NCBI GenBank assembly: GCA_037190965.1
Contig: JBBCKI010000024.1
Location: 21,005 to 85,004 of the forward strand
Reading direction: 5' to 3'
DNA: 64,000 nucleotides
From: Chthoniobacteraceae bacterium
GTDB lineage: Bacteria > Verrucomicrobiota > Verrucomicrobiia > Chthoniobacterales > Chthoniobacteraceae
Shown here: one piece after another, positions 1-64,000 of the stretch
Layout of the letters: each line of letters begins with the position of its first letter
Position numbering within the stretch: the first letter of the stretch is position 1
Program-made: the position numbers and the translations under genes
The notes under the pieces: model-generated
Told to the model about the DNA's origin: nothing
The model's input: the letters and a program-made list of their open reading frames with translations, nothing else
The model's database searches: none

Positions 1-170
1 ACTCACAAAATACTCAAACAGGAAATCTGATCTGAGGTTCGTCCCTCACGATTGCCGGAGATTAGCCTTTTAAGGAAGGAAGAACACCTGGTAATCGGCA
101 AGATTTCTTGATCTGGGAGTTCTGTTTTTAGTAGACAAATATCGGATAGTCATGCATTTTTAGTGGAAAT

Positions 171-1184
171 ATGGCGACACTCAAAGACATCGCTGAAATG
201 GTCGGAATCTCCGTTTCAGCCGCTTCCCTTGCGATCCGAGACCACGACTCGATCAGCGAAGAGACCAAGCGCCGCGTTTGGGGGGCTCAAAAGAAACTGG
301 GGTACCAACCAAACCTTGCCCGCCGCTCTCGCCCTCGGAACTCCGAAGCCGCGGCGCAATCGACGACGGACATCGCCTTTGTGCTTTCAGACCGCGGCTT
401 CAGTGACATGCTCTATGCCCGCAAATTCCAGGCCGTCACCAAGCTTTCGGTGGGGCATCAGTTCCGGCCAATCTATGTCTCCGTAAAACTGGCGGATTTG
501 CATGAGGGAAATTTCCCTTCGCTTTTGACGGACTCCGGCATCAAGGGGATCATCGTTTCGGGCAATTACGATGAGAAGGCGCATCAGCAATTGCGCCGCC
601 TGAAAGTCCCCATTGTGGTGTCGGGAAATTATTCGTTGGGCAATGAATCGTGGTCCGCTTGCGAGATCGACATCGCACAGGGGATTCGCCTCATGACGGA
701 CCGGATGATCGAGTTGGGGCACCGAAGAATCGCCCTATTGGTGCGGTCTCCCGGCTCCCACTATGCCTACGATCTTGAATGCGCTTACCGCAGGCACGCG
801 GAGATGACCAAAATCGAAGGAGGCGCCCTTGTTCTAAGGGAGGATAGCGCCCATATTCAGACGCAACTTGATGCACTACTGCAGCAACCAGACCGCCCGA
901 CGGCTCTGGTTCTTTCGACCGATGGCCTTGCTCTGGAGGTGTTCGACGCTGCAGACCGGCTCGGTTTGAAGATCCCCCGCGATCTCAGTATTACGGCCTT
1001 CGAAAGTGGCTACCATAGTCTGAGACCCCCTCTCTCCGTGGTCAGTGTTGACTCTAATGACATTGGGCGTGTCACCCTCCGGAAGCTGATCAGCCAGATG
1101 CAGGATCCCGAATGCTTGCTCACCCGCGAAGTCGTTGGGATGCGTTTCTCTCCGGGAGGTTCGATTGCGCCTCCGGTGCACTGA
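171..1184 (+). CDS. LacI-family transcriptional regulator
   Basis: N-terminal HTH ATLKDIAEMVGISVSAASLAI...LGYQPN; C-terminal periplasmic-binding-fold sensor (LGHRRIA, IPRDLSITAF). Confidence 0.93.
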   Translation: MATLKDIAEMVGISVSAASLAIRDHDSISEETKRRVWGAQKKLGYQPNLARRSRPRNSEAAAQSTTDIAFVLSDRGFSDMLYARKFQAVTKLSVGHQFRPIYVSVKLADLHEGNFPSLLTDSGIKGIIVSGNYDEKAHQQLRRLKVPIVVSGNYSLGNESWSACEIDIAQGIRLMTDRMIELGHRRIALLVRSPGSHYAYDLECAYRRHAEMTKIEGGALVLREDSAHIQTQLDALLQQPDRPTALVLSTDGLALEVFDAADRLGLKIPRDLSITAFESGYHSLRPPLSVVSVDSNDIGRVTLRKLISQMQDPECLLTREVVGMRFSPGGSIAPPVH

Positions 1185-1269
1185 TCATCGCTCCTCGTTT
1201 CCTGGTTTTCTGGCCCCCGGTTAATAGCCGGAAGCCTCGTCGTTTTTCACCCCCCAGTGCAGAATTATC

Positions 1270-3609
1270 ATGGAATATGATCTGAAGAATCTTACACTTC
1301 GCCGCCTCGAAGATCAGGAAGAGGCAGGGTTATGGATCACATCCCTCCCCTGGCCGCGAAGCCCCCTGAGAAATCTTTCCCTCAACGGTCATCAAACCGG
1401 CATTCTTCCACTCGGGCAATGGCCCGGGAGCGAGAACCCTCGCCGTCTCTTGATGATCGCTGATGGGCGCAATGCTGCTCCCGAGACGCTATCCATTAGC
1501 GACGACGTGCTGCCCTCCTTCGGAATGCCGGAGTTACCGACGGCTACCATGGAGCTTTTCGAAAGAAGCACTCCCGATTGCTACGCCTGGGAGCGGCACC
1601 TGTTGCGGCTCCGCCAAGGGAGCCGTTCCATCGAAATGGCGCTCGGCCTGCGGACGAAGGGGAAAGTTCACTGGTGGGAAGCCTGTCGACTGGTTGTTCT
1701 GAGGGAGACCGAAGATTTCGTGGAGATTGAGATGGGCGGAGCCATTCCCCACCGCATCATGACAGCGGAGGAGATGAGGAGATATATCGGTTTTGAAAAT
1801 CCCTACCTCCATAAGCACAACTGGCTCAACGGCCACCTCTATGCCCGTCTCCACCGGAATGGCGTTTGCGAGATCTATATCCATCACATTAACGCCAAGT
1901 GCTTTGATGATGGGCTCGACCTCGAAGACGTCGTGCCTGTCATCGGTTTCAGAACTGGGGAGGGCGACTCGCCTTTCTGCCCCTGGGATGGCACCCTGCC
2001 CGATCTTGTCATCAACGACGTCCGGTTCGACCTGAGTGAGGCCACCTCCCTTGCGACAACCAATCAACCGGGTGCTCTGGGGCGGCGGAGCGGCTTCGTC
2101 GTCTGGCAGCCCTATACAGGGGTGGAGCTCTATGGTGGCGCGTATCCGGAGGGAACCACGGGAGACCCCTTCATTTTTCATGCGGAAAAAAGGACATTTC
2201 CGCGCGGGATGGCGCGTACCGTCCGCTTTTCGCTGAGCCTTTCCGACCGCTCGCCGCGCATCGTCCGCTATATCGCGCCTGCATGGTGGTTCGGGGTGTG
2301 CGAGGAGTTTCTGCCGGAGCCGCTCTTGCCAGTGGAATCGATCCATGAACCGGCCATCCAGAAATCTCGCCAATGGGCGAAGGAGATTGCTTTGAAAGGA
2401 GGCTTCGAGGACGGTGCCATCCCACGGCATGCGCTCTTCCAGAAGGAAGTGAAGGGACGCCTTCGCAATGAAGCGGGATGGGAAGGCGATCTCATCTACG
2501 CGCTCTTCCATTCCGCATGGAAGACTTCCGCTCCCGATGACTATTTGTTGGCGCTGCGGTCTGCCTATTACTTTACCGACGTTTCCGTCGATCATGCCGC
2601 CAAGCTCGTACGGATGCATGGCTACCCTCCGCACTCCTTCTCGCTTCCGAGCGGCCGGATGCAGGGAACCCTTGCGGCCTACCTCGAAACAGGTGACCCG
2701 TATTTGTTTGAAACGGCGGAGTCGGTGACGATCAGTTCACATTGGCTCTCCCAAAACTCCTGGCCGCGAATGGCGGTGGGACGTGACTCCTGCTATCTTC
2801 GGGGAGCCGTCCTCCTCTATCGTTATTTTGGCGATGAATTTTATCGCAAAATGGCCCTGGAAGGGGCGCGGAACGTCATCGAATCCCAACGCCCGAACGG
2901 AAGCTTTGGGGATCAGGGCGGAGGCACCGGCATTCATCAATGGGGTGGGTACATCACTAAGCCCTGGATGGGGCTTTTGGCCTTGAACCCGGTGCTTGAT
3001 TACCTGGAGTTGTTCCCCGAGGAGACCTTTCTGGAGGAAGGCGTCAGGCGTTTCGCCGATTGGCTGATGGCGGAGCGTTGGCTTCATCACGGCGTCATGA
3101 CCTGGTCCTACCAGCATGATTATAATGGGACCCGCACCTTTTACGATCCGGCCACCGGAAAAACCCTCGACTTGCCCACAGCCGATGGCTGGCACCAGGA
3201 GACCCTCGCGCGGCTTCTGGGCTACGCCAGCATTCGGTTTAATGATGCAAAGTATCTTAACGCCTGGGCAGAAAGTTTCGGCACTCAAACCATCTTTACC
3301 TTTGACCACTGCATCGCCGCCGACCTTCAGTTTCACCCCTGGCTGCAAGCCAAACTTTGGAATGCCACGCTGATCGACGGAAACCTGGTGATCGCGCCAG
3401 TTTATTTCGGCTTCAGGACCCCTGCCGAGGCGAGGATCGATACGCCCTCCGGCTGGATCTCCGTGGGCTGGGGCCAGGACGGTAAAGTGATTGCACCCAA
3501 TGCGCTCGCCGTGGCAGGCGTCACCCGGCTGGCCGGTTCCTGCGGTCAGCAACCCGAGCTTGCGAAAGAACTCGCCAGTGTTGGAGCCCCGCACCTCCTC
3601 AGCGTCTAG
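1270..3609 (+). CDS. Hypothetical protein, probable (alpha/alpha)-barrel carbohydrate-active enzyme (lyase/hydrolase-like)
   Basis: 779-aa ORF with Trp/Tyr-rich helical segments (AYLETGDPYLFETA, LLYRYFGDEFYRKMA); lies between LacI and a DUF4838-like gene. Confidence 0.6.
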   Translation: MEYDLKNLTLRRLEDQEEAGLWITSLPWPRSPLRNLSLNGHQTGILPLGQWPGSENPRRLLMIADGRNAAPETLSISDDVLPSFGMPELPTATMELFERSTPDCYAWERHLLRLRQGSRSIEMALGLRTKGKVHWWEACRLVVLRETEDFVEIEMGGAIPHRIMTAEEMRRYIGFENPYLHKHNWLNGHLYARLHRNGVCEIYIHHINAKCFDDGLDLEDVVPVIGFRTGEGDSPFCPWDGTLPDLVINDVRFDLSEATSLATTNQPGALGRRSGFVVWQPYTGVELYGGAYPEGTTGDPFIFHAEKRTFPRGMARTVRFSLSLSDRSPRIVRYIAPAWWFGVCEEFLPEPLLPVESIHEPAIQKSRQWAKEIALKGGFEDGAIPRHALFQKEVKGRLRNEAGWEGDLIYALFHSAWKTSAPDDYLLALRSAYYFTDVSVDHAAKLVRMHGYPPHSFSLPSGRMQGTLAAYLETGDPYLFETAESVTISSHWLSQNSWPRMAVGRDSCYLRGAVLLYRYFGDEFYRKMALEGARNVIESQRPNGSFGDQGGGTGIHQWGGYITKPWMGLLALNPVLDYLELFPEETFLEEGVRRFADWLMAERWLHHGVMTWSYQHDYNGTRTFYDPATGKTLDLPTADGWHQETLARLLGYASIRFNDAKYLNAWAESFGTQTIFTFDHCIAADLQFHPWLQAKLWNATLIDGNLVIAPVYFGFRTPAEARIDTPSGWISVGWGQDGKVIAPNALAVAGVTRLAGSCGQQPELAKELASVGAPHLLSV

Positions 3610-3622
3610 TCCCTAGCTCCTC

Positions 3623-5956
3623 ATGAATCGTATTTCCATATTCTGCCTGCTTGCCATTCTCAATCCTGCATCCTGCTTGCTGGCCGAGCTAACGTGGGAC
3701 AGGAAACACCTCGAGCAGGCATTGATCTATGTGTCTGCTGCCCCGCAGCAGGATAAGAAAAGGCCCGTCGCTAGGATGGAGCACCCCTACCTGCATAAGG
3801 CGGCCGAAGATCTAAAAGATTATCTGCGAAAGATGACGGGCGTCGAGGTTCCCATCGTGGAGGTCGATCGTGCCGCCAGTATTCCAAACGGCAGACCGGC
3901 TTTCATTCTCGGCCCGCTGGCCGTCGAACTGGGGGCTCAGCCGCCTGCGACCCTTTTTCACGAGGATGGCTACATTATCGTTACCAGGAACAATCAACTC
4001 CTCTTGGCAGGCGAAGACGCGCCCGGCACGGCCTACGCCGTGGCGGATTTCCTTCATCAACAGGGCGTGCGCTGGTACATGCCGGGCCCTTACGGAGAAG
4101 AAGCGCCAAAAAGAGATCATCTCACCCTTCCTGAGACGCCGATCAAAGGCGCTCCCTCCTATGAAGACCGCGTTCTTTGGTATAATGGGGGCAAGGCCAA
4201 CAAGTTCCCTCCCAATGCGGAGGGGATGTTTGGGGACTGGCTGCGGCGTAATCGCATCGCCATCTCCATGCGATTGCCCGCCGGCCATATGTGGAACAAC
4301 ATTTTCCGCGCAGTGGGGCCAGGTAAGAACGCCGGAGAAAACCGCAAGGAGTTCTTCAAGAACCACCCGGAGTATTTCGGGATCGTTAACGGCGTCCCGG
4401 CGATCGGCCAGTTGAACTTGGGCAGCGATGCGGTCGTGGATCTCTTCGTGAACTATTACAAGTCGCTCTTGAAAGAGGCGCCCCGGGACATTCAGCGGGT
4501 TTTCTCCATCTCGCCCGATGACGGAGTGATCCTCAACGAAAATCCGGAAAGCAAACCGTTCATTACCCGGCGCGACCTGACGTTCTCCAACCTCCCGGAT
4601 TCGACCGATCTCGTCATCCAGTTTCTCAACCGGGTCGTGACGCGGCTCAATGAAGAGTATCCCAATGTAAAGCTCGCCTTCTACATTTACTCCAACTACC
4701 AGAACGGCCCCACGAGCGTGAAGATGAACGCGAACCTCATTCCATTCATCGCACCGCTCAACTTCAGCCGCTACCACGCGCTCAATGACGCCACCAAACC
4801 AAGCCGCACCATGCTCGCGAGTATCGTGAAGCGCTGGCATGCCAGTGGAGCGACTTTCGGTTGGCGCGATTATTCATTCCTGTGCCCCGATGCGTTGATG
4901 CCGTTCACACGCATGCATATGACGCCGCGGGAACTCCCATGGCTCTACGAACGTGGCTGCCGCTACTACAATACGGAGACGACGATAAACTGGCCCAACC
5001 TGCTGCCGGAATACTACCTCATCACCCGCATTCTATGGGATGTGAAAGTCGATCAATCTTCGATCATCCAGGAGTTCTACGCGCGCTTCTTCGGCGCGGC
5101 AGGCGATTCGATGAAGGCGTATATCGACGAGCTTTCCCAGGCTTACGATAGCCTCCCATTCGCATCCGGGAACAAAGAATTCGTCGACTCCGTCTTCACC
5201 TCGGAGCGATCCGCAAAACTGCGGGGCTTGATGGAGAAGGCGAAGGCTGCCGTGGCAGGCGACGACATTCGCATTCACCGCGTCAAGATCATGGAAACCG
5301 CGCTGAACCAAAGCGAGCGTTTCATGCAAATGCGCGCGGCAGTTAATGCCTTTGACTATGAAAAGGCGCAGCAGATCAATCTTTCCATCCACCAGGCCTT
5401 CCTCGACGATCAAGCTTTCGATCCCCATACCAATAACCAATTCGTCAAGGATGTCTGGTATGAGCGCTTCTACGGGAAGCACGTTGGGCAGGTGGCGGAA
5501 TGGCTCAACGATGCGGAAGTGGTGCACCTCTTCGCGGACGAATGGCCCGCTCATTTCGACCTGACCTCCACGGGAGAACTCGAAGGGCTTTCCAATCCGG
5601 CCACGACAGCTTTCGCCTTTCACAAGCTGAAGACCTGGTCCCGTTCGCTCGCCGAACAGGGTTGGGAGAAATTCCGGGGAGATCTCTGGTACCGCCAGAC
5701 TTTCCCTGCCATCAAAGTCCCCGAGGGGAAGAAGTTGTATCTTGTTTTTGGGGGCGTCGCCAGTGACCTGAAGGCCTGGATCGACGGCGAAGCGGTCGGG
5801 GAGGCGAAGACCCGCGACGCCGGTCCTCTTCTTTTGCCGTTGGAGGCTCTCAAGAACCAGGACACCCACACCCTGACCTTGAAGATATCCAACCGTACTA
5901 TCGCCGAACTGGGCGTCGGCGGGCTCATACGCCCTGTCGCACTCGTGATAAAATAA
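3623..5956 (+). CDS. Secreted DUF4838-type protein with glycoside-hydrolase-like N-domain and C-terminal sugar-binding jelly-roll
   Basis: Signal peptide; AAEDLKDYLRKMTG, GTAYAVADFL..GVRWYMPG, HPEYFG, SISPDDG motifs; C-terminal WYRQTF...FGGV...GGLIRPV module. Confidence 0.75.
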   Translation: MNRISIFCLLAILNPASCLLAELTWDRKHLEQALIYVSAAPQQDKKRPVARMEHPYLHKAAEDLKDYLRKMTGVEVPIVEVDRAASIPNGRPAFILGPLAVELGAQPPATLFHEDGYIIVTRNNQLLLAGEDAPGTAYAVADFLHQQGVRWYMPGPYGEEAPKRDHLTLPETPIKGAPSYEDRVLWYNGGKANKFPPNAEGMFGDWLRRNRIAISMRLPAGHMWNNIFRAVGPGKNAGENRKEFFKNHPEYFGIVNGVPAIGQLNLGSDAVVDLFVNYYKSLLKEAPRDIQRVFSISPDDGVILNENPESKPFITRRDLTFSNLPDSTDLVIQFLNRVVTRLNEEYPNVKLAFYIYSNYQNGPTSVKMNANLIPFIAPLNFSRYHALNDATKPSRTMLASIVKRWHASGATFGWRDYSFLCPDALMPFTRMHMTPRELPWLYERGCRYYNTETTINWPNLLPEYYLITRILWDVKVDQSSIIQEFYARFFGAAGDSMKAYIDELSQAYDSLPFASGNKEFVDSVFTSERSAKLRGLMEKAKAAVAGDDIRIHRVKIMETALNQSERFMQMRAAVNAFDYEKAQQINLSIHQAFLDDQAFDPHTNNQFVKDVWYERFYGKHVGQVAEWLNDAEVVHLFADEWPAHFDLTSTGELEGLSNPATTAFAFHKLKTWSRSLAEQGWEKFRGDLWYRQTFPAIKVPEGKKLYLVFGGVASDLKAWIDGEAVGEAKTRDAGPLLLPLEALKNQDTHTLTLKISNRTIAELGVGGLIRPVALVIK

Positions 5957-5977
5957 AGCTCCTCTCCGGCCTGGGGT

Positions 5978-7087
5978 TCATCCCTCCGGGTCCACGAACT
6001 TTCCGCGCCAATAGAGTTCGTGTTTGGGTTTGGTTCTCCCGGTTTGGATAATTTCCAGCAACTTCTCGCACGCCCGTCGCGCCAGATTCATTGGTTCGTA
6101 GTCGAAAAAGCAAATCTTGCTGGCATCAGGCGAATTGGGGCGGGCTTGAATGGCGACGACAAAGAGGTCTTTCGGAACCCGGATTTCCTGTTGGGAGAGG
6201 AAGCGCATCACCTCGGGGAGGTGCTCTTCTCCTTGCAGGATGATGGCGGTTGGCCGGTGTTTTTTGAGTGCCCTGCGGAGCGCGGTAACAAGACCGTAGG
6301 CCGTGTTATCATACCTCTCCACAAGGATTTCGTCGGGACGTTTCTGTAGCGCGAGGTGGCCCTCCTCGTAGCCTCCCAGCACCTCCTGCGTGAAACGGGT
6401 ATCCCCCTTCCACACAAAGCTGCAGAACCGGCGATGGCCCTTGCGGTCGAGATGCAATACGACCTCGCGGTAGATCCGCCGGAAATCAACGGCGACGGAA
6501 GGAAGGTCTGCGTCTCCCCAGATATAGCCGCATGAGAGGGCAGGGACTCCCCGTTGTGCGAGATCCCATTGTAATTCATGGTGCGCCGAAACGCAGATGT
6601 AGCCGCTCACGCTCCCATGTCGCAGCCATTCCGGATACACGGGATAAACTTGGTGCGCCTCATCTTTTTTAGAAACACTCAGGCTGATCGAATATTTTTC
6701 CTGCGAAAGCGCGCTGTTACAGCCGAGCAAGAGCTCCGTGAGCTTGGGGTCGGAAAGATACGTGGCGCTGCTGCAGATAAAACCGATCTGGCGACCGCCG
6801 GGAGAGTCGCTTTCGGGTTTTTCATGAGATCCGATCGGCGGATTCTGAATGCATGTTCCCTTGCCGGGGCGGGAGGCAATCCATCCTTGCTCGGAGAGGA
6901 TCTTCAGCGCGTTACGGATGGTCTGCCGTGAGACGTTATGTAGAAGGCAAAGCTCTCTCTCAGACGGGAGCATCTGCCCGTTGGCGTATTCCCCGGATCT
7001 GATTTTTTTACGGAACTCATCGACCAGCTTTCGGTAGATCGGCTGGAATGCGCCCTCGCTTTTTCGGGAGGCTGAGCGATCAACCAT
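5978..7087 (-). CDS. GntR-family regulator with LacI-type sensor domain
   Basis: wHTH LPSERELCLLHNVSRQTIRNALKILSEQGWI..RPGKGT followed by a periplasmic-binding-fold domain. Confidence 0.9.
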   Translation of the reverse strand: MVDRSASRKSEGAFQPIYRKLVDEFRKKIRSGEYANGQMLPSERELCLLHNVSRQTIRNALKILSEQGWIASRPGKGTCIQNPPIGSHEKPESDSPGGRQIGFICSSATYLSDPKLTELLLGCNSALSQEKYSISLSVSKKDEAHQVYPVYPEWLRHGSVSGYICVSAHHELQWDLAQRGVPALSCGYIWGDADLPSVAVDFRRIYREVVLHLDRKGHRRFCSFVWKGDTRFTQEVLGGYEEGHLALQKRPDEILVERYDNTAYGLVTALRRALKKHRPTAIILQGEEHLPEVMRFLSQQEIRVPKDLFVVAIQARPNSPDASKICFFDYEPMNLARRACEKLLEIIQTGRTKPKHELYWRGKFVDPEG

Positions 7088-7205
7088 AAATAATTCGTAG
7101 CATGTTTTTCAGAAACTCCGGCGAATACGCTGCTCACGCAGCGATTTCCGCCAAAGATACCGAGCCTGCTGAACCATGGCAATCGAGAGATGCCGGGCTG
7201 GGAAA

Positions 7206-9548
7206 TTACGCCAATCGGGCAAAGCCCGATCGGCCACACCCACAACCCTTGCTTTCTTCAGCGAGACGTCCCGTTTCGATAGCTTTGCCAATCATTCCCA
7301 GCACTTCTCGCGTGGCCTCAAGGTAACGCTCACGATGTTCCTCTCGGTGCGCGAGCATCAGATAACATACTCCAGAGGCCAGAATGCCGCGCTCCCTCAT
7401 CAGGCGAACGTAAAGAGCTTGCGCAAGGGAAGTCTCGGCGCCGAGATCAAACCGCATCGTCGGGCTGGCGGGCATTCCTCCCACTGTCCATTGGCAGACG
7501 GGAACTTCCGCCGAGATTTGAAGAAGGGCCTCCTGAAGAGCGGTGCCCCGTTTCCAGATCTCTTCTGCCGCTTGCGTCTTCTGCACTTTCCGGAGCACGG
7601 CCAACGCCGCCGCCGGTCCGACTCCGTCCGTCCAATAACTGGAGGAGATAAAGCTCGGGTCAGCTGCCGTCATGATGTCGTCGCGCCCGACCACAACGCC
7701 GAACGGGAATCCATTGCTCATCGCCTTGGCGTAGACCGCCAGATCGGGATCGACGCCGAAGCGCGACAAGGCGCCGGGAAAGCCGTAGCGGAGGCCGCTG
7801 GTAATCTCGTCCACGACAAACACCGCGCCTCTTTTGCGGCAGGCGGCTGCGGCCTTTTGCAGAAAGTCGTCTTGCGGCAGTTGTGAACGCATCGGCTCCA
7901 TGACCACGGCCGCGAGATTGCCCTCCAGCTTATCCAGCGCGGCACGGAGAGAGGCGAGATCATTGTAGCGGAAAGGCACCGAGGTGCCCGTCAGCTCACG
8001 CGGAACACCGCGCGGTTCCAACCCGGGAAGCAAATGCCCGTCGAGCATCGTGCCGTCGCCGAGATTCGCGGCAAGATACCAATCGTGCCAGCCGTGGTAA
8101 CCGCAGAATGCCACACCGCTTTTCCCTGTTGCCGCACGCGCCGTGCGGACAGCCACGGCCATGGCATCGCCGCCGCCGCGCGAATAGCGAATTTTTCCCG
8201 CCCACGGATGCAGCGCCAGAAGCTCTTCGGCAAGCTGGACTTCCTCGGGATTCAGCAGGGTGCAATAGCTGCCCAGGGAGAGCCGGCGGCGTACCGCCGC
8301 CGTCACGTTGGGATCGGCATATCCCAGCAGCACGGCCCCGATCCCTCCCGCAAAATCGAGATACCGGCTTCCATCCAGACCCCACACTTCACATCCTGAG
8401 CAGCGAGAGAAATAGGAAGGCCAATGGTGGGCTCCGAATTGCTCGGCTCGTTTCGACATCAATCCTGTCCCGCACGAGATCACCTCGCGCGCCCGCTTCC
8501 AGAGCCCGGGCCCTGATTCCACTTCAGGTACCGCTGCTTCGGGAAGATGCCCGCGAAGAAGCCGTAAGGCATTGTTCAGGAAGATGTCATTCACATCAGC
8601 CCGGTTCAGGCCCATGTCTTCGCAAGCCTCCTGCAGACACAAGAGCGACTCGATTCCAACCAGCGTCATGGCTGTCTCCGCTGCGGGGCGGCTTACTTCC
8701 GGCAACGAGTCCGGGTGCAACCAGAAGAAGCGTTCCCCGGTGCTGATACAACGGCCCTTCGCTGCATCCACCGCGAAGTCGGACCCGAACAGCACCCGTC
8801 GCGGCCCGAGAATTTCGAGCGCGGCACGGATCGACTCGCATTCCGTCACCGCCGAGGTGTCCACCACCACGTTATCCAGATCAACAAGAGCACCCAAGCC
8901 GCGCCTTGCATGGCGGTAGTTAAAGGAGCGGGCGACGTGGGCCAGCACCAGGCGGCAGCGCGGGTATTTCCGGCACAACCGGCGGAGGCTTGTCTGGTTG
9001 CATTCGTCCTCCATTGCATCGGCGCGGACGATGTGCAGCATCAGGATTCCGCCCCGCTCGTCCAACAGCTTCCACATCCATTCGGGAGCGAACTCTTCGA
9101 TGGAAGCATTCATCGTATCGAGTCTTCCCGAATAGACGTGGTAGACCTTTAGCCCACAAAAGCTTCCGCCATTCAACAGCGAGGCGATGGCGTCCACGCT
9201 ATCCTGCGGGGAAACCAGGGCGAGCGCGCGGCTGAGAGAAGATCCGTGCGTCTTTACCTCCCGGGCCACCTCTTCGTTGATGGCATCACGATCTGCCGTT
9301 GCATGAGGCATGCCGAAGTAGAGACCATGAATGCGTCGCGACGGCATGTATCGGGATACCTCCGCCCGATGCTCCGCACAACCCAGTTGCCGCTCAATCG
9401 GCTCGCGAAGCCACTTCCAGGCATCCGGTCCGAAATGCCTCGGATTGAACGGATGGACATGGATGTCGAAGATTTCCTCCGGCACAAAACTCTCTAGGCG
9501 ACTCGCCAGACGGCAATCGGTGTCAGTCAACGTGGGGCAGTATTGCAT
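7206..9548 (-). CDS. Fusion of amidohydrolase_2-type domain and class III PLP aminotransferase (GSA aminomutase-like)
   Basis: N-half DIHVH, LAHVAR, VLFGSDF; C-half YLDFAGGIG, GYHGWHDW, FVVDEITSGLR, YAKAMSNG (PLP lysine). Confidence 0.88.
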   Translation of the reverse strand: MQYCPTLTDTDCRLASRLESFVPEEIFDIHVHPFNPRHFGPDAWKWLREPIERQLGCAEHRAEVSRYMPSRRIHGLYFGMPHATADRDAINEEVAREVKTHGSSLSRALALVSPQDSVDAIASLLNGGSFCGLKVYHVYSGRLDTMNASIEEFAPEWMWKLLDERGGILMLHIVRADAMEDECNQTSLRRLCRKYPRCRLVLAHVARSFNYRHARRGLGALVDLDNVVVDTSAVTECESIRAALEILGPRRVLFGSDFAVDAAKGRCISTGERFFWLHPDSLPEVSRPAAETAMTLVGIESLLCLQEACEDMGLNRADVNDIFLNNALRLLRGHLPEAAVPEVESGPGLWKRAREVISCGTGLMSKRAEQFGAHHWPSYFSRCSGCEVWGLDGSRYLDFAGGIGAVLLGYADPNVTAAVRRRLSLGSYCTLLNPEEVQLAEELLALHPWAGKIRYSRGGGDAMAVAVRTARAATGKSGVAFCGYHGWHDWYLAANLGDGTMLDGHLLPGLEPRGVPRELTGTSVPFRYNDLASLRAALDKLEGNLAAVVMEPMRSQLPQDDFLQKAAAACRKRGAVFVVDEITSGLRYGFPGALSRFGVDPDLAVYAKAMSNGFPFGVVVGRDDIMTAADPSFISSSYWTDGVGPAAALAVLRKVQKTQAAEEIWKRGTALQEALLQISAEVPVCQWTVGGMPASPTMRFDLGAETSLAQALYVRLMRERGILASGVCYLMLAHREEHRERYLEATREVLGMIGKAIETGRLAEESKGCGCGRSGFARLA

Positions 9549-9603
9549 GGAGAAGAGGAATGCGGGGTTTATTGAAACGAAACTCGTTTAAAGGAACAAA
9601 ATT

Positions 9604-9622
9604 CCAGTAATTTGAATACTGG
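9604..9622. promoter_or_regulatory. Palindromic operator candidate CCAGTA-N7-TACTGG upstream of the amidohydrolase-aminotransferase/GntR genes
   Basis: Perfect 6-bp inverted repeat in AT-rich DNA about 55 bp upstream of the 9548 start. Confidence 0.5.
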
Positions 9623-9846
9623 TATTTGATATAGGCGCCGATTTTCGGCAAGCATTTTCTGAATCGAGCCCTGCGGCTCTTTGTGGCTAACCCGCGTTCA
9701 AGCTTTGCAATGATGCGCGATCCTGCGGATTTTCAGGGACTTATGCGGAAGTGATTCTTCGATCGTCAGTGCCAAGCCCTAATTCTTAGAAGAGCTTTTT
9801 TCATACAGCTTCGGCGGCCTCACTTTTTGAAGGAGATTGCCGCATC

Positions 9847-10059
9847 GTGACCGATATCGAAGGCATTTCCCGCGTCGGCACCCTTGACGGGATCATCGCC
9901 AATAACCACAATCCCGGCATTCCCCGCCAAGTGGACCCCTCGCAGGAAGCTTTTACCGTGCGCGAGACGATGAAGCGGCTGTGGGAGAGCGCGAAAGCGG
10001 CATTTGAACCAGAGGAGAGACTTGTCGGTATTCTTAAACAGGAGGACTTATTTCTATGA
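9847..10059 (+). pseudogene. hsdM: C-terminal remnant of a type I restriction-modification methyltransferase (HsdM)
   Basis: DIEGISRVGTLDGIIANNHNPGIPRQV...TVRETMKRLWESAKAAFEPEERLVGIL resembles the HsdM tail (...IxxNDYNLNIPRYV plus terminal helix); no upstream catalytic part; stop overlaps the next gene start (ATGA). Confidence 0.55.
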
Positions 10060-11102
10060 TGCTTAAACCAAAAAACATCTGGCTGCACCGCATCTCGCAT
10101 CATGCCGAAGTAGCTTATCCGCTAATCGATCGCGGTGTGCTTACGATAGGTTTTTCGGATTTTTGCACCCCTGACTTTCTTGCCAAAACGAGGGCGAAAG
10201 ATTGGGCTTACTTTGATAAAGCTTTCGCCACCGAATGGTCTGACAACCCGCGTCCGCGGACCCGCCACAATCTTGCACGCTTCATTGCCGGGATGGAAGT
10301 GGGTGATTGGGTCGTCGTCCCGTCGTGGGGTACCTTTTCGGTCTATCGCATTGAAAGTGATGCAAACTTGATAACAGGGCTGAATATTGAAGGTGTGAAG
10401 GCTTGGGGAGATCGCTCGCTAAGCAGCTCGGAAGCAGGCCTCCATATCGGTGAAAGTCATCTGGATTTGGGGTTTTATCGGCAAGTCTCTGCGGTCGAAA
10501 CAAACATTTCCCGCTATGATTTCGCGGACGGCGCGCTCACGGCACGAATGAAGATTCGTACAACCAACGCGGATATCACAGACCTCGCTGGCAGCGTTGA
10601 GAAGGCGATTGGAGCATTCCATGCGAAATGTCCGATCAATCTGCATTCCCAGATTCTTGATGTCTCGCGGGAAGCGGTTTTGAGGCTGATCCAAGAGCAA
10701 CTCAATCCAGACAAGTTCGAACGTCTCATCAAATGGTTTTTCGAGGGAGTCGGGGCCACCAATGTCGAGATTCCTGCCAAGAATGCCTCGGGTAAGGAAG
10801 GCGACGCAGACATCGTTGCCACGTTCGACCACATGCGGACTGTTTATTGTGTGCAGGCAAAGCTCCATTCAGGGGAGACAAACAGTTGGGCCGTACAGCA
10901 GATCAAGGATTTCAAGGCTCAGCAGGATCGAATGGATGACGGCTACACCAAAATTGGCTGGGTTGTCACCTCGGCGCCGTGCTTTTCAACCGAATGCGTT
11001 GAGCTTGCCAAGGAACATTCGATAGGGCTCTTTACCGGCACCGATCTCGCGCGAATGATATTGGAAGCAGGGATTAAAGACCTCGACAAAGCTTTCCTGT
11101 AG
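10056..11102 (+). CDS. Mrr-like restriction endonuclease (C-terminal Mrr_cat PD-(D/E)xK domain)
   Basis: PDKFERLIKWFFEGVG...EGDADIVA...VQAKLH...WVVTSAPCF catalytic signature; N-terminal putative modified-DNA-reading domain (MEVGDWVVVPS). Confidence 0.85.
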   Translation: MMLKPKNIWLHRISHHAEVAYPLIDRGVLTIGFSDFCTPDFLAKTRAKDWAYFDKAFATEWSDNPRPRTRHNLARFIAGMEVGDWVVVPSWGTFSVYRIESDANLITGLNIEGVKAWGDRSLSSSEAGLHIGESHLDLGFYRQVSAVETNISRYDFADGALTARMKIRTTNADITDLAGSVEKAIGAFHAKCPINLHSQILDVSREAVLRLIQEQLNPDKFERLIKWFFEGVGATNVEIPAKNASGKEGDADIVATFDHMRTVYCVQAKLHSGETNSWAVQQIKDFKAQQDRMDDGYTKIGWVVTSAPCFSTECVELAKEHSIGLFTGTDLARMILEAGIKDLDKAFL

Positions 11103-11158
11103 AGGGCCATGTGAAATGGATCGCCCGAAGAGCGATCAGTCTTCGGACCGAGAGGCAT

Positions 11159-12034
11159 TTACACCATGTCAGACCGTTGCAAACTCGCCGGGCTTTGACC
11201 AATTTGAGCCCGTAGCCAACGACAGAAATGGGCGGTATCCACGAATCCATAAGTCTCGGCCGCCTGCTTGACCATCAGGTGCTGTGTGGTGAGCGCGCGG
11301 CAGACGGCGGTGGTTAGCAACTCGTCACGGTAGGTGTGCAGGCTACGATGCAGATGTCTGCGGGCGAGGCGCTCCAGTTGGGTCCGGCCCAGCCCCGTCT
11401 GTTTCTGCCAGCGCGCGAAGGGAAGCGGCCCGGCGCGGAGATCGGAGTGAATGTCGCGGATTACCCGCTCGATCCGCGAATCCGTCGAGGGAAGAGTGTT
11501 GATGATCGCACCTTGGGTGACGGCGTAGGCAAAGAGCTTGCCGACAAACCGGTAGAGCGCTCCGGTCAGTTCCAGGGTTTGAGTCACTGACGGCGCGGGG
11601 CCGGGAGGGAAACTGGCTTCTTCTTTTGGAGTTTCGGTGATTTCCCCGGCAGTTTCAAGGAGGCCGGGGACGGTCTCCTTGGTGCCGAGGATCGGGCGGG
11701 AGTGGCGGAGGACTGGGAGGTGCTTCCGCCAATGGGCGAGGAAGTTGACGGAGATAATGCGGGTCTCATGCGAGAAGCGTTGCTCCCGCCAAAGACCGGA
11801 GGGAATCAACACCCACTGGCCGGCGGTGACTGAAAGCGCCTCATTGCGCGTGGTAACAGTGACGCTGCCGCTTTCGATCCACCACCAGGTGTGGCAAGGC
11901 CGGGCTCCCTGTGTATGCGTTCCCGAGGCTTTGACTTGTCCACGGTAAGCGATCACCGGGAGGACGGAAATGGGTTCTACATCCGGCCATCGGAGAGGCG
12001 GCGGGCTTGCCTGGGTGTTCTGAATTGCTGCCAC
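11159..12034 (-). CDS. AraC-family transcriptional regulator
   Basis: N-terminal cupin; C-terminal HTH VKQAAETYGFVDTAHFCRWLRAQIGQSP. Confidence 0.88.
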   Translation of the reverse strand: MAAIQNTQASPPPLRWPDVEPISVLPVIAYRGQVKASGTHTQGARPCHTWWWIESGSVTVTTRNEALSVTAGQWVLIPSGLWREQRFSHETRIISVNFLAHWRKHLPVLRHSRPILGTKETVPGLLETAGEITETPKEEASFPPGPAPSVTQTLELTGALYRFVGKLFAYAVTQGAIINTLPSTDSRIERVIRDIHSDLRAGPLPFARWQKQTGLGRTQLERLARRHLHRSLHTYRDELLTTAVCRALTTQHLMVKQAAETYGFVDTAHFCRWLRAQIGQSPASLQRSDMV

Positions 12035-12103
12035 GGCGAAAATATACCGTAACTGGTTTCTTTATACAGCAGTTTCCCGTGGGAAATAGACATTCCGGGG
12101 ACG

Positions 12104-14998
12104 ATGATATACCGCATGAAATTGCAGCAGATTCCTCTTATGCGTAGGGTGGATGTGGTTATATTCGGTGCGGGGACGGCGGCGGTATCCGCAGCGCGGG
12201 CCGCCCGCCAAGCGGGGAATGCGGTGCTCGTCCTGAGCGACCGCGCCTATCTAGGGGAGGAATCGGCGGGGGCGCTGGAGGTGATGGAGGAGACCAGGCA
12301 CGGAGAGTTTCCCGGCAGCGGCATTGAGCCCGGGCGGCCCGGAACGGTTAAGCATGCCCTGGAGATGGCTCTATTGGAGGCAGGCGTCGATTTCCTTTTC
12401 ATGGCTAGGCCGGTCGCGCTGCTGCCGGGCCAAGAGGGAGTGATTCACGTCGTCATTGCTTCGCGCACATCGCTGTTGGCGGTAAGCACTGGGCAGGTAC
12501 TCGATGCCTCCACGCATGGGTTGCTGCGATCGTTGCCGGGGGTGGAGCGTTTTACCGCGCGGCCCCGGCGTGCGTTGAAGCGGACGGCCGCTTCAGCCAT
12601 TCTGTTTGGTAACCTGGCGTGTCCGCCTAAGCTGGATGGCGTGAGGCTCACCCCAGTTGGGCGCACTATTTTATTCACGGACCGCGTCAAACGGGACCGC
12701 ATGGAAGTGCAGGCCTTCCGCGCGCAGTCGGAGGTGGAGCCCTGTGCGCTCACTCCTGAAGGCGCAAAGGCCGAGGCGGAATTTCGCGCTCGTCTTCTCC
12801 ATCCCGGCGTTGAACTGCTGGCTGACGCCGTTCGCTGGAAGTTGACGAATACCGCCGAGGAAAATGTCGGGCTTTACGACGATCCGCTGGTTCTGACCGC
12901 CGCGCAGTATGCCGTTCACCCGCAACTTTGGATCTGCGGACCGGAATTGCCATTGAGCGACGCAGGTCTGGCGACGCTTCATGATTCCGCCATCCTCGCC
13001 GCGCTGGGGCGGCGGCTGGCGGAATTGATGGCAGCGGAAGCACGGCGTCCGGGCGCTGTAAACGGAACCGAGCGGGACAAGGTCATGCCCGGGTTCGGCA
13101 AGATCCGCTTTGTGCCCTCCTTTCTCCGCGAAACAGTAGAGATGCTGGAGCTGGAACTGCCGGAGTTTCCTTTGCTGGATCAGTTCGATGTCGTCGTGGC
13201 AGGCGGTGGAACCGGCGGGGCTCCCGCAGGAATTGCCGCTGCTCGAAGCGGGAAAAGGACGCTGGTGCTGGAGCAGCAGCGGATGCTGGGCGGCGTCGGA
13301 ACGGCGGGGACAATCGGGAGCTATTGGTTTGGTAACAAGGTCGGCTTTACGGCGGAGGTGGATAGCTTCCTGCACTCCACGGATCCCACCTATGTTGACC
13401 CGGAGCGCAAGCGCCCGCTCGCGACTTGGAATACGGAATTGAAAGCGGCCTGGTACCTGAGCCAGCTTCAGGCAGCGGGGGGAGAAGTTTGGTTAGGCAG
13501 TTTTGCCTTCGGCGTCGAGATGGACGGGGATTTCGTGGTGGGCGTTCTGGTTTCGACGCCTTTCGGCGCGGGGCTGGTGCGGTGCCGGAGTGTTGTGGAT
13601 GCCTCGGGAAATGCTGACATCGCAGCAGCGGCCGGTGCGCCACTCCGCGTGATGGACGCCTTGCACAGCGCGGTGCAGGGGGCGGGGCTTTCGCCCCGGC
13701 GAGTGGGGGCGCATTATGTGAATACGGACTTCACCTTCATCGACGACAATGATCCGTACGGGATTACCTATGCTTACGTTCAGGCCCGGGCCAAATTTCC
13801 CGAAGAGTTTGATTCCACAACGATCCTGAACACCCGGGAAAGGAGGCAGATCATCGGGCGTATCGAGCTTTCGCCGCTCGATTTTCTAGCCGGGCGGACG
13901 TTCCCCGATGTCATCAATACGGCCAGCAGCAATTTCGATACGCATGGGTTCACGACTCACCCCGTTTTTGCGGTAGTGGCTCCGGATCATGCGCCCCTCT
14001 CCGCGAATGTTCCCTTGCGTTGCCTGATGCCGCAACGGGTAAGGGGGGTGATCGTGACGGGTCTTGGCATGAGTGCTCACCGCGACAGCCTGCCGGTAAT
14101 TCGTATGCAGGCGGATGTGCAGAACCAAGGCTACGCCGCCGGGCTGGCCGCGGCGATGGCGACGGATTGTGGCGGGGATTTTGATGCGGTCAACGTCCGG
14201 GTGCTCCAGAGGGAATTGGTCGCGCGGCAGGCGCTCGCCCCGGAGGCATTGGAGTGGGAAGACAGTTTCCCTTTGCCCCGGGAGGAGGTGGTCCGTTCCG
14301 CTGCCATTACGCCAGTCACGCTTTTTTCGGCCGCCATTCTTTTTGCGCACCCGGAGGAGAGCGTCCCTCTCCTGCGAGCCGCCATGCAGCAGCCCGCTTC
14401 AGACCTTCAATACGAGGAAGCCGCGCTGATGCTCGGACTGATGGCCGACGCCAGCGCTGCCTTTGGCCTTGCGGAGCTGATTGCGGCCCGGCCCTGGGAC
14501 GAGGGATGGAATTACCGGGGCATGGGGCAATTCGGCATGAGCGCGAGCCGCACTGATGCGCTTATCGTGGCCTTGGGACGGACGCGCTCGGTGGAGGCCA
14601 TCCCGGTGCTATTGGAAAAAATGGCGGCGCTTGGGAGTGATGCCGCTTTCTCTCACTGCCGAGCCGTGGCGCTGGCAGCGGGAAGCCTCGGAGCCTCGGA
14701 ATACGTTCCCGCTCTGCAGCGGCTCCTTTCTCTGCCGGGAATGCAGGGGCATGCCATCGTCTCCTTCGGCGATGGGGTGCAGGCGGCAAACGGTGACCCC
14801 GTGGAAACCGCCTCGCGCAACAATTCCCTGAGGGAGCTTTATCTAGCCAAGGGGCTTTACCTCTGCGGCGATTGCGACGGCACGGGCCGCCGTATCCTGG
14901 AAGGGTATAGCCGCGATCTGCGCGGTCCCTTCGCCCGCCATGCCCGGGCGGTTCTGAGTGCCTCAGATTTTGAGCTGCTGCGCCGTAAGAGCATTTAA
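12104..14998 (+). CDS. FAD-dependent oxidoreductase with two FAD_oxidored-type domains and a HEAT-like C-terminus
   Basis: Two Rossmann starts (VDVVIFGAGTAA; FDVVVAGGGTGGAPAG), VVDASGNAD, RERRQIIG, PLRCLMP, GYAAGLAAA; divergent from AraC. Confidence 0.85.
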   Translation: MIYRMKLQQIPLMRRVDVVIFGAGTAAVSAARAARQAGNAVLVLSDRAYLGEESAGALEVMEETRHGEFPGSGIEPGRPGTVKHALEMALLEAGVDFLFMARPVALLPGQEGVIHVVIASRTSLLAVSTGQVLDASTHGLLRSLPGVERFTARPRRALKRTAASAILFGNLACPPKLDGVRLTPVGRTILFTDRVKRDRMEVQAFRAQSEVEPCALTPEGAKAEAEFRARLLHPGVELLADAVRWKLTNTAEENVGLYDDPLVLTAAQYAVHPQLWICGPELPLSDAGLATLHDSAILAALGRRLAELMAAEARRPGAVNGTERDKVMPGFGKIRFVPSFLRETVEMLELELPEFPLLDQFDVVVAGGGTGGAPAGIAAARSGKRTLVLEQQRMLGGVGTAGTIGSYWFGNKVGFTAEVDSFLHSTDPTYVDPERKRPLATWNTELKAAWYLSQLQAAGGEVWLGSFAFGVEMDGDFVVGVLVSTPFGAGLVRCRSVVDASGNADIAAAAGAPLRVMDALHSAVQGAGLSPRRVGAHYVNTDFTFIDDNDPYGITYAYVQARAKFPEEFDSTTILNTRERRQIIGRIELSPLDFLAGRTFPDVINTASSNFDTHGFTTHPVFAVVAPDHAPLSANVPLRCLMPQRVRGVIVTGLGMSAHRDSLPVIRMQADVQNQGYAAGLAAAMATDCGGDFDAVNVRVLQRELVARQALAPEALEWEDSFPLPREEVVRSAAITPVTLFSAAILFAHPEESVPLLRAAMQQPASDLQYEEAALMLGLMADASAAFGLAELIAARPWDEGWNYRGMGQFGMSASRTDALIVALGRTRSVEAIPVLLEKMAALGSDAAFSHCRAVALAAGSLGASEYVPALQRLLSLPGMQGHAIVSFGDGVQAANGDPVETASRNNSLRELYLAKGLYLCGDCDGTGRRILEGYSRDLRGPFARHARAVLSASDFELLRRKSI

Positions 14999-15052
14999 TG
15001 CCGGGGAGGGGACTCGAACCCCTACTCCTTGCGGAACCAGATCCTAAGTCTG
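14999..15052 (-). pseudogene. Displaced 3' fragment of tRNA-Leu(TAG), distal att site of the integrated element
   Basis: Reverse complement CAGA-CTTAGGA-TCTGG-TTCCGCAAGGAGT-AGGGG-TTCGAGT-CCCCT-CCCCGGC-A; no D-arm or 5' acceptor strand. Confidence 0.93.
15032..15052. repeat. att core direct repeat, copy 1 (CGGAACCAGATCCTAAGTCTG, 21 bp)
   Basis: Identical to 23617-23637 inside the intact tRNA-Leu. Confidence 0.93.
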
Positions 15053-15273
15053 ATATGTATCAGCTGATTTTCAGTAGTTTACAGAAAATTCGAGACACGC
15101 TGACGTGTCTTGGCTTGTGCGCAAAACTTGAATTTTTGAGGGAGAGGGGGAAACGTAAGTCTTCTTAAGGTGAGGTGAACAGCTTTCGCCACTTCGAAAG
15201 GTTTTAGTCACTCAAGAATTTAGCTCAGAGGTCTGATGGAGATTGGCGAAGCAACTCTCAGTCGCGGGTGCGC

Positions 15274-15302
15274 TTGACATTGTATAAACACTCCTTCACG
15301 AT
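15274..15302 (+). promoter_or_regulatory. Sigma70-like promoter TTGACA-N17-CACGAT for the NDT-like gene
   Basis: Consensus -35 box, 17-bp spacer and near-consensus -10 box, about 20 bp before ATG 15322. Confidence 0.55.
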
Positions 15303-15321
15303 CAAACGACTTTTTACAAAT

Positions 15322-16146
15322 ATGTCGAAGAAACTTTGTTTTATCATATCCCCCATTGGCGAAGAAGGGTCAGAAGTTCGGAAGCGTGCCGACCAAGTTC
15401 TGAGGCATGTGTTAGCGCCAGCGGTTAATGGCTGTGGCTACGAACCAGTTCGTGCTGATACGATTGCGGAGCCCGGCTTGATTACAAGTCAGATTATCCA
15501 GCACATTGTTGACGATCCCCTCGTCATTGCAGATTTAACCGGGATGAATCCTAACGTCTTCTATGAACTTGCTATCCGGCATGCTATTCGCAGACCGCTG
15601 GTTCAGGTAATTCAGAAAGGCGAAAAAATTCCCTTTGACGTTGCAGGAATGAGGACGATCCCGGTTGATCATCGGGATCTGGACAGCGTCGAAGAAGCAA
15701 AAGGTGAAATTCAAAAACAGATTAAGGCTGTCGAGAGTAAAAAGCCCGCCGATATCGATTCTCCTATCTCAGTATCCGTTGAGATCCAAAGCTTACGGCA
15801 AAGCGAAAACCCGGAGAAGAGATCATTAGCGGAATTCGTTTCGGCAGTTGCCGATTTACGGTCAGATATTGCCGCAATTGAGAAGCGCATCTCCAGCCCT
15901 GAACGGATACTCCCGGTCGAATATCTTCGCGAGGTGATGCCGATGCTTCGACGAAGGTCAAGGGATAGTGAGATGATTTATAGAGAGCTTACGTCCTACG
16001 CTCGGGAGATGATTGAAGCAATACCAGAAAAGCAACGAGAGGCAGTCAAACCGGCTTTTCTGAGATTCGACAAATTGCTTTGTATGTTGCGCGATGAATC
16101 TTCAGGCTATGAGACAGGAGGGGGGGGGCGAAGCATTTTCGGGTAA
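15322..16146 (+). CDS. Nucleoside 2-deoxyribosyltransferase-like (TIR-related flavodoxin-fold) protein with helical C-terminus; putative defence effector
   Basis: CFIISPIG...VRAD...PGLITSQII..I...LVIADLTGMNPNVFYELAIRHA...IPFDV..MRTI signature; ATG at 15322 preferred over GTG at 15268. Confidence 0.8.
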   Translation: MSKKLCFIISPIGEEGSEVRKRADQVLRHVLAPAVNGCGYEPVRADTIAEPGLITSQIIQHIVDDPLVIADLTGMNPNVFYELAIRHAIRRPLVQVIQKGEKIPFDVAGMRTIPVDHRDLDSVEEAKGEIQKQIKAVESKKPADIDSPISVSVEIQSLRQSENPEKRSLAEFVSAVADLRSDIAAIEKRISSPERILPVEYLREVMPMLRRRSRDSEMIYRELTSYAREMIEAIPEKQREAVKPAFLRFDKLLCMLRDESSGYETGGGGRSIFG

Positions 16147-16210
16147 TTCTGTCTTCGGACCTTCCTCGGATGGATATTCAGAGTTGGAGCGAATCAGTTC
16201 ATTTAGGCTC

Positions 16211-16855
16211 TCATGCAGCCAATGCTTTCTTGACTCTCTGCACGGTGGATATACCAGTTCCCGTAATCTTAGCCGTATGCCGGATTGATTGCCCTGCTTT
16301 CAATTGGCGCACAATGTCTTTGTGATTTTGCAGGAAGGTATTTCGCTCAAGTTTTGAACCTTTGGGGCGACCAAGTTTCACACCCTTGCGTCGCGCCTCT
16401 GCTAACCCGGAGTTTATCCTTTCCCGGAGAATTTCCACCTCGCTTCGAGCCATTTCAGCGAGGAGGGCAAGCATTACTCCGGCTGCTGGGTTTCTCCTTC
16501 CGTTAGGCAGAAGGGTTTCAATGCCTTGGGCGTGCCAGTAAAGGGACACGCCGCATTCCTCAAGAATCTCGACGAATCGGTGAGTGGTGCTGTTCTTGCG
16601 TGAAAGACGCGAAACTTCGTGGACGAGAATCTTTTTGATCTTTCCAGAAGAAGCAAGCTCTTCAGCGCGCCTCAGCCCGTGGCGGTCTGATTCATCCGCT
16701 CGACCAGAAATAACCTCGCGGCAAATCTCAACAACCTCGTATCCCTTTCGAGTAGCATATTCCCGCAGTTCGGAAATTTGACGGTCGGTTTCCTGTTTAA
16801 CGGTCGAAACCCTGACCAAGATTGCAACGGGAACGCTGGGGTGGCTCTTTTCCAT
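16211..16855 (-). CDS. Serine recombinase (resolvase/invertase) with C-terminal HTH
   Basis: VRVSTVKQ catalytic Ser motif, EVSRLSR, ERINSGLAEARRKGVKLGRP, HTH SIRHTAKITGTGISTVQRV. Confidence 0.93.
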   Translation of the reverse strand: MEKSHPSVPVAILVRVSTVKQETDRQISELREYATRKGYEVVEICREVISGRADESDRHGLRRAEELASSGKIKKILVHEVSRLSRKNSTTHRFVEILEECGVSLYWHAQGIETLLPNGRRNPAAGVMLALLAEMARSEVEILRERINSGLAEARRKGVKLGRPKGSKLERNTFLQNHKDIVRQLKAGQSIRHTAKITGTGISTVQRVKKALAA

Positions 16856-16874
16856 GCCTTCAGAAATGGAGGGA

Positions 16875-16987
16875 TGTATTCGAAAAATCAACTGTTTTCG
16901 TGAATACACTTATTCAGCCATTTCCTGCCAACCGGCTCTCTGTCCGTTCTGAGAAAAATCGGTGAATGTTTTTTTGAACACACTTAT
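16875..16987. promoter_or_regulatory. Candidate res site upstream of the resolvase
   Basis: Direct repeats TGAATACACTTAT (16901-16913) and TGAACACACTTAT (16975-16987); TGTATTC at 16875 is an inverted partner of GAATACA. Confidence 0.55.
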
Positions 16988-17059
16988 CGTTCTTTCATTG
17001 CAAGTTAGTCCGTGAATGACGATCCCCCCAGAATCAGATTGATCCCATTGCTGAGGAGT

Positions 17060-17702
17060 CTACCTCGCCGGAGTAGTCTTTGCTCGACGCTGGCAATCGG
17101 CACAAAACCCGGCTGATTCTGAATCGAGCAGTTCAAGGGAATCCTTCGTTTCGTCTGCCGTCATACAGCACCGGGACGCGATCCTCATAGGCGTGATGAT
17201 TCAAGTTGAGCGTATGCCCGATTTCATCGCGATTTTCACCGCTCGTTCAATCAACAATTCCGAATCTGGCGTATCCTGAGAAAGGGGATGTAGGCTTATG
17301 GTCGCCGCTGGTAGTCCGAGGTAGGCGTAACCAAACAAGAAATTGTAGCGCCGACTCGGGACGATGTTTTGCGCCGTCATGCCCAAGTTGACGAAGGTTC
17401 CTTTACGGTGTCGCCTGTAGACTTGAGCAAGGAAGACGCCAGCGGAAAGCCCCTTCCATTCTGAACGTGAAGAGGCGCGTTCGTCCAAATAGGTCGGTTG
17501 AATAACGACAGCCCCACCCAAAGGCTTCTCTGAGTCCAACGCATATCGGACCCAAGATCCCATCTTCAATGTCTCCCAGCCGCCAAATTGCAATTCCTTC
17601 GCGTGCCTCGTGAACAAGCGGTTGGTGGCACTGTGGACAGGTTAACTCGTGGATTCCCACGTAGAGACTACAGAACTGGCAGATGTTAGAGTCTCGTCGC
17701 AT
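17060..17702 (-). pseudogene. Archaemetzincin (peptidase M54)-like zinc protease with N-terminal CxxC-CxxC ribbon, broken by three frameshifts
   Basis: Segments in successive frames: CQFC..CPQC..IAIWRLGDIEDGILGPICVGLREAFG / GAVVIQP...LGMTAQNI...NFLFGYA...ATISLHPL...LIERAVKIA / EIGHTLNLNHH / RCCMTAD...SLELLDSESAGFCADCQRR*. Confidence 0.75.
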
Positions 17703-17703
17703 C

Positions 17704-18315
17704 CTACCGACGTGCTTGCGCCTCTTGCTGCACTCTGGTTTTACTCGTGCCGGTTGGAAGCTCGTACTTCAACCGGATAAGCCGTTTGTCCGTCTCGGTA
17801 GGCTGCTCAGGAAAAGGTATGACCCAAAATGAATCGTGGTCTAGTCGCGTCCGTTCCTCCCGGTCCTCTGGAAAGCCGAGACTCCAAAGCAAAAGGTAGG
17901 GAGCAATAGCCGGGTTGGTAAATCCTTCTTCACTGTAAATGGGATACCAGACCTCAGCACGGGTGATCGCTTTATTCTGGATTTTCAGTTTCGCTCCTAC
18001 CGTCACGCCGTTCCCATCGCCGTTTGCCCGGCTACCCCTTACAACGATGTCTGCTTTCTCATTCCCGTCTTCGATCAGTTTGATCTGAACAGGGAGTCCT
18101 TTCAGGGTCTCGTTAATTCCCTCCACTGCTTCTGCAATTATCGCCCGGTTGGCTCCAAATTCTCCGATGATAGAAAGAGTGGGGGATTTCTCAAACCGAA
18201 TGGATTCGCCCCGCTTTCCACACAAGACATATGTCGCAAGCTTAGGATCGATTGCTTGTACGTCCAAGGAGGACCAAACGAGGGTCGCGGCGAGAATCAA
18301 AAATGTCTTTTTCAT
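17704..18315 (-). CDS. Secreted hypothetical protein, DUF2927/zincin-like, paralog B
   Basis: Signal peptide MKKTFLILAATLVWSSLDVQA; ATGA overlap with paralog A; shares RFEKSPT.SI.G, GLPVQI, KADIV, PTE.DK..IR.KYE.P.GT with paralog A. Confidence 0.75.
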   Translation of the reverse strand: MKKTFLILAATLVWSSLDVQAIDPKLATYVLCGKRGESIRFEKSPTLSIIGEFGANRAIIAEAVEGINETLKGLPVQIKLIEDGNEKADIVVRGSRANGDGNGVTVGAKLKIQNKAITRAEVWYPIYSEEGFTNPAIAPYLLLWSLGFPEDREERTRLDHDSFWVIPFPEQPTETDKRLIRLKYELPTGTSKTRVQQEAQARR

Positions 18316-18944
18316 TTGAGCGTCTTTTTTGCGAGTTCCCGAACTTTCCATTTGTCGGTTCCAGACGGGATCTCGTACTTGAAGCGGATCGCCTGTTTGT
18401 CGATTTCGGTCGGTGTCATGGGAAGGCGTTCGCCGATATAAGACGAAACACTCCACATGGAATCTTTGCGGATCTTTTCGCCCACATTCGCAAACCCCAT
18501 CGCATTCATGATTTTATGATATGCACCTCGTTTATCGGGTTCTCCAAGAGTCCATTCTGGTAGCCAGTTCGAAATGATCGTTGCCTTAAAAATGTACCCG
18601 TTCTTATACTCTCGATCCACGTCAAAAGCTTTGCTTAACTCAGCCTGCGTGATTGGTTTCGTGTTGTAGACGATATCAGCCTTCTTGTCGTTATCGGCGA
18701 CAACAATGATCTGAACGGGAAGCCCTTCCCAGACGGCATTGAGTTCAGAGACGACCTCCAGAATCATTTTTCGATAAACACCGGGGTCTCCGACGATTGA
18801 GAAGGTTGGGGATTTCTCAAATCGAAAGGACTTTTGTCCTTGGCAGATGATCTCCGCTATAAACTTATCGTCGAGCTTTTCTTGCGCACAGGCGAGTGTT
18901 GACGCGCAGATTGAGAGAACGGCTGCCAGTAGCTTGATTTTCAT
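18312..18944 (-). CDS. Secreted hypothetical protein, DUF2927/zincin-like, paralog A
   Basis: Signal peptide MKIKLLAAVLSICASTLACA; clear similarity to the neighbouring paralog. Confidence 0.75.
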   Translation of the reverse strand: MKIKLLAAVLSICASTLACAQEKLDDKFIAEIICQGQKSFRFEKSPTFSIVGDPGVYRKMILEVVSELNAVWEGLPVQIIVVADNDKKADIVYNTKPITQAELSKAFDVDREYKNGYIFKATIISNWLPEWTLGEPDKRGAYHKIMNAMGFANVGEKIRKDSMWSVSSYIGERLPMTPTEIDKQAIRFKYEIPSGTDKWKVRELAKKTLK

Positions 18945-18970
18945 TGTTCTGTAAAAGTTATCCTTCAAAA

Positions 18971-19711
18971 TCAATTTGTTCTCCGCCGGACTCGGTAAGC
19001 AGAGAGCAATAATCCGCCTGTCATTCCGAGGAGCGCAATGCCTGATGGTTCAGGGACCACGGCAAAGTTGTTGAACGACTGCTGATTTGAAGTGGTGGAC
19101 GGGGCATTTCCGTTGAAGAAGAGGTGAAACTGCGAGATTTCAGTCCCTCCAGCGGCGGCTATCAGGTTTCCGCTTCTGCTTATGACCGTTGTCGAGCCGA
19201 TTTGATTTACGGCAATCGTGTACGAGGAAGCGCCCGTAAGAGTGAATTCGATGTGGATTCCTTGAGTCGTCTTATTCGCTGACTTCCACCCCGGTCCATC
19301 GTCATCCGTCATCGTGTAACTGGGAGTGAACCCTCCGTAACAGTCGAACTCAAAAAGTAGACTGCCCGAGGCGTTCTCCAGCTTGAACCCGGCAACGCTC
19401 CCCATTTCGAGCGTACCACTGTAGTAGTCCATGCTGAATGTTTGCCCTATCCCTAAAGCCCCGCCAAATGAACGGACCGCTTGGGCGTTTGTGCCTGTGC
19501 TTGCTTGCAAGGTCAAGGCGGTCCCTGCCGAAAACGTGCCACTGGGACCGCTAGAATTGAGGGTCCAAGAAGAGCCCCAGCCGTACCCGCCATTGCTGCC
19601 GTTGCTCCAGCCCGTCGAGTATGCGGCATTTGCAGCCCTATCGGAAGCAATGGTCGCAGAGTTGCCGTGAACAGGTAGGAGGCAGACCACCGAAAACAAG
19701 AGGGGTTTCAT
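18971..19711 (-). CDS. PEP-CTERM sorting-domain surface protein
   Basis: Signal peptide MKPLLFSVVCLLPVHG; Ser/Gly/Thr-rich body; C-terminal VPEPSGIALLGMTGGLLLSAYRVRRR. Confidence 0.92.
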   Translation of the reverse strand: MKPLLFSVVCLLPVHGNSATIASDRAANAAYSTGWSNGSNGGYGWGSSWTLNSSGPSGTFSAGTALTLQASTGTNAQAVRSFGGALGIGQTFSMDYYSGTLEMGSVAGFKLENASGSLLFEFDCYGGFTPSYTMTDDDGPGWKSANKTTQGIHIEFTLTGASSYTIAVNQIGSTTVISRSGNLIAAAGGTEISQFHLFFNGNAPSTTSNQQSFNNFAVVPEPSGIALLGMTGGLLLSAYRVRRRTN

Positions 19712-19780
19712 TTTCCCGGCAAAGCCGGAAGGGCTCAGAAAAGGCGATGCCTTCAATTGTAAATCGCTGTCCATATAAAC

Positions 19781-19872
19781 GCTCCTTTATCGGAGTAAAC
19801 AACGGGCGAGGTCAAGGAAATGTGCTCCTTTATACGAGCACTTCCATGAAATGTACCCTTTATCTTGAGTAC
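19781..19872. promoter_or_regulatory. Three related operator boxes between the divergent PEP-CTERM and XRE genes
   Basis: GCTCCTTTATCGGAGT (19781-19796), GTGCTCCTTTATACGAGCAC (19822-19841), GTACCCTTTATCTTGAGTAC (19853-19872). Confidence 0.65.
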
Positions 19873-19888
19873 CCCGTCCTACGGGGGC

Positions 19889-20164
19889 ATGAAATCCGCG
19901 CTCAACATTATCGGCTCAAACATTCGCAAGATTCGGGCTTACAAAGGTCTTACTCAGGAGCAGGTTGCCGTAAAGTGTCAGGTTTTGGGCTTCGATTTGA
20001 CTCGAGGCACCCTTGCCAAGATTGAAAGTGGCGTTAGATCGGTCTCCGACCATGAAATTCCATACCTTGCACGCGCCCTCGAAGCCAACATCGAAGATCT
20101 TTTTCCCACGGAGCTGATTCCTGTGCATCGAGAGCCAAGATTTAAGGGGAGCAGGGATCAGTGA
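19889..20164 (+). CDS. XRE-family HTH transcriptional regulator
   Basis: IGSNIRKIRAYKGLTQEQVA...TRGTLAKIESGVRSV...LARALEANIEDLF. Confidence 0.92.
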   Translation: MKSALNIIGSNIRKIRAYKGLTQEQVAVKCQVLGFDLTRGTLAKIESGVRSVSDHEIPYLARALEANIEDLFPTELIPVHREPRFKGSRDQ

Positions 20165-20509
20165 CTGAGCGCTATAAAGCCGCTGGTCGCTTCTCCCGCA
20201 AGGAATATCTCGAAGAGCAGGGGGAACCCTATGAGTTTGGAGCCGATTTAGCAGTGGATACATTCAATCGGTCCGAGAACTCATGATCGAAGAAGCGAGC
20301 CCCCGGTCCTATCTTCCTCATGATAAAACGAAACAGGGATTTGGACGCGTAGCGGACAACATCCCATCCAGTGAAAAAAGCTCGAATTGAGAGCGACAGC
20401 GAACAATTCCCGACCTCGGTCGAGCTTTTTGAAAGCTCATGAAAATAACTTAGAATTTCCGGGCTAAGGAAGTTTTAAAGAAATTCTGGATTATTCTGAT
20501 CGAGTTTCT

Positions 20510-21160
20510 CTGTGGGTCGCTTGATTCACCGACTTCGCGTCGCGTCAAGACGCGCCGCTTAGTCGGTTCATCCGCTCCTAAGTGGCTAACTGCTCATTCT
20601 TCACAGTTAGCCCAACCTGATTTTTTTGACTAAATCATCGCGTAAGCGAAACGTAGCGGTGGCGTCAAGACATGGTTAGCCCTAGACGCCGATCAAAGCG
20701 TTTTTGGGCTATAAGGAGATAGGTCTCCCGCAACAACCGCTTGCCACTCGCTTGAGTAGCTTGCTGCGTTGTGAAAACGGCAATCGTAGGTCCGACTTTC
20801 CCCTTGGTAGGGCGAATGCATCCTAGCTCTTAAGGCGAGCGTCCGTTTCCGCTATCGACTCGACCGGCTCGGGAGTCACTCCGATTAAACCAGCTAGCCA
20901 ATTTTCGACTCTTTCGAGTCTTACCGTCTCCGGGTTTTTGAGAACTTTCGTTCCGCATTTTCCACAAGATCTAGCCCGGCGCATTGAGCCTCGCTAAAAG
21001 CGCAGTTTTCGCTCCCTCAAGAGACTACTGGCATGCGCACGGCGTCGTTTCCTTATGTTTCGGGGGCGTCTGTCCGTCTATTCCAGACTACGTTGACCCT
21101 TACTCATCGTCCACCTCGAATTCCAAACAGGGGCTATGACCCATCGAGGCGGCGGGCTAG
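20510..21160 (-). ncRNA. Candidate large structured non-coding RNA (~650 nt); the distal part may instead be a DNA origin
   Basis: No ORF of 60 aa or more; more than 12 stems; GAAA tetraloops and G-U pairs on the minus strand; long-range 8-bp pairing of 21153-21160 with 20971-20978; AT-rich promoter-like DNA immediately upstream. Confidence 0.6.
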
Positions 21161-21242
21161 TTATATTTACACATTAATTAATGCTTTTTAACCGAGAATT
21201 AAAATTTTTTATTCCCACGGCATTTTCTGTGTAAAGACATGG
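21161..21242. promoter_or_regulatory. Divergent promoter region with mirrored TGTGTAAA boxes
   Basis: TTTACACA at 21166-21173 (TGTGTAAATATA on minus) and TGTGTAAAGACA at 21228-21239, each 5-7 nt before the start of the RNA candidate or the GIY-YIG ORF. Confidence 0.55.
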
Positions 21243-21809
21243 GTGAATACCCAAGGGATCGTAATTTATGCCGTAGTATGCCTTGCCGACCGACATCGCT
21301 ACATCGGCAGCACCTCAAGAATCGAGAAAAGAGCGTTAGAGCACTGGCGTGATCTTGCCAAAGGAACTCATTTCAGCAAAAGCCTTCAGGTTGCATACAA
21401 TAGGCATGGGCGTGAAATGTTTGCCTTTTTTATTCTTGAGCGGATCAAAGATGAAGATCAAGTGCGCGAGCGGGAGGAATTCTATATTGCCGATGCCATC
21501 CGAGGAGGAGAAGCATACAACGTTTCACCCGTGGGTGGCAGTAGACGAGGCTATAAACTCAGCGAAGAGACTCGTAGAAAGCAGTCGCTTGCAAAAACCG
21601 GAAAAAGGCGTCCGGGATTCGGAGCTAAGATTGCGGCGAAGATTTCCAAAGTTTACCGTTTTCTATCTCCAGAAGGTGTATTGGTCGAAACATTCGGTCT
21701 GCGTGACTTCTGCCTGCGGCATGGCTTGAGCATGGGGAATATGAGCCGTCTTGCCAGAGGTTACTTAAAGCAATGTAAGGGCTGGACGGCTGCACCAACC
21801 CTTTCGTGA
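21243..21809 (+). CDS. GIY-YIG endonuclease with NUMOD3-type DNA-binding motif (homing-endonuclease-like)
   Basis: VIYAV...RYIGST..IEKR..EH, REREEFYI, YNV catalytic residues; KLSEETRRKQSLAKTG NUMOD3; C-terminal HTH-like FCLRHGLSMGNMSRLARG. Confidence 0.9.
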   Translation: MNTQGIVIYAVVCLADRHRYIGSTSRIEKRALEHWRDLAKGTHFSKSLQVAYNRHGREMFAFFILERIKDEDQVREREEFYIADAIRGGEAYNVSPVGGSRRGYKLSEETRRKQSLAKTGKRRPGFGAKIAAKISKVYRFLSPEGVLVETFGLRDFCLRHGLSMGNMSRLARGYLKQCKGWTAAPTLS

Positions 21810-22084
21810 AGCAAAAGCGGCGGCTACAGGCATTTAAAAGCGATTGAGGGGCATTTCTGGGGGAGAAATAGTTCACCGCCCCCCGGTTCTCGCAGATTTT
21901 CCAGTGATTCCGTTTTTTTCAAAAACGGCGGCGGGGCTGTCAGGTGCTAGAAAAAGACAATCTAATGTATATCTCGCAATCAGTTCAACCTATCTGCGAA
22001 AGAGAGCAATGACTTGCGACGGGCTATTGGCTACGCCGTTTTTAACAAAAAATCAAGAAATAAAAGTTGCATTTCTGCGGATTT

Positions 22085-22321
22085 ATGATCTTGAGTTTTT
22101 TTAAATTTGTTGATAATGGTTGTGTGTCGATTGAGAACAACGAATCCGAAGACAGTATCCTAGCGTTTCGCTTTAACGCTGAGGGGGAGGCTGTTTTCCT
22201 TCAGCAGTTCAAGTCAGAGCGAGATCGTCTGGCATTGATCTCCTTTGCAAGGATCGTTGTTGACCAACTGAGCGTCGATTTCACCAAATCTTTAAGCCAA
22301 CGACAGCTTCATCTTAATTGA
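22085..22321 (+). CDS. Small hypothetical protein convergent with the integrase
   Basis: Short ORF overlapping the integrase stop; no recognisable motif; start uncertain. Confidence 0.3.
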   Translation: MILSFFKFVDNGCVSIENNESEDSILAFRFNAEGEAVFLQQFKSERDRLALISFARIVVDQLSVDFTKSLSQRQLHLN

Positions 22322-23503
22322 ATCGACTAAATGCTGATTTTTTTCCATGACTCCCTTCGGTAGTATGTTCCAAAACTTTAGCGCATCCTTGTGGTGAACG
22401 ACATCACGATAGGTATTGTACAGGAGAACTGCATTGGGATGTCCTAGGAGCACAGCCGTTGCGCTTGCATTTTTGAAAGCTGCGACGTGATAGCTGGCGA
22501 ATGAATGGCGCATCGCATTCTGATGGTATTCGATTTTAGCGCCTTCGCGGACTTTGCGCAGTCGATTTGAGTAATTCTTTGGCGACACCCTGCCTGTAGA
22601 GGCGCAGCATTCCAGCCAAGCTAACGCATTTTTTGGAATTTCATTGGACCGCCTTCTCCCCTTTTTCGCAATCGCCGCAGTGACCTCCACTCGTCTTTGC
22701 TCTAGGTTTATATGCTGCCAGTCGAGCTTCTGTGCTTCCTCGACCCGAATTCCACAGAAGAGTACAAGGACCATGCACGCGCACTCCGCCTTGGCGTTCG
22801 AATCCAGAGCGTGCTGAAGGAGTGTCTTAACATCCGCTGTGGTCAGGCAGGTAACCTTGCTTTCGATTTGTTTTGGTTTTGGAACCTTGGCAAAGGGATT
22901 GAGTTCTCGGGAGATGTAGCCGCGCTCGGCTAGAAAATTGAACAGCAGGACGCCATGTCGTAGATGGTTTCTCCGTGTGGTTTGGTTCCACTTGTGATTC
23001 TTGTTGTAAATGTACCCCTCCGCTTGCTTGAAATCCACGTTAGTAACGAGGCAGTCTTTGAAGAACTTTTGGAGTGCGCCGAAATACTCTTCGGCAGATT
23101 CGAGGTATCGCTGACTTAGACCGGCTTTGGTTTTAATTTTAAGAAACTCTCTGATTGCCTCTTTGAAGGAAATTGCGGGCTTCGATGGCTTCGCGTGTTT
23201 TAAGAAGAACTCAACGGCATCGTTGAGGGATGCGCCGTAGGGGCGCAGTTTTTCGAGTGCTCCCAAGACCTCATAGCGGGTTGATTGCGCCAAATCGGAC
23301 AGCGCCAGCGGGCTTTTCCGTCGAATTTCTTCGTCTGCCTTGCGTTTGAATTCTTGAGCTGCCGCCAAAGTGGGAAAGGTCGGCTGCTTTCTCTTCCCCT
23401 GCACCATGCCCAAATCGACCCGGTAGCTGACGCTCCCACTGCGATTTCGCTTTGGGTGGATCTTTGTTTCCGTCTTCACCTGCATCGTGAAAACGTGCCT
23501 CAA
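22292..23503 (-). CDS. int: Tyrosine recombinase/integrase
   Basis: N-terminal arm-binding domain (SYRVDLG...KRKQPTF..LAAA); catalytic GIRVEE, AKKG, NAMRHSFASYH, LLGH, Y; start at 23503 (TTG) or 23485 (ATG); adjacent to the tRNA 3' end. Confidence 0.95.
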   Translation of the reverse strand: MRHVFTMQVKTETKIHPKRNRSGSVSYRVDLGMVQGKRKQPTFPTLAAAQEFKRKADEEIRRKSPLALSDLAQSTRYEVLGALEKLRPYGASLNDAVEFFLKHAKPSKPAISFKEAIREFLKIKTKAGLSQRYLESAEEYFGALQKFFKDCLVTNVDFKQAEGYIYNKNHKWNQTTRRNHLRHGVLLFNFLAERGYISRELNPFAKVPKPKQIESKVTCLTTADVKTLLQHALDSNAKAECACMVLVLFCGIRVEEAQKLDWQHINLEQRRVEVTAAIAKKGRRRSNEIPKNALAWLECCASTGRVSPKNYSNRLRKVREGAKIEYHQNAMRHSFASYHVAAFKNASATAVLLGHPNAVLLYNTYRDVVHHKDALKFWNILPKGVMEKNQHLVDSIKMKLSLA

Positions 23504-23583
23504 AGCGTGTCTCGGTCAAGCAAAAACTTCCCGAAATTCCTTTCGAGGTGTTTTTGTAAGTCTCTGGAAATCAGAGATTTAAG

Positions 23584-23665
23584 TGCCGGGGACAGGACTT
23601 GAACCTGCACTCCTTTCGGAACCAGATCCTAAGTCTGGCGCGTCTGCCAATTTCGCCACCCCGGC
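23584..23665 (-). tRNA. tRNA-Leu(TAG), integration target
   Basis: GCCGGGG-TG-GCGAAATTGGCAGACGC-G-CCAGA-CTTAGGA-TCTGG-TTCCGAAAGGAGT-GCAGG-TTCAAGT-CCTGT-CCCCGGC-A; long variable arm; CCA not encoded. Confidence 0.97.
23617..23637. repeat. att core direct repeat, copy 2
   Basis: Identical to 15032-15052; spans the anticodon arm. Confidence 0.93.
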
Positions 23666-23791
23666 GGGTGATAGGCGAGAGAAGGAAAGCGTTTCATGGC
23701 GGTAATCGCAAGCGATTTAATGAGCTGTGAGGATTGGAGCCCCGTCCGCCCTGGACCCGGTTTAGGAACGGCTCTCCCTATCACCCGCTGG

Positions 23792-25411
23792 CTAAAAGGA
23801 GACCAAAGAAACATTCTCTCCGTCGTTCTTTTGCAACGAGAGGCTGATCTGGCGCATGATCCAAACGCCGCGCTCAAAAAGTGAGGTGATGTAGAATAAC
23901 GTGGCGCGATCCTGATGCGCCAGTTCCCGTTCGGCGTTGATATAGGCACGGCGCAGCCGCTCCATCATATCGCCCCGGTCTTCGGTCATGCGTTGCAAAA
24001 GATCAATGTCCATGGCGTCTCCTGTTTCCACGGCATCGATGGTGCTCAAAAGGAGGGTCGCAAGGGCCTCGACCATGTTATGGAGCAGCGGGGCCAGCTT
24101 TGGAGAGACTTGGTTGCACTCTATCGTTTGGACTAGCCCGGAAACATTCTCACTCAGCGCCATGGTCAAGGCCAACCGCCGTTCAAGCCTCAGGAGTTGG
24201 CCGGAGGCTTCTCGCGTCAGGGGCTTGTTCACCAGATCAGCAAGAAAGTTCTGGATCTCCCGAGCCACCGAACCGCTTGCAAGGTGGAGGCTCTTGCTTT
24301 CGGCGGCTCCCCCGGTCCCTTCGTCCCTGACGCTATCGAGGGATTGCGGCGCATACTTGAGCAGGCGCAGAATCTCCTTGTCCACCAGTTCCAAAGCAGA
24401 GACGGGATCCTCCAGAGCCTGGTCGTGAATAAAGTGCAGTTTGGATAAATCCTGTTCCAGGGTGGGGGGAGAGAGGCGAGCCAGCCAACGGGATGCGCCG
24501 GGCTGAAGAATCAACGCCGAGCAGACGCAAACGCTTTGCAGCGCCACAAAGGAATAGGCAAGCCGGTCTTCGAGGCCAAAGGAAAGGCTCTGCAGAAGAG
24601 AACTGATGAGTGGAAGCCCTGTCCATACTTCGAGATAGAATGAGAAGAGAAGGAGAAGGCTCGCACAGAGATTGATTCCTCCTTGAAAAAGAGCGATCTG
24701 ACGGGGGATCCCGGCGATGTTTACCCCGAGCAGGAGCACGGTAGCAGCCACCCCTGCGCCAGTGCCAAACATCATCAGCATCGCCTGGTCTTCCTTCAAC
24801 AATCCCCCGTGCGCGAGCGCGATGGCGATGATGGCGATTGCTGAAGAGGATTGGATCACCACACGTAAGAGGCCGCCCAAAAGGAAGCAGGCAAAAATCG
24901 ACCCATGAAGAAATTCGGTCAGTGAGGTGAACCACGGAAAGGAGGGAAGCGGCGCGAAAGCGTCCTTCATCAGCTTGAGGCCGAGAAAGAGGATGCCGAT
25001 GCCAAAAAACGTCCCCGCCAGAATGCGAACCTTCCCCCGAGCTTTGACAATATTCATCAACCCGGCAAGCCCAATGAGATAGAGCACCGCCACGTGGATA
25101 TTGACGGCGGCCAGGAGAACAAGAAGAGCGGTCCCCAGGTTTGCCCAGGCCACCACGGGCAACGCTTTGGAGACCGTCATCAACCCGCTCGAGATGACGC
25201 TGACGAGAATGAAGGTGACGGCCGTAGAGCTTTGGGTGATCGCTCCAAGAGCAAACCCCCAGAGTGAGGCAACCAGAGGCCGATTCGTCCACCGCGCCAG
25301 TACCCGGCGAAAGCGACGGCTGGTAATCTGCTGAAGATGAACCTTGATGTCATTGATTCCAGCGAGGAAGAGACTCAACCCCGCCAGAAAAGTCGCTAGA
25401 ATCTCGGTCAT
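23792..25411 (-). CDS. Na/Pi cotransporter family protein with PhoU-like C-terminus
   Basis: Two QSS motifs (TQSSTAV, IQSSSAI), ANLGT, many TM helices, helical tail. Confidence 0.88.
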   Translation of the reverse strand: MTEILATFLAGLSLFLAGINDIKVHLQQITSRRFRRVLARWTNRPLVASLWGFALGAITQSSTAVTFILVSVISSGLMTVSKALPVVAWANLGTALLVLLAAVNIHVAVLYLIGLAGLMNIVKARGKVRILAGTFFGIGILFLGLKLMKDAFAPLPSFPWFTSLTEFLHGSIFACFLLGGLLRVVIQSSSAIAIIAIALAHGGLLKEDQAMLMMFGTGAGVAATVLLLGVNIAGIPRQIALFQGGINLCASLLLLFSFYLEVWTGLPLISSLLQSLSFGLEDRLAYSFVALQSVCVCSALILQPGASRWLARLSPPTLEQDLSKLHFIHDQALEDPVSALELVDKEILRLLKYAPQSLDSVRDEGTGGAAESKSLHLASGSVAREIQNFLADLVNKPLTREASGQLLRLERRLALTMALSENVSGLVQTIECNQVSPKLAPLLHNMVEALATLLLSTIDAVETGDAMDIDLLQRMTEDRGDMMERLRRAYINAERELAHQDRATLFYITSLFERGVWIMRQISLSLQKNDGENVSLVSF

Positions 25412-25438
25412 GACGGGAGCCCGCGAACACCGCGCTTT

Positions 25439-25774
25439 TTAAGAGAGAGATCGCACCGCGGCGGCCCTGTCCGTGTGAAACTCGATAATCGCCGGAAAAC
25501 CGGAGATTTCAAAAATTTCCCTAACCCCGTTCGAGGCCGAACAAATGGCCATCCTGGTTTTGGAAATCGTGATCTTTTTCTGCGCTGCCAAAAAGACGCG
25601 GAGCCCGGCGCTGCTCACATATTCCAAACCGGAACAATCAATCACCAGCGGGGTTTGGCCCGCAGAGATCATCGCATCGAGCCTCTGTTCCAAAATAGGG
25701 CTGCTTAGACTATCAAGCCGCCCGGCGACGTCGCAAATATGAATCTCTTCGCTTTGGTGGCACTCGATTAACAT
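25439..25774 (-). CDS. STAS-domain anti-sigma factor antagonist
   Basis: GRLDS...IDCSGLEYVSSAGLRVFL...VREIFEISGF. Confidence 0.92.
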   Translation of the reverse strand: MLIECHQSEEIHICDVAGRLDSLSSPILEQRLDAMISAGQTPLVIDCSGLEYVSSAGLRVFLAAQKKITISKTRMAICSASNGVREIFEISGFPAIIEFHTDRAAAVRSLS

Positions 25775-25947
25775 GGATCGTCGAGTCTAAACCGATCCAT
25801 CAGCAAGGCACACGTTCCGATTTGTTACAATTCCATGACAACGCGAAAGGAGCACGGAAACGCCCATGCTCGCGTCTTGAAGGATCAGAAAAACCGTCTC
25901 GGGCTAATTCCCGGACACCGACCTAACCTTGATAATCTCGGGGAGGA

Positions 25948-26655
25948 CTACTGCTTTTTTTCCTCCGCGCCGTGGTCGCTGGAGCGGCTGCCCGCCAGTT
26001 CCTTGATCGGCTCGATCAACTTCGAGGGACGGACGCGATGCTGCTCCAGACGGGCCAGCTTGCGCCGAAGTTCGCCTTCCAGCGCCTCTTTCAGCGAGGG
26101 ATCGGCCTTAACGATTTTCGCATTCAAAAGCGTGTAATAATTGCGCAGGGCGACCCGTCTTCCCTCAAAGGTGGCGGCACTCTGGGCCCGGGCGAGTTCG
26201 GCAATAACGGCGGTATCCTGATGTGCCAGAGTTTTCAACTCCCGGATGCGGATTGCCTGCCGCAACTGTTCGGCGGTTCCCTTTTTCAGCGGACCGGTTT
26301 TTTCGACGCCGGCTTCTCCGGGGTTGTTGGAAAGAAAAGAGGCATCCGTTTCGTAGGTTGGGGAGCCTGACTCGGGGATCAACGGAAGCGGCTCGTCGAT
26401 GCTCTGCTGAAACGCCGAAGGATCGATTTTCGTCGGCACGGGTGAGCTTTCCGCCTCGGAATTGACGGGCTCGGGCGAGGCCGGTGTTGCTGGCGCTTCC
26501 CCTTCGGGAGCCAGGACCGGAGCCGTCGTCGCCTCCTCGCTGGCTGGAGCGGACGCGGCGCTTGGAACGGCCGCGCTTTGAATGGCCTCTTGGGCGGAAG
26601 CTACGGAGACAAGGCCTGCCATCAAGGCTGCGGCGAGAAATGGGCGTGTTTTCAT
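25948..26655 (-). CDS. Secreted hypothetical protein
   Basis: Signal peptide, Pro/Ala-rich linker, helical C-domain. Confidence 0.7.
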   Translation of the reverse strand: MKTRPFLAAALMAGLVSVASAQEAIQSAAVPSAASAPASEEATTAPVLAPEGEAPATPASPEPVNSEAESSPVPTKIDPSAFQQSIDEPLPLIPESGSPTYETDASFLSNNPGEAGVEKTGPLKKGTAEQLRQAIRIRELKTLAHQDTAVIAELARAQSAATFEGRRVALRNYYTLLNAKIVKADPSLKEALEGELRRKLARLEQHRVRPSKLIEPIKELAGSRSSDHGAEEKKQ

Positions 26656-26711
26656 TCGAGCGTCGGATACTTAACCAGAAATCGTTTGATTTGAAAAGAA
26701 GTCTCGCCACG

Positions 26712-28028
26712 ATGCATGAAGTGTTCAAGTCGACTGATATATTACCCCTCCAACTTGGGCTTTCGCCTGCCGAAGTGGCGGCTCGTTGCACGGGGCTTCC
26801 GGGTCTGGTTTTCTTCGATACGGCATTGAAGCCCTCCTCCGGGATTTTAGAAGGGAGGGCACAAGAATCTCTTTCGCTCATCGCCGCACGGCCATCGGAA
26901 ATTTTTACGGGACGGACGGAGCAGGATTGGGCCGATCTTCGCACAAAGCTTCGTGCGAAGATCGACGCGCGGCAGGTTTCGGGAAACTGCGACGGCTCCA
27001 TTCCGACGGGCTTCGCGGCGGGCTGGGTGGAGTACGACGGGAGCTTCTCCTTCGGGTTTTACGATGGGCTGCTGGCCTACCGGCACCAAACCGGCGAATG
27101 GTTTTCAGTGGGCGATCCCGGGCTGCCCGTTTATTGGCCGAAACCGTCCCGGGCGAAGGAACCAAGGCCAGGCGGGGTAGCGCTTTGTTTTTCCCCCGCT
27201 CTGCGGCGCGAGGAGTTCATCGCCAAGGTGCTCCGGGCGCAAGAGTACATTGCCGGCGGCGACATCTATCAGGTGAATCTGACGCACCGGTTTTCATCCC
27301 CTTGGGAACCGGGCGGCGATCTCTTTGGGTTCTACACCGCGCTTCGGCAATCCTCCCCCGCGCCGTATGCCGCGCTGCTTTCCCTTAACGGAAGAGACGT
27401 GCTCTCCTCTTCACCGGAGCTTTTCCTGAAGATCAGCGGACGCCGGATCCGCACCCGCCCCATCAAGGGAACGCGGCCCCGCCGTCACGACCCTCTGGCG
27501 GATGAAAAGAGCGCTCGCGAGTTGGTGACATCGGCGAAGGAAGCCGCCGAACTGGTGATGATCACCGACCTGGAAAGGAACGACCTCGGGCAGGTGTGCA
27601 AGTTCGGCTCCGTCCGAGTAAGCGAGATGCTGCATCTGGAGCGGTACGAGCAGGTGTTTCATCTCGTTTCGACGGTGGAAGGGGAACTTCGCCCGGAGGT
27701 GGACGCCGTGAGCGCCTTGCAGGCTTGCTTCCCGGGGGGCTCCATCACCGGGGCTCCCAAAAAGCGGGCCAGGGAGATTATCGCGGAGTTGGAAACGGTG
27801 CCGCGCGGCCTTTACACCGGAGCCATCGGTTATTTCGGGTTCAACGGGGAGAGCCAGTTTAACATCGCCATCCGGACGGTGGTGATCGAAGAGGGGGAAG
27901 CCCACTTCCATGTGGGGGCGGGCATCGTGGCCGATTCGCAACCCGCCCAGGAATGGCAGGAGACGCTCGACAAGGCGGCGGGCATTTTGCTGGCGGCGGA
28001 ACGATTTCGCGCCGCCAAAGATATTTAA
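26712..28028 (+). CDS. pabB: Aminodeoxychorismate synthase component I
   Basis: GDIYQVNL, SSSPELF, TRPIKGTRPR, MITDLERNDLG, FPGGSITGAPK, NIAIRT; PIKGT favours PabB over TrpE. Confidence 0.88.
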   Translation: MHEVFKSTDILPLQLGLSPAEVAARCTGLPGLVFFDTALKPSSGILEGRAQESLSLIAARPSEIFTGRTEQDWADLRTKLRAKIDARQVSGNCDGSIPTGFAAGWVEYDGSFSFGFYDGLLAYRHQTGEWFSVGDPGLPVYWPKPSRAKEPRPGGVALCFSPALRREEFIAKVLRAQEYIAGGDIYQVNLTHRFSSPWEPGGDLFGFYTALRQSSPAPYAALLSLNGRDVLSSSPELFLKISGRRIRTRPIKGTRPRRHDPLADEKSARELVTSAKEAAELVMITDLERNDLGQVCKFGSVRVSEMLHLERYEQVFHLVSTVEGELRPEVDAVSALQACFPGGSITGAPKKRAREIIAELETVPRGLYTGAIGYFGFNGESQFNIAIRTVVIEEGEAHFHVGAGIVADSQPAQEWQETLDKAAGILLAAERFRAAKDI

Positions 28029-28124
28029 CCTGAAAGCCGAAGTTGCTCGCGGCGGCCTTGCGCGCTCCAACATCGGAATTCAGGTTTGGTGGATTCCCTG
28101 CTTGCGCCGAGGTAAAGACCCGGC

Positions 28125-28913
28125 TTGATTGCCCGGGTCATGCGTTTTCTCTCCTTTATTTCCATTCTCCTGCCTTTGGTGGCGGCGGTGGCTGCGGCCA
28201 ATGCGGGCCAAGGCGCGATTGGCACCGAAGTCCAGCAGCTCCTTGTGAGTATCGCTCCGGGGTGGGACTCCTCCACGGGCAAGATGATCGCCCTGGAGCG
28301 CAGCGCCAAGGGCGAGTGGAAGCCCGCGCTGAAGCCCGTGCCGGTGCTGTTCGGAAAGAACGGCCTCGCCTGGGGGCGGGGCGTTCTGGGGACCAACGAA
28401 CCGGGCCGAAAGAAAGTGGAGCGCGATTCGCGGGCCCCCGCCGGGGTGTTCCGCATCGGGAAGATTTACACCCACGATAAAACGCTTCCTTCCGGGGCGG
28501 ATTACCCATACCGCACGATCACCGAGGCCGATGCCTGGATCGACGACCCGACGCTCCCCAATTATAATCGTCATGTGGTGGTGGACCCCAAGAATCCGCC
28601 GGTCTGGTTTGAAAAGGAAAAGATGCGGCACAACGATTTCGCTTACCGCTGGCTTGTGGAGATCCGCCATAACGCCGATCCCGCCCCTGTAGCCGGCATG
28701 GGAAGCGCCATCTTCTTCCACATCCGGCGTGGGGAAACCCGGCCGACGGCTGGCTGCACGACGATGGCAGAGAAGGATATCGTCTCCATGATCCGTTGGC
28801 TCGATGCCGGGAAGAACCCGCACTACGCGCTTCTGCCATGGGGCGAGTATCAGAAAAAGTGGGAGACTTGGGGGTTGCCAACCCCGGCCATTATTTCGAA
28901 ACTGATCCCGTAA
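28125..28913 (+). CDS. L,D-transpeptidase (YkuD-like) family protein
   Basis: Signal peptide; GKNGLAWGRG, RAPAGVF, GSAIFFH...PTAGC catalytic His/Cys. Confidence 0.85.
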   Translation: MIARVMRFLSFISILLPLVAAVAAANAGQGAIGTEVQQLLVSIAPGWDSSTGKMIALERSAKGEWKPALKPVPVLFGKNGLAWGRGVLGTNEPGRKKVERDSRAPAGVFRIGKIYTHDKTLPSGADYPYRTITEADAWIDDPTLPNYNRHVVVDPKNPPVWFEKEKMRHNDFAYRWLVEIRHNADPAPVAGMGSAIFFHIRRGETRPTAGCTTMAEKDIVSMIRWLDAGKNPHYALLPWGEYQKKWETWGLPTPAIISKLIP

Positions 28914-29053
28914 TGTTAGAATCAGCCGACTTTTGGGGGCGGGTGGCCCAGATTATCTTCGCCACCATTTTCAGCGTGGCCCTCGTGTGGGTCGTCATCC
29001 GGATCTGGAACGCGGACGACAATCCCGATAACAAGCCCGACGAGAAAAAATAA
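28913..29053 (+). CDS. Small single-TM protein
   Basis: MLESADFWGRVAQIIFATIFSVALVWVVIRIW...; start overlaps the preceding stop (TAATG). Confidence 0.55.
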   Translation: MLESADFWGRVAQIIFATIFSVALVWVVIRIWNADDNPDNKPDEKK

Positions 29054-29125
29054 TCGCACAGGCGCAGGACCCCCCCGCGAACCTTTCCTTTGCAATCGCC
29101 GTGGGGAGGTGTATCAGGTTAGGTT

Positions 29126-29422
29126 ATGAATATCGTCTCGAGTATCTTCAATCTGGGCGGGCCCGATATGATCATCATTCTGTTGATCGTGTTGCTGCTT
29201 TTCGGTGCAAAGCGCCTTCCCGAGCTCGCTCGCGGTCTTGGGCAGGCCATGAATGAATTCACCAAAGCCAAGGACGATATGCACCGTCAGATTTCCCGCG
29301 CGGATGAACCGCCCGTGCTGCAACCCCGGGATCTGCAGGAGCACAGGCCGCAGGTCCAGGCAGCGCCAGCCGAAAACGTGGCTTCCGCGACGCCGCCGCC
29401 CCAGGATAAGCCTCAGGTTTAA
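29126..29422 (+). CDS. tatA: Twin-arginine translocase TatA/TatE subunit
   Basis: IIILLIVLLLFGAKRLPELARGLGQAMNEF. Confidence 0.95.
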   Translation: MNIVSSIFNLGGPDMIIILLIVLLLFGAKRLPELARGLGQAMNEFTKAKDDMHRQISRADEPPVLQPRDLQEHRPQVQAAPAENVASATPPPQDKPQV

Positions 29423-29504
29423 GCCTTGGGTTAACCCCTTTCCCGCCCGCGTTTTTGTTTTCTTCGGCTCGCGTTTTTCTAAAAGCGCGGGCCGTTTTAT
29501 TTCG

Positions 29505-30383
29505 ATGAAATCCCTCCTCCTCGTTGGCCTGCTGGCCCTTTGGACGCCGGGCGCGTTTGGCAGGGACGTCGTTTTTGCAGGGTATAATGTCCAGAATTAT
29601 GCGCCGCTGCTGGAGGTCGGGCGCAAAAAGCCGGGGAAATCCGCCCAGGCGGCGGATGCCGTCATCCAGGTCGTCCGGGAGATCGGTCCCGATATTCTGG
29701 GGATCGTCGAAATGGGCCCTCCTCGCCAGTTTGAGGAATTTCGCAGCCGTCTGACTGCGGCGGGGCTCGGGTACACCGACTTTGAGTTCCTGGAAGCCGC
29801 CGATGCCGACCGGCATCTTGCGCTTGTAAGCCGTTTCCCGATTGTGGCCCGCCAATCGATCGCCGATCTCTCCTTCGACGCCAACGGTTCGCGAGAGAAA
29901 GTGAAGCGGGGCATTCTCGACGTCACGGTCGCGATTACGGATCGATACCATTTGCGCGTTCTCGGGGTGCATCTGAAATCCAAGCTCGAGGTGCGCGAGG
30001 GTGAGGAGGTGCTGCGTCGCAATGAGGCGTATTTGTTGCGCAAACACATCGACCGCATTCTGGAGACCGACCCGCAAATCCATCTGCTGGTGTTCGGCGA
30101 CTTCAACGACACCAAAGACGAAGCCACCGTGCGCGAAGTGGCGGGAATCCGGGGTGGACCGGGCGCCCTGACCGCCCTGCCCCTGGAAGACAGCCACGGG
30201 GACCGCTGGACGCACTATTGGAAAGTCAAGGATGTCTACGCCCGTATCGACTACCTCTTCGTCAACAAAGCGCTCTCGCCGGCCGTCGATCGCTCCCGCT
30301 GCTATCTTTACCGCCAACCGATCTGGAAGGACGCCAGCGACCATCGCCCTCTCGTGGCGACTTTGAAAACCGTCGACCCATGA
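29505..30383 (+). CDS. Secreted endonuclease/exonuclease/phosphatase family protein
   Basis: YNVQNY, DILGIVE, VHLKSK, GDFND, RIDYLF, ASDHRP. Confidence 0.9.
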   Translation: MKSLLLVGLLALWTPGAFGRDVVFAGYNVQNYAPLLEVGRKKPGKSAQAADAVIQVVREIGPDILGIVEMGPPRQFEEFRSRLTAAGLGYTDFEFLEAADADRHLALVSRFPIVARQSIADLSFDANGSREKVKRGILDVTVAITDRYHLRVLGVHLKSKLEVREGEEVLRRNEAYLLRKHIDRILETDPQIHLLVFGDFNDTKDEATVREVAGIRGGPGALTALPLEDSHGDRWTHYWKVKDVYARIDYLFVNKALSPAVDRSRCYLYRQPIWKDASDHRPLVATLKTVDP

Positions 30384-31441
30384 CTCTCTCCGCCTATCGC
30401 GGTCTCCTCGCCGCCATCACCTCCTGTTTTATTCCGCTGGGGCTTGCGCTTTCGCCCCTGAAAGCGGCCGAATCCCCCGCCGATGCCGACTGGAAAGCGT
30501 TGATGTCGCTCGATTCCGGGCCGAAGGAACCTACCACCACCCGTGAACAGGCCCGTACGGCGGCTCTTGCATTCTTGGCCAAACAGGAAAGCGCGCTTCG
30601 CAAGTTTCTGCGTGATCACCCGGCCGATTCCCGCGCCGTGGACGCCCGGTTGCGGCTCGCGCACCTGCTGGCAGTGAAGGGCGATTTTTCCGAAACGCCC
30701 GCCCTCTACGACGCAGCCCTGCGGTTGCTCGACAGCATGGAGGAAGCCGTCCCGGAGAATCGCCGTGCCGATGTCGCCTTTGCCAAGATCTCCCTCACCA
30801 TGCGGGGGGTGACCCTGCCCACGGACGCCGACCGGGAAGCGATTACCAGCCGGATGCAATCGTTTCGCAAGCAGTTCCCCAACGACCGGCGCATTGCAGG
30901 GTTGATGGCCGAGGTCGCCACCCTCTACGACAGCCAGCCAAGGCGCAAACAGACGATGCTTGAGGAGGCTTTGAAAGCCGCGCGAACCGACGAGATCCGG
31001 GCGAGGATTCACGACGATCTTAAACGCCTGGCCCTGCTTGGGACGCCGGTCGCCATCCAGGGGACAACTGCGGAAGGGAGCGCTGTCGACAGCGAGCAGC
31101 ATCGCGGCAAAGTGGTGCTCGTCTACTTCTTCGCCAGTTGGTCGGCTCCCAGCATCGCGGCCTTGGAGGAAATCCATTATCTGCGGAAGACCTTTTCCGA
31201 ACGGGAGGTCGCCGTCATCGGCGTCAGCCTCGACCCGACCCCAGAGGCGCTTCCAATGCTGAAGACCGGTTCCTGGCCCGTAATCTGGGACGGCAAGGGC
31301 TGGAGCGGCCTGCTGGTAAGAAGTCTGGGCATCAACGCGCTCCCTACTCTATGGATTCTCGATAGGAAAGGGAAACTGCGGACCCTTAATGCAAAGACCG
31401 AGAGCGAAGGGCTGATCCGCAGTTTGCTGAAGGAAATTTAG
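30380..31441 (+). CDS. TlpA/redoxin-domain protein with TPR-like N-terminus; CxxC replaced by SAPS
   Basis: GKVVLVYFFASWSAPS, GVSLD, GINALPTLWILDRKG. Confidence 0.8.
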   Translation: MTLSAYRGLLAAITSCFIPLGLALSPLKAAESPADADWKALMSLDSGPKEPTTTREQARTAALAFLAKQESALRKFLRDHPADSRAVDARLRLAHLLAVKGDFSETPALYDAALRLLDSMEEAVPENRRADVAFAKISLTMRGVTLPTDADREAITSRMQSFRKQFPNDRRIAGLMAEVATLYDSQPRRKQTMLEEALKAARTDEIRARIHDDLKRLALLGTPVAIQGTTAEGSAVDSEQHRGKVVLVYFFASWSAPSIAALEEIHYLRKTFSEREVAVIGVSLDPTPEALPMLKTGSWPVIWDGKGWSGLLVRSLGINALPTLWILDRKGKLRTLNAKTESEGLIRSLLKEI

Positions 31442-31689
31442 GCTCGCAAATATCGGGTGCGTGACGAAAAGCCCGGTAGACCGCTCTCGCCGAGAGCGCG
31501 GGATGGGGGAAGAGTGCCGTTTGGCGCCCATCCCCGCAGGACGGGCTGCTGGTGTTGGGATGCGACTCTTGTGAGTCCACGGGAGCCGAACCCCGCGCTC
31601 GACGGCGCGAGCGGTCTACCGGTGCTGCCGCACCATTCTCGTTTGGTAACTTTTCATTACAGCGAAGAACCTTCCGTTCGCTCCAACAT

Positions 31690-33246
31690 CTAAAACGCCG
31701 GACCGCGAACGGCTCTTCCCGGTCGAATGCCCGTTGGTCGGCCATTCGCCAGCACCGGCCTGCCGTTGACGAACACCCAGTCCATTCCTTCCGCAAAGCG
31801 AGGCTCTTCGCCGTAGGCTCCGTGGGCCTTGATCCGGGAGAGATCGAACAAGGCGAGATCCGCGAAAAATCCTTCCCCGATCTGGCCGCGATGTTTGAGG
31901 TGGAAGCGACGGGCCGGATGCCACGCCAAATGGCGCACCATCTCTTCCAGTGGCATCACGCCACGATCGCGGACGTATTCGAGAAACCGGGCAAAGGTGC
32001 TGAACCCCCGCGGGTGCGGCCGCGAGCCGGTGTAAATCCCGTCGCTTCCGCCAACGTGCGCTGGGTGGCGCATCAAGGCGAGCATATCCTCTTCGGTACG
32101 ATTGGAGTGGTGGGCGACGCATGCCACTTTTAGCCGGGAACGAACCAGTAGATCACAAATAAATTCCGGGAGCGGCTGGCTCCGTTTCGCGGCGGCGTCG
32201 GGCAGGCGTAGTCCTTCCAGCTCGCGGTCTTCCTCACAATCGACATAAGCCAATTGCAGGGATGCCAAAGGATAAGCGGGGTTGGCGAACCAGGAGGTCA
32301 ACTTTTCGCGGACCCTCGAATCGCCCAGACGCCGTAAGGTCTCTTCAGTCCCGCCCTCTTCCATCCACCGGGGCAGGGCCACCATGCTCAGGATCGTGCA
32401 TCCCGCCAGGAACGGGTAGGTATCGAAGGTCATATCGGACCCTCCCGCGCGCGCTTCGTCAATAAGCCTCGCCAGCAATGGCGCGGGCCCGTTGTAGTGG
32501 GAGATATGCACCGGCATACCGGCGGCTTGCCCGATGTCAGCCGTTTCCGCGACAGCTTCAGCGAGCGCCGCCCCGTATGACCGGATGTGCGAGACATAGA
32601 TGCCGCCAAGTTCGCCCACCGGCTTGCAGAGTTGGCACAACTCCTCCGTGCCCGAATAATGGCAGGGGATATAGTCGAGACCGGTTGAAATCCCGATGGC
32701 GCCCTCTCTCATTCCCTGCGTGGCGATGGCCTGCATCCGGGCCATCTCATCCCGGGTCGGAGGGCGGGTTTCGAACCCCATCACTTCAAGGCGGATCGTC
32801 CCTTGCGGCAGGAGATAAGCCACATTGAGGGCGACTTGCTCCTCAAAACAGCGCAGATACTCCGCCACCGATTCCCAGGAGCAATTCAGGGCGGGGTCTC
32901 CATTGACTCCCGCGAAGTATTGTCGCAGGTGTTTCTGCCAGGCCGGGGAAGAGGGGGCATACGAGATGCCGTCCTGCCCGATGACGTGCGAAGTCACGCC
33001 TTGAAAAATGCCGGCCGGAAAATCGGGATCGGCAAGCAACGCGAGGTCGCTATGCACATGGGCATCGACAAAGCCGGGAGTAAGAAAGCGACCCTCCGCC
33101 TCCACAACCTGCGCGGCAGACGCCGGGGCAATCGTGCCGATTTCCGCAATCCGCTCCCCGGCAATCGCTACATCCGCAAAATACCACGGAGCGCCCGTCC
33201 CATCGACCACGCGGGCGTTTTTGACCAGAATGTCATATTTTTTCAT
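31690..33246 (-). CDS. N-acyl-D-amino-acid deacylase (D-aminoacylase) family
   Basis: PGFVDAHVHSD, GVTSHVIGQDG, STGLDYIP, HIRS, GSDG, HPRGFSTF. Confidence 0.92.
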   Translation of the reverse strand: MKKYDILVKNARVVDGTGAPWYFADVAIAGERIAEIGTIAPASAAQVVEAEGRFLTPGFVDAHVHSDLALLADPDFPAGIFQGVTSHVIGQDGISYAPSSPAWQKHLRQYFAGVNGDPALNCSWESVAEYLRCFEEQVALNVAYLLPQGTIRLEVMGFETRPPTRDEMARMQAIATQGMREGAIGISTGLDYIPCHYSGTEELCQLCKPVGELGGIYVSHIRSYGAALAEAVAETADIGQAAGMPVHISHYNGPAPLLARLIDEARAGGSDMTFDTYPFLAGCTILSMVALPRWMEEGGTEETLRRLGDSRVREKLTSWFANPAYPLASLQLAYVDCEEDRELEGLRLPDAAAKRSQPLPEFICDLLVRSRLKVACVAHHSNRTEEDMLALMRHPAHVGGSDGIYTGSRPHPRGFSTFARFLEYVRDRGVMPLEEMVRHLAWHPARRFHLKHRGQIGEGFFADLALFDLSRIKAHGAYGEEPRFAEGMDWVFVNGRPVLANGRPTGIRPGRAVRGPAF

Positions 33247-33904
33247 TACGGGAGGAAGAGCGGCGGGTAACCGGTGCTTCGCCTCCGATCACTTCAGATT
33301 CGCCTCGTTTGAGGTGATCTTCCAACAAGCGGGCTGCGAGGTCGATATCTCCTTTTCCAAGCGCCGCGGAAATAGCGTTGTGCTCCTTGGCTGCAAGGTC
33401 GAAGTCGTCGAGCGGCATGGCGTTGCGCCCCACGGTCACATGCAAGAGCGGGAGGTTTGAAGATTCGTAAAGGCGGATCAGACGCGAATTTTGCGAAACA
33501 GCCACAATGGCGCGGTGGAACCGCAGGTCCGCTTCCCGCGCGCCGTCGTAATACCCTTTCTTGACCAGACTTGCGTAATCGGCGGCCGCCGTTTTGATGG
33601 CGTGGAGGGCCTTGCGCGGGATATCTTTCCTCATGAACCGGAGCGCACCGATTTCGAGAACGGCCCTCAAATGGCTGATCTCCCGAACCTCTTCGGGAGT
33701 CATCTTCGTGACGCGGTATTTCCCACGATTCCGGGTCACAAGCCCCTCACCGTGAAGTCGTTTAAGGCCTTCGCGAATGGCAAAGCGGCCAAGCTCCAGG
33801 CGGGTGGACCACTCCACCTCGGCCAGATGATCCCCGGGCATCATGCCGGCGCTCAAAATCAACTCGCGTAATCTCTGGTAAGCCGTCTCGGATTGGGATG
33901 CCAT
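33233..33904 (-). CDS. GntR/FadR (FCD) transcriptional regulator
   Basis: AYQRLRELIL...IREGLKRLHGEGLV; FCD domain DLRFHRAIV, EHNAI, HL. Confidence 0.9.
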   Translation of the reverse strand: MASQSETAYQRLRELILSAGMMPGDHLAEVEWSTRLELGRFAIREGLKRLHGEGLVTRNRGKYRVTKMTPEEVREISHLRAVLEIGALRFMRKDIPRKALHAIKTAAADYASLVKKGYYDGAREADLRFHRAIVAVSQNSRLIRLYESSNLPLLHVTVGRNAMPLDDFDLAAKEHNAISAALGKGDIDLAARLLEDHLKRGESEVIGGEAPVTRRSSSRNEKI

Positions 33905-33910
33905 GTCTTT

Positions 33911-33946
33911 AAAATGTTGACATTTTGAGGCATGAATCGTCAACAT
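33911..33946. promoter_or_regulatory. GntR operator candidate in the divergent promoter
   Basis: Palindrome AAAATGT-TG-ACATTTT (33911-33926); ATGTTGAC...GTCAACAT inverted pair (33914-33946). Confidence 0.6.
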
Positions 33947-34008
33947 CTTTCAAAGCTACAGCCACGGACATCCCCGCGTGCCCATTCGTGCCTATCCATG
34001 ACTTTTCT

Positions 34009-35334
34009 ATGATTTCTTACTCCGACTCCCAATCCATCATCACACAAAGCGAACGCTTCATTGCCGGAGGCGTGGTTTCGCTCAATCGCAAGACATCGCC
34101 ACATCTCGTTTTTGTCCGGGCCGAAGGCTCCCGCCTTGTCGATGCCGATGGTCGCACTTATGTGGACTACCACGCGGCGTTTGCCCCTCATCTGCTCGGT
34201 CATCATCATCCCGAAGTCACGGAAGCCGTGCATGCCGCCATTGATTGCGGTTGGTCGCTGATGGGCAGCGGGGCCACCCCGTGGGAAGGCAGGCTGGCGG
34301 AAATGCTTTGCCGTAGCGTCCCCAGTCTCGAGCGGGTCCAGATCCTCAACACCGGCAGCGAAGCCTCCAACCTGGCCATCCGGCTCTCCCGCGCCCATAC
34401 CGGGCGCGAGGATATCGTCACCACGCTCGGAGGCTACAACGGCTGGCATGATGAAGTGGGCCGCGCCGTGATGCCGCCGCTTTCCGAGATCGGCCCACGG
34501 ATCTCGCCGGGCGAATATCCGTTTTTGCCCATCTCGGCGGGGATTCCCGCCAGCACGCAACGGCGGATTCATACGGTGAATTTCAATGATCTCGAGTCGG
34601 TCGAATACGTCTTTCGCAATCATTCCATCGCCTGCCTGATCACGGAGCCGGTCCTGCAAAATATCGGCGTTGTGCTGCCGAAGCCCGGCTATCTCGAAGG
34701 GCTGCGAGCCTTGTGCGATCGCTATGGCGTCGTGCTCATCTTCGACGAAGTCAAAACGGGCTTCCGTTCGGCGCTGGGCGGCTACCAGTCGGTGGCGGGT
34801 GTGAGCCCCGACCTGTCGCTCTTTGGAAAGGCCGTGGCCAATGGCTACCCGCTCGGCGTGCTGGGCGGCCGGGCCGAGATCATGGATCTCTTTGGCGATC
34901 CCGACCCGAAGAAACGGGTCCTCGTGGCGGGCACTTACAACGGGCACCCGGTCAACGTCGCCGCGGCGATCGCCACGCTCGAAATCCTGAGCCGCGATGG
35001 CGGCGCGATCTACACCCGGATCGAGGCAAAATCCGCACGCCTTCACAATGGACTCGAACAGCTCTTCCGGAATGCCGGTCGTGTAGCAACCATCGGGCGC
35101 AACGCTTCCGCCTTATGCCCTTATTTCATGGATCATGCCCCATCGGACTGGCATGACGCCCTGACGCATCACGATTTCGAGTTCGACCGGCGCTTTCGCC
35201 TGGGCCTCATTGAGGAAGGCATCTACTGCTTCCCGCTCCCCTGCAAACAGCTCTCCGTCAGCGCCGTGCATACCGACGCGGAGATTGAAAGCACGCTCGA
35301 AGTCGCGCAGAAGGTCTTGAATCGACTTTCGTGA
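34009..35334 (+). CDS. Class III PLP aminotransferase (glutamate-1-semialdehyde aminomutase-like)
   Basis: LLGH, NTGSEA, YNGWHD, LIFDEVKTGFR, FGKAVANG, GTYNGHP. Confidence 0.9.
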   Translation: MISYSDSQSIITQSERFIAGGVVSLNRKTSPHLVFVRAEGSRLVDADGRTYVDYHAAFAPHLLGHHHPEVTEAVHAAIDCGWSLMGSGATPWEGRLAEMLCRSVPSLERVQILNTGSEASNLAIRLSRAHTGREDIVTTLGGYNGWHDEVGRAVMPPLSEIGPRISPGEYPFLPISAGIPASTQRRIHTVNFNDLESVEYVFRNHSIACLITEPVLQNIGVVLPKPGYLEGLRALCDRYGVVLIFDEVKTGFRSALGGYQSVAGVSPDLSLFGKAVANGYPLGVLGGRAEIMDLFGDPDPKKRVLVAGTYNGHPVNVAAAIATLEILSRDGGAIYTRIEAKSARLHNGLEQLFRNAGRVATIGRNASALCPYFMDHAPSDWHDALTHHDFEFDRRFRLGLIEEGIYCFPLPCKQLSVSAVHTDAEIESTLEVAQKVLNRLS

Positions 35335-35357
35335 CGTTTTCAAGGAGGCCTTGAATC

Positions 35358-36197
35358 ATGATCATCGACATCCATGCCCACTATTGGCCCGATGCGTCGG
35401 CCTTTACCGCCGATACGATGCTTCAGGCGGAAAGAGCGAGAGGCGGTCCCGTGAATCTGGTCACCGATTACGCCCACTACTGGGCCAACGCGCCCGGAGA
35501 TACGAAGGTTATTTTGTTCGGAGGGAAGGCGAGATTGAGCGGATTCTGGCAGGAGGATGATTGCATCGCACGGATGGTGGCGTCAGACCCGGATCGCTAT
35601 ATTGGATTTCTTACCGTCGATCTCACCCAGCCGGGATGGCGGGAAGACCTGGAGCGCGGCCACCGGGAGCTGAAGCTTCGCGGCGTGAAGCTCCTCCCGA
35701 TGTATGCCGGCTTCTACCCGAACGACCGGCGATTTGATGATTTCTGGAGTTACATCAGCCGTCACGGCCTGCCGGTACTCCTGCACACCGGCACCACCTT
35801 CATTTCGCAAGCCCCGCTCGATTGTACGCTCCCCAGGCATCTCGATGAGGTTGCGATCCGCTTTCCGGAAGCGCGGATCATCATGGCTCACGCGGGCCAT
35901 CCTTACGAAGGCGAAGCCATCGTCGTCGCGCGCAAGCACCCCAATGTCTATATCGACATCAGCGCCTTGCATTATCGGCCCTGGCAGTTTTTCCACACGT
36001 TGATGCTGGTGACAGACTACAAGGTCTGGCCCAAAGTCCTGTTCGGAACGGACTATCCATTCACCACCGTCAACGAAACGCTTGGCGGATTGGAACGTCT
36101 TTGCAAAACGGAAATAGGGGGGTTCCAAATTCCCCGGGATGAGGTGGAGGCGATGATCCACCGCGATTCAATAAAGCTGCTGTTTCCGCCTTGCTGA
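35358..36197 (+). CDS. Amidohydrolase_2 family protein
   Basis: IDIHAH, GVKL, LLHTG, IMAHAGHP, DISA, LFGTDYP. Confidence 0.9.
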   Translation: MIIDIHAHYWPDASAFTADTMLQAERARGGPVNLVTDYAHYWANAPGDTKVILFGGKARLSGFWQEDDCIARMVASDPDRYIGFLTVDLTQPGWREDLERGHRELKLRGVKLLPMYAGFYPNDRRFDDFWSYISRHGLPVLLHTGTTFISQAPLDCTLPRHLDEVAIRFPEARIIMAHAGHPYEGEAIVVARKHPNVYIDISALHYRPWQFFHTLMLVTDYKVWPKVLFGTDYPFTTVNETLGGLERLCKTEIGGFQIPRDEVEAMIHRDSIKLLFPPC

Positions 36198-36272
36198 GAT
36201 TGTCGGCATAAAGAGGCGGATCGGCGACCTTGCGCAATTCCACTTGCTCCAGCAAAATAGCCGCTCCACTCC

Positions 36273-37649
36273 ATGCCTGATCTGTTTCCCGAGAATTCTC
36301 CTTCACCCTACGCAAAGCCGCGCATCCTTTCCGTCACGGAGATCACCCGCGCGCTCCGTGATCTGATCGAAGGGACGGTGGGGGAAGTCTGGGTTGAGGG
36401 CGAGGTGTGCAATCACCGCAAGCAGGCGTCGGGGCACCAATATTTTACGATCAAGGACGACCGATGCCAGCTCCCGTGTGTCCTCTTTTTTCGCCCGGGG
36501 TTGCGGCATGCGACGATCCCTCTTTCCGACGGGATGCTGGTGCACGTGCGCGGGATGATGACCGTCTACGAGGCGCGCGGGCAATACCAGATGAACGTTT
36601 CGCTCGTCCAGGCTGCCGGGGAAGGGTTGCTTGCGGCGAAATTCGAGGCGCTCAAGCGCAAGCTTGAGGCGGAAGGGCTTTTCGATCCGGAGCGCAAGCG
36701 CCCACTCCCGCGCTTTCCCAAGGCCATCGGCATCGTGACCTCGCCCACCGGCGCGGCGGTGCGCGACATGATCAACATCCTGCATCGGCGGGCTCCGTGG
36801 ATCCAGATTGTCATCAACCCCGTGCGCGTGCAGGGGAGCGGCGCGGCGGTGGAGATCGCGGCGGCCGTGGCAGAGTTCAACAGCGGCGCGTTGCCGCCGG
36901 TGGAAGTCATCGTGGTCGCGCGCGGCGGCGGCAGCGCGGAGGATCTCTGGGAGTTCAACGAGGAAGCGGTCGCACGCGCGGTTTATGCTTCCGAAATTCC
37001 GGTGGTGTCTGCCGTGGGGCACGAGATCGATTTTTCCATCTCCGATTTTGTGGCCGACCTCCGCGCTCCCACCCCGAGCGCCGCCGCCGAGTTGATCGCG
37101 CCCGATTCGGCAGAACTGGAACGCCGGTTCTTGCAGATCGCGGGAGCGCTGGAGCGGAATGTTCGGGATGCCGTGGCGCAGGAGCGCGCGCGCCTGGGAT
37201 TTCTTTCGCGTAGCGTCCTTTTTCGCGAGCCCAAGGCGCAGCTTGAGGAGCTCATGCAGCAGCTCGATTTCGCCACCGCCTCGCTGAGCCGCGCGCTGGC
37301 GGACCGCCTGATTGCCGACCGGCAGCGCCTGGACGCGCTGGCTGGGCAGGTGCGGGAGCATCGCCCTGATCAGCTTTTGGCCATCCGCCGTCATCAACTG
37401 GAGGCCGCCGCCGAGCGATTGCGGCGAGGGTTCGAGCAAAGACTGGAAGCCTCGCGCCAAAGACTGGATCAAGCGGGAAATTTGCTCCGCGTCCTCGGGC
37501 CGCAGGCCACGCTGGGGCGCGGATACAGTATTACGCGCACGGCGGAAGGGGAGATTGTGCGCTCGGTGGAGCAAGCACCGCCGGGGAGCGTATTGGTGAC
37601 GCAATTAGCGGACGGCGAAGTAAAGTCGCGGGTGGGCGCAACGGAGTAG
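36273..37649 (+). CDS. xseA: Exodeoxyribonuclease VII large subunit
   Basis: VWVEGE, SGHQYF, IVTSPTGAAVRD, RGGGSAEDL, SAVGHEID, ADLRAPTPSAAAE, LGRGY. Confidence 0.97.
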   Translation: MPDLFPENSPSPYAKPRILSVTEITRALRDLIEGTVGEVWVEGEVCNHRKQASGHQYFTIKDDRCQLPCVLFFRPGLRHATIPLSDGMLVHVRGMMTVYEARGQYQMNVSLVQAAGEGLLAAKFEALKRKLEAEGLFDPERKRPLPRFPKAIGIVTSPTGAAVRDMINILHRRAPWIQIVINPVRVQGSGAAVEIAAAVAEFNSGALPPVEVIVVARGGGSAEDLWEFNEEAVARAVYASEIPVVSAVGHEIDFSISDFVADLRAPTPSAAAELIAPDSAELERRFLQIAGALERNVRDAVAQERARLGFLSRSVLFREPKAQLEELMQQLDFATASLSRALADRLIADRQRLDALAGQVREHRPDQLLAIRRHQLEAAAERLRRGFEQRLEASRQRLDQAGNLLRVLGPQATLGRGYSITRTAEGEIVRSVEQAPPGSVLVTQLADGEVKSRVGATE

Positions 37650-38008
37650 AACGAACCGCCAGCGTGCGGCAACACCGGTAGACCGCCCGCACTGCGAGCG
37701 GATATTGGCTCCGTCTATTGGCGGCATCGTAATATAACCAGCCCGTCCTGCGGGGGATCGAAGCCAAACGTGGCCCCCTCATTATCTCCCGTGCTCGGCG
37801 GCGCGAGCGGGCTATCTTGCCGGTCCTTCAAGCAACTCGTGGGGCAAGTCGGTGACTTTTCCGTCATACACTCCTCGTGGATTTGGAATGCGTTCCGGTG
37901 AAGATGCAATCCTTGCTGCCTGCGAGGAGCGATATGGAATGGAGGATAAAAAAACCGCGCTTCTCGCAAAAGAAGCGCGGTTTAGAATGAATGTTCTAGA
38001 TGCCCGAA

Positions 38009-38728
38009 TTAGGGAGCAAGAGGATCAAGAGGATTCAACACCAGGAAGTTGGTGGGAGTCAGCCAGTTGTTGCCAGCATTCTGAAGGAAAATATTGGCTT
38101 TGGTGGCACCACCGGCAGGGCCAAATACCTGAAATGTGGGATTGAGGCGCTCCACTTGTCCGCTGCCATCGACGCGGACGACGATCGCTGCTTTACCTTT
38201 CCAAATGCCGCCCTTGACGCCTTCCGTCGCCGTGTAGCTTCCAGATGCCGGGGTTGCGAACCCGTCAGCAATCAAAGGCCAGCTTGGATTGGAGGTGTCG
38301 GTGAGGCCGCGAACGTAGGCGTAGCAATTTTCGCCACCCGTCAACCGACTGGCGAACGCGGTGTTTTCGTCGGGCGGGGCCGCATTGTTGAAGGCAGACT
38401 TGTTAACGTAGAAAATCTTTTCCTGGGTGATGTAATCGGGCACAAGGTTCTTGAAGGCAGCGTTGGAGTCTGCAACCAGTGCGCCGTAGTTGGCCCCGTT
38501 TGTCGCATCAGCTTCCTTCGACGGAAAGCTGCCATCCCAGTCCCCTGCAAACATCTTGAGGCCGAGATAGATCTGCTTAGCATTACTCAGATCTTTGGTC
38601 TGGTTGCCTTTCTCGATGACCTGGGTAAATGCCGGGAGCGCGATACCCGCCAGAATGGCGATGATCGAGATAACGACGAGGAGTTCGATAAGGGTAAAAC
38701 CCTCACGAGGGGAAACACGTATTTTCAT
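38009..38728 (-). CDS. Prepilin-type N-terminal cleavage/methylation protein (PVC type II secretion-like pilin)
   Basis: EGFTLIELLVVISIIAILAGIALP; SNAKQI; C-terminal W.GK...VRVDGS variant of H-X9-DG. Confidence 0.9.
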   Translation of the reverse strand: MKIRVSPREGFTLIELLVVISIIAILAGIALPAFTQVIEKGNQTKDLSNAKQIYLGLKMFAGDWDGSFPSKEADATNGANYGALVADSNAAFKNLVPDYITQEKIFYVNKSAFNNAAPPDENTAFASRLTGGENCYAYVRGLTDTSNPSWPLIADGFATPASGSYTATEGVKGGIWKGKAAIVVRVDGSGQVERLNPTFQVFGPAGGATKANIFLQNAGNNWLTPTNFLVLNPLDPLAP

Positions 38729-38800
38729 AGGGGTTGGGTGAACAATCTGCTGAGGTTCAAGGTATCCAAGGAAAAGCAATTCGCAACTGAATTTTTTGGG

Positions 38801-41080
38801 TCAAAAGTTTTCTTTCTCGTACTCATCGTTCGTCGCAAGGCCAGCGGTTTCAACGATTTCGGGTGACGGAAGGGGATTTGGGCGACGCTTCAGCCCGACG
38901 AGCGCCAGCGGGGGGAGTCTGAGGGTGAGCGAGTGGCTTTTGCCCTGCCAGCCGATCGCTTCGGCGGCCTGGCCTCCGTAGTTGCCGATGTTCCCGCCTC
39001 CGTAGGTTTCCGCGTCGGTGTTGATGATTTCCTCATACCATCCCTCGCCGGGGACGCCGACGCGATACCAGTCGCGCACCACCGGGGTGGCGTTGATGAC
39101 GAAGACTAGCGTGGAGCCGTCGCTCCCCTTGCGGGCAAACGCGATCACGGAGTTATCGGAATCATGGAAATCGATCCACTCGAAGCCTTCATAGGAATCA
39201 TCGAGGCTCCAGAGTGCCGGTTCGGTTTTGTAGATCCAGTTGAGGTGTTGCACGAGGCGGCGAAGCCCGTCGTGCATGGGGCTGTCGAGCAAATGCCAGT
39301 CGAGGCTCTTCCCATGGTTCCATTCCTCCCATTGGCCGAACTCGCCTCCCTGGAAGAGCAGCTTCTTGCCGGGGTGTGCGTACATCCAGGCGTAGAACAT
39401 CCGCAGATTCGCAAATTTTTGCCACACATCGCCCGGCATCTTGTCGAGCAGCGACCGCTTGCCGTGGACCACCTCGTCATGGCTCAGGACGAGGATAAAA
39501 TGCTCATGGAAGGCGTAGAGGAGCGAAAACGTGATATCCCCCTGGTGGAACCGGCGGTGTACCGGGTCTTTCGCCATGTAGACGAGGAAGTCGTGCATCC
39601 ACCCCATGTTCCATTTGAACCCAAACCCGAGACCGCCCAGATAAGTCGGCCGCGAGACACCCGGCCACGCGGTCGATTCCTCCGCGATGGTCATGATGCC
39701 GGGGAAGCGGTCATAGCAGACCTCGTTGAACTGCTTGAGAAACGCGATTGCCTCCAGATTCTCGCGCCCGCCGAAGCAATTGGGCACCCACTCGCCCGGC
39801 TGTCGGGAATAATCGAGGTACAGCATGGAGGCCACGGCATCCACGCGAAGCCCGTCGATGTGGTACTGCTCCATCCAGAAGAGCGCGTTGGCGATCAGGA
39901 AGTTGCGCACTTCATTGCGCCCGTAGTTGAAGATCAGCGTGCCCCAGTCGGCATGTTCGCCCTGGCGCGGGTCCGCGTGTTCGTAGAGATCGGTTCCGTC
40001 GAACTCCGCAAGCCCGTGAGCGTCCTTGGGGAAGTGCCCCGGCACCCAGTCGAGCAGCACGCCGATGCCGCGCTGGTGGCATTTGTCCACAAAATGGCGG
40101 AACTCATCGGGATTGCCGAAGCGGCTGGTGGGGGCGAAATACCCCGTGACCTGATAACCCCATGAGCCGTCGAACGGGTGCTCCGCCACCGGCATCAATT
40201 CGATGTGCGTGTAGCCCATTTCGCACACGTAATCGAGCAGCCGGTCCGCAAGCTCCAAATAGGAGAGAAACCGGTTGCCTTCCTCCGGCACGCGCGCCCA
40301 GGAGCCGAGGTGCACCTCATAGATGCTGACCGGGCGCTGGTGCTGATTGGACGCCAGCGCGGCGCGGGTTTCCATCCAATCTTCGTCGGCCCAATGGTAG
40401 CGATGAAGATCAAAAACGATCGAAGCCGTCTGGACCCCGTGCTGGGAATAAAAGGCATACGGGTCGCTCTTGAGGAAGAGATTGCCGTGGGCTCCCTTGA
40501 TCTCGAACTTGTAGTGCGCCCCTTCGCCCACGCCGGGGATGAAGAGCTCCCAGACGCCATTGCCGGGATGCTTGCGCATCGGGTGGACCCGGCCGTCCCA
40601 ATGGTTCCAGTCACCCACCACGCTCACGCGCTGGGCGTTTGGCGCCCAGACCGCGAAGGTGCACCCCTTCACGCCGCCGATCTCGCACAGGTGGGCGCCG
40701 AGTTTTTCGTAAATCTGCCAGTGATTTCCCTCGCCGAAGAGGTGGAGATCGAGCGGCCCAAGCAGTGCCTGAAACGAATACGGATCATGCGCCGTCCATT
40801 CCCCGCCGTTATGGCCCGTGATGCGGAGCTGGTATTGAAACCGCGCGTTTTCCCCGGGGATCGCCGCTTCGAAGACCCCGTCTGAGTGAATCCGCACGGC
40901 GGGAAAACGCCGCGTTGGCTGGCAAACGTCCTCCACCGTCACCGCGCATGCGTCGGGTCGGAAGACCCGCACCACAAGTTGATCGCCTGCCTGATGCATC
41001 CCCAGCACCGAAAACGGATCGCCATGGTAAGCGCCGAGCAGGCTGTGGAGATTCCCTTCATCAATGGTCGGATGGTTCAT
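38801..41080 (-). CDS. glgB: 1,4-alpha-glucan branching enzyme
   Basis: [65 protein letters not shown]. Confidence 0.98.
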
Positions 41081-41140
41081 AATTGGAAGCGGGGGGGACG
41101 GAGGGGGGGCAAAACGGGTTTAGGAAATGGGGTGGTTTCT

Positions 41141-42259
41141 TCAGGGGTTCAGGAGCGCCAGGATCTTTGGCCAGATGATTTCCCACGAAAATCGCCGGGC
41201 AACGGCTCGGCGCGTTTGCAGAAAAGAAGAATGTTTCTCCAAAAACAGGAGAAAATGCCCCGAGAGCGTCGCCGGGTTCCCTGCGGGATCAAAAAACTCC
41301 ACATCAGGCAGCCGAAACGTGTTCATCGGCGGGAGATCGGCGCAAAAGACCGGCAGACGGTGCAGCACGCCTTCGAGCACAGGAAGCCCGAAGCCCTCTT
41401 GTTTGCTGGGAAACCAGAGTACATCACACAGAGTGTATAAAGCAGCGAGGTCAGCCTTTGCGACTGGAAAAAACTCGGAGAGAAAGAGAACGCTCCCGGA
41501 AAGGCCCAGGCGCTCCCGGAGTTGCAGCAATTCCCGATGATACGCGGCGGAATCCGGGTGGTGGCCCGTCGGGCGCCCCGGTGACGAGGAGTTTTGCCCG
41601 GCACCCGCGCGAGGCAAGCTCCGTGACAAGGCGCACCCCAAGCCCGATGTTCTTGCGTCGAACGATCCGCGCGGGCTGAAGCAGAAGCACGTCGGTATCC
41701 AGCAACCGATGTTCGGCGGCAAAGGCCGTCACGCGGGGCGTCAGGTTCAAAAACCCGAGAGGATCGAGCCCGTTGGAAACCACCGCGTCCACCGGGCTGC
41801 CCGTGAGCTTCGAAAACTGGGCCGCCCGCCATTCAGAGATCGCCACCGTCCGTATCGCCGGGTTTCGCCGGGCAAGAAGCGTCCATGGCCAAAGGAGAGG
41901 AGGAGAGGGGACAGCTTCAACATCATCCTTGATATCGCTGCAGCCACTTTCCGCCTCGCGGAGAAGGTCATAATCGGGATTCGCGGCTGCCAGATCATGC
42001 ACCCAGTTCACCAGCCGTCCGGCAGGCAGTGTCTCCGCCAGCCACCGCCAATTCCCGCTCCGCCGCCGCCCTCAGCGGGCAGGAGAATGTCATCGTGGGA
42101 ACAATCTCTCCGCGAACGCGGAGGTCCCTGCTCTCTCCTCCCGGTAAGCACCGTTACCTCATGCCCAGCATCGGCAAAAAGGCGGGCGTGTTGTTCGAGG
42201 ATCAGTTCCACCCCTGCGATAGCGGGAACATGACGGGTATGGAGCAGGAGGATCTTCAT
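41141..42259 (-). pseudogene. Family 4 glycosyltransferase (mannosylglucosylglycerate-synthase-like), frameshifted and internally deleted
   Basis: Three ORF pieces: MKILLLH..PAIAGVE..LEQHARL / WVHDLA...QPARIVRRKNI...LVTGAPD / ...FPSKQEGFGLPVLEG (GT4 ExFGxxxxE motif). Confidence 0.8.
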
Positions 42260-42396
42260 GAGCGCGCACCTTCGAAGGGATTAAACCCGAAGCATCAGCC
42301 GCAGCAACCTCGAAACAAGAAGCCCTGATGCTCGGGTCGCTGTCGGGCGCCCGGTTTTCAGCTTGGCCCGGTGCAAGGCGAGCGATAAAAGAAGGC

Positions 42397-42609
42397 ATGA
42401 AACTGCTCGCCATTCTTGTGCTGGGAGGAGGCTTGGTCTGGTGGTTCCTTCTGCGTCCCGCTCCCGAATCGTCGACTGCCCCGTCCCCCCAGGCACATTC
42501 CTCGTCTCAGGCAGCCGGTTCCGAAACCAGCAATCCGCTCAAACGTCCCCTCGACAAAGCCCGCGAGGCGATGGAGGCCAAAAAAAAGCAGAGCGAAGGC
42601 GAATTTTAG
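42397..42609 (+). CDS. Small membrane-anchored hypothetical protein
   Basis: MKLLAILVLGGGLVWWFLL followed by a Pro/Ser linker and charged tail. Confidence 0.6.
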   Translation: MKLLAILVLGGGLVWWFLLRPAPESSTAPSPQAHSSSQAAGSETSNPLKRPLDKAREAMEAKKKQSEGEF

Positions 42610-42741
42610 AACCAGAGGCAACCGAGGAGTAACGATTGCGAAGGCTTCGGTTAAGGTTGTCGGATTCAAAAAAAGCCCTGCGAAACCTTGTGAAAAAGCG
42701 CTTGAACCGGCGTCGCGCTTCGCCTACTTTCGTCGGCCTTC

Positions 42742-42813
42742 GCCAGGGTAGCTCAGGGGTAGAGCAGGGGACTCATAAGCCCTTGGTCGGGAGTTCAACT
42801 CTCCCCCCTGGCA
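42742..42813 (+). tRNA. tRNA with CAT anticodon, non-initiator (likely Ile2/lysidine, possibly elongator Met)
   Basis: GCCAGGG-TAGCTCAGGGGTAGAGC-AGGGGA-CTCATAA-GCCCT-TGGTC-GGGAG-TTCAACT-CTCCC-CCCTGGC-A; G1-C72 pair excludes fMet. Confidence 0.93.
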
Positions 42814-42918
42814 CTTTTTTCTCTGGAAAAAGCAAAACCCACGCTTTTCCGGAGCCGAAAAAGGAAAAGGTTCTTGCCTGATCGAATAAACCGGATGAAA
42901 TAGGCCGCGCAAACTAGA

Positions 42919-43009
42919 GGAGAGGTGGCTGAGTGGTCGAAAGCAGCGCTTTGCTAAAGCGCCGTACCCCAAAAGGGTACCGGGGGTTCGAAGCCCCCCC
43001 TCTCCGCCA
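42919..43009 (+). tRNA. tRNA-Ser(GCT)
   Basis: GGAGAGG...GCGCT-TTGCTAA-AGCGC, long variable arm GTACCCCAAAAGGGTAC, GGGGG-TTCGAAG-CCCCC, CCTCTCC-GCCA. Confidence 0.95.
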
Positions 43010-43017
43010 GTTTTTAA

Positions 43018-43050
43018 GCCCGACGTAGCCGTCGGGCATTTTTGTTTTTT
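43018..43050 (+). terminator. Rho-independent terminator after tRNA-Ser
   Basis: GCCCGAC-GTAGCC-GTCGGGC followed by a T-rich tract. Confidence 0.85.
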
Positions 43051-43190
43051 GCCGATTCCTCAGCAATCCGCGGAGTGCCTTATCGATCCGCCGTCAAGAA
43101 TTGTTGACGGGCCAATCTGCGAGCGGCGCCAAAGAATATGGGCTGCACCAAAGTTCCAATGGTGTCGCCAAATCTCCGCAGCCTCTTCTT

Positions 43191-43601
43191 TTATTGCGTG
43201 CAAGCGGAAATATCCAAGGTAATGCGGCGGCTGGCGCAAAAGTCCTTGCATGCTTCCATGGACATTTTGGGCTCCCCATTCAGTGGCAGTTCTTTGGGCA
43301 CTTGCAGGCCGAAGTCGTAAAGAATATGCGATCCAGGAGGCAAGGTTTCAAATTGCTTTTTCAGTTCAGCAACCGTCTGGAATACGCGACCATCAAAATT
43401 CAGCTCTTTTTGGTTACTATCCCAGACATACAGCGAATGATCCTCGGTATTACAATCCCAAGAGAAAATGGAAATCTTTTCCAAACGCTCTCCTGTCCAT
43501 CTCAGGGCCGCTTCAGTACACCATGGGCCCTGCCTTGAGCGATCAACGATCCCGATTTGAGAATCGCCGCCGCATCGGGAAAAAGGCGTTCCGTTTATCA
43601 A
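43191..43601 (-). CDS. Hypothetical protein
   Basis: Lower-GC ORF with protein-like C-terminal half; start uncertain. Confidence 0.4.
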   Translation of the reverse strand: MINGTPFSRCGGDSQIGIVDRSRQGPWCTEAALRWTGERLEKISIFSWDCNTEDHSLYVWDSNQKELNFDGRVFQTVAELKKQFETLPPGSHILYDFGLQVPKELPLNGEPKMSMEACKDFCASRRITLDISACTQ

Positions 43602-43799
43602 GTTTTTTCGGCAAGACTTTATCGGATATGTCCACCCATTCTTTGTCCGTTCGCTCGAGAACTAAAATTTGACTCCGTTTCTGGTCCGGGTCAGGGAAGA
43701 AGCTCACGAATGCCAAGGGGGTGTCATGCGGCCACTTCAGGATTTTGTTGCCAGCATTCGCTTAACCGTCTCCCACATTCCTTGGCGCGTTTTTGCATG

Positions 43800-44639
43800 C
43801 TAATCCAGCCGGTAAATGCGTTTCGCATTGCGGAAAAAGAATTGCTCCCGTTGTTCCCGGGAGGCCTGTTTTGCCAGAGCCCGGGAAATGGCAACCCACT
43901 CGGCCAGCGGGACGGCTAGTGTGCAGACGGGCCAGTCCCCGCCCCAGAGAACCCGTTCCCACCCGAAGGAGGCCAGCGCGTGCTCAAACCACGGCTGTAT
44001 GCCAGCCGCCGAAAGACGATCCGGCTCGGCATAAGCCACCAAGCCGCTGACTTTGCAAACCACATGGGGGCAGGCGGCCAGTTCGGTGATTTGCTTCCGC
44101 CAGAACTCGAGCCGGCCGCTCCTGATGTCGGGAACCCCGCAATGGTCGAGGACAAAGGAAACCTTGGGGCATTTCTCAACCAGTTTCCGGGCCAGGGGAA
44201 GCTGGCGTTCCAGAACGCACAGGTCGAAGCTGAACCCGTAGTCCGCCAGCCGACGTACGTTATCCACAAAGCGCGGCGACTGGGACACCTCGTCCGGAGC
44301 CACATGCAGCACGCGACGCACACCTTTGACCAGCGGCAGCGTAGCCAGCATTTTCAATTCGGAGGCAAACGTTTCTTCCTCCGGACGGCAGGCCGCCACG
44401 ATACCGGAGATGAGAGGATGCCGCTCCGCCAGCGCATGGTAAAATTCGGCCTCGGCATGCCGATACTGAGTATCCACATTGCCCTCGACGAAAACCGTGC
44501 GCTCAATACCGGTCCCGGCCGAGGCCTCCAGGTAGTCCTCCAGGGCAAAGGTACGATGAAGGGCAGGAATATCCCGGCACCAGGAATACGGAAACTGTGC
44601 GACATTCCAAAGGTGCTGGTGGGTATCGATCAGGCGCAT
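43800..44639 (-). CDS. Amidohydrolase-fold sugar lactonase (L-fuconolactonase-like)
   Basis: [41 protein letters not shown]. Confidence 0.88.
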
Positions 44640-45139
44640 GGTTTCCCCGGTGAATTCCGATACTTCACGGTCTGCAGATGCTCGCAGTAAAGCACGAGTT
44701 CGCCATCGTTCTTGAAAACTTCATAGCTCGCGCGGCAGAGCCCCATTTCCGGGTATTTCGGCCGCTTTTCAAGATCGGTTTTGATGGTGTAGAGCGTGTC
44801 TCCGATAAACACGGGCTTGATGAAGCGCAGCTTGTCGTAACCGTAGCTAAAGGCGTTGACGCAGTTGGTGGCGACAAGGCCGAGGCCGACGCTGAAGACC
44901 ATCGCCCCGGCCACCAGCCGCCTGCCGAAAACGCCTTGCTCTCGAGCGAAAATTTCGTCGGCCACATAAGGATGCATATCGAGGACGAGGGCATTGAACT
45001 GCATGCTTTCGCCCTCGCTGAGGGTCCGGCGAATCGAACGGATCCGGCGGCCGATTTCGATATCTTCGTAGTACCAATCTTCAGCGTTCCAGATGGGGAT
45101 CTCGGAATGCCGCGCCGGATCGGGATTGGGATTTGTCAT
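44630..45139 (-). CDS. MaoC-family (hotdog) dehydratase
   Basis: [32 protein letters not shown]. Confidence 0.88.
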
Positions 45140-45145
45140 AATTTT

Positions 45146-46294
45146 CTAAAGGCTGAATTCCTTTTGGATTGTCGCGTTGTGCTGTCCCACGCGCGGCGCC
45201 CCCCTCGGGGATTTGTAAGCTTCGCCATCGATCCGGATCGGGCAGCGCGTCGTTTTGAGGAAGGGGCCGTCTTCTCGGGTGACGACTTGTTCGAAATCCA
45301 GAGCCTGGTAGGCTTCCGTTTTCCGCAGATGCTCCCAGGTCAATACCTGGGCGCACCAATAATCGCCGGCTTCCAGCTTCTCCAGCCAGAACCGCGTCGG
45401 TTCCGGCAAGATATGCGCGGCAATGACGGCTTTGATTTCGTCTCGCCGGACAAACCAGGTTTTGGCGTCGGCGAACTCCGCCAGGTTCCGGCATTCGAGC
45501 AATTCCCCGAGCCGCGTGACGGACCCCATAGCCAGGGCGAGATAGCCATCCGCCGTGCGATAGATGCCGTAAGGAGCACCCAGATAGGCATGCGCGTTAT
45601 TTGCCCGGCTGCGGTGCGGCGGTCGGCCGCCATCGTTCAAATGCGTGGTGAAAACCTCGAATTGGAAATCCAGCACGGACTCCAGCAGACTCACCTCCAC
45701 GCGGCCTCCCGCTCCCGCAACGCCCCGGCGCACCAGGCTGGCCAGGATCCCCTGCACCAGGTGATTTCCAGCCATCATGTCGGCAATGGCCAACCCCATC
45801 GGCACCGGCCCCTGATCAGCATCTCCGCTTAGCCAGGCCAGGCCGGAGAGCGATTGAGCCAGCAGATCCTGCCCTGGCTTCCCTATCCAGGGGCCGCAGG
45901 AGCCGTACCCTGTCACCGAACCATAAACCAGCCGCGAGTTGATGGCGCGGACTTCATCATATCCCAGGCCCAGGCGCTCCATGATCCCCGGGCGAAAGTT
46001 TTCAATCAGCACGTCCGCAGACGCGATCAGGGCGCGGACCTTTTTCAAATCGGCGGCGTCCTTGAGGTTGGCGGCAAAACTCTGCTTGTTGCGATTGATG
46101 GAATGAAAGAGCGTGCTATCCCCGTCCAGTTCCAGGTCGGAAATATAGAGCTGCCGGCAGAGATCGCCCTGGCCGGGGCGTTCGATTTTGATCACGCGCG
46201 CGCCAAGGTCGGCCAGCTTGAGCGCGGCCATTGGCCCAGCCAGAAACTGGGAAAAATCCAGTATGAGCAATCCTTCGAGAGGTTTCACGACCAA
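45146..46294 (-). CDS. Family III CoA-transferase (CaiB/BaiF)
   Basis: LAGP...LADLGARVIKIERP..GD, NRNKQS, DVLIENFRPG, PGQDLLAQ, P.VGQH. Confidence 0.95.
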   Translation of the reverse strand: MVVKPLEGLLILDFSQFLAGPMAALKLADLGARVIKIERPGQGDLCRQLYISDLELDGDSTLFHSINRNKQSFAANLKDAADLKKVRALIASADVLIENFRPGIMERLGLGYDEVRAINSRLVYGSVTGYGSCGPWIGKPGQDLLAQSLSGLAWLSGDADQGPVPMGLAIADMMAGNHLVQGILASLVRRGVAGAGGRVEVSLLESVLDFQFEVFTTHLNDGGRPPHRSRANNAHAYLGAPYGIYRTADGYLALAMGSVTRLGELLECRNLAEFADAKTWFVRRDEIKAVIAAHILPEPTRFWLEKLEAGDYWCAQVLTWEHLRKTEAYQALDFEQVVTREDGPFLKTTRCPIRIDGEAYKSPRGAPRVGQHNATIQKEFSL

Positions 46295-46302
46295 TACCAG
46301 GT

Positions 46303-46959
46303 TTAGAATTTGTTGTATTTCAAATACGCTTCCTGCGGATCCGTTCCGGCAAGAATGGCGGTGCGCACCTTGTTTTCCGTTTGCATGACTTCCTCGGTTC
46401 GAGCCAGCGCCCCCCCGGCCACCTCCTGCGGAACAATCACAACCCCGTCAAAATCAGCCAGAACGTAATCGCCTCCCCGAATGTCCACCCCTCCAATGGT
46501 GATCGTTTGGTTGAACGCCTCGGCCTTCCAACGGCCCACCACATCGACCGGAGTGAAGTAGCGGCAGAAGACCGGAAAACCGAGACGGCGAATGAAACCG
46601 GTGTCCCGGCATCCTCCGTCCACGATATACCCGCGGACACCCCGGAGATGCATAGTCTCCGCCGAAAGCTCCCCCATATGGGCCACGCTCGAATCATTGG
46701 GCTGGCATATCACCACGGAATCACGCGGGGCCTTGGATAGCAGGGCCGTCCAGTGCAGGAGAGATTCGTGCGGGTCGAGGTGCGGATGAATGTGGCCGCT
46801 CACGGTGAAAACTCGGCCGGCGATCCTTGTCTCCGGCATCAGGGGACGGATGGTCGTTGGAAGCGCTTGGTTGGGGTACCCCATGGCCCGAAGGACATCG
46901 TACAGCGCACCCGTATAGCACCGTTCCAATCGCGTTTCAAAAGAGTCGTTCGATGTCAT
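46303..46959 (-). CDS. RraA-family / HMG-CHA aldolase-like protein
   Basis: AHMGELSA, IVDGGCRD, GDYVLADFDGVVIVP. Confidence 0.9.
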   Translation of the reverse strand: MTSNDSFETRLERCYTGALYDVLRAMGYPNQALPTTIRPLMPETRIAGRVFTVSGHIHPHLDPHESLLHWTALLSKAPRDSVVICQPNDSSVAHMGELSAETMHLRGVRGYIVDGGCRDTGFIRRLGFPVFCRYFTPVDVVGRWKAEAFNQTITIGGVDIRGGDYVLADFDGVVIVPQEVAGGALARTEEVMQTENKVRTAILAGTDPQEAYLKYNKF

Positions 46960-46977
46960 AAATTAAGGGGCTGCGGG

Positions 46978-47433
46978 CTATTTGGAAACCTCCCGGCGTT
47001 TCACCAGGAGCAGATGCTCGCAGGCCAGAACCGTCTCGCCGTGCTGATTGAAGACCTCACACCGCTCGACAACAATCCCTTGGCCGGGATGTTTGGCATG
47101 GTCGCGTTTATCGGCAATCTTCAACCGCACCCGGATGGTGTCGCCGATGAAGACCGGCTTGATAAACCGCAACCGGTCATAGCCGTAGGAGAAGGCTTCG
47201 GGATTGATCACGCCGGCGCTCAGGCCTACTGCCACACTGAAAACCAAAGTTCCATGAGCCACCCGCTGCCGGAAAGGTTCCCAGGTTTTGCACCATTCCG
47301 CGTCCATGTGGTGAGGATAAAAATCCCCGGTTTGTCCGGCGTGGAGGACGATGTCCGTCTCCGTAAGGGTGCGGCCAGTTGTCTCACGGCAGGAGCCAAC
47401 CGCGTAGTCTTCAAAGAACCGGGATTCGATCAT
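46978..47433 (-). CDS. MaoC-family dehydratase (second copy)
   Basis: [35 protein letters not shown]. Confidence 0.9.
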
Positions 47434-47439
47434 GGGAAA

Positions 47440-48585
47440 TTAAGTTACGAGGTTCCGGGACTCCCGGCAGAGCCGGTCAAGATCGTCGGCCGTTTTCCCG
47501 AAGGAAGCATGACCGGCCACATAACGATGGACCACGAGAGCGGCGTGGTCCTGAAAGTGCATGTACCCGGGATATTGGGGCCGCACGATGGCTTCGTCCA
47601 ACGTGGACAAGGTATTCTGGAAAAATCCGTTCGAGACCGCGTTGACGGCTTCGTCCACCCAGGCGGAACGATGCCCGGGTTGGCCTCCCGACTGAAAATA
47701 CACGCCGCGCTGCACCTCGGGACTTGCGGTGAAAGCGGCGTAGTCCATGCAGGCACGAAGGTGCTTGGTATGCGCGGATACACCCAGCCCAGCCCCTCCC
47801 AGGGTCGAGCGAAGCCTTCGGCCATGGAAGCGCACCAGGCCGCCGGCCTTCAGCAAATGCGGCGCGTAACCGGGGCGGGAATAGTTGGAGTATCCATAAG
47901 CGAAGGGGCAATAGGCAGCCTCGTCGGTATGGGTCATGAATTCCGCCGTTCGGATCGGGTTGCGTTCCAGACATTCCGGCGGGCAAAGCGAGGCCAGTTC
48001 ACGAAGGCAATCCAGGGCGGCCCGCACGGTGTCCCGACCGGCAAACTTTTCGGGATCCTGAAAAGCCGGTTCTCCCAGAGCGTCGCAAAACATGGTAACG
48101 TGCATTAGCGCATCCACAGGGAATAATGAGACGGTCACATGTCCGCGCCGCGCGAGCCCAAGCACATCTTCCCAGGTTTCCGGCAATTGCAGCCCGTGCT
48201 TTTGCAGCAGATCGGTCCGCCAGGTTGCTATCGGTGCAGCGGCATCCGTGGCCAGTGTCCATTGACGCCCTTTCCATCGATAGCTGTCATGAGAGGCTCC
48301 TACGGAATGGCTAGCCTGGTCCTCCAGGTAGTCCGCCGGCAAATGCGCGTCGAAGTCGGTCAGCGCACCCGCTTCCGCCGCTTCTGCCGTGTGAGGGTGA
48401 TCCATGATGATCAAGTCATACTGTGTCGCCAATTCCGGAAGAGAAGCATCGGCAAAGGCCTGCAGGGATCGCTTTTCCCAGGAAATCCGAACCCCGGGGT
48501 TCCGTTCTTCAAAGCGTTGCGCGGTGGCAATCACGGAAACGAAGCCCCGTGTGTGATTCCAGGCGATGCCGCGTAGCTCGATCAT
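47440..48585 (-). CDS. Sugar-type solute-binding-fold protein lacking a signal peptide
   Basis: YDLIIMDHP, WRTDLL...LPETWEDV, LGGAGLGVSA SBP family 1 motifs; starts directly with MIELRGIAWNHTRG. Confidence 0.8.
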   Translation of the reverse strand: MIELRGIAWNHTRGFVSVIATAQRFEERNPGVRISWEKRSLQAFADASLPELATQYDLIIMDHPHTAEAAEAGALTDFDAHLPADYLEDQASHSVGASHDSYRWKGRQWTLATDAAAPIATWRTDLLQKHGLQLPETWEDVLGLARRGHVTVSLFPVDALMHVTMFCDALGEPAFQDPEKFAGRDTVRAALDCLRELASLCPPECLERNPIRTAEFMTHTDEAAYCPFAYGYSNYSRPGYAPHLLKAGGLVRFHGRRLRSTLGGAGLGVSAHTKHLRACMDYAAFTASPEVQRGVYFQSGGQPGHRSAWVDEAVNAVSNGFFQNTLSTLDEAIVRPQYPGYMHFQDHAALVVHRYVAGHASFGKTADDLDRLCRESRNLVT

Positions 48586-49670
48586 AGCGTGGTTTGGGGG
48601 CGGACGCCGCCCTGGGCGTCCGATTCATAGGCCGCCTCCAGACAAGCCATCGTTTTGATCACATCCTCCACCGAAGTCGGCATCGAACCGCCCTCATTCC
48701 GGTGCCGCTGCACCGCAGCCATCGTTCCAATGAAAGCTTCCGGAAACCACGTGCCGTCCAGTTTCAGGGATTTCCATTCCGGTTGGCCATTCTCCGCCCG
48801 CACGCAATATTCAAAACAATCACCCGCCCCTCGGGGATAGTCCATCAGCAGTCCGATGCGCGCCTTGATCGCCCCCCGCGTTCCCTCCCACTTCAAATAG
48901 CTCTCCTGCTGCTTCGGTCCAAAATCGTGACAGTGATTGGTGGTGATGGTGGCGCGAACCGCGCCGGGATAGTCCATGATGATCGTGCTGCGCACGGAGG
49001 CTAGCTTCGGTTGGGCCGGATGAGGAAGCGTTCGCGCCATCATGCTCCGCGGCTCGCCCAGAAAGGAGCGAACCAAATCCACATAGTGCACGGAATGATA
49101 CAGCATTTCCACCCGGGGAATGCCTTCCAGAAACGGAAACAATTGCCAGGGCGTGTACACGTTCAGCCGCATTTCCAGGTCCAGCAGTTCACCGATCGCC
49201 CCTTGTTCAATCAGGCTGCGCGCGGCCAGGACAAAGGGTGCGTAGCGCAACTGGCAGTTGATCGCCGCGTGGAGATGCCTCTCCCGGCAGACCTGCAAAA
49301 TTTCGCGAGCTTGATCCAGCGTCTCCCCCATCGGCTTTTGAATCAGCACGTACGCGCCTTCAGGAAGCCGCCGCAGCGTCTCCGCGAAAAGTGACGCCGG
49401 GAGAGCCAGGTCGAAAACCACGTCGTTCGGAGCACGCCGCAGAGCCTCCGACAGATCATCGAAAACATGGGCGATCCCATACTCGGCGGCCAGACTTTGA
49501 GCACGCGGCAAGGTGCGGTTGTACAATCCCCAGACCGGAAATCCCGCCATGCGATAGGCGGGAAGATGCGCGTCTTTGACGATGCCTCCGGTACCCATAA
49601 TCAAAATGGGATGGATCCTCGCGGGGATCATGGATTGAATGGAGGGGGGAATCATAAATTTCATATACAA
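48582..49670 (-). CDS. Gfo/Idh/MocA-family NAD(P)-dependent oxidoreductase
   Basis: GTGGIVKDAHLPAY, LIQKPMG, NCQLRY, HSVHYVD. Confidence 0.92.
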   Translation of the reverse strand: MYMKFMIPPSIQSMIPARIHPILIMGTGGIVKDAHLPAYRMAGFPVWGLYNRTLPRAQSLAAEYGIAHVFDDLSEALRRAPNDVVFDLALPASLFAETLRRLPEGAYVLIQKPMGETLDQAREILQVCRERHLHAAINCQLRYAPFVLAARSLIEQGAIGELLDLEMRLNVYTPWQLFPFLEGIPRVEMLYHSVHYVDLVRSFLGEPRSMMARTLPHPAQPKLASVRSTIIMDYPGAVRATITTNHCHDFGPKQQESYLKWEGTRGAIKARIGLLMDYPRGAGDCFEYCVRAENGQPEWKSLKLDGTWFPEAFIGTMAAVQRHRNEGGSMPTSVEDVIKTMACLEAAYESDAQGGVRPQTTL

Positions 49671-49703
49671 AAAATCTTTTCACATATAAGAAGTCAAGCT
49701 GAA

Positions 49704-50480
49704 ATGAAACTCAATCCAAGCTATTCAGTTCCCGCCCTGGAAAAGGGCCTGGACATTCTGGAACTGCTGGCGCAAAGCCCCGAGCCGTTGACGCAAAGCG
49801 GAATCGCCAAAGCCTGCCACCGCAGCAGCAGCGAAATCTTTCGAATGCTCAACCTCCTGGAAACGAGACGGTATGTGGTTCGTGACGAATCGGCGGGGAC
49901 TTATCGGCTTTCGCTGCGGCTCTTCCAGCTCGCCCACGCCCACGCTCCGATCGCACAACTGATCCAGGCAGCAGCGGGGCCGATGCAGGCCTTAAGTCGG
50001 CAATTGGGAGAATCGTGCCATTTGAGCATGCTGGATGGAGATGCTCTCACCGTTATTCATGCGGAGGAGAGTCCGGCCAAAGTGCGGCTTTCCATCCAGG
50101 TCGGAGGCCATTTTTCGCCGCTGGAAACGGCTTCCGGTCGCCTTCTTCTTGCCCTATGGCCGGAGCAACGCCGGGAAGCATGGCTGGCACAGTTGAAGGA
50201 ATTTGGCCAGCATACGCGTAAGCGCCAATTGGCGCTAAGGCAGGAATTCGAAACCCTGCGCTCGGCTGGCTGCGCTCTGTCCCGGGATGAAACGGTGTCC
50301 GGGGTGGTGGATGCGGCCGTCTCCGTGGGCGGGGAGAATTTCCGGGCCGCACTGGCGGTTTCAGCCCTGGTCTCTCCGACTCAGGACAAGAACCCCGCGG
50401 CATTCGTCAAGCCCATGCTGCACTGCGCGGACGAAATTGCGAAACTGGCGGGATTTTCCATTTCTCCTCGCTCGGAGTAA
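49704..50480 (+). CDS. IclR-family transcriptional regulator
   Basis: VPALEKGLDILELL...EIFRMLNLLE..RYV, GESCHL, TASGRLLLA; divergent from the CoA-transferase operon. Confidence 0.93.
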   Translation: MKLNPSYSVPALEKGLDILELLAQSPEPLTQSGIAKACHRSSSEIFRMLNLLETRRYVVRDESAGTYRLSLRLFQLAHAHAPIAQLIQAAAGPMQALSRQLGESCHLSMLDGDALTVIHAEESPAKVRLSIQVGGHFSPLETASGRLLLALWPEQRREAWLAQLKEFGQHTRKRQLALRQEFETLRSAGCALSRDETVSGVVDAAVSVGGENFRAALAVSALVSPTQDKNPAAFVKPMLHCADEIAKLAGFSISPRSE

Positions 50481-50607
50481 ACCGTATCACCGCTTCTTAG
50501 GATCATTATCTGCCGCCTTCAGCAATTCGACGAGCGCCTAAGTGAATTCGTTTCGTTCGGCAGCAGCCACCAGTCGGGGAAATTCGTCTGTTATTCCTGC
50601 CGTTCCT

Positions 50608-50901
50608 ATGGTGGCGACCTGGAAGAGATGTGGGGGGGATCGCAATCGGATCGAGAACGGCCCCGTGCGGGGAACTGACTATGATGCCACTCCGCTCGGT
50701 ACCCTCAATTGCGTAGAGCCCGGAACGACGGGGTGGTATGGGATCGACGTCTCTGAACTGGTGCGGCAGTGGGTGAATGGCGGCGCGCCGAATGAGGGGC
50801 TCTTCATGCAGGCGCATCGATACTGGATCGGCGCCTACTTTGCTTCCGGCAACAACCACGACGCCTCCCTGCGCCCGAAGCTGACTGTCCGTTCGGAATA
50901 G
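50608..50901 (+). pseudogene. Orphan C-terminal fragment of a DNRLRE-type (carbohydrate-binding) domain
   Basis: ATW...GWYGIDVSELVRQWVNG..PNEGLFM...FASGN....RPKLTV; no signal peptide or N-terminal part. Confidence 0.6.
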
Positions 50902-50920
50902 TCTCCTTCCCGGGTGGGGG

Positions 50921-51985
50921 TTAATCGCCCACGCCGTTTTTCCGCAGGGCCGCCCCGCAGGAACGGCGGACGATCAGTTCGCCTGAAATACGGATCGGGC
51001 TCGGTTTCGGCGGTCGCTTTTTCCGCATCGCGGCAAGGAGCGTCTGGACGGCCTCCTTCGAAATCTGGTCGACCGGCTGCGCCACGGTGGTGATCGGCAC
51101 GGCTCCGAACTGCGCCGCCGCGATGTTGTCGAAGCCGGTCAGGGCAATCTCCTCCGGGACACGGAGCCCGGCTTCCACGCAGGCGTCGAGCGCGCCGAGC
51201 GCCCAGTCGTCGTTGTTGCAAATTACCGCCTCCGGGTACGGCTTGCGGGCGAGGATTTCGCACATCCCGTATTTTCCCCGGAGGTGCTGCACGATTTCCT
51301 GCGGCACGGCGCGGTCGCGAATCGGCGCGGGATGGAAAATCCGGGGCGCGGCTCCGCCCGCCTCCTTTAGCGCGCGGCGCACCCCGCTCTCCGCGAAGCC
51401 GTCCTCCGTAGCCAGGACGGCGAGCCGCCTGTAGCCGAGTTTGAGGAGGTGTTCCGCGATGACCTGGTAACCCCATTCGCGATCCGAAACAAAGCACGGG
51501 ATTTGGTCGCGCAGGTGGGCTCCTCCGATTGCCACCACCGGCACGCCCGACTTCAGCAGCGGGTCGAGGTATTCCTGCCGGAAAAACGGGGAAGGATGGA
51601 CGAGAATGGCCCCCTCCACGCGCAGATCGAGCATCCGCTGGCAGGCGGCCTGCCCTGCATCGCCCCCCTCCTTGGAAAACCAGAGGGCTTCCTGGGCAAC
51701 CGGCTCATAGCCTTCCCGTAGGATCGCCTTCGCCGTGGCGAGCACCTTGCGCTGGGAGAGCTGGTGCAGCGGCTCGAAGTCGATCACGCCGATCATGCCG
51801 CTCTTCCCGTTGCGCATGATCTGGGCGTAGCGGTTTGGGCGGTAGCCGAGCTTTTCCGCCGTGGCGAGCACCCGCGTGCGCACCTCCAGTGAGATGCGAT
51901 CGCACTGCGCCTCCGACATCACGGCCGCTACGGTGGAGCGGGAGACGTTGGCGGCGGCGGCGATGTGGCGTTGGGTAATGGCCAT
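50921..51985 (-). CDS. LacI-family transcriptional regulator
   Basis: ITQRHIAAAANVSRSTVA...LGYRPN; CNNDDWALG, VPEEIALTGFDN, ITTVAQP, LIVRRSC. Confidence 0.94.
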   Translation of the reverse strand: MAITQRHIAAAANVSRSTVAAVMSEAQCDRISLEVRTRVLATAEKLGYRPNRYAQIMRNGKSGMIGVIDFEPLHQLSQRKVLATAKAILREGYEPVAQEALWFSKEGGDAGQAACQRMLDLRVEGAILVHPSPFFRQEYLDPLLKSGVPVVAIGGAHLRDQIPCFVSDREWGYQVIAEHLLKLGYRRLAVLATEDGFAESGVRRALKEAGGAAPRIFHPAPIRDRAVPQEIVQHLRGKYGMCEILARKPYPEAVICNNDDWALGALDACVEAGLRVPEEIALTGFDNIAAAQFGAVPITTVAQPVDQISKEAVQTLLAAMRKKRPPKPSPIRISGELIVRRSCGAALRKNGVGD

Positions 51986-52022
51986 AAAACAGGATTCTTT
52001 TCTATGCGCTTTCCGGCGGCGT

Positions 52023-53243
52023 TCAGCAATACTCGATAACCTCCGGCGCTTCGCCGATCCGGCGCAGCATCCATTTGCGGACGAGCCGCCGCGCCCATTC
52101 TGGCGAGTCGCCGAACGACCCGTCGGCCAGGCGCTTGAGGGTGTTGAGATGGTATTCGCGGTGGGAGGGCGCGAAGAAAAGGTTATGCAATATCGCCGCG
52201 CACCGGCGCGGGTCGTTTGGAAACTCAGCGAGAATTCTCCCCAGCACCTGCGTCATCCCCTCCGGCCCCCAGACGTCCCCGAAGGCGTTCCAAGCCTGCC
52301 GCACCGCCACGGGATCGGCGAGCAGCCGGGAGACTTCCGCCAGATCTTCAGCAAAGGCGTCAAGCTCCGCCTCGGCCAGCCGCGTCAGCCCTTCCGGCCG
52401 GAGCGCGTATGGCGTGAGCGAAAAGGCCGCCAGCCGTTTTCCGTCGAAGTCGAGATGGACGAGGTAGCCGACGGAAGTGTAGTGAAGCTCGTCTGCCGGT
52501 CGGAAGACGAAGTTCCCCTGACTGTAGGCGATCGGCACGCCACCGTGCATCTCGATCCCCTGTGGCACATGCGGATGATGCCCGATCACGGCGTCCGCCC
52601 CGGCATCGACGAACCGCCGCAGCGCCTCGACGACGTAGGGAGGGGGCATGGGTGCGTGCTCGCGTCCGCCATGGAAAACGACAATCACGACATCCGCGTG
52701 GTTCTGGCTCTTCAAGGCGCGGATCTGCCGTTCCTGCGCCGGAAGGTCGAAAAGGTGCGCACCGGGGCCGTTCTCCAGCGAGGCGCACGCTTCTCCTTCA
52801 CCGCAGTTGACGATGCCGATCCGCAACCCGCCGCGCTCCACAACAAGCGGGCGGGCAGCCTCCAAGCCGTCCATTCCCGCCCCAACGGTTTGCAGTCCTG
52901 CGGCGCGCACAACGGCGAGCGTTTCGGCAAGGCTTTCGGGGCCGCAGTCCATGGAGTGATTGTTGGCGAGCGTGGCGACATGGAACGGAGCGAGCGCCGC
53001 CGCATGGCGGGCGTCCGCGCGGAGACACGGCCCCCCTTTCGGGATCGGCGCGCCCGCGCCGCCGAGGACGCATTCGACGTTGACGAGATTCAGGTCGCTC
53101 TCGCGCAGGAGAGGAAGGAGGTCTCCGTAAACGGCTTCCGGGTCCCGGCTCATCACAGGCAGGTAAAACTCCAGTGGCGCCCAGTCGGAGGCGACCGTCA
53201 CGCGGACGCCTTGCTTCGGTGGAGGTTGTAGGGAGAACTTCAC
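52023..53243 (-). CDS. CapA-family metallophosphoesterase-fold protein
   Basis: NLVNVEC, TLANNHSMDCG, FHGGRE, IGHHPHVPQG, YSQGNFVF; GTG start overlaps the upstream stop. Confidence 0.9.
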   Translation of the reverse strand: MKFSLQPPPKQGVRVTVASDWAPLEFYLPVMSRDPEAVYGDLLPLLRESDLNLVNVECVLGGAGAPIPKGGPCLRADARHAAALAPFHVATLANNHSMDCGPESLAETLAVVRAAGLQTVGAGMDGLEAARPLVVERGGLRIGIVNCGEGEACASLENGPGAHLFDLPAQERQIRALKSQNHADVVIVVFHGGREHAPMPPPYVVEALRRFVDAGADAVIGHHPHVPQGIEMHGGVPIAYSQGNFVFRPADELHYTSVGYLVHLDFDGKRLAAFSLTPYALRPEGLTRLAEAELDAFAEDLAEVSRLLADPVAVRQAWNAFGDVWGPEGMTQVLGRILAEFPNDPRRCAAILHNLFFAPSHREYHLNTLKRLADGSFGDSPEWARRLVRKWMLRRIGEAPEVIEYC

Positions 53244-54448
53244 GCGATTTTCCTCCAGAGTTCGCGGCGGTGCGTCCGGAGGGAGAGCCGCTCGTCGGCG
53301 AGCCAACGCCGCAGCATCTCCGCACCGAGCCTTTGAAGCCGCTCGCGGCCGAGGTTCATGTGCCCTTCCGGCAGATAGCTCAGGCAAACGCCGTGCTCCA
53401 TCAGGTAGTCGCCCACGTGCAGCCCATCGCACCCGTTCTCGCGTGCGAGAAACGACGTCCCGGCGGAGTCCGCGGCGGCAATCGCCCCCTCGTTGATCGC
53501 CGCGATCTTTTCGCGGAACTCCGGAGCGAGCGCGGGGCCGCCGGCATGGTACGCGCCGGGCCTCCCCCCGTGCCCATGCCAGCTATGGAGGCTGAGGTAG
53601 AGGGCGGGTGCGGTTTGCCGCATCCACCCCATCAGTGCGCGGGTCTCGGGCGACGCCGGGAAGGGGGTTCCGACTTTCAACCCGCTCAGGTAGGGTGAGA
53701 ACTCGTGATGCCAGCTTCGATCCACGCGATCTGCGTAGTTATGCTCCAGCCAGTCCCTGGCGTTGTAATTGTGCCAGCCGTGGACGTTCCCGTCCGGGTT
53801 GCAGGTAAGGATGAAGTCGAAAACGAAGTCGCGCCGCTGGGCTGCGGACGATTCCGCCAGGACGAAATCGAGCATCCCGCGCCCGATCTCTTCCCCGGCG
53901 AACTCGATCCCGTGCTCTCCGCAGACAATATGGATCACCGGTTTCGGCTCCTCGCCCACTTCGCTCTGGTTCGCGGGATCGGTGACGCGCAGCAGGAGAA
54001 TTGGTCGTTCCTCAATGGAATGACCGATGCAATACAGCCGCGTTTCCTCCGGGCGGCGGCGGGCGAGCGCGAAAAGCTCGCGGTTCGTCTCGGCGTATTC
54101 GCGAGGCGGCTCGGTGCTCACCCAGCACTCGCGTCCTTTGCGGAGATCGAGCTGGAAGCGGACTGCCTCCGGCGTCTTCTCCACCGCGTTTTCGGGAAGC
54201 GCGCGCCAGCATCCCTCCCGGCCTTCGCGCACCCAGACATGCTGGTGGAAATGGAGGAACCGCTTTTGGAAAAAATGGCGATCGGGCCGCAGCACGACCG
54301 GCACGCGGCGGTCTTCGGCGGAATCGGCGATCAGCAGGTGCACATAACGGGCTTCCTTCGCGTACGCGATCAGCTCGACTTCGATCCCGTCCGGACCGGC
54401 TTTCAGGATGCGGCCGCTGCCGCATGGAATATCGGTGGTGACTCTCAT
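53240..54448 (-). CDS. M14-family zinc carboxypeptidase-like protein
   Basis: IGHSIEERPI, EHGIEFAG (HxxE), NPDG, LSLHSW. Confidence 0.85.
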   Translation of the reverse strand: MRVTTDIPCGSGRILKAGPDGIEVELIAYAKEARYVHLLIADSAEDRRVPVVLRPDRHFFQKRFLHFHQHVWVREGREGCWRALPENAVEKTPEAVRFQLDLRKGRECWVSTEPPREYAETNRELFALARRRPEETRLYCIGHSIEERPILLLRVTDPANQSEVGEEPKPVIHIVCGEHGIEFAGEEIGRGMLDFVLAESSAAQRRDFVFDFILTCNPDGNVHGWHNYNARDWLEHNYADRVDRSWHHEFSPYLSGLKVGTPFPASPETRALMGWMRQTAPALYLSLHSWHGHGGRPGAYHAGGPALAPEFREKIAAINEGAIAAADSAGTSFLARENGCDGLHVGDYLMEHGVCLSYLPEGHMNLGRERLQRLGAEMLRRWLADERLSLRTHRRELWRKIA

Positions 54449-57243
54449 TCAGTGGTAACTCTCATTCGCTGTTCCTCCTCCATGGCCGGATACGCCCCGA
54501 TCACACGCCCCTCTGGAAGGCAGTTCGGGCTTGTGGGAAGGAGGTGGAAATCGGCGGCGAGCGGGTCGGCGTATTCCGGGTCCGCAAAGATCGATTGACG
54601 GTCCTTCCCGGCAAAGTCGCGCCATTCCTGCATCCGGTGGAAGCGGGTGAGTTTGCCCGCGATCCAAACGGCGACGATTGCCTTGCCCGGCGGTTGATAG
54701 CCATACCGGGAGGTGACGGCGATCCGGTCGGCTTCCGCTGCTGTTGCGGGGAGCAACGTGCCGTAATTGTTGAAGTCGCAGGAAAGCGTGGCGAATGGTT
54801 CCCGGCTCTCCTCGGAAAAAGAGACCGAGTCGTTTCCGGTGAAGGTGAACGAGTTCCCCTCCAGCGTGGAGCCCGCCGTGGAGCGGATCAGGAACGCCGC
54901 GACGTAAAGGTTGCGGAACGCGGTATTGTTCCGCAGCGTCAGCCCCGGCGATCCAATCGCCTCCACGCCGCGTTCCAGACGGGTGAGAAGCGATCCCTCA
55001 ACGGTCCAGCGCGGCGAATCGGTGAGAAGCACGCCGCTCCCGTTGACGGTCGCCCCGCCGGACATCGCCGCATTCAGGAATCGGCACCGCTCGATGGTGC
55101 CGGCCTCGGACCCGGTTGCGGAAAGGCCCGCATTGCCGAACCAGCGGAATTGCATGCCACGAATCGTGACGTGACCCGCGCCCGCCAGCTCCAGCAGAAC
55201 GGGGGCTTCACCGCCGCTATCCAGGATGGTCGCGGTTTCACCAGCCCCCTCGATCACGAGCGGAGCGCCCGCCTCGCCGCCGTGCGCAAGGAAGGCGGGT
55301 TGCGTGTAGACTCCTTTTTCGAGCACCACGGTGTCACCGGGAAGGGCGCGATCGAGCGCTGCCTGCAACTGCGGGAACGGTCGTTCCGGGGAGCCGTCGG
55401 CGGGGGCAACGTTCGCCCCGGCGCGGACGGCGATTCGCTTTGGGCCGCCCCTGGTGACGAAATGGCCTGCCTCCGTGCTCGGCTCGGCTCCTTCGGCCTC
55501 CAAGGTGAACTCATAGGCTGTATCCGGCTCCAGCCGCCCGCCCAGCAGGGGGAAAAGCACCGGGTACGCTTCCGGCCCTGACGGCGGTTCCACCGGAGCC
55601 ACTGCGGCGACCGCACCGGAGGTGGCGGAGCGGTTCATGCGCCCCCGGACCTTGCGCCACGCACTCTCACCCGGCTTTCGATAGGAGAGGATGCTCGTGG
55701 CGGAGCCGGAGAGCGTCGCGGTGACGATCGCGCCGCGTGACGAAGCCGTGACGGAAACACCGCCCACCCACCGGAGCGGGCCGGAATGCCCGGCCTCCAC
55801 GGTTCCCCTGGTTTTCATTTGGCGGCGGAACTGCGCGGCAATCGCGGGCATCCATTCGACTCGGAGCGGCTTCCACTCCGCGCCGTTCGGAACCGGGACA
55901 CCGGAGCGCACGGCGAGGTCGCCTTCCGCCAGAGCGGCAAACGGCTCCGGCCCGACGGTGTTCCCCCTCCCGGCGGAGCCGCCACCATCAAAAAAGTAGT
56001 TCTCCTCCAGCGTGGCGGATTGCAGCAGCGGCGCTTTCACCGGATCAACCTTCTCTTCGTTCGGCCCGACCAGGTTCTGCCGGTAGACGTTGAGCGGCTG
56101 CGGTCCGAGGCTCCCGGCCATGACGCCGTCGAGGAACCGGTTCCGCTCGAACCGCATCGGCCGCGCGGTGGGAAGATGTGTCTCCGTCTTGACGTAAAGC
56201 CCAGCCCAGAATCCCGCCGTGACGCATCCGGAGACGGAGCCGCCGATGGCGGGCGAGTAGAAGCGGATGCCGTCGCGGAGGTGCTGGTTGAGGTCGGTGA
56301 TGGCGAAGACCCCGGTGGCAGCCTGGATGACGCAGTCGCGAATTTCCGTCCCCACGCCGTAGGTCACGACGCCAAGGCCGACGCCGCGCAAGTCGCAACG
56401 GACGACGCGCACGTCCTCCGCCTTCAGGCTGAAGCCGCGCACGCAGTTGAAGAACCGGCAATCGGCGATCTCTACATCCCGCGCCGGGCGACTCACGGTA
56501 ACGGCGCGAGCTTCCGGGCCGCCAAGGTAATTTTCGAACCGAAGTCCACGGACCGTTACGGCTCCGCGCGCGATCGAAAGCCCCCGCGCCAGCCGGTTCC
56601 GCCGGAGGCCGATCGCGGCGGGATCCCGGCCGTCGGCGGTGTGGATCAGAATCACGCCCGGGCTGAGCAGGCAGGCGCTTCCGGGAAAGGCGCGCGCCCC
56701 GTCGGCGTCAAACATCTTCCGGTAGCGCCGTGGCCCGGCCGGGTCCCAGATGTCCAGGTAACCTGATTCGGAGGGAAAGGTGCATTGGATGTCATCCGCA
56801 TGAACGAGATACATCCCCGCCTCGCCATTCCATGGCTCCGCGTGCGCGATCCATTCACCGCCGTCGAACACCGGTTCTTCGCCCGGAGCGGCGGCGATCA
56901 GCAACGGCTGCGCGCCCGCTTCTCCCCCGGACGGCGGTCTGACAAGCGCCTCTTCGCGGTACGTGCCGCTCAACAGCAGGATCGTGCCGCCGCCAGAGGG
57001 AGGCAGCGCCGCGAGGGCCGCGCCGAGCGTGGCGAACGGCTTCGCGCGGCTTCCATCACCGCCATGCCCGGAGCGGGGCGAAACGTAAAATGCCCCGGCT
57101 TCGAAAGGCTCGGCGGGCGACTCCTTCGACATCGCGGGGCGTGCCGGTGTTTTCGCGGGCGGCTTTGGCTGGCGGTTTGCAAATGCCAGCCAGGCTGCGG
57201 CGGCAAGCCCGGCGAGGAGCAGGAAACGGAAAATTACTTTCAA
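54445..57243 (-). CDS. Secreted protein with two right-handed parallel beta-helix modules
   Basis: Two starts GDGSRAKPFATLGAAL and ADGSPERPFPQLQAAL with beta-helix repeats, joined by an FN3-like linker; ends DFHLLPTSP. Confidence 0.85.
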   Translation of the reverse strand: MKVIFRFLLLAGLAAAAWLAFANRQPKPPAKTPARPAMSKESPAEPFEAGAFYVSPRSGHGGDGSRAKPFATLGAALAALPPSGGGTILLLSGTYREEALVRPPSGGEAGAQPLLIAAAPGEEPVFDGGEWIAHAEPWNGEAGMYLVHADDIQCTFPSESGYLDIWDPAGPRRYRKMFDADGARAFPGSACLLSPGVILIHTADGRDPAAIGLRRNRLARGLSIARGAVTVRGLRFENYLGGPEARAVTVSRPARDVEIADCRFFNCVRGFSLKAEDVRVVRCDLRGVGLGVVTYGVGTEIRDCVIQAATGVFAITDLNQHLRDGIRFYSPAIGGSVSGCVTAGFWAGLYVKTETHLPTARPMRFERNRFLDGVMAGSLGPQPLNVYRQNLVGPNEEKVDPVKAPLLQSATLEENYFFDGGGSAGRGNTVGPEPFAALAEGDLAVRSGVPVPNGAEWKPLRVEWMPAIAAQFRRQMKTRGTVEAGHSGPLRWVGGVSVTASSRGAIVTATLSGSATSILSYRKPGESAWRKVRGRMNRSATSGAVAAVAPVEPPSGPEAYPVLFPLLGGRLEPDTAYEFTLEAEGAEPSTEAGHFVTRGGPKRIAVRAGANVAPADGSPERPFPQLQAALDRALPGDTVVLEKGVYTQPAFLAHGGEAGAPLVIEGAGETATILDSGGEAPVLLELAGAGHVTIRGMQFRWFGNAGLSATGSEAGTIERCRFLNAAMSGGATVNGSGVLLTDSPRWTVEGSLLTRLERGVEAIGSPGLTLRNNTAFRNLYVAAFLIRSTAGSTLEGNSFTFTGNDSVSFSEESREPFATLSCDFNNYGTLLPATAAEADRIAVTSRYGYQPPGKAIVAVWIAGKLTRFHRMQEWRDFAGKDRQSIFADPEYADPLAADFHLLPTSPNCLPEGRVIGAYPAMEEEQRMRVTTE

Positions 57244-57249
57244 GAGTGG

Positions 57250-58029
57250 TTACCAGTAAGAAGTGGAGCGGTCGGCATTGTCGCGGGACCAGAGAAGCGT
57301 CGGGCTGGTTCCCGAGCCGCGCCGTTCCACCTCGGCGGCGGTGAGCGCTTCGACGTGTCCATCCCCGAGGAGAAAATGGGCGCGGCCCCTGTGGGCATCG
57401 AAGTTGACGGATCGTTGCCAGTTGAATGTCTCGCCGACAAAGGTGGTCGCGTAGCAGACCGTCTTCGGCGGGCCGACCGACGGGCTTTGAGCGCTGTCGA
57501 CGCGGAATCCGGCATCGACGAGCATGACGACCTTTCCCGGCGACTCCAGCGCCGCAAGCCGCGCCCGGGTGGAGATGGACCCGCTGGTGAAGCCGAGCGC
57601 CCGGGAATAGGCGTAGTTCGGCGTGTTCCATAAGCCGGTCCGATACGGGTTGGAGGGGCAGTTGTACGGTGTCAGGAGCGAGGAACTGTTCGGGGCGAAG
57701 TTGGCATTCGGGAGAACGCCGCCGTTGTCGTAAACCCCGACATCGCGGTGCTGGAGGTATTGATACCAGAGGCGTTCACCCAGCGCCGTTCCGGGAAGGC
57801 CGGGACTGGCGTACGACGGCGGCAGGTATCCGTTGTTCTCTGCCGCGTACATCACCAACGCGGTGCCGAGTTGGCGCAGGTTGGAAACGCACCGGGCGGC
57901 GTCGGCGGAGCGCTTTTGCGACGTGAGCACCGGGAGCAGGATCGAGAGCAGAATCGCCATGATGGCGGAGGCGACAAGCAACTCCGTCAGTGTCACGCCG
58001 CGGCGGCGGGAGTGTTTTCTGAAAATCAT
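57250..58029 (-). CDS. Prepilin-type cleavage/methylation protein with H-X9-DG domain
   Basis: GVTLTELLVASAIMAILLSILLP, CVSNLRQLG, CPS, HRGRAHFLLGDGHV. Confidence 0.93.
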   Translation of the reverse strand: MIFRKHSRRRGVTLTELLVASAIMAILLSILLPVLTSQKRSADAARCVSNLRQLGTALVMYAAENNGYLPPSYASPGLPGTALGERLWYQYLQHRDVGVYDNGGVLPNANFAPNSSSLLTPYNCPSNPYRTGLWNTPNYAYSRALGFTSGSISTRARLAALESPGKVVMLVDAGFRVDSAQSPSVGPPKTVCYATTFVGETFNWQRSVNFDAHRGRAHFLLGDGHVEALTAAEVERRGSGTSPTLLWSRDNADRSTSYW

Positions 58030-58042
58030 GGCGTTACCAAAA

Positions 58043-59329
58043 TCAGGCGCGTCGCTTCCGCCGCCGCAGCGCTACATAGAAGCCCGCGCCGCCCAGGAGC
58101 AGCATCGCCGCGCTTGTCGGCTCGGGAATGTTCGACACGACGGTCCAGCCTCCCGCCGCGTTGAAGCCGGAGAGATTCCAGATGGAGGTGTCGATTTGGC
58201 TCAGGTCGAAAGTGCCGGTGATGCCCGCCGTGGTGTTACCGGTGAAGAGGCTCCACGAATCACCGAGTTTCAGGTTGTAGCCGTTGAGCGAGAGCTTCAG
58301 CACTGCGCCCGTGCCGACGTTCCGCAGCGAGCCGGTGCTTCCGATCGTGATCTGGTCCGCATTCGCCGAGCCGGAACCGAAAACGTTGAACTCCAGGATG
58401 CTCCCCGCGTCGAGCTGAACCGTCGAGTTGAGCGTCAGCGAACCGGCCGCGCTTCGCCCGCCGGTGTCGGGATCGGAGAGGCCGACCGCGAGCGTTCCGC
58501 CGTTGAAGATCCGGGTGAATACCTTCGCGCCGATCCCGCTTCCCTCCGCCTCAAACCGGCCGCCGGACCGGGCATAGACGTTCATCGTTCCGGAAGTGGC
58601 GTAGGCCGAGGGGGCGAGCGACCCTTGCGCGGAAAGCTGAAAGAGACCGGTGTTGTCGATCGTACTGCCGGTGACGCTCCCGTTCCGGATGATCATTCGG
58701 TTGGCGTAGACGCCGCCGGTGGAGCCCGCGCGGATGAAATATTGGCCGCCGAGGTTGCTGGTGGCGTCGAGCTTCGCCCCGTTGGTGACGATGAGCGCAC
58801 TGTTTACGTCAAAGTGGGAGTAGTTCGTCGTGAAGTAGACGGTCAGGTTCGAACCCGAAAGGGTGACCGTATTTCGCTGGCCGGTATTGGCATCCATGTA
58901 GATCCGCCCGATGCTGGCCGTCGCCGAACCGCTCGCGGGTCCTTCCACCAGCAGGCTCGACGCGGTGTTCGCGCCGCCGCCGACAACGAGGATGTTGGCG
59001 ACCGTGAGCGAGGCGGTGTCCGCCATTTGGAGCGTGACGCTTTTCCCATAGCGGACTCGGAGGGTGCCGCTCTGGGCCACAGTGCCCGTGCCGATACCGA
59101 CCGTCGCGGAGGGAGCCGTATAGACGCCGATGCGGTCGAAATCGACTGCGTCCGTGCTGGTCGGCAAGGAGCCGCCGCTCCAGTTCGTCGTGGAATTCCA
59201 CGTGGCGTCGCCGCCCGTGCCGGAGCCTTTCCAGGTAGTGACCGCCGCCCGCGCCGGGGCGCCGAAAATCAATAACAAGGCGGCGCCGGAGAGGGCGGTG
59301 TGGCGGAAGAGGGAGAAACGCGGATTCAT
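58043..59329 (-). CDS. PEP-CTERM protein with autotransporter-like beta-solenoid body
   Basis: Signal peptide; WNSTTNWSGG; Gly/Thr/Ser-rich; IPEPTSAAMLLLGGAGFYVALRRRKRR. Confidence 0.93.
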   Translation of the reverse strand: MNPRFSLFRHTALSGAALLLIFGAPARAAVTTWKGSGTGGDATWNSTTNWSGGSLPTSTDAVDFDRIGVYTAPSATVGIGTGTVAQSGTLRVRYGKSVTLQMADTASLTVANILVVGGGANTASSLLVEGPASGSATASIGRIYMDANTGQRNTVTLSGSNLTVYFTTNYSHFDVNSALIVTNGAKLDATSNLGGQYFIRAGSTGGVYANRMIIRNGSVTGSTIDNTGLFQLSAQGSLAPSAYATSGTMNVYARSGGRFEAEGSGIGAKVFTRIFNGGTLAVGLSDPDTGGRSAAGSLTLNSTVQLDAGSILEFNVFGSGSANADQITIGSTGSLRNVGTGAVLKLSLNGYNLKLGDSWSLFTGNTTAGITGTFDLSQIDTSIWNLSGFNAAGGWTVVSNIPEPTSAAMLLLGGAGFYVALRRRKRRA

Positions 59330-59375
59330 AGGGATGTTTGGGGATGAGGTTTCGGGAACACGCAGGGCTGGAAAA

Positions 59376-60059
59376 TCATTCTGCGGGAGGTGAGCCGGTG
59401 AGCGTTTCACGGTTCGTCCAGCGGAGGAATTGCAGGCTCCATTGGCGGGGAGCCCCGGAGCCGCCGGGGCGATACGAATAGGTTCCGAAAAGAAGGGCGT
59501 TCCCCCGTTCATCGGGCGCGCCCCGGACTTTCCGGAGGATCACGCCGCCGTTCGTGGAACTGAGTTGTAGAAGCCCGTTTTCCAGTGTGACACGGTATGT
59601 GTTCCAGTCGCCGGTCTCCGCCGGAGTCGAGTTGATCCGGTGTGGCCGGAAATCGAGTATCCACTGTTGGCGTCCATCCCGCAGGATCAGCGTGAAGACG
59701 ACGGCCTCGTCCTCCTCGGAAGCGCATTTGAGCCGGAAGTCGAGGGTTGCCACGCCCGCCGAAGCGTCCCAGGCCGAGCCGTCGCCCCACGGCTTTCCAT
59801 CGGAATAGACGCCGATGCCGTAAAAGTGCCGCTTGTCCGCGGCGGTTTCGACTGTCAACCCGTCCTCGCCGGTCGAGACGATCCCGCCCTTCTGAAGCAC
59901 CGCCCAGGCGGGAACTGCGTTTTCAGGAAGATCGGGTGGGAGGTATTGATGATCGAACGCCGCCGCATCCGAAATGGCAGCCGTGCCCGAAATCGCGGCC
60001 ACCAATCCAAGGCACAGCCCCCGGCGGAGGAGGTTAATCATCTTTTCAAAAGCGGGCAT
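59376..60059 (-). CDS. Secreted hypothetical protein (beta-sandwich/lectin-like)
   Basis: Signal peptide; WNTYRVT strand pattern; first gene of the minus-strand cluster. Confidence 0.65.
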   Translation of the reverse strand: MPAFEKMINLLRRGLCLGLVAAISGTAAISDAAAFDHQYLPPDLPENAVPAWAVLQKGGIVSTGEDGLTVETAADKRHFYGIGVYSDGKPWGDGSAWDASAGVATLDFRLKCASEEDEAVVFTLILRDGRQQWILDFRPHRINSTPAETGDWNTYRVTLENGLLQLSSTNGGVILRKVRGAPDERGNALLFGTYSYRPGGSGAPRQWSLQFLRWTNRETLTGSPPAE

Positions 60060-60143
60060 CGGGGAAGTGGGTAGTGTGTCGAAAGAGGCGTAGAGCCCGT
60101 TCTGACAAGGGGTGAAAAAAGAGAAGCGTTTCGAAATTCTTTA

Positions 60144-60257
60144 AGTAACTCGTGTTACTCAAGAAAAATTTTTGGATTTCTCGACCGTTTCTTTCCGTTT
60201 TTCTGTTGGGAAGGAATAAAAAAGGCTCGAATTATTCCTTTAATAACACGAGTTACT
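60144..60257. promoter_or_regulatory. Paired LacI-type operators
   Basis: AGTAACTCGTGTTACT (60144-60159) and inverted AATAACACGAGTTACT (60242-60257), 15/16 identical, in an AT-rich promoter. Confidence 0.7.
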
Positions 60258-60301
60258 GAATTTCCTTCGATCTCCAACCGAGGGAGGAAGTAGCCGAGGC
60301 G

Positions 60302-60397
60302 CCAAAGCGGTGTCTCCGCCACCGCACTCCAAGACGCTCCGCGTCTGCATGGTCCTCAACGAAACGCGAAGCGAGTGCGGCGGTTCTCCGCCGCTTT
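60302..60397. repeat. REP-like doublet (two inverted palindromic units)
   Basis: AAAGCGGTG-tctccgc-CACCGCACTCC...GAGTGCGGCGG-ttct-CCGCCGCTTT; intergenic; resembles REP-type repeats of PVC genomes. Confidence 0.6.
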
Positions 60398-60532
60398 CGA
60401 GCGCAGGAAGATCTTCCGTATTTATAGAAAGACCCCATTCGGATACGGTATGCGATTTTCAAACCGCCGAGGTGATGCTAACTGGCGATCGAAGCTCTCC
60501 CGCTCCTAAACAAAGCTTCTAGCTGTCCCTCA

Positions 60533-60841
60533 TTATCCCTTCTGCTGCCCAAAACACTGCGGCCCCAATAGGGCTTCGATATGTCCCAGCGCCCACACGC
60601 GATGCTGCTCCTCGGAGTGCCCATTATTGTCGGTCGATCCAAAAGCCGCGTTCACCGAGGATCTCAACTCCCCGATCTTCGTGGTTGTAGTTCCGGCCAG
60701 CCCCTTTTTGCGGGCAATCTTCTCCACCGAATCCAAGATCTCCTGGGCTTCCTTAAATAGCCGCGCTCTCGGCACCGTCTTATCGCGCACCTCAAGAATG
60801 ATTTCTTCGAGTCTCTCTAGCATCGCAAGCTGTACGTCCAT
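60533..60841 (-). CDS. Hypothetical protein
   Basis: 102-aa helical ORF with upstream AAAGGGG RBS-like sequence. Confidence 0.55.
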   Translation of the reverse strand: MDVQLAMLERLEEIILEVRDKTVPRARLFKEAQEILDSVEKIARKKGLAGTTTTKIGELRSSVNAAFGSTDNNGHSEEQHRVWALGHIEALLGPQCFGQQKG

Positions 60842-60937
60842 AACGTCCCCTTTAGCAGTTAACGTAAATCCAAGCCATCATTTCTTCCCAATCAGTGCCA
60901 ACGTGCATATCGTATCCTCATTCTTCGCCGCATGCCG

Positions 60938-61837
60938 ATGAGTCTTTATTTCGAGCAGATCCGCCTGCCGGAGAGCGATTCTTTCCGGATGCTCCGATGG
61001 TGCCAGCACCCCGGAGAGATCGAAATGCTCCTGGCCAATGGTGAAGCATTTCCCGCAACCGGCGCAGGTGAACGCTGGCATTACCATCCCGAGGCTGAGC
61101 TGACACTGGTCGAAGAAGGCGAGGGGCTGCGGATCGTTGGCGACCACATGGAGCGATTCAAGGGACCGGACGTCGTTTTTCTCGGCCCCAATCTTCCTCA
61201 CTACTGGAAGGGTCTGCATGCCTCCACCGGGATTTCCATTCAGTTCTCCCTGAGTTCCCCCGCATTCCGTTCGCTTCCGGAGGCGCATGTGCTCGACCGA
61301 TGGTTCTGCACCGGACGTCACGGTCTGCGATTCTCCGGCGAAACCTGTTCACTGATCCGGCAACAGCTCAAGCAAATGGCCGAGAGCCGTCCCGTACGTC
61401 GTCTGGCTCTTTTTTGGGAGGTGCTTGCCACCCTGGAGGAAGCCCCTGGAGACGAATGCCATGGCCTCTCCACGCAAGATTTCCCCACCATAGGGGACTC
61501 TCCCTACCAACCTCAGATGCAGGCCGCCATCCGTTGGATTTTCGATCACGCGCTCCACGGAAAAGTGAACATGCCCGAACTCCTCAAGACCATCGGCATG
61601 AGCAAAGCCACCTTTTCCCGTCAGTTTCCCAAGCACACCGGACGCACCTTCACGGCTTTGATCACGGGAATCCGGCTGGAACAGGCTCGTCGCCACCTGG
61701 CAGACAGCGAAGTCGCCATTGCCGAAGCTGCCTTTGCCTCCGGGTTTGAGAACCTCTCCGGCTTCAATCGGATCTTTAAACGCTACACCGGAGAATCGCC
61801 CTCCGAGTATCGAAAAAGAATGCGAAAGGTTCAATAA
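60938..61837 (+). CDS. AraC-family transcriptional regulator
   Basis: WHYHPEAEL, GPNLPHYW cupin; AFASGFENLSGFNRIFKRYTGESPSEYRK. Confidence 0.94.
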   Translation: MSLYFEQIRLPESDSFRMLRWCQHPGEIEMLLANGEAFPATGAGERWHYHPEAELTLVEEGEGLRIVGDHMERFKGPDVVFLGPNLPHYWKGLHASTGISIQFSLSSPAFRSLPEAHVLDRWFCTGRHGLRFSGETCSLIRQQLKQMAESRPVRRLALFWEVLATLEEAPGDECHGLSTQDFPTIGDSPYQPQMQAAIRWIFDHALHGKVNMPELLKTIGMSKATFSRQFPKHTGRTFTALITGIRLEQARRHLADSEVAIAEAAFASGFENLSGFNRIFKRYTGESPSEYRKRMRKVQ

Positions 61838-61925
61838 AGCGTGTCAGATTGAGACAATAGTATCAGCGATTGAGCTGCGCAGGGTAGAGTCATGCCTCGG
61901 GTTCCCGATAACGTCTCGCCCTGTG

Positions 61926-62972
61926 ATGACCACGACTCCCACCTCTTATCGGTTTTCCTTTGGCCCCTGGAACATCAGTGAAGGCGCCGATCCGTTCGGG
62001 CCGGACGCACGCGAGCGGTTCCCTCACGAGGAGAAATTTGCATTGTACAAGTCACTCGGCTTCGACGGGGTTCAGTTACATGATGACGATGCCGTACCCG
62101 GGCTGGATGAACTCACTTGCGGCCAAGTGGCCGAACGGTGTTCACAACTCCGGCGGATGTTCGATAACCATGGCCTCGTGCCTGAATTTGTCGCCCCGCG
62201 CCTCTGGTTCTCGCCGGCCACCGTCGACGGCGGCTTTACCTCAAATAGCGCCGTTGATCGCCAGACTGCCATTGAGCGCACCTTGCGTTGCGTGGATATT
62301 GCCAACAGCCTCGGGAGCAAGGCCGTCGTGCTCTGGCTGGCTCGCGAAGGTTCCTATATCAGGGAGTCGAAGAATGCACGGATCGCCTACGAGCGCATTC
62401 TTGCTGCCATTGATCGTGTTCTGGAATATGACAAGGAGATCGAAATTTGGATTGAACCGAAACCGAACGAACCGACCGATCAGGCCTACGTTCCCACGGT
62501 AGGGCATGCGGTCGCGCTTTCATACGCTTCCATCGATTCCTCCCGTGTAAAAAGCGTGATTGAAACTGCGCACGCGCTGCTCGCGGGGCTGGACCCCTCG
62601 GATGAAATGGCTTTCGCGCTCGCCCATGGCAAGCTTGGCAGCGTTCATCTCAATGACCAGAACGGGCTGAAATACGATCAGGACAAAAGCTTTGCCTCTG
62701 TGAATCTTCGAGCCGCATTCAACCAGGTGCGCGTTCTTGAGGAAGCCGGTTACGGGAAAAACGGAGAGTTCATCGGGCTCGACATCAAGGCAATGCGTAC
62801 GCAGACCGGTTGCCCAGTAACCGCGCATCTCAGCAACAGCCGCGCCCTCTTCCTGCACCTGCTGGAAAAAGTGAGAAGCTGGAACAATGCCACCGAGCAG
62901 GCGTTCATTGAAAGCCGCGACTACGAAGGTTTGGAGCTCTACACCCTCAGGCATCTGATGGGCGTTAGCTAA
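61926..62972 (+). CDS. xylA: Xylose isomerase (short class I type)
   Basis: FSFGPW, DPFG, HDDD, WLAREG, EPKPNEP, ETAH, HLNDQ, DQD metal ligands. Confidence 0.85.
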   Translation: MTTTPTSYRFSFGPWNISEGADPFGPDARERFPHEEKFALYKSLGFDGVQLHDDDAVPGLDELTCGQVAERCSQLRRMFDNHGLVPEFVAPRLWFSPATVDGGFTSNSAVDRQTAIERTLRCVDIANSLGSKAVVLWLAREGSYIRESKNARIAYERILAAIDRVLEYDKEIEIWIEPKPNEPTDQAYVPTVGHAVALSYASIDSSRVKSVIETAHALLAGLDPSDEMAFALAHGKLGSVHLNDQNGLKYDQDKSFASVNLRAAFNQVRVLEEAGYGKNGEFIGLDIKAMRTQTGCPVTAHLSNSRALFLHLLEKVRSWNNATEQAFIESRDYEGLELYTLRHLMGVS

Positions 62973-63076
62973 TCTCCCGGGCAGCAGAATAGAAAGCGCA
63001 TGCGACGCATCGCAGGATAGCTGGGCACAGCGATCCCGCCCGGCGCATGCGCTGTTTTAGGCAATTCGAGGAAAAT

Positions 63077-63102
63077 GAAAATGCCGAGGCTTCGGCGTTT
63101 TC
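63077..63102. terminator. Probable bidirectional terminator between convergent xylA and PEP-CTERM genes
   Basis: GAAAATGCCGA-GGCT-TCGGCGTTTTC hairpin with A/T flanks. Confidence 0.6.
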
Positions 63103-63138
63103 TAAAGGCAACTGCTCGGTTGCGCTCTGAGCGATGTT

Positions 63139-63777
63139 TTACTTCGAGCGGCGACGGAGCCCGCTGCAGCCGACGAGAAGACCGAGGCCCATGGCTATGC
63201 TCGCCCAGGTGGCAGGTTCGGGAATGGCGTTGATCGCGACTGCGTCAAGGACGACATTTTGGCCTGCACTGGTTTGGAAATCGAAGCCAAAAATCGTATT
63301 CGCTGGAAGGTTGATATCCCAACTCCAAGTCCGGATAAACATGTTCTGGCCGCCGATCACCTCTTCAGTTTCAACCACCCCGGACGCGCCGGGCGAAATA
63401 AATGCGGTATTTACGATCAGAACCGGCCAGAAATAGTTCTGATCCCCAGTGCCCATCTTGATTTGGAGAGTCAGTTTTGTGACCGCGAAATCAGCCCGCC
63501 CGGAAATATACCAGGACGCCTTGCCCGTTCCGTGATCAAAGAAATCATCGTGGCCGCCAAAATCAACACCCTCAGGTGTGCTCTGGAGAAAGAGGCCGAG
63601 GCTAAGACCAGAAGCGGATGCGTCTGGAGCAACATTTATGTAGGTGGTTCCAGAGCCAAAGGTATCCCAAATCGCATAAGTCCCTTGAGTGGACAGGTTT
63701 TGGGTTGTTGCTTCGGATACTCCTGAAAATGAGAGAAGTCCCGAAGTCGCGAGAATGCAAAGTTTACGGAGCCTCAT
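63139..63777 (-). CDS. PEP-CTERM sorting-domain protein
   Basis: Signal peptide MRLRKLCILATSGLLSFSGVSEA; IPEPATWASIAMGLGLLVGCSGLRRRSK. Confidence 0.92.
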   Translation of the reverse strand: MRLRKLCILATSGLLSFSGVSEATTQNLSTQGTYAIWDTFGSGTTYINVAPDASASGLSLGLFLQSTPEGVDFGGHDDFFDHGTGKASWYISGRADFAVTKLTLQIKMGTGDQNYFWPVLIVNTAFISPGASGVVETEEVIGGQNMFIRTWSWDINLPANTIFGFDFQTSAGQNVVLDAVAINAIPEPATWASIAMGLGLLVGCSGLRRRSK

Positions 63778-64000
63778 AGTGGAGGTGATTAAAATGGCTT
63801 CCGAAGCTTTTGGCAATTCCCGGTTGCGATGAATTTGCTCGTCATTTTTGGAGTCTTTCCCTCGTTCCCAAACTCTGAGACTGTGTGAAAACACCCCCGG
63901 CGAGCACTGAAAGCACCGAGGGCATCGAAGGTCAATGAGGGTTCAAACAGTGGAACTTCACGCCGTTTCGGTCCACGGTGTAGAAAAATGCGATCAAGGG

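What the first reader, a model, noticed from the sequence alone, without database searches (positions are those of the whole stretch)
20510..21160. Candidate ~650-nt highly structured ncRNA inside a tRNA-integrated element
Seen: the 1.08-kb gap between XRE and GIY-YIG has no ORF of 60 aa or more and is packed with stems. On the minus strand the putative 5' end CTAGCCCG (21160-21153) pairs with CGGGCTAG (20978-20971), closing a ~190-nt domain. That domain contains CCGCCTCGA/TCGAGGTGG (with a G-U pair), GTCT-ggaat-AGAC and CGCT-ttt-AGCG. Further along are GAAC-GAAA-GTTC (20942-20953), GACTC-GAAA-GAGTC (20907-20920), GCTGGTT/AGCCGGT enclosing GGAG-tga-CTCC, GCTACTC-AAGC-GAGTGGC, GGAGA-ccta-TCTCC, TAGCCC/GGGCTA, the 9-bp GGCTAACTG/CAGTTAGCC (20584-20612) and ACCGACT/AGTCGGT enclosing CGCGTC-TT-GACGCG. 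The GAAA tetraloops and wobble pairs work only on the minus strand, which suggests selection at the RNA level. Known: large ornate bacterial ncRNA classes (GOLLD, ROOL, MISL, HEARO) exist and several are linked to phages, tRNAs or mobile nucleases. Inference: this is a member of such a class or a new one.
Basis: partly seen in the sequence, partly recalled or inferred. Interest (0 to 1): 0.9.

Follow-up and report, generated by a model that had tools for sequence, protein, structure and literature searches.

The report
Orphan hairpin-rich noncoding stretch, possible RNA
A gene-free stretch of about 0.8 kb in a small mobile island of a soil bacterium folds far better than chance on one strand and may encode a large structured RNA, but no relatives were found, so this cannot yet be shown.

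Summary
The XRE/GIY-YIG gap has no ORF above 53 aa. The minus strand of 20510-21160 folds better than all 120 dinucleotide shuffles (z -4.15), while the plus strand does not (z -1.57, 8/120).

The region lies in an 8.6-kb island integrated at tRNA-Leu. It matches no Rfam 15 family, even at E<=10, so it is not GOLLD, ROOL, HEARO, OLE or a group I/II intron.

It is an orphan. It is single-copy in its genome. I found no real homolog in 60 relatives or 400 phylum genomes (BLAST), 150 relatives (covariance model of the 5' domain), phages, plasmids, 34 metagenome loci with the same XRE family, or 21 viral loci with GIY-YIG relatives. Only two ~98%-identical fragments turned up, in a second soil study. 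Covariation therefore cannot be tested, and no RNA data exist.

Two new facts:
- Sister islands in the same genus carry a Rep-like gene in this slot, on this strand. A profile search found no remnant of it here.
- The hexamer GGGCTA/TAGCCC occurs 7 times (0.18 expected).

Best reading (~0.4): a real minus-strand structured ncRNA. The rivals remain open: a DNA-level element, a decayed remnant, or a small-protein mRNA.

The parts
20510..21160 (-). Core of the candidate structured RNA. A 5' domain of ~190 nt (21160-20971) is closed by CTAGCCCGCCGCCTCGA.../...CGCCGGGCTAG. It is followed by hairpins with GAAA, GAGA, GAAA and CUUG tetraloops.
   Evidence: Sequence. Folds. z -4.15 with 0 of 120 shuffles as good on minus, against -1.57 on plus. 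Ensemble diversity 105.8, lower than all 22 shuffles on minus; on plus, 15 of 22 shuffles are lower.
20365..20509 (-). Possible 3' extension and end of the transcript. It holds inverted repeats 20439-20459/20480-20500 and 20375-20385/20420-20430. The second is followed on the minus strand by TTTTTT, and an A-run before it makes it look bidirectional.
   Evidence: Inverted repeats I2 and I5 and sequence. z -4.4 on minus and -3.7 on plus for 20400-20599.
21161..21242 (.). AT-rich 82-bp spacer between the RNA 5' end and the divergent GIY-YIG gene. Presumed divergent promoter region.
   Evidence: Sequence only. No minus-strand sigma-70-type site passed the scan, so the promoter is inferred, not shown.
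21243..21809 (+). GIY-YIG + NUMOD3 homing endonuclease (188 aa), divergent from the candidate RNA.
   Evidence: Pfam GIY-YIG 6.5e-9 and NUMOD3 1.5e-4. PHROG homing endonuclease 4e-21. No relative at E<=1e-10 in the 5.8-billion-protein search: 1 hit, itself, of 76 candidates. 0 of 400 phylum genomes.
19865..20164 (+). XRE-family HTH regulator, convergent with the candidate RNA. The true start is probably 19889 (a 91-aa form).
   Evidence: Pfam HTH_31 and HTH_3. 54 relatives at 57-76% identity, ~95 aa long.
20826..20984 (-). 53-aa ORF inside the region, with GAGG four bases before its ATG. Basis of the small-protein rival.
   Evidence: The only hit among 1.84 billion representatives is a repeat protein (DWLAGLG repeats), judged spurious. 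Pfam gives nothing below E 0.07.
20461..21159 (.). Seven copies of the hexamer GGGCTA/TAGCCC. Plus-strand copies at 20461, 20706, 21131, 21154; minus-strand copies at 20608, 20677, 20972.
   Evidence: 7 observed against 0.18 expected from genome frequency. The whole 64-kb window has only 15.
22292..23503 (-). Tyrosine integrase of the island, next to tRNA-Leu.
   Evidence: Pfam Phage_integrase 7.7e-13; PHROG integrase 5e-34.
23573..23665 (-). tRNA-Leu(tag) 23583-23665 and the right att repeat 23573-23637. The left copy lies at 14988-15052.

Best explanation
The stretch is most likely a stand-alone non-coding RNA gene of the island, read from the minus strand.

Proposed transcript. Transcription would start in the AT-rich spacer shared with the divergent homing-endonuclease gene, near 21160. 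It would end at one of the hairpins between about 20510 and 20370, giving roughly 650-790 nt. The RNA would fold into a ~190-nt 5' domain closed by a long helix, followed by a chain of hairpins with GNRA and CUUG loops. Repeated UAGCCC/GGGCUA hexamers supply several of the helices and allow alternative pairings.

Proposed role. The region fills the position and strand where two sister islands carry a Rep-like gene. My guess is that it serves the island's own life cycle, either maintenance or replication after excision, or control of the neighbouring genes.

Shown: absence of coding capacity, fold excess, strand bias, genomic context.
Inferred: transcription, the ends of the transcript, the detailed fold, and any function.
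For: Folding:
- Minus-strand fold excess z -4.15 (0/120 shuffles as good) against plus -1.57.
- Five of six consecutive 200-nt minus-strand windows at z<=-2.4. The genome background is 5 of 138 at that level.
- Minus-strand ensemble diversity is below all 22 shuffles. The plus strand is not.
- Three GNRA and one CUUG among 22 hairpin loops, on the minus strand only. Unpaired bases are 43% A, and 29 of 258 pairs are G-U.
- The minus strand is purine-rich (GC and AT skews).

Not coding:
- It contains the only six-frame ORF-free stretch of 300 nt or more in 64 kb.
- No Pfam hit for any of the nine ORFs of 39-53 aa submitted.
- No remnant of the sister islands' Rep-like gene by tblastn (best E 0.3) or by a 3-sequence HMM against six frames (best E 0.69).

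Other:
- It is not a repeat or MITE. It is single-copy in the genome.
- The syntenic intervals of the sister islands show no such fold excess.
- Two fragments at ~98% identity occur in a soil run from a second study. Six of their 8 differences are compatible with the predicted fold: 5 at positions with P(unpaired)>=0.98, and 1 C>U giving G-U.
Against: - No homolog, hence no covariation. Everything rests on the thermodynamics of one sequence.
- With DNA parameters both strands are structured (z -3.99 and -3.19), so symmetric palindromes carry much of the signal.
- Two of the three variants at predicted paired positions break their pair (20997, 20981). The enrichment of variants in unpaired positions (5 of 8, against 36% of bases unpaired) is not significant, and the contigs have depth of only 2-3.
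- No minus-strand promoter passes the consensus scan. The only promoter-like site is on the plus strand at 20429-20456.
- No canonical terminator.
- The detailed fold differs between the 666-nt and 801-nt folds.
- The 5' domain window alone has z +0.6.
- The sevenfold GGGCTA motif could equally be a protein-binding DNA site.
- There is no expression evidence of any kind.
Confidence: 0.4

Rival explanations
1. Non-functional leftover. The slot once held a gene, such as the Rep-like gene of the sister islands, or DNA dragged in with the free-standing homing endonuclease. That sequence has decayed beyond recognition, and the hairpins are partly terminators and partly chance.
For: - Sister islands G005 (L064) and G001 (L065) have the same order, with a 234-249-aa Rep-like gene on the same strand in this slot: tRNA, integrase(-), Rep-like(-), XRE(+), cargo, resolvase(-).
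- The ORF-free gap is about the length of that gene plus its flanks.
- The region and the endonuclease are both orphans.
- The Rep-like proteins are only 26-35% identical to each other, so a decayed copy could escape detection.
Against: - No remnant found by tblastn or by HMM in any frame over 20100-22350.
- Decayed genes are not expected to fold at z -4.15 on one strand only.
- The Rep-like genes themselves and their flanks show z near 0.
- Ensemble diversity is below all shuffles on the minus strand.
Confidence: 0.27
2. DNA-level element rather than an RNA. It would be a cluster of protein-binding sites or a replication origin of the island, for example operators, iteron-like GGGCTA sites, or a strand-specific single-strand origin as in rolling-circle replicons. 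The inverted repeats would be recognised as DNA.
For: - GGGCTA/TAGCCC occurs 7 times in 801 nt against 0.18 expected, in both orientations.
- Both strands fold significantly with DNA parameters.
- In 20400-20700 both strands have z below -3.4.
- The region replaces the replication-type gene of the sister islands, which gives weak PF23343 hits at 6e-5 and 3e-3, below Pfam's cut-off.
- It lies between a regulator and a nuclease gene.
Against: - No Rep-like gene in this genome that could act on such an origin (best E 0.4).
- The sister islands have no comparable structured stretch next to their Rep-like gene.
- The hexamers share no longer consensus and have no regular spacing.
- Strand bias under RNA parameters and GNRA/CUUG loops are not expected for double-stranded sites.
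- 650 nt is long for a single-strand origin (150-300 nt, recalled knowledge).
Confidence: 0.2
3. An mRNA for a small protein, the 53-aa ORF at 20984-20826, with long structured untranslated regions.
For: - ATG preceded by GAGG.
- The translation includes a CxxC pair and looks protein-like.
- Faint Zn-ribbon Pfam hit at E 0.072.
Against: - No true relative among 1.84 billion representative proteins. The single hit is driven by a repeat protein.
- The ORF covers only 159 of about 650-800 nt.
- Its start codon lies inside the predicted closing helix of the 5' domain.
- Of the two X3 variants inside the ORF, one is non-synonymous and one synonymous (own reading of codons). That is uninformative.
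Confidence: 0.08
4. A diverged member of a known RNA class: GOLLD, ROOL, HEARO, OLE, or a group I or group II intron associated with the homing endonuclease.
For: - Its size and its location on a tRNA-linked mobile element next to a homing endonuclease resemble the settings described for such RNAs (recalled knowledge; the titles and abstracts listed concern GOLLD and ROOL).
Against: - No Rfam 15 family at E<=10 over 20000-21700, both strands.
- The endonuclease gene is on the opposite strand and outside the RNA.
- No interrupted host gene flanks the region.
- No reverse transcriptase is present.
Confidence: 0.03

Closest known systems
Large ornate bacterial ncRNAs of unknown function (GOLLD, ROOL, OLE, raiA)
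   Same: - Size of several hundred nucleotides.
- Many hairpins with GNRA loops.
- No coding capacity.
- Location on a mobile element beside a tRNA gene, as described for GOLLD and ROOL (recalled; abstracts listed).
- Purine-rich transcript strand.
   Different: - No match to any Rfam 15 model.
- Those classes are defined by hundreds of covarying homologs. This sequence has none, so its structure is only a single-sequence prediction.
HEARO / omega-RNA type nuclease-associated RNAs
   Same: A structured non-coding stretch directly beside a mobile nuclease gene.
   Different: - The neighbour is a GIY-YIG + NUMOD3 homing endonuclease, not an IscB/TnpB-type RNA-guided nuclease.
- The RNA is divergent from the gene, not downstream on the same strand.
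- No Rfam hit.
- 21 viral loci with GIY-YIG relatives showed no similar stretch.
Group I introns carrying GIY-YIG homing endonuclease genes (I-TevI type)
   Same: Association of an I-TevI-like endonuclease (GIY-YIG + NUMOD3) with a structured RNA of intron-like size.
   Different: - No group I core detected.
- The endonuclease is on the opposite strand and outside the RNA.
- There are no exons: the flanks are an AT-rich spacer and the 3' end of XRE.
- The endonuclease is better read as free-standing.
Replication modules of small mobile elements: the Rep gene plus origin of the sister islands, Rep-independent RNA-primed origins such as ColE1 RNA II, and single-strand origins of rolling-circle replicons
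   Same: - It occupies the slot and strand of the Rep-like gene in two sister islands.
- It is an ORF-free, strand-biased, highly structured stretch of ColE1-RNA-II-like length (the length is recalled).
   Different: - No sequence or Rfam similarity to RNA I/RNA II-type RNAs.
- No antisense promoter opposite the 5' end; the only promoter-like site, on the plus strand, faces the 3' end.
- No Rep-like gene in the genome.
- Replication of the island is untested.

Membership tests
Any curated Rfam 15 family (GOLLD, ROOL, HEARO, OLE, raiA, RNase P, tmRNA, 6S and others; that these names are in the library is recalled) | Covariance-model score at or above the family's gathering threshold | tested here: not met
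   Whole window at gathering score: only 3 tRNAs. 20000-21700 at E<=10 with permissive filters: only sR44, 13 bits against a cut-off of 45, E 3.9.
Group I intron with homing endonuclease | Conserved catalytic core (P3-P9) recognisable by the Rfam model | tested here: not met
   No hit at E<=10 on either strand.
Group I intron with homing endonuclease | Interrupts a host gene, with the endonuclease ORF in a peripheral loop on the same strand | tested here: not met
   The flanks are an AT-rich spacer and the XRE 3' end. GIY-YIG lies outside the RNA on the opposite strand.
Group II intron | Domain V/VI and D1-D4 models; usually an RT/maturase ORF | tested here: not met
   No Rfam hit. No RT among the island ORFs.
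Conserved structured ncRNA class (generic definition) | Homologs in several genomes whose substitutions preserve the helices (covariation) | tested here: inconclusive
   No homolog found in any of these:
- own genome
- 60 relatives
- 400 phylum genomes
- 149 relatives beside the window's own genome, searched with model R1
- phages and plasmids
- one metagenome pattern scan
- 34 XRE loci
- 21 GIY-YIG viral loci

Only ~98%-identical fragments turned up, with 8 differences: 6 compatible with the fold and 2 disruptive.
Conserved structured ncRNA class (generic definition) | Fold more stable than composition-matched shuffles, on the transcribed strand | tested here: met
   z -4.15 (0/120) on minus against -1.57 on plus; genome background.
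Conserved structured ncRNA class (generic definition) | A discrete transcript | not testable with these tools
   No RNA data could be laid on the region.
MITE / repeated palindromic element of this genome | Multiple copies in the genome; terminal inverted repeats with a target-site duplication | tested here: not met
   Single copy by BLAST and nhmmer. The 14-nt, 79% inverted repeat at 20375-20388/21176-21189 has no flanking duplication (sequence).
Decayed Rep-like gene of the sister islands | Residual similarity to the Rep-like family in some frame | tested here: not met
   tblastn best E 0.3. A 3-sequence HMM against six frames with X at stops gave best E 0.69 and a negative score. Sensitivity is low because the family is only 26-35% identical internally.

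The most novel reading that the evidence does not exclude
A previously unseen large (about 650-800 nt) structured RNA that has taken the place of the protein replication gene in a family of tRNA-integrating islands of soil Verrucomicrobia. It would be built around repeated UAGCCC/GGGCUA pairing modules that permit alternative folds or self-association. It would act in the island's replication, maintenance or control without any dedicated protein partner.
Probability: 0.25. Interest if true: 0.7.

Novelty: new member of a known kind. Interest (0 to 1): 0.4.

Why it matters
Large structured bacterial RNAs are rare, and several (GOLLD, ROOL, OLE, raiA) still have no known function. Nearly all were found because they have many homologs. 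An orphan candidate in an under-studied phylum, sitting in a slot where related islands carry a replication-type gene, would suggest two things if it were real. Such RNAs may also arise as rare, lineage-specific modules of mobile elements. It would also offer a concrete functional hypothesis, an RNA substituting for a Rep-like module, that can be tested by excision and replication assays.

If it is not transcribed, the finding reduces to an unusual hairpin- and motif-rich spacer. In that case the sevenfold GGGCTA motif is the part worth explaining.

Tried and rejected
Searches and tests that led nowhere:

- **Rfam.** Nothing at gathering score or at E<=10.

- **DNA homology.**
  - Own genome: single copy.
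  - 60 relatives: 0.
  - 400 phylum genomes: 49 non-self genomes had matches of 19-47 nt at per-genome E 0.002-0.1. I inspected six of these matches, and they are unrelated, mostly coding-like sequence.
  - Phages and plasmids, blastn 'distant' mode: none.

- **Metagenome pattern scan** for the 9-bp hairpin with its flanks: 0.

- **Covariance model R1** of the 5' domain, built from a single sequence. Four non-self hits in 149 relatives, E 1e-4 to 0.36. I viewed three of them as alignments. The best (24.8 bits) lies in GC-rich, ORF-covered sequence with large deletions of the model, and I judged it chance. No hit in 49 held loci.

- **GIY-YIG as an anchor.**
  - 21 viral loci at 41% identity or less. 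nhmmer over these plus the 19 loci kept gave one line, E 0.008, on L009, which is one of the latter. The 13 viral loci I checked have no ORF-free stretch of 300 nt or more next to the endonuclease gene.
  - 0 of 400 phylum genomes.
  - One irrelevant locus in genome contigs.
  - No relative among the 5.8 billion proteins.

- **XRE as an anchor.** 34 metagenome loci and 1 viral locus. The 34 metagenome loci show no similarity to the region, and the neighbours I checked are heterogeneous. I did not examine the viral locus further. The closest relative (76%) sits on a contig that ends 54 nt after the gene.

- **267-aa PEP-CTERM protein** in viral contigs: none.

- **Integrase as an anchor.** Two sister islands found, with no similarity to the region.

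- **Decayed-gene tests.** All negative.

- **53-aa ORF.** No true relative.

- **Sequencing runs.** No RNA holder is listed. Only DNA contigs could be laid, so nothing can be said on expression. The parts of the island without cover in X2 and X3 are uninformative, because depth is low.

- **Literature.** Three full-text searches returned no paper on such an RNA among the listings and abstract starts I saw. No paper was read in full. The searches used: GIY-YIG / large noncoding RNA / Verrucomicrobia; GOLLD / ROOL / homing endonuclease; and large structured RNA / ornate / mobile genetic element / covariation, from 2023.

- **Earlier notes of this scan.** Nothing near the place or similar in sequence.

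- **Transposon reading of the 14-nt end repeats.** Rejected (single copy, no target duplication).

Full report
**What is there.** The window holds an 8.6-kb low-GC island (about 47-55% GC against 60-65% outside). It is bounded by a 65-nt direct repeat at 14988-15052 and 23573-23637 (83% identity). The right copy overlaps tRNA-Leu(tag) at 23583-23665. From right to left the island carries:
- a tyrosine integrase (22292-23503, minus)
- a GIY-YIG + NUMOD3 homing endonuclease (21243-21809, plus)
- the ORF-free stretch in question
- an XRE regulator (19865-20164, plus)
- a PEP-CTERM protein
- two paralogous secreted proteins
- a serine resolvase
- a TIR-like protein

Earlier AI notes of this scan call the genome a soil verrucomicrobium. 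I did not verify that label.

**Checking the observation.** The gap between XRE and the endonuclease has no ORF above 53 aa. 20475-20987 is the only stretch of 300 nt or more in the 64-kb window with no 60-codon open frame in any frame.

Folding 20510-21160 as RNA gives these results with 120 dinucleotide shuffles:
- minus strand: z -4.15, no shuffle as stable
- plus strand: z -1.57, 8 shuffles as stable

In 200-nt windows the minus strand scores -4.4, -3.4, -4.3, -2.5, -0.9 and -2.6 from 20400 to 20900. Among 138 random window-strands of the same genome, only 5 reach -2.4 and none reaches -3.4. The minus-strand ensemble is better defined than all 22 shuffles, while the plus-strand ensemble is not.

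Three cautions apply:
- With DNA energy parameters both strands are structured (z -3.99 and -3.19).
- The 21000-21199 window alone is unremarkable.
- Several helices differ between the 666-nt and 801-nt folds.

**Known classes.** No Rfam 15 family matches, either at gathering score over the window or at E<=10 over 20000-21700. The endonuclease lies outside the stretch on the other strand, and no gene is interrupted. A group I or group II intron reading therefore fails on the features I could test.

**Search for relatives.** The stretch is single-copy in its genome. BLAST found nothing real in 60 relatives. In 400 genomes of the phylum it found only 19-47-nt matches at chance-level E-values, and the six I inspected were unrelated. 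Phage and plasmid collections gave nothing. An exact-pattern scan of the metagenome collection for one hairpin gave nothing. A covariance model of the 5' domain gave four weak non-self hits in 149 relatives. The best sits in ORF-covered GC-rich sequence with most of the model deleted.

Anchoring on the neighbouring genes did not help either:
- The endonuclease has no close relative anywhere I could look. Its distant viral relatives have no such neighbour.
- The XRE belongs to a common family (54 relatives at 57-76% identity). Its 34 metagenome loci show no similarity to the stretch, and the neighbours I checked vary.

The only other sighting is in DNA contigs of soil runs. One run, which may be the source of the assembly, and a second run from the same study are identical. 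A run from a second study holds two small contigs covering 20577-20881 and 20947-21075, with 7 substitutions and 1 deletion. Against the predicted fold:
- five of these eight lie at positions with P(unpaired)>=0.98
- one turns a G-C pair into G-U
- two break predicted pairs

With 36% of bases unpaired and contig depth of 2-3, this says nothing firm.

**Context that changes the picture.** Two genomes of the same genus carry islands with a related integrase (43-45% identity), a related XRE (36-38%) and a resolvase in the same order, at tRNA-Thr. Between XRE and integrase, on the same strand as the candidate RNA, they carry a 234-249-aa gene. It has weak hits to the replication-protein family PF23343 (6e-5 and 3e-3, below Pfam's cut-off). 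It also shows conserved HQTLTF and H-x-H-type motifs (the reading as HUH-like motifs is my own).

The ORF-free stretch plus the endonuclease therefore sit where sister islands have a Rep-like gene. This makes the decayed-gene rival concrete, so I tested it. tblastn of both proteins gave a best E of 0.3. A profile of the three known family members, searched against all six frames of 20100-22350, gave a best E of 0.69 with a negative score. No remnant is detectable. Sensitivity is poor, however, because the family members are only 26-35% identical to each other. The syntenic intervals of the sister islands have no fold excess. This genome has no Rep-like gene elsewhere.

**A new feature.** The hexamer GGGCTA/TAGCCC occurs seven times in 20365-21165, four in one orientation and three in the other, against 0.18 expected from the genome. 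The rest of the window has only eight copies. The copies share no longer consensus. On the minus-strand RNA they would be UAGCCC and GGGCUA. Several predicted helices, including the one closing the 5' domain, are formed between them. This fits two readings equally well: an RNA with modular, possibly alternative pairings, or a DNA element with repeated protein-binding sites.

**Other rivals.** A 53-aa ORF (20984-20826, minus) has GAGG before its ATG. It has no true relative among 1.84 billion representative proteins, since the single hit is caused by a repeat protein. It has no Pfam family either. A 14-nt imperfect inverted repeat near the two ends does not make the stretch a transposon, because it is single-copy and has no target duplication.

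**Verdict.** The stretch is a genuine, statistically unusual, strand-biased, structure-rich non-coding region. It belongs to no known RNA family. I put about 0.4 on a real minus-strand structured RNA. The rest is shared between a decayed remnant (0.27), a DNA-level element (0.2), a small-protein mRNA (0.08) and a diverged known class (0.03). What would make it a strong discovery, namely homologs with covariation or a transcript, could not be obtained with the data within reach. The candidate is worth an RNA-seq or Northern test and a search across all public assemblies.

Noticed in passing
L064 (G005:C26:1-12000) and L065 (G001:C14:72000-87600): Two genomes of the same genus carry sister islands at tRNA-Thr. 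The gene order is integrase, a 234-249-aa Rep-like gene (HQTLTF and H-x-H motifs, weak PF23343 hit), XRE, GYF_2-domain cargo proteins and a serine resolvase. The Rep-like family has only three members in the searches I ran.
   Followed up: partly
window 20461-21159: The hexamer GGGCTA/TAGCCC occurs seven times in about 800 nt (0.18 expected), in both orientations, with no longer shared consensus. It could be an RNA pairing module or a protein-binding DNA site.
   Followed up: partly
window 15268-16146 (+): The 292-aa protein at the left end of the island matches a PADLOC TIR effector model (3.8e-10) and phrog_3634 (1.6e-53). It may be a defence-type cargo gene.
   Followed up: no
window 17704-18974 (-), repeats 18161-18204 and 18787-18830: Two adjacent paralogous secreted proteins (250 and 220 aa) share an 82%-identical 44-nt stretch. 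Next to them is a 267-aa protein with a C-terminal PEP-CTERM-like anchor (VPEPS...RRR). None has a Pfam, PHROG or PADLOC family.
   Followed up: no
window 20161-20286 (+): A 41-aa ORF starts at a GTG that overlaps the XRE stop codon (GTGA) and has a protein-like sequence. It may be a small gene translationally coupled to XRE. No Pfam hit.
   Followed up: partly
window 20429-20456 (+): This is the only sigma-70-like promoter match in 19800-21900 (TTGAAA-16-TAGAAT, 10 of 12). It is on the plus strand and faces into the candidate RNA region and toward the endonuclease gene. It could give an antisense transcript or a long leader.
   Followed up: no
window 21243-21809 (+): The GIY-YIG + NUMOD3 homing endonuclease is itself an orphan. 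The 5.8-billion-protein search gave no relative at E<=1e-10, and none was found in 400 phylum genomes. The best matches are 41%-identical viral contig genes.
   Followed up: yes

Follow-up and report, generated by a model that had tools for sequence, protein, structure and literature searches.

An integrative genomic island with a structured stretch and a divergent nuclease gene

The locus lies in a 64-kb stretch of DNA that was analysed as a whole (hereafter, the window), on an integrative genomic island of ~8.5 kb (Table 1). The island has the hallmarks of a tRNA-integrating element: a tyrosine integrase gene by a tRNA gene, at the opposite end a direct repeat copying the 3' part of the tRNA, and a G+C content of 0.47-0.53, compared with 0.57-0.64 in the flanks. 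Its cargo comprises the integrase, a resolvase, an HTH protein and a TIR-like protein. No relatives of the integrase were found in a search of genome contigs, and the best in the phylum sample were only 30-35% identical to it. A small ORF of the island resembles a sequence in another genome of the family, G479 (L073 4226-4522; 41% identity over 46 aa, E 2e-12), and fell into no family in Pfam and PHROGs scans. Among 11 island proteins scanned against PHROGs, matches were confined to the integrase, an invertase, the HTH protein, a homing endonuclease and a single family whose function is unknown. The original prediction had offered, as one of three models, that the locus serves a phage satellite. 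No structural or packaging family of PHROGs was matched on the island, nor were capsid-redirection, packaging or replication genes of the kind that mark PICI- or P4-like satellites found with the integrase, and this idea gained no support.

On this island, a GIY-YIG nuclease gene and a stretch without ORFs diverge from a spacer of 82 bp with 27% G+C, bearing out the short AT-rich gap that had been described between them. The spacer carries two mirrored GTGTAAA(G/T)A motifs, which are the only matches to this pattern in the window (0.22 expected). Variants of the motif lie at both spacer ends of the corresponding locus in a third genome, G485, and exact copies in G479, and we infer that the motifs function as promoters.

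Table 1. Features of the island and of the RNA-nuclease locus (window coordinates)
Feature	Coordinates	Strand	Evidence
Left-end direct repeat, copy of the tRNA-Leu 3' part	14988..15052		65 nt, 83% identical to 23573-23637
Integrative genomic island, ~8.5 kb	15053..23582		Direct repeats bound both ends
XRE-type HTH protein gene, convergent with the RNA	19865..20164	+	Pfam HTH_31 6.5e-8, HTH_3 1.1e-6; PHROGs transcriptional repressor families
Putative full-length structured ncRNA, ~785 nt	20374..21158	-	ORF-free, minus-strand fold; both ends inferred
Inverted repeat resembling a bidirectional terminator; putative RNA 3' end	20375..20430		Arms 20375-20385 / 20420-20430
Conserved central domain, 197 nt, seven helices, 48 base pairs	20706..20902	-	Model R1 match in G485
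Helix H2 and the sub-domain it encloses	20773..20850	-	20843-20850 pairs with 20773-20780
Most conserved core hairpin	20856..20900	-	91% identity over 55 nt with G485
5' domain with a long-range closing helix (CUAGCCCG... with ...CGGGCUAG)	20971..21160	-	Predicted in the minimum-free-energy fold
AT-rich divergent control region, mirrored GTGTAAA(G/T)A motifs	21161..21242		Motifs 21164-21172 (-), 21229-21237 (+)
Free-standing GIY-YIG/NUMOD3 homing endonuclease gene, 188 aa, GTG start	21243..21809	+	Pfam, PHROGs, PADLOC, I-TevI structure
Small island ORF, 84 aa	22067..22321	+	Counterpart adjoins the integrase in G479
Tyrosine integrase	22292..23503	-	Pfam Phage_integrase 7.7e-13; phrog_1 5.4e-34
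tRNA-Leu(tag), integration site	23583..23665	-	ARAGORN and Rfam; 3' part repeated at 14988-15052

The ORF-free stretch folds on the minus strand

A convincing ORF is absent from the 956 bp between 20287 and 21242. Twenty stop-to-stop frames of at least 30 aa overlap this interval, the longest inside it having 67 aa, and the 11 that were scanned against Pfam gave no family below E 0.35; the possibility of a decayed protein gene was dropped for lack of a Pfam match to the frames. When the stretch was folded, the minus strand was considerably more stable than shuffled sequence, with z -6.75 compared with -2.55 on the plus strand over 20500-21170 (20 shuffles), and -4.86 compared with -1.60 over 20510-21160 (60 shuffles), whereas 19 control windows of 651 nt, folded on both strands, gave 38 z values between -2.64 and +2.42. 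At a scale of 300 nt, only the 3' part (20401-20800) stood out, with z ~ -3.3 on both strands. The helix predicted to close the 5' domain is a 17-nt inverted repeat that is 82% complementary. An enrichment of GNRA tetraloop hairpins was considered and dropped, the three present comparing with 1.8 +/- 1.4 in the background.

The structured RNA had been placed at 20510-21160. While the structure of this stretch was upheld, the RNA, putatively transcribed from the minus strand, is probably longer than proposed: its start would lie at ~21158, given the mirrored promoter-like motif at 21164-21172, and its end at ~20374, given a perfect 11-nt inverted repeat with a run of A to one side and a run of T to the other. 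The arms of this repeat are 100% complementary and can form an 11-bp stem on either strand, as would suit a terminator.

In a soil sequencing run of another study (X3), contigs span 20577-20881 with five other letters and one gap, and 20947-21075 with three other letters; the remainder of 19500-23580 lacks X3 cover, to which no meaning is attached. When the eight variant places were compared with the minimum-free-energy fold, five were unpaired, one turned a G-C into a G-U pair and two would break pairs of the predicted 5' domain; these two come from a contig of depth 2, and eight variants are too few to weigh.

Compensatory changes support a large non-coding RNA of no known family

A second copy of the RNA was found in G485, a genome of another genus in the same family. 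A covariance model built from the window sequence alone (R1) matched it at 86.6 bits (E 1.6e-22; L069 8467-8673, minus strand), and the central domains of the two copies are 68% identical over 192 aligned positions. All 48 modelled pairs are standard pairs in both genomes (96/96 cells). Fifteen of the 48 were changed on both sides, compared with 0-2 in slid-partner controls, and none of 500 shuffles reached the observed value; a count of our own gave 16 pairs with changes on both sides, 2 with a change on one side and 30 without change, all these counts being inflated because the two sequences themselves served to curate the structure by hand and the alignment was fitted to it. In helix H2, six of eight pairs were changed on both sides and one on one side, and none was broken. 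The core hairpin contains one compensatory change from G-C to A-U and several G-U pairs; its fold energy in the window is -16.6 kcal/mol for the minus and -8.1 for the plus strand (-18.0 and -7.9, respectively, in G485). A 1-nt indel within the most conserved 55 nt was counted against coding. Since nine of the 48 modelled pairs are G-U in each genome, the strand of the RNA is fixed as minus. A MAFFT alignment of the two RNAs mis-registers the covarying helices, and for this reason RNAalifold on that alignment was left out. The G485 genome is a bin with ~8% contamination; its RNA may reach ~970 nt, and its whole-region fold signal is weak (z -1.66 over 866 nt).

The whole window was also compared with known RNA families, and at Rfam gathering thresholds only three tRNAs were recovered. 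At E up to 10, the sole match in 20200-22100 was to a snoRNA (E 4.4), ascribed to chance, and the models for group I and group II introns, RNase P, GOLLD, ROOL, OLE and HEARO had no match (we take the Rfam library to include GOLLD and ROOL models). The view that no group I intron core surrounds the nuclease ORF therefore held at both thresholds. An RNase P-like RNA was dropped as a candidate, the genome's only RNase P RNA match being on another contig.

Taken together, the compensatory changes between the two genomes and the strand fixed by the G-U pairs indicate that the stretch is a real, new and large structured ncRNA of ~785 nt. From two distinct sequences, its central domain is seen to consist of multiple helices that are kept by compensatory base changes, and this, along with fold z values beyond those of the control windows, substantiates the structured RNA that had been proposed.

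The nuclease has the layout of a protein-guided homing endonuclease

The nuclease matched Pfam GIY-YIG (PF01541) at E 6.5e-9 (36.4 bits, cut-off 22.6) and NUMOD3 at E 1.5e-4 (22 bits, cut-off 20.4), as well as the homing endonuclease family phrog_314 of PHROGs (4.2e-21) and the HEase models of PADLOC (1.6e-15). The catalytic domain of I-TevI (1LN0/1MK0) matched residues 8-95 (E 2.9e-10); in this match E78 and N93 take the positions of its catalytic Glu and Asn. Across an alignment of 14 relatives, no variation occurs at Y9, R30, E78 and N93, and Y20 is kept in at least 90%. With its Pfam scores above the curated cut-offs and its catalytic residues conserved, the gene is, as predicted, an intact free-standing GIY-YIG nuclease with a GTG start. 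Residues 129-183 form a C-terminal module that recurs as repeats in relatives and matches phrog_2081, such that NUMOD3 and this module provide a modular DNA-binding region beyond the catalytic domain. Judged by this layout, the protein is a standard protein-guided homing endonuclease.

The family to which the nuclease belongs is huge: at E up to 0.001 it numbers 34,021 representatives. The 242 phage records that matched the nuclease were all below 60% identity, its phage relatives being only ~30% identical; the closest JGI relatives carry the source label 'group I intron endonuclease', and no close relative was present among 76 candidates. A profile (A2) retrieved relatives at 12 genome and 17 metagenome loci, which match in the catalytic domain only (26-46% identity), and nhmmer with both RNAs found no match at any of these loci.

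The pair is kept on islands that otherwise differ

Of 151 genomes of the family, two contain the RNA (by BLASTN, and likewise by a further model, R2, once a 21-bit match in G503 among 150 family genomes had been rejected as antisense inside a 559-aa ORF) and three contain the nuclease. Both RNA copies have a GIY-YIG gene divergently upstream, and the two nucleases are 53% identical. The RNA cores are 91% identical. The islands around them have diverged much further: their integrases are only 24% identical, their integration sites are tRNA-Leu in the window and tRNA-Cys in G485, and their cargo differs. Since the nuclease and the RNA core are kept while integrases and tRNA sites differ, the pair appears to be a cassette rather than a part of the island backbone, present in tRNA-integrating islands of one soil bacterial family. 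That a second soil bacterium has the same pair suggests that the RNA gene and the nuclease gene probably travel together.

The third nuclease, in G479, is 39% identical to that of the window and has no window-type RNA beside it, although its island is a closer relative of the window island (integrase 43% identical, same tRNA-Leu site). In the RNA's place lies an unrelated ORF-poor stretch of ~1 kb, whose two strands both fold well (z -3.1 and -4.3). Neither nhmmer nor the covariance model found an RNA homologue in G479, and the ORF-poor stretch has no relatives in 150 family genomes. The original prediction had proposed to follow the co-occurrence and orientation of the two genes across genomes. 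In this comparison, the divergent arrangement was retained in 2/2 RNA copies, but the G479 island indicates that the nuclease is not obligatorily paired with the RNA. Among the copies found, neither an RNA allele lacking the nuclease nor a target allele lacking the cassette was recovered. All three islands carry defence-like cargo, namely a TIR-like protein, a NotI-type restriction-modification pair and a NACHT protein.

The RNA was also sought more widely. BLASTN found one copy in its own genome and none in 40 relatives, and the five matches in four of 400 phylum genomes (23-47 nt, E 0.002-0.006) were taken as chance. Model R2 had no match in an order sample of 135 genomes outside the family, the RNA had none in phage or plasmid collections, and nhmmer over all fetched loci recovered it, besides the window, only in G485. 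When the RNA's non-coding frames were used as mock proteins, 154 + 67 pattern matches in viral contigs and 598 in metagenome contigs arose, none of which was confirmed. DNA patterns of the conserved core matched 0, 1, 1 and 12 loci in viral contigs; one of these (L074) was rejected, having no nhmmer match and lying within phage coding sequence, and model R2 found nothing in the other 13 (L080-L092).

Relation to known systems

The statement that such a pairing was not known proved too strong. T4 SegB sits among tRNA genes, recognises DNA for a conserved tRNA motif, and drives the preferred inheritance of itself and the flanking tRNA genes, as described in PMC2330249, and segB is presented as enriched near phage tRNA genes in PMC13096335. 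Horizontally transferred tRNA arrays of mycobacteria, for their part, are reported to contain GOLLD RNA along with an HNH homing endonuclease gene (PMC6582537). The locus resembles that of SegB in that a free-standing GIY-YIG gene of the same catalytic domain family adjoins structured-RNA genes. It differs in that there is a single RNA of ~0.8 kb of no known family, without tRNAs, in that it resides on an integrative island of a soil bacterium rather than in a lytic phage, and in that the two genes are head-to-head with a common control region.

Three further systems invite comparison. GOLLD and ROOL, which according to bioRxiv 10.1101/2024.12.08.627333 form RNA-only multimers and cages, are like the RNA described here very large structured bacterial ncRNAs on mobile DNA near a tRNA gene; our RNA, however, lacks an Rfam match even at E up to 10, and its island is devoid of phage structural genes. 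With I-TevI and other intron-encoded GIY-YIG endonucleases the nuclease shares its catalytic domain, but its ORF lies outside the RNA, the locus interrupts no host gene, and no group I model matched on either strand. In HEARO/IscB and TnpB systems, the RNA lies on the same strand as the nuclease gene and overlaps the end of the gene or element, and the RuvC/HNH-type nuclease depends on it. The analogy to these systems, drawn in the original prediction, extends to a nuclease gene of a mobile element with a large structured RNA adjacent to it. Here, however, the RNA is divergent, lying upstream on the other strand, 82 bp from the start codon, the protein is a GIY-YIG enzyme with DNA-binding modules of its own, and no Rfam HEARO match was found.

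To our knowledge, bacterial ncRNAs that exceed 500 nt and have an ornate conserved fold are very few, namely OLE, GOLLD, ROOL and HEARO. Each of these large ornate RNAs opened new biology, and HEARO led to RNA-guided nucleases. The RNA of the window is a candidate new class, for which the covariation evidence is already strong from two sequences. The locus may also broaden an emerging theme, in which homing endonucleases accompany and promote the genes of structured RNAs: besides the tRNA clusters of phages, it would then include an integrative island and a giant RNA.

A putative homing cassette and its alternatives

The explanation we favour, at a probability of about 0.5, is a two-gene cassette in which the new large ncRNA lies divergent from a homing endonuclease that spreads or retains the RNA gene. 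Both genes would start in the one 82-bp spacer, from the mirrored promoter-like motifs. The endonuclease would find its DNA via its own protein modules and cut related islands or alleles without the cassette, whereupon repair would copy the nuclease gene plus the neighbouring RNA gene. Because repair would copy the two together, the RNA gene would be spread or retained by the nuclease, as the tRNA genes are by T4 SegB. A plausible site for the nuclease to recognise is the highly conserved DNA that encodes the RNA, and if the nuclease does target this ultra-conserved core, the structural constraint on the RNA would provide the selfish gene with a stable target. The RNA itself would act as an RNA in its own right, its role probably concerning island biology or conflicts with phages. 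Of the three models originally put forward, mobilisation of the RNA gene by homing fits best, and it has a published precedent in SegB with its tRNA genes.

A less probable alternative is that the adjacency reflects common descent only, i.e., that the two genes were neighbours in an ancestral island segment and moved as a block without mutual dependence. The RNA occurs in only two genomes, the G479 nuclease occurs without it, and the nuclease family, besides its size, is found in many phage contexts. With only two RNA-bearing genomes, shared descent of a block is inseparable from functional linkage. Nevertheless, pair, orientation and spacer motifs were all kept on islands whose integrases, tRNA sites and cargo have drifted apart, which argues against common descent as the whole explanation.

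It is somewhat less likely again that RNA and nuclease are a co-regulated pair in phage defence or counter-defence, both induced from the common divergent control region, e.g., upon infection, and acting in one pathway without forming a guide-RNA complex. The mirrored motifs at both spacer ends in three genomes and the defence-like cargo of all three islands are in line with such a role, as are the inclusion of homing endonuclease models in PADLOC and the description in PMC13096335 of SegB promoting the amplification of anti-defence loci. However, the PADLOC HEase models annotate homing endonucleases and represent no proven defence system, and G479 has the motifs and the nuclease without the window-type RNA.

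An unlikely reading, with which the retention of pairing, orientation and control motifs on otherwise unrelated islands is compatible, is a functional RNA-protein system of defence-type islands under one bidirectional switch, in which the large RNA controls, targets or is processed by the homing-type nuclease. Were it true, this would be the first RNA-dependent GIY-YIG system, and any interaction of the two would constitute a new kind of RNA-protein nuclease system. A ribonucleoprotein modelled on HEARO/IscB or TnpB, with the RNA as guide, activator or scaffold of the GIY-YIG enzyme, is improbable. The conserved adjacency in both RNA copies and the large size of the RNA speak for it, but the 188 aa are filled by the GIY-YIG domain, the NUMOD3 motif and a C-terminal module that is repeated in DNA-binding homing endonucleases, and hence there is no space for an extra RNA-binding domain. 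In addition, the RNA lies on the opposite strand without overlapping the gene, unlike the IscB and TnpB RNAs, and the G479 homologue has no window-type RNA. The analysis gave no sign of the RNP offered at the outset or of an RNA guide, and the layout of the nuclease is the complete one of protein-guided homing endonucleases.

The remaining proposal, a toxin-antitoxin-like pair in which the RNA neutralises a toxic nuclease and thereby stabilises the island, is very improbable. It would account for the tight linkage, the common control region and the location on a mobile island. In ToxIN-like type III systems, however, a tandem-repeat antitoxin array on the same strand lies upstream of the toxin, and here the RNA is on the opposite strand and the only tandem repeat in 20200-21900 is 20 nt long (9-nt period, 2.2 copies). 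Type I antisense control is also unlikely, because the transcripts are divergent and do not overlap. A complex fold of ~785 nt is, moreover, far larger than any RNA antitoxin we know of.

That the stretch is a DNA-level element (an origin, a recombination site or an array of protein sites) and no RNA gene at all is the least credible reading: its 3' part does fold equally well on both strands, and 7 of the window's 15 occurrences of the hexamer TAGCCC/GGGCTA are concentrated in it, but the compensatory changes keep helices with nine G-U pairs, which are possible on one strand only, and the hexamer copies, around which we looked for a longer consensus and saw none, pair together in the predicted fold.

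Folding of an ORF-free stretch beside the nuclease gene

The 956 bp at 20287-21242 contain short reading frames only; 11 of these frames, scanned against Pfam, returned no relatives, and Rfam gave no match over the stretch at gathering thresholds, nor with E relaxed to 10. On the minus strand, 20500-21170 folded at z -6.75 (plus strand, -2.55; 20 dinucleotide shuffles) and 20510-21160 at z -4.86 (plus strand, -1.60; 60 shuffles), and 19 same-length control windows elsewhere in the 64 kb yielded, over both strands, 38 z values from -2.64 to +2.42. However, with 300-nt windows only 20401-20800 stood out within the RNA region (~z -3.3, both strands), three other places in the window scored as high or higher, and GNRA hairpins were not enriched in the ORF-free stretch, so that thermodynamics alone make a structured RNA likely, short of proof. 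Regions 31401-31700 and 60101-60400 reached z -3.3 to -4.5 on both strands with base composition corrected, equalling or exceeding the RNA region.

A second RNA copy and its covariation

BLASTN with the RNA stretch drew a blank in its own genome, among 40 relatives, and in phages and plasmids, and its five short matches in four of 400 phylum genomes (E 0.002-0.006) were taken as chance; degenerate-pattern scans of viral and metagenome contigs likewise found no relative of the RNA. A search of all 151 family genomes gave a single match, in a different genus (genome G485), which was 91% identical over 55 nt (window 20851-20905) and which nhmmer lengthened to ~290 nt (E 1.5e-14). Because MAFFT mis-registers the helices, these were set by hand on both sequences. 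A covariance model (R1) built from the window sequence alone and this hand-defined structure recognized the G485 copy at 86.6 bits (E 1.6e-22), with no other score above 7.5 bits in the window or in the G485 and G479 loci (L069 and L073; G479 is a third family genome).

The model-based alignment spans 212 columns, with 68% identity over 192 aligned positions, and all 96 cells (48 pairs in two sequences) hold standard pairs. Fifteen pairs were changed on both sides, versus 0-2 when the 3' partner was slid by 1-3 columns, and the observed covariation values exceeded those of all 500 column shuffles, in a test that compares only two sequences, using a structure derived from them and an alignment fitted to that structure. 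In the 8-bp helix H2 (20843-20850 with 20773-20780), six pairs differ on both sides and a seventh on one side only. Despite these caveats, it would be hard to explain otherwise why both strands of the helices changed while the loops stayed conserved. Moreover, the 55 nt of highest conservation contain a 1-nt indel, which speaks against a conserved reading frame there. Outside the central domain (20706-20902) the two copies have only short motifs in common, the folds of the 5' and 3' domains are predicted only, and the 866-nt G485 region folds slightly better than its shuffles (z -1.66). Taken together, these comparisons confirm and strengthen the structured RNA of the original prediction, and the candidate is, judging from its covariation, a real, new and large structured RNA.

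UAGCCC hexamers and their complements cluster in both RNAs, which account for 7 of the 15 occurrences in the window and 5 of the 9 in the G485 locus. The copies are mutually complementary and pair together in the predicted folds, and they have no longer common consensus of the kind that suggests protein-binding sites; they may form long-range or intermolecular helices.

Strand, predicted ends and putative control region of the RNA

G-U pairs account for 9 of the 48 pairs in each genome, and the core hairpin is computed at -16.6 kcal/mol for the minus strand and -8.1 for the plus strand in the window (G485: -18.0 and -7.9), which together assign the RNA to the minus strand, running divergently from the nuclease gene. 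The spacer between the two genes is, as first described, AT-rich and 82 bp long (27% G+C). Its two outward-pointing GTGTAAAKA motifs are the only matches in the 64-kb window (expectation 0.22; two in 1 of 100 shuffles); near variants occupy the equivalent two places in G485, and two exact copies flank G479's own spacer. We read the pair as putative -10-like elements of two divergent promoters, which would place the RNA start near 21158. A perfect 11-nt inverted repeat, predicted to form a terminator-like stem on both strands, could terminate the RNA near 20374, as well as the HTH operon that converges on it; the RNA would then measure about 785 nt. In G485, with its ORF-free interval of ~1.08 kb, perfect long-range pairing over 10 nt (L069, 8395 and 7912) suggests an RNA of up to ~970 nt.

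A SAM-I/IV riboswitch aptamer match (L069 6837-6952, plus; 42.2 bits versus a gathering threshold of 41.1, E 7e-4) lies upstream of two unknown G485 island ORFs (6974-7213 and 7216-7869), which stop where the G485 RNA copy ends.

A free-standing homing endonuclease

The 188-aa ORF exceeds the Pfam cut-offs for both GIY-YIG and NUMOD3, matches the solved I-TevI catalytic domain (E 2.9e-10) and PHROGs homing endonuclease families (best 4.2e-21), and is also matched by PADLOC HEase models. When the protein is aligned with 13 relatives of comparable length, Y9, R30, E78 and N93 never vary and Y20 hardly does; the sequences also share a C-terminal module (~residues 136-181). By these matches the protein is an ordinary, intact, free-standing homing endonuclease with its own DNA-binding modules, in keeping with the intact catalytic residues originally noted. 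Its family is very large (34,021 cluster representatives within E 0.001); the library searched holds no close relative, the best single-domain match being 46% identical. A word-based search of 5.8 billion proteins yielded 76 candidates and found only the nuclease itself, and each of the 242 matching phage records fell below 60% identity. In the window, the ATG at 21239 is shifted by one base from the frame of the GTG at 21243 (21239-21245), and the nuclease therefore seems to rely on the GTG start; in G485 the start reads ATG-GTG, in frame.

The host island and its relatives

The pair resides in an integrative island of ~8.5 kb. Direct repeat copies of the tRNA-Leu(tag) 3' part (65 nt, 83% identical) bound it, and its G+C content is 0.47-0.53 versus 0.57-0.64 outside. 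The original prediction had also considered a satellite; since none of the 11 island proteins scanned matched PHROGs structural, packaging or replication families, we regard the element as a genomic island instead. Two adjacent paralogous island ORFs (250 and 220 aa) have signal-peptide-like N-termini and a common 44-nt repeat (82% identical), and no family in Pfam or PHROGs. About 4 kb beyond the island's left end lies a protein with an Mrr-type restriction endonuclease domain (10056-11102, plus; Pfam Mrr_cat 4.1e-12).

Features of the window and of the related loci (window coordinates unless a locus is named)
Feature	Position	Strand	Remark
Direct repeat copies	14988-15052 and 23573-23637		Island ends
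TIR-like protein	15268-16146	plus	With resolvase and paralogues, farthest left in island; PADLOC 3.8e-10; phrog_3634 1.6e-53
Resolvase
Two paralogous unknown proteins	17704-18974	minus
267-aa protein			Left of HTH gene; PEP-CTERM-like C-terminus by inspection; no Pfam family at E 0.01
XRE-type HTH gene		plus	Left of ORF-free stretch
41-aa ORF			Left of ORF-free stretch
Inverted repeat, 11 nt	20375-20385 / 20420-20430		A run before, T run after
TAGCCC/GGGCTA concentrations	20461-21159; L069 7904-8447		Both RNA genes
GTGTAAAKA	21164-21172	minus	Spacer
GTGTAAAKA	21229-21237	plus	Spacer
GIY-YIG ORF	21243-21809	plus	ORF-free stretch to its left
84-aa ORF			Between integrase and GIY-YIG ORF
Tyrosine integrase	22292-23503	minus	First island gene, leftwards from tRNA
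NotI-type restriction enzyme with D12 methyltransferase	L069 9734-11543		Defence-like cargo
NACHT protein	L073 8114-10096		Defence-like cargo

Three family islands compared (identity to the window's proteins)
Genome	RNA	Nuclease	Integrase	tRNA	Cargo
G000 (window)	present	query	query	tRNA-Leu(tag)	TIR-like protein
G485	present, core 91%	53%	24%	tRNA-Cys(gca)	NotI-type restriction enzyme, D12 methyltransferase
G479	not found	39%	43%	tRNA-Leu(tag)	NACHT protein

Within the family, the RNA occurs in 2 of 151 genomes and close nuclease relatives in 3. Each RNA copy is accompanied by the nuclease, with orientation and spacer motifs preserved; the G485 protein aligns without gaps over 182 residues, and its gene lies directly upstream of the RNA, divergently. 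The G485 locus is 5 kb from its tRNA and integrase and has its restriction-modification genes in place of the window's cargo; the defence-like cargo differs in each of the three related islands. The G479 island is closer to the window's, with homologues of the 84-aa ORF and the resolvase. In its RNA slot stands an unrelated, ORF-poor stretch of 1 kb (L073 7128-8113), which neither nhmmer nor the covariance models recognize as this RNA, which has no relative among 150 family genomes, and which gives favourable folds on either strand (z -3.1 and -4.3). Next to the GIY-YIG gene, with the mirrored GTGTAAAKA motifs on its flanks as well, this stretch may encode another transcript in the position of the RNA, and the nuclease lineage evidently can exist without this RNA. 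As the backbones differ and the pair is kept, conservation ties RNA and nuclease to each other more closely than to either island backbone, as would be expected of a small cassette moving between islands, although two copies make a pattern and not a statistic.

Homing as the most likely link

Of the proposed RNA-nuclease module, then, only a part finds support: a conserved two-gene cassette. We consider homing the most likely link between the genes, because the nuclease has every part of a protein-guided enzyme and its gene is neither overlapped nor followed by the RNA. The nuclease would cut related DNA lacking the cassette, and repair would copy the nuclease gene with its flank, RNA gene included; by analogy with the precedents below, the RNA core, 91% identical, would make an ideal stable target. 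No nuclease-less allele of the RNA locus was found. The pair may also have a co-regulated defence or counter-defence role, in line with the control motifs common to the spacers and the defence-like cargo (TIR-like, restriction-modification, NACHT) in all three islands. The complex of RNA and nuclease suggested originally is unlikely, as adjacency is all that speaks for it and the protein has no room for an added RNA-binding domain. For a toxin-antitoxin pair we likewise see no support beyond adjacency, and there is no repeat array.

Homing would resemble T4 SegB, a close precedent in which a free-standing GIY-YIG gene likewise lies beside structured-RNA genes. As reported in PMC2330249, SegB, encoded among tRNA genes, recognizes DNA encoding the conserved T-loop region of tRNAs and secures almost 100% inheritance for itself and for the tRNA genes around it. 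Parts of PMC13096335 describe segB homologues as enriched within 1 kb of tRNA genes, and anti-defence loci as amplified by SegB; GOLLD RNA and HNH endonuclease genes occur together in transferred mycobacterial tRNA arrays, as a portion of PMC6582537 relates. Full-text searches, with subscription journals outside their scope, found no such RNA-nuclease pair described on an integrative island.

Occurrence elsewhere

A later covariance model (R2) found no copy in 135 genomes from other families of the order, nor did four core patterns in viral contigs, and no sequencing run on record as RNA contains the RNA stretch. A soil metagenome of a second study has contigs over 20577-20881 and 20947-21075 (~98% identity), and the RNA sequence is therefore not confined to its source sample.
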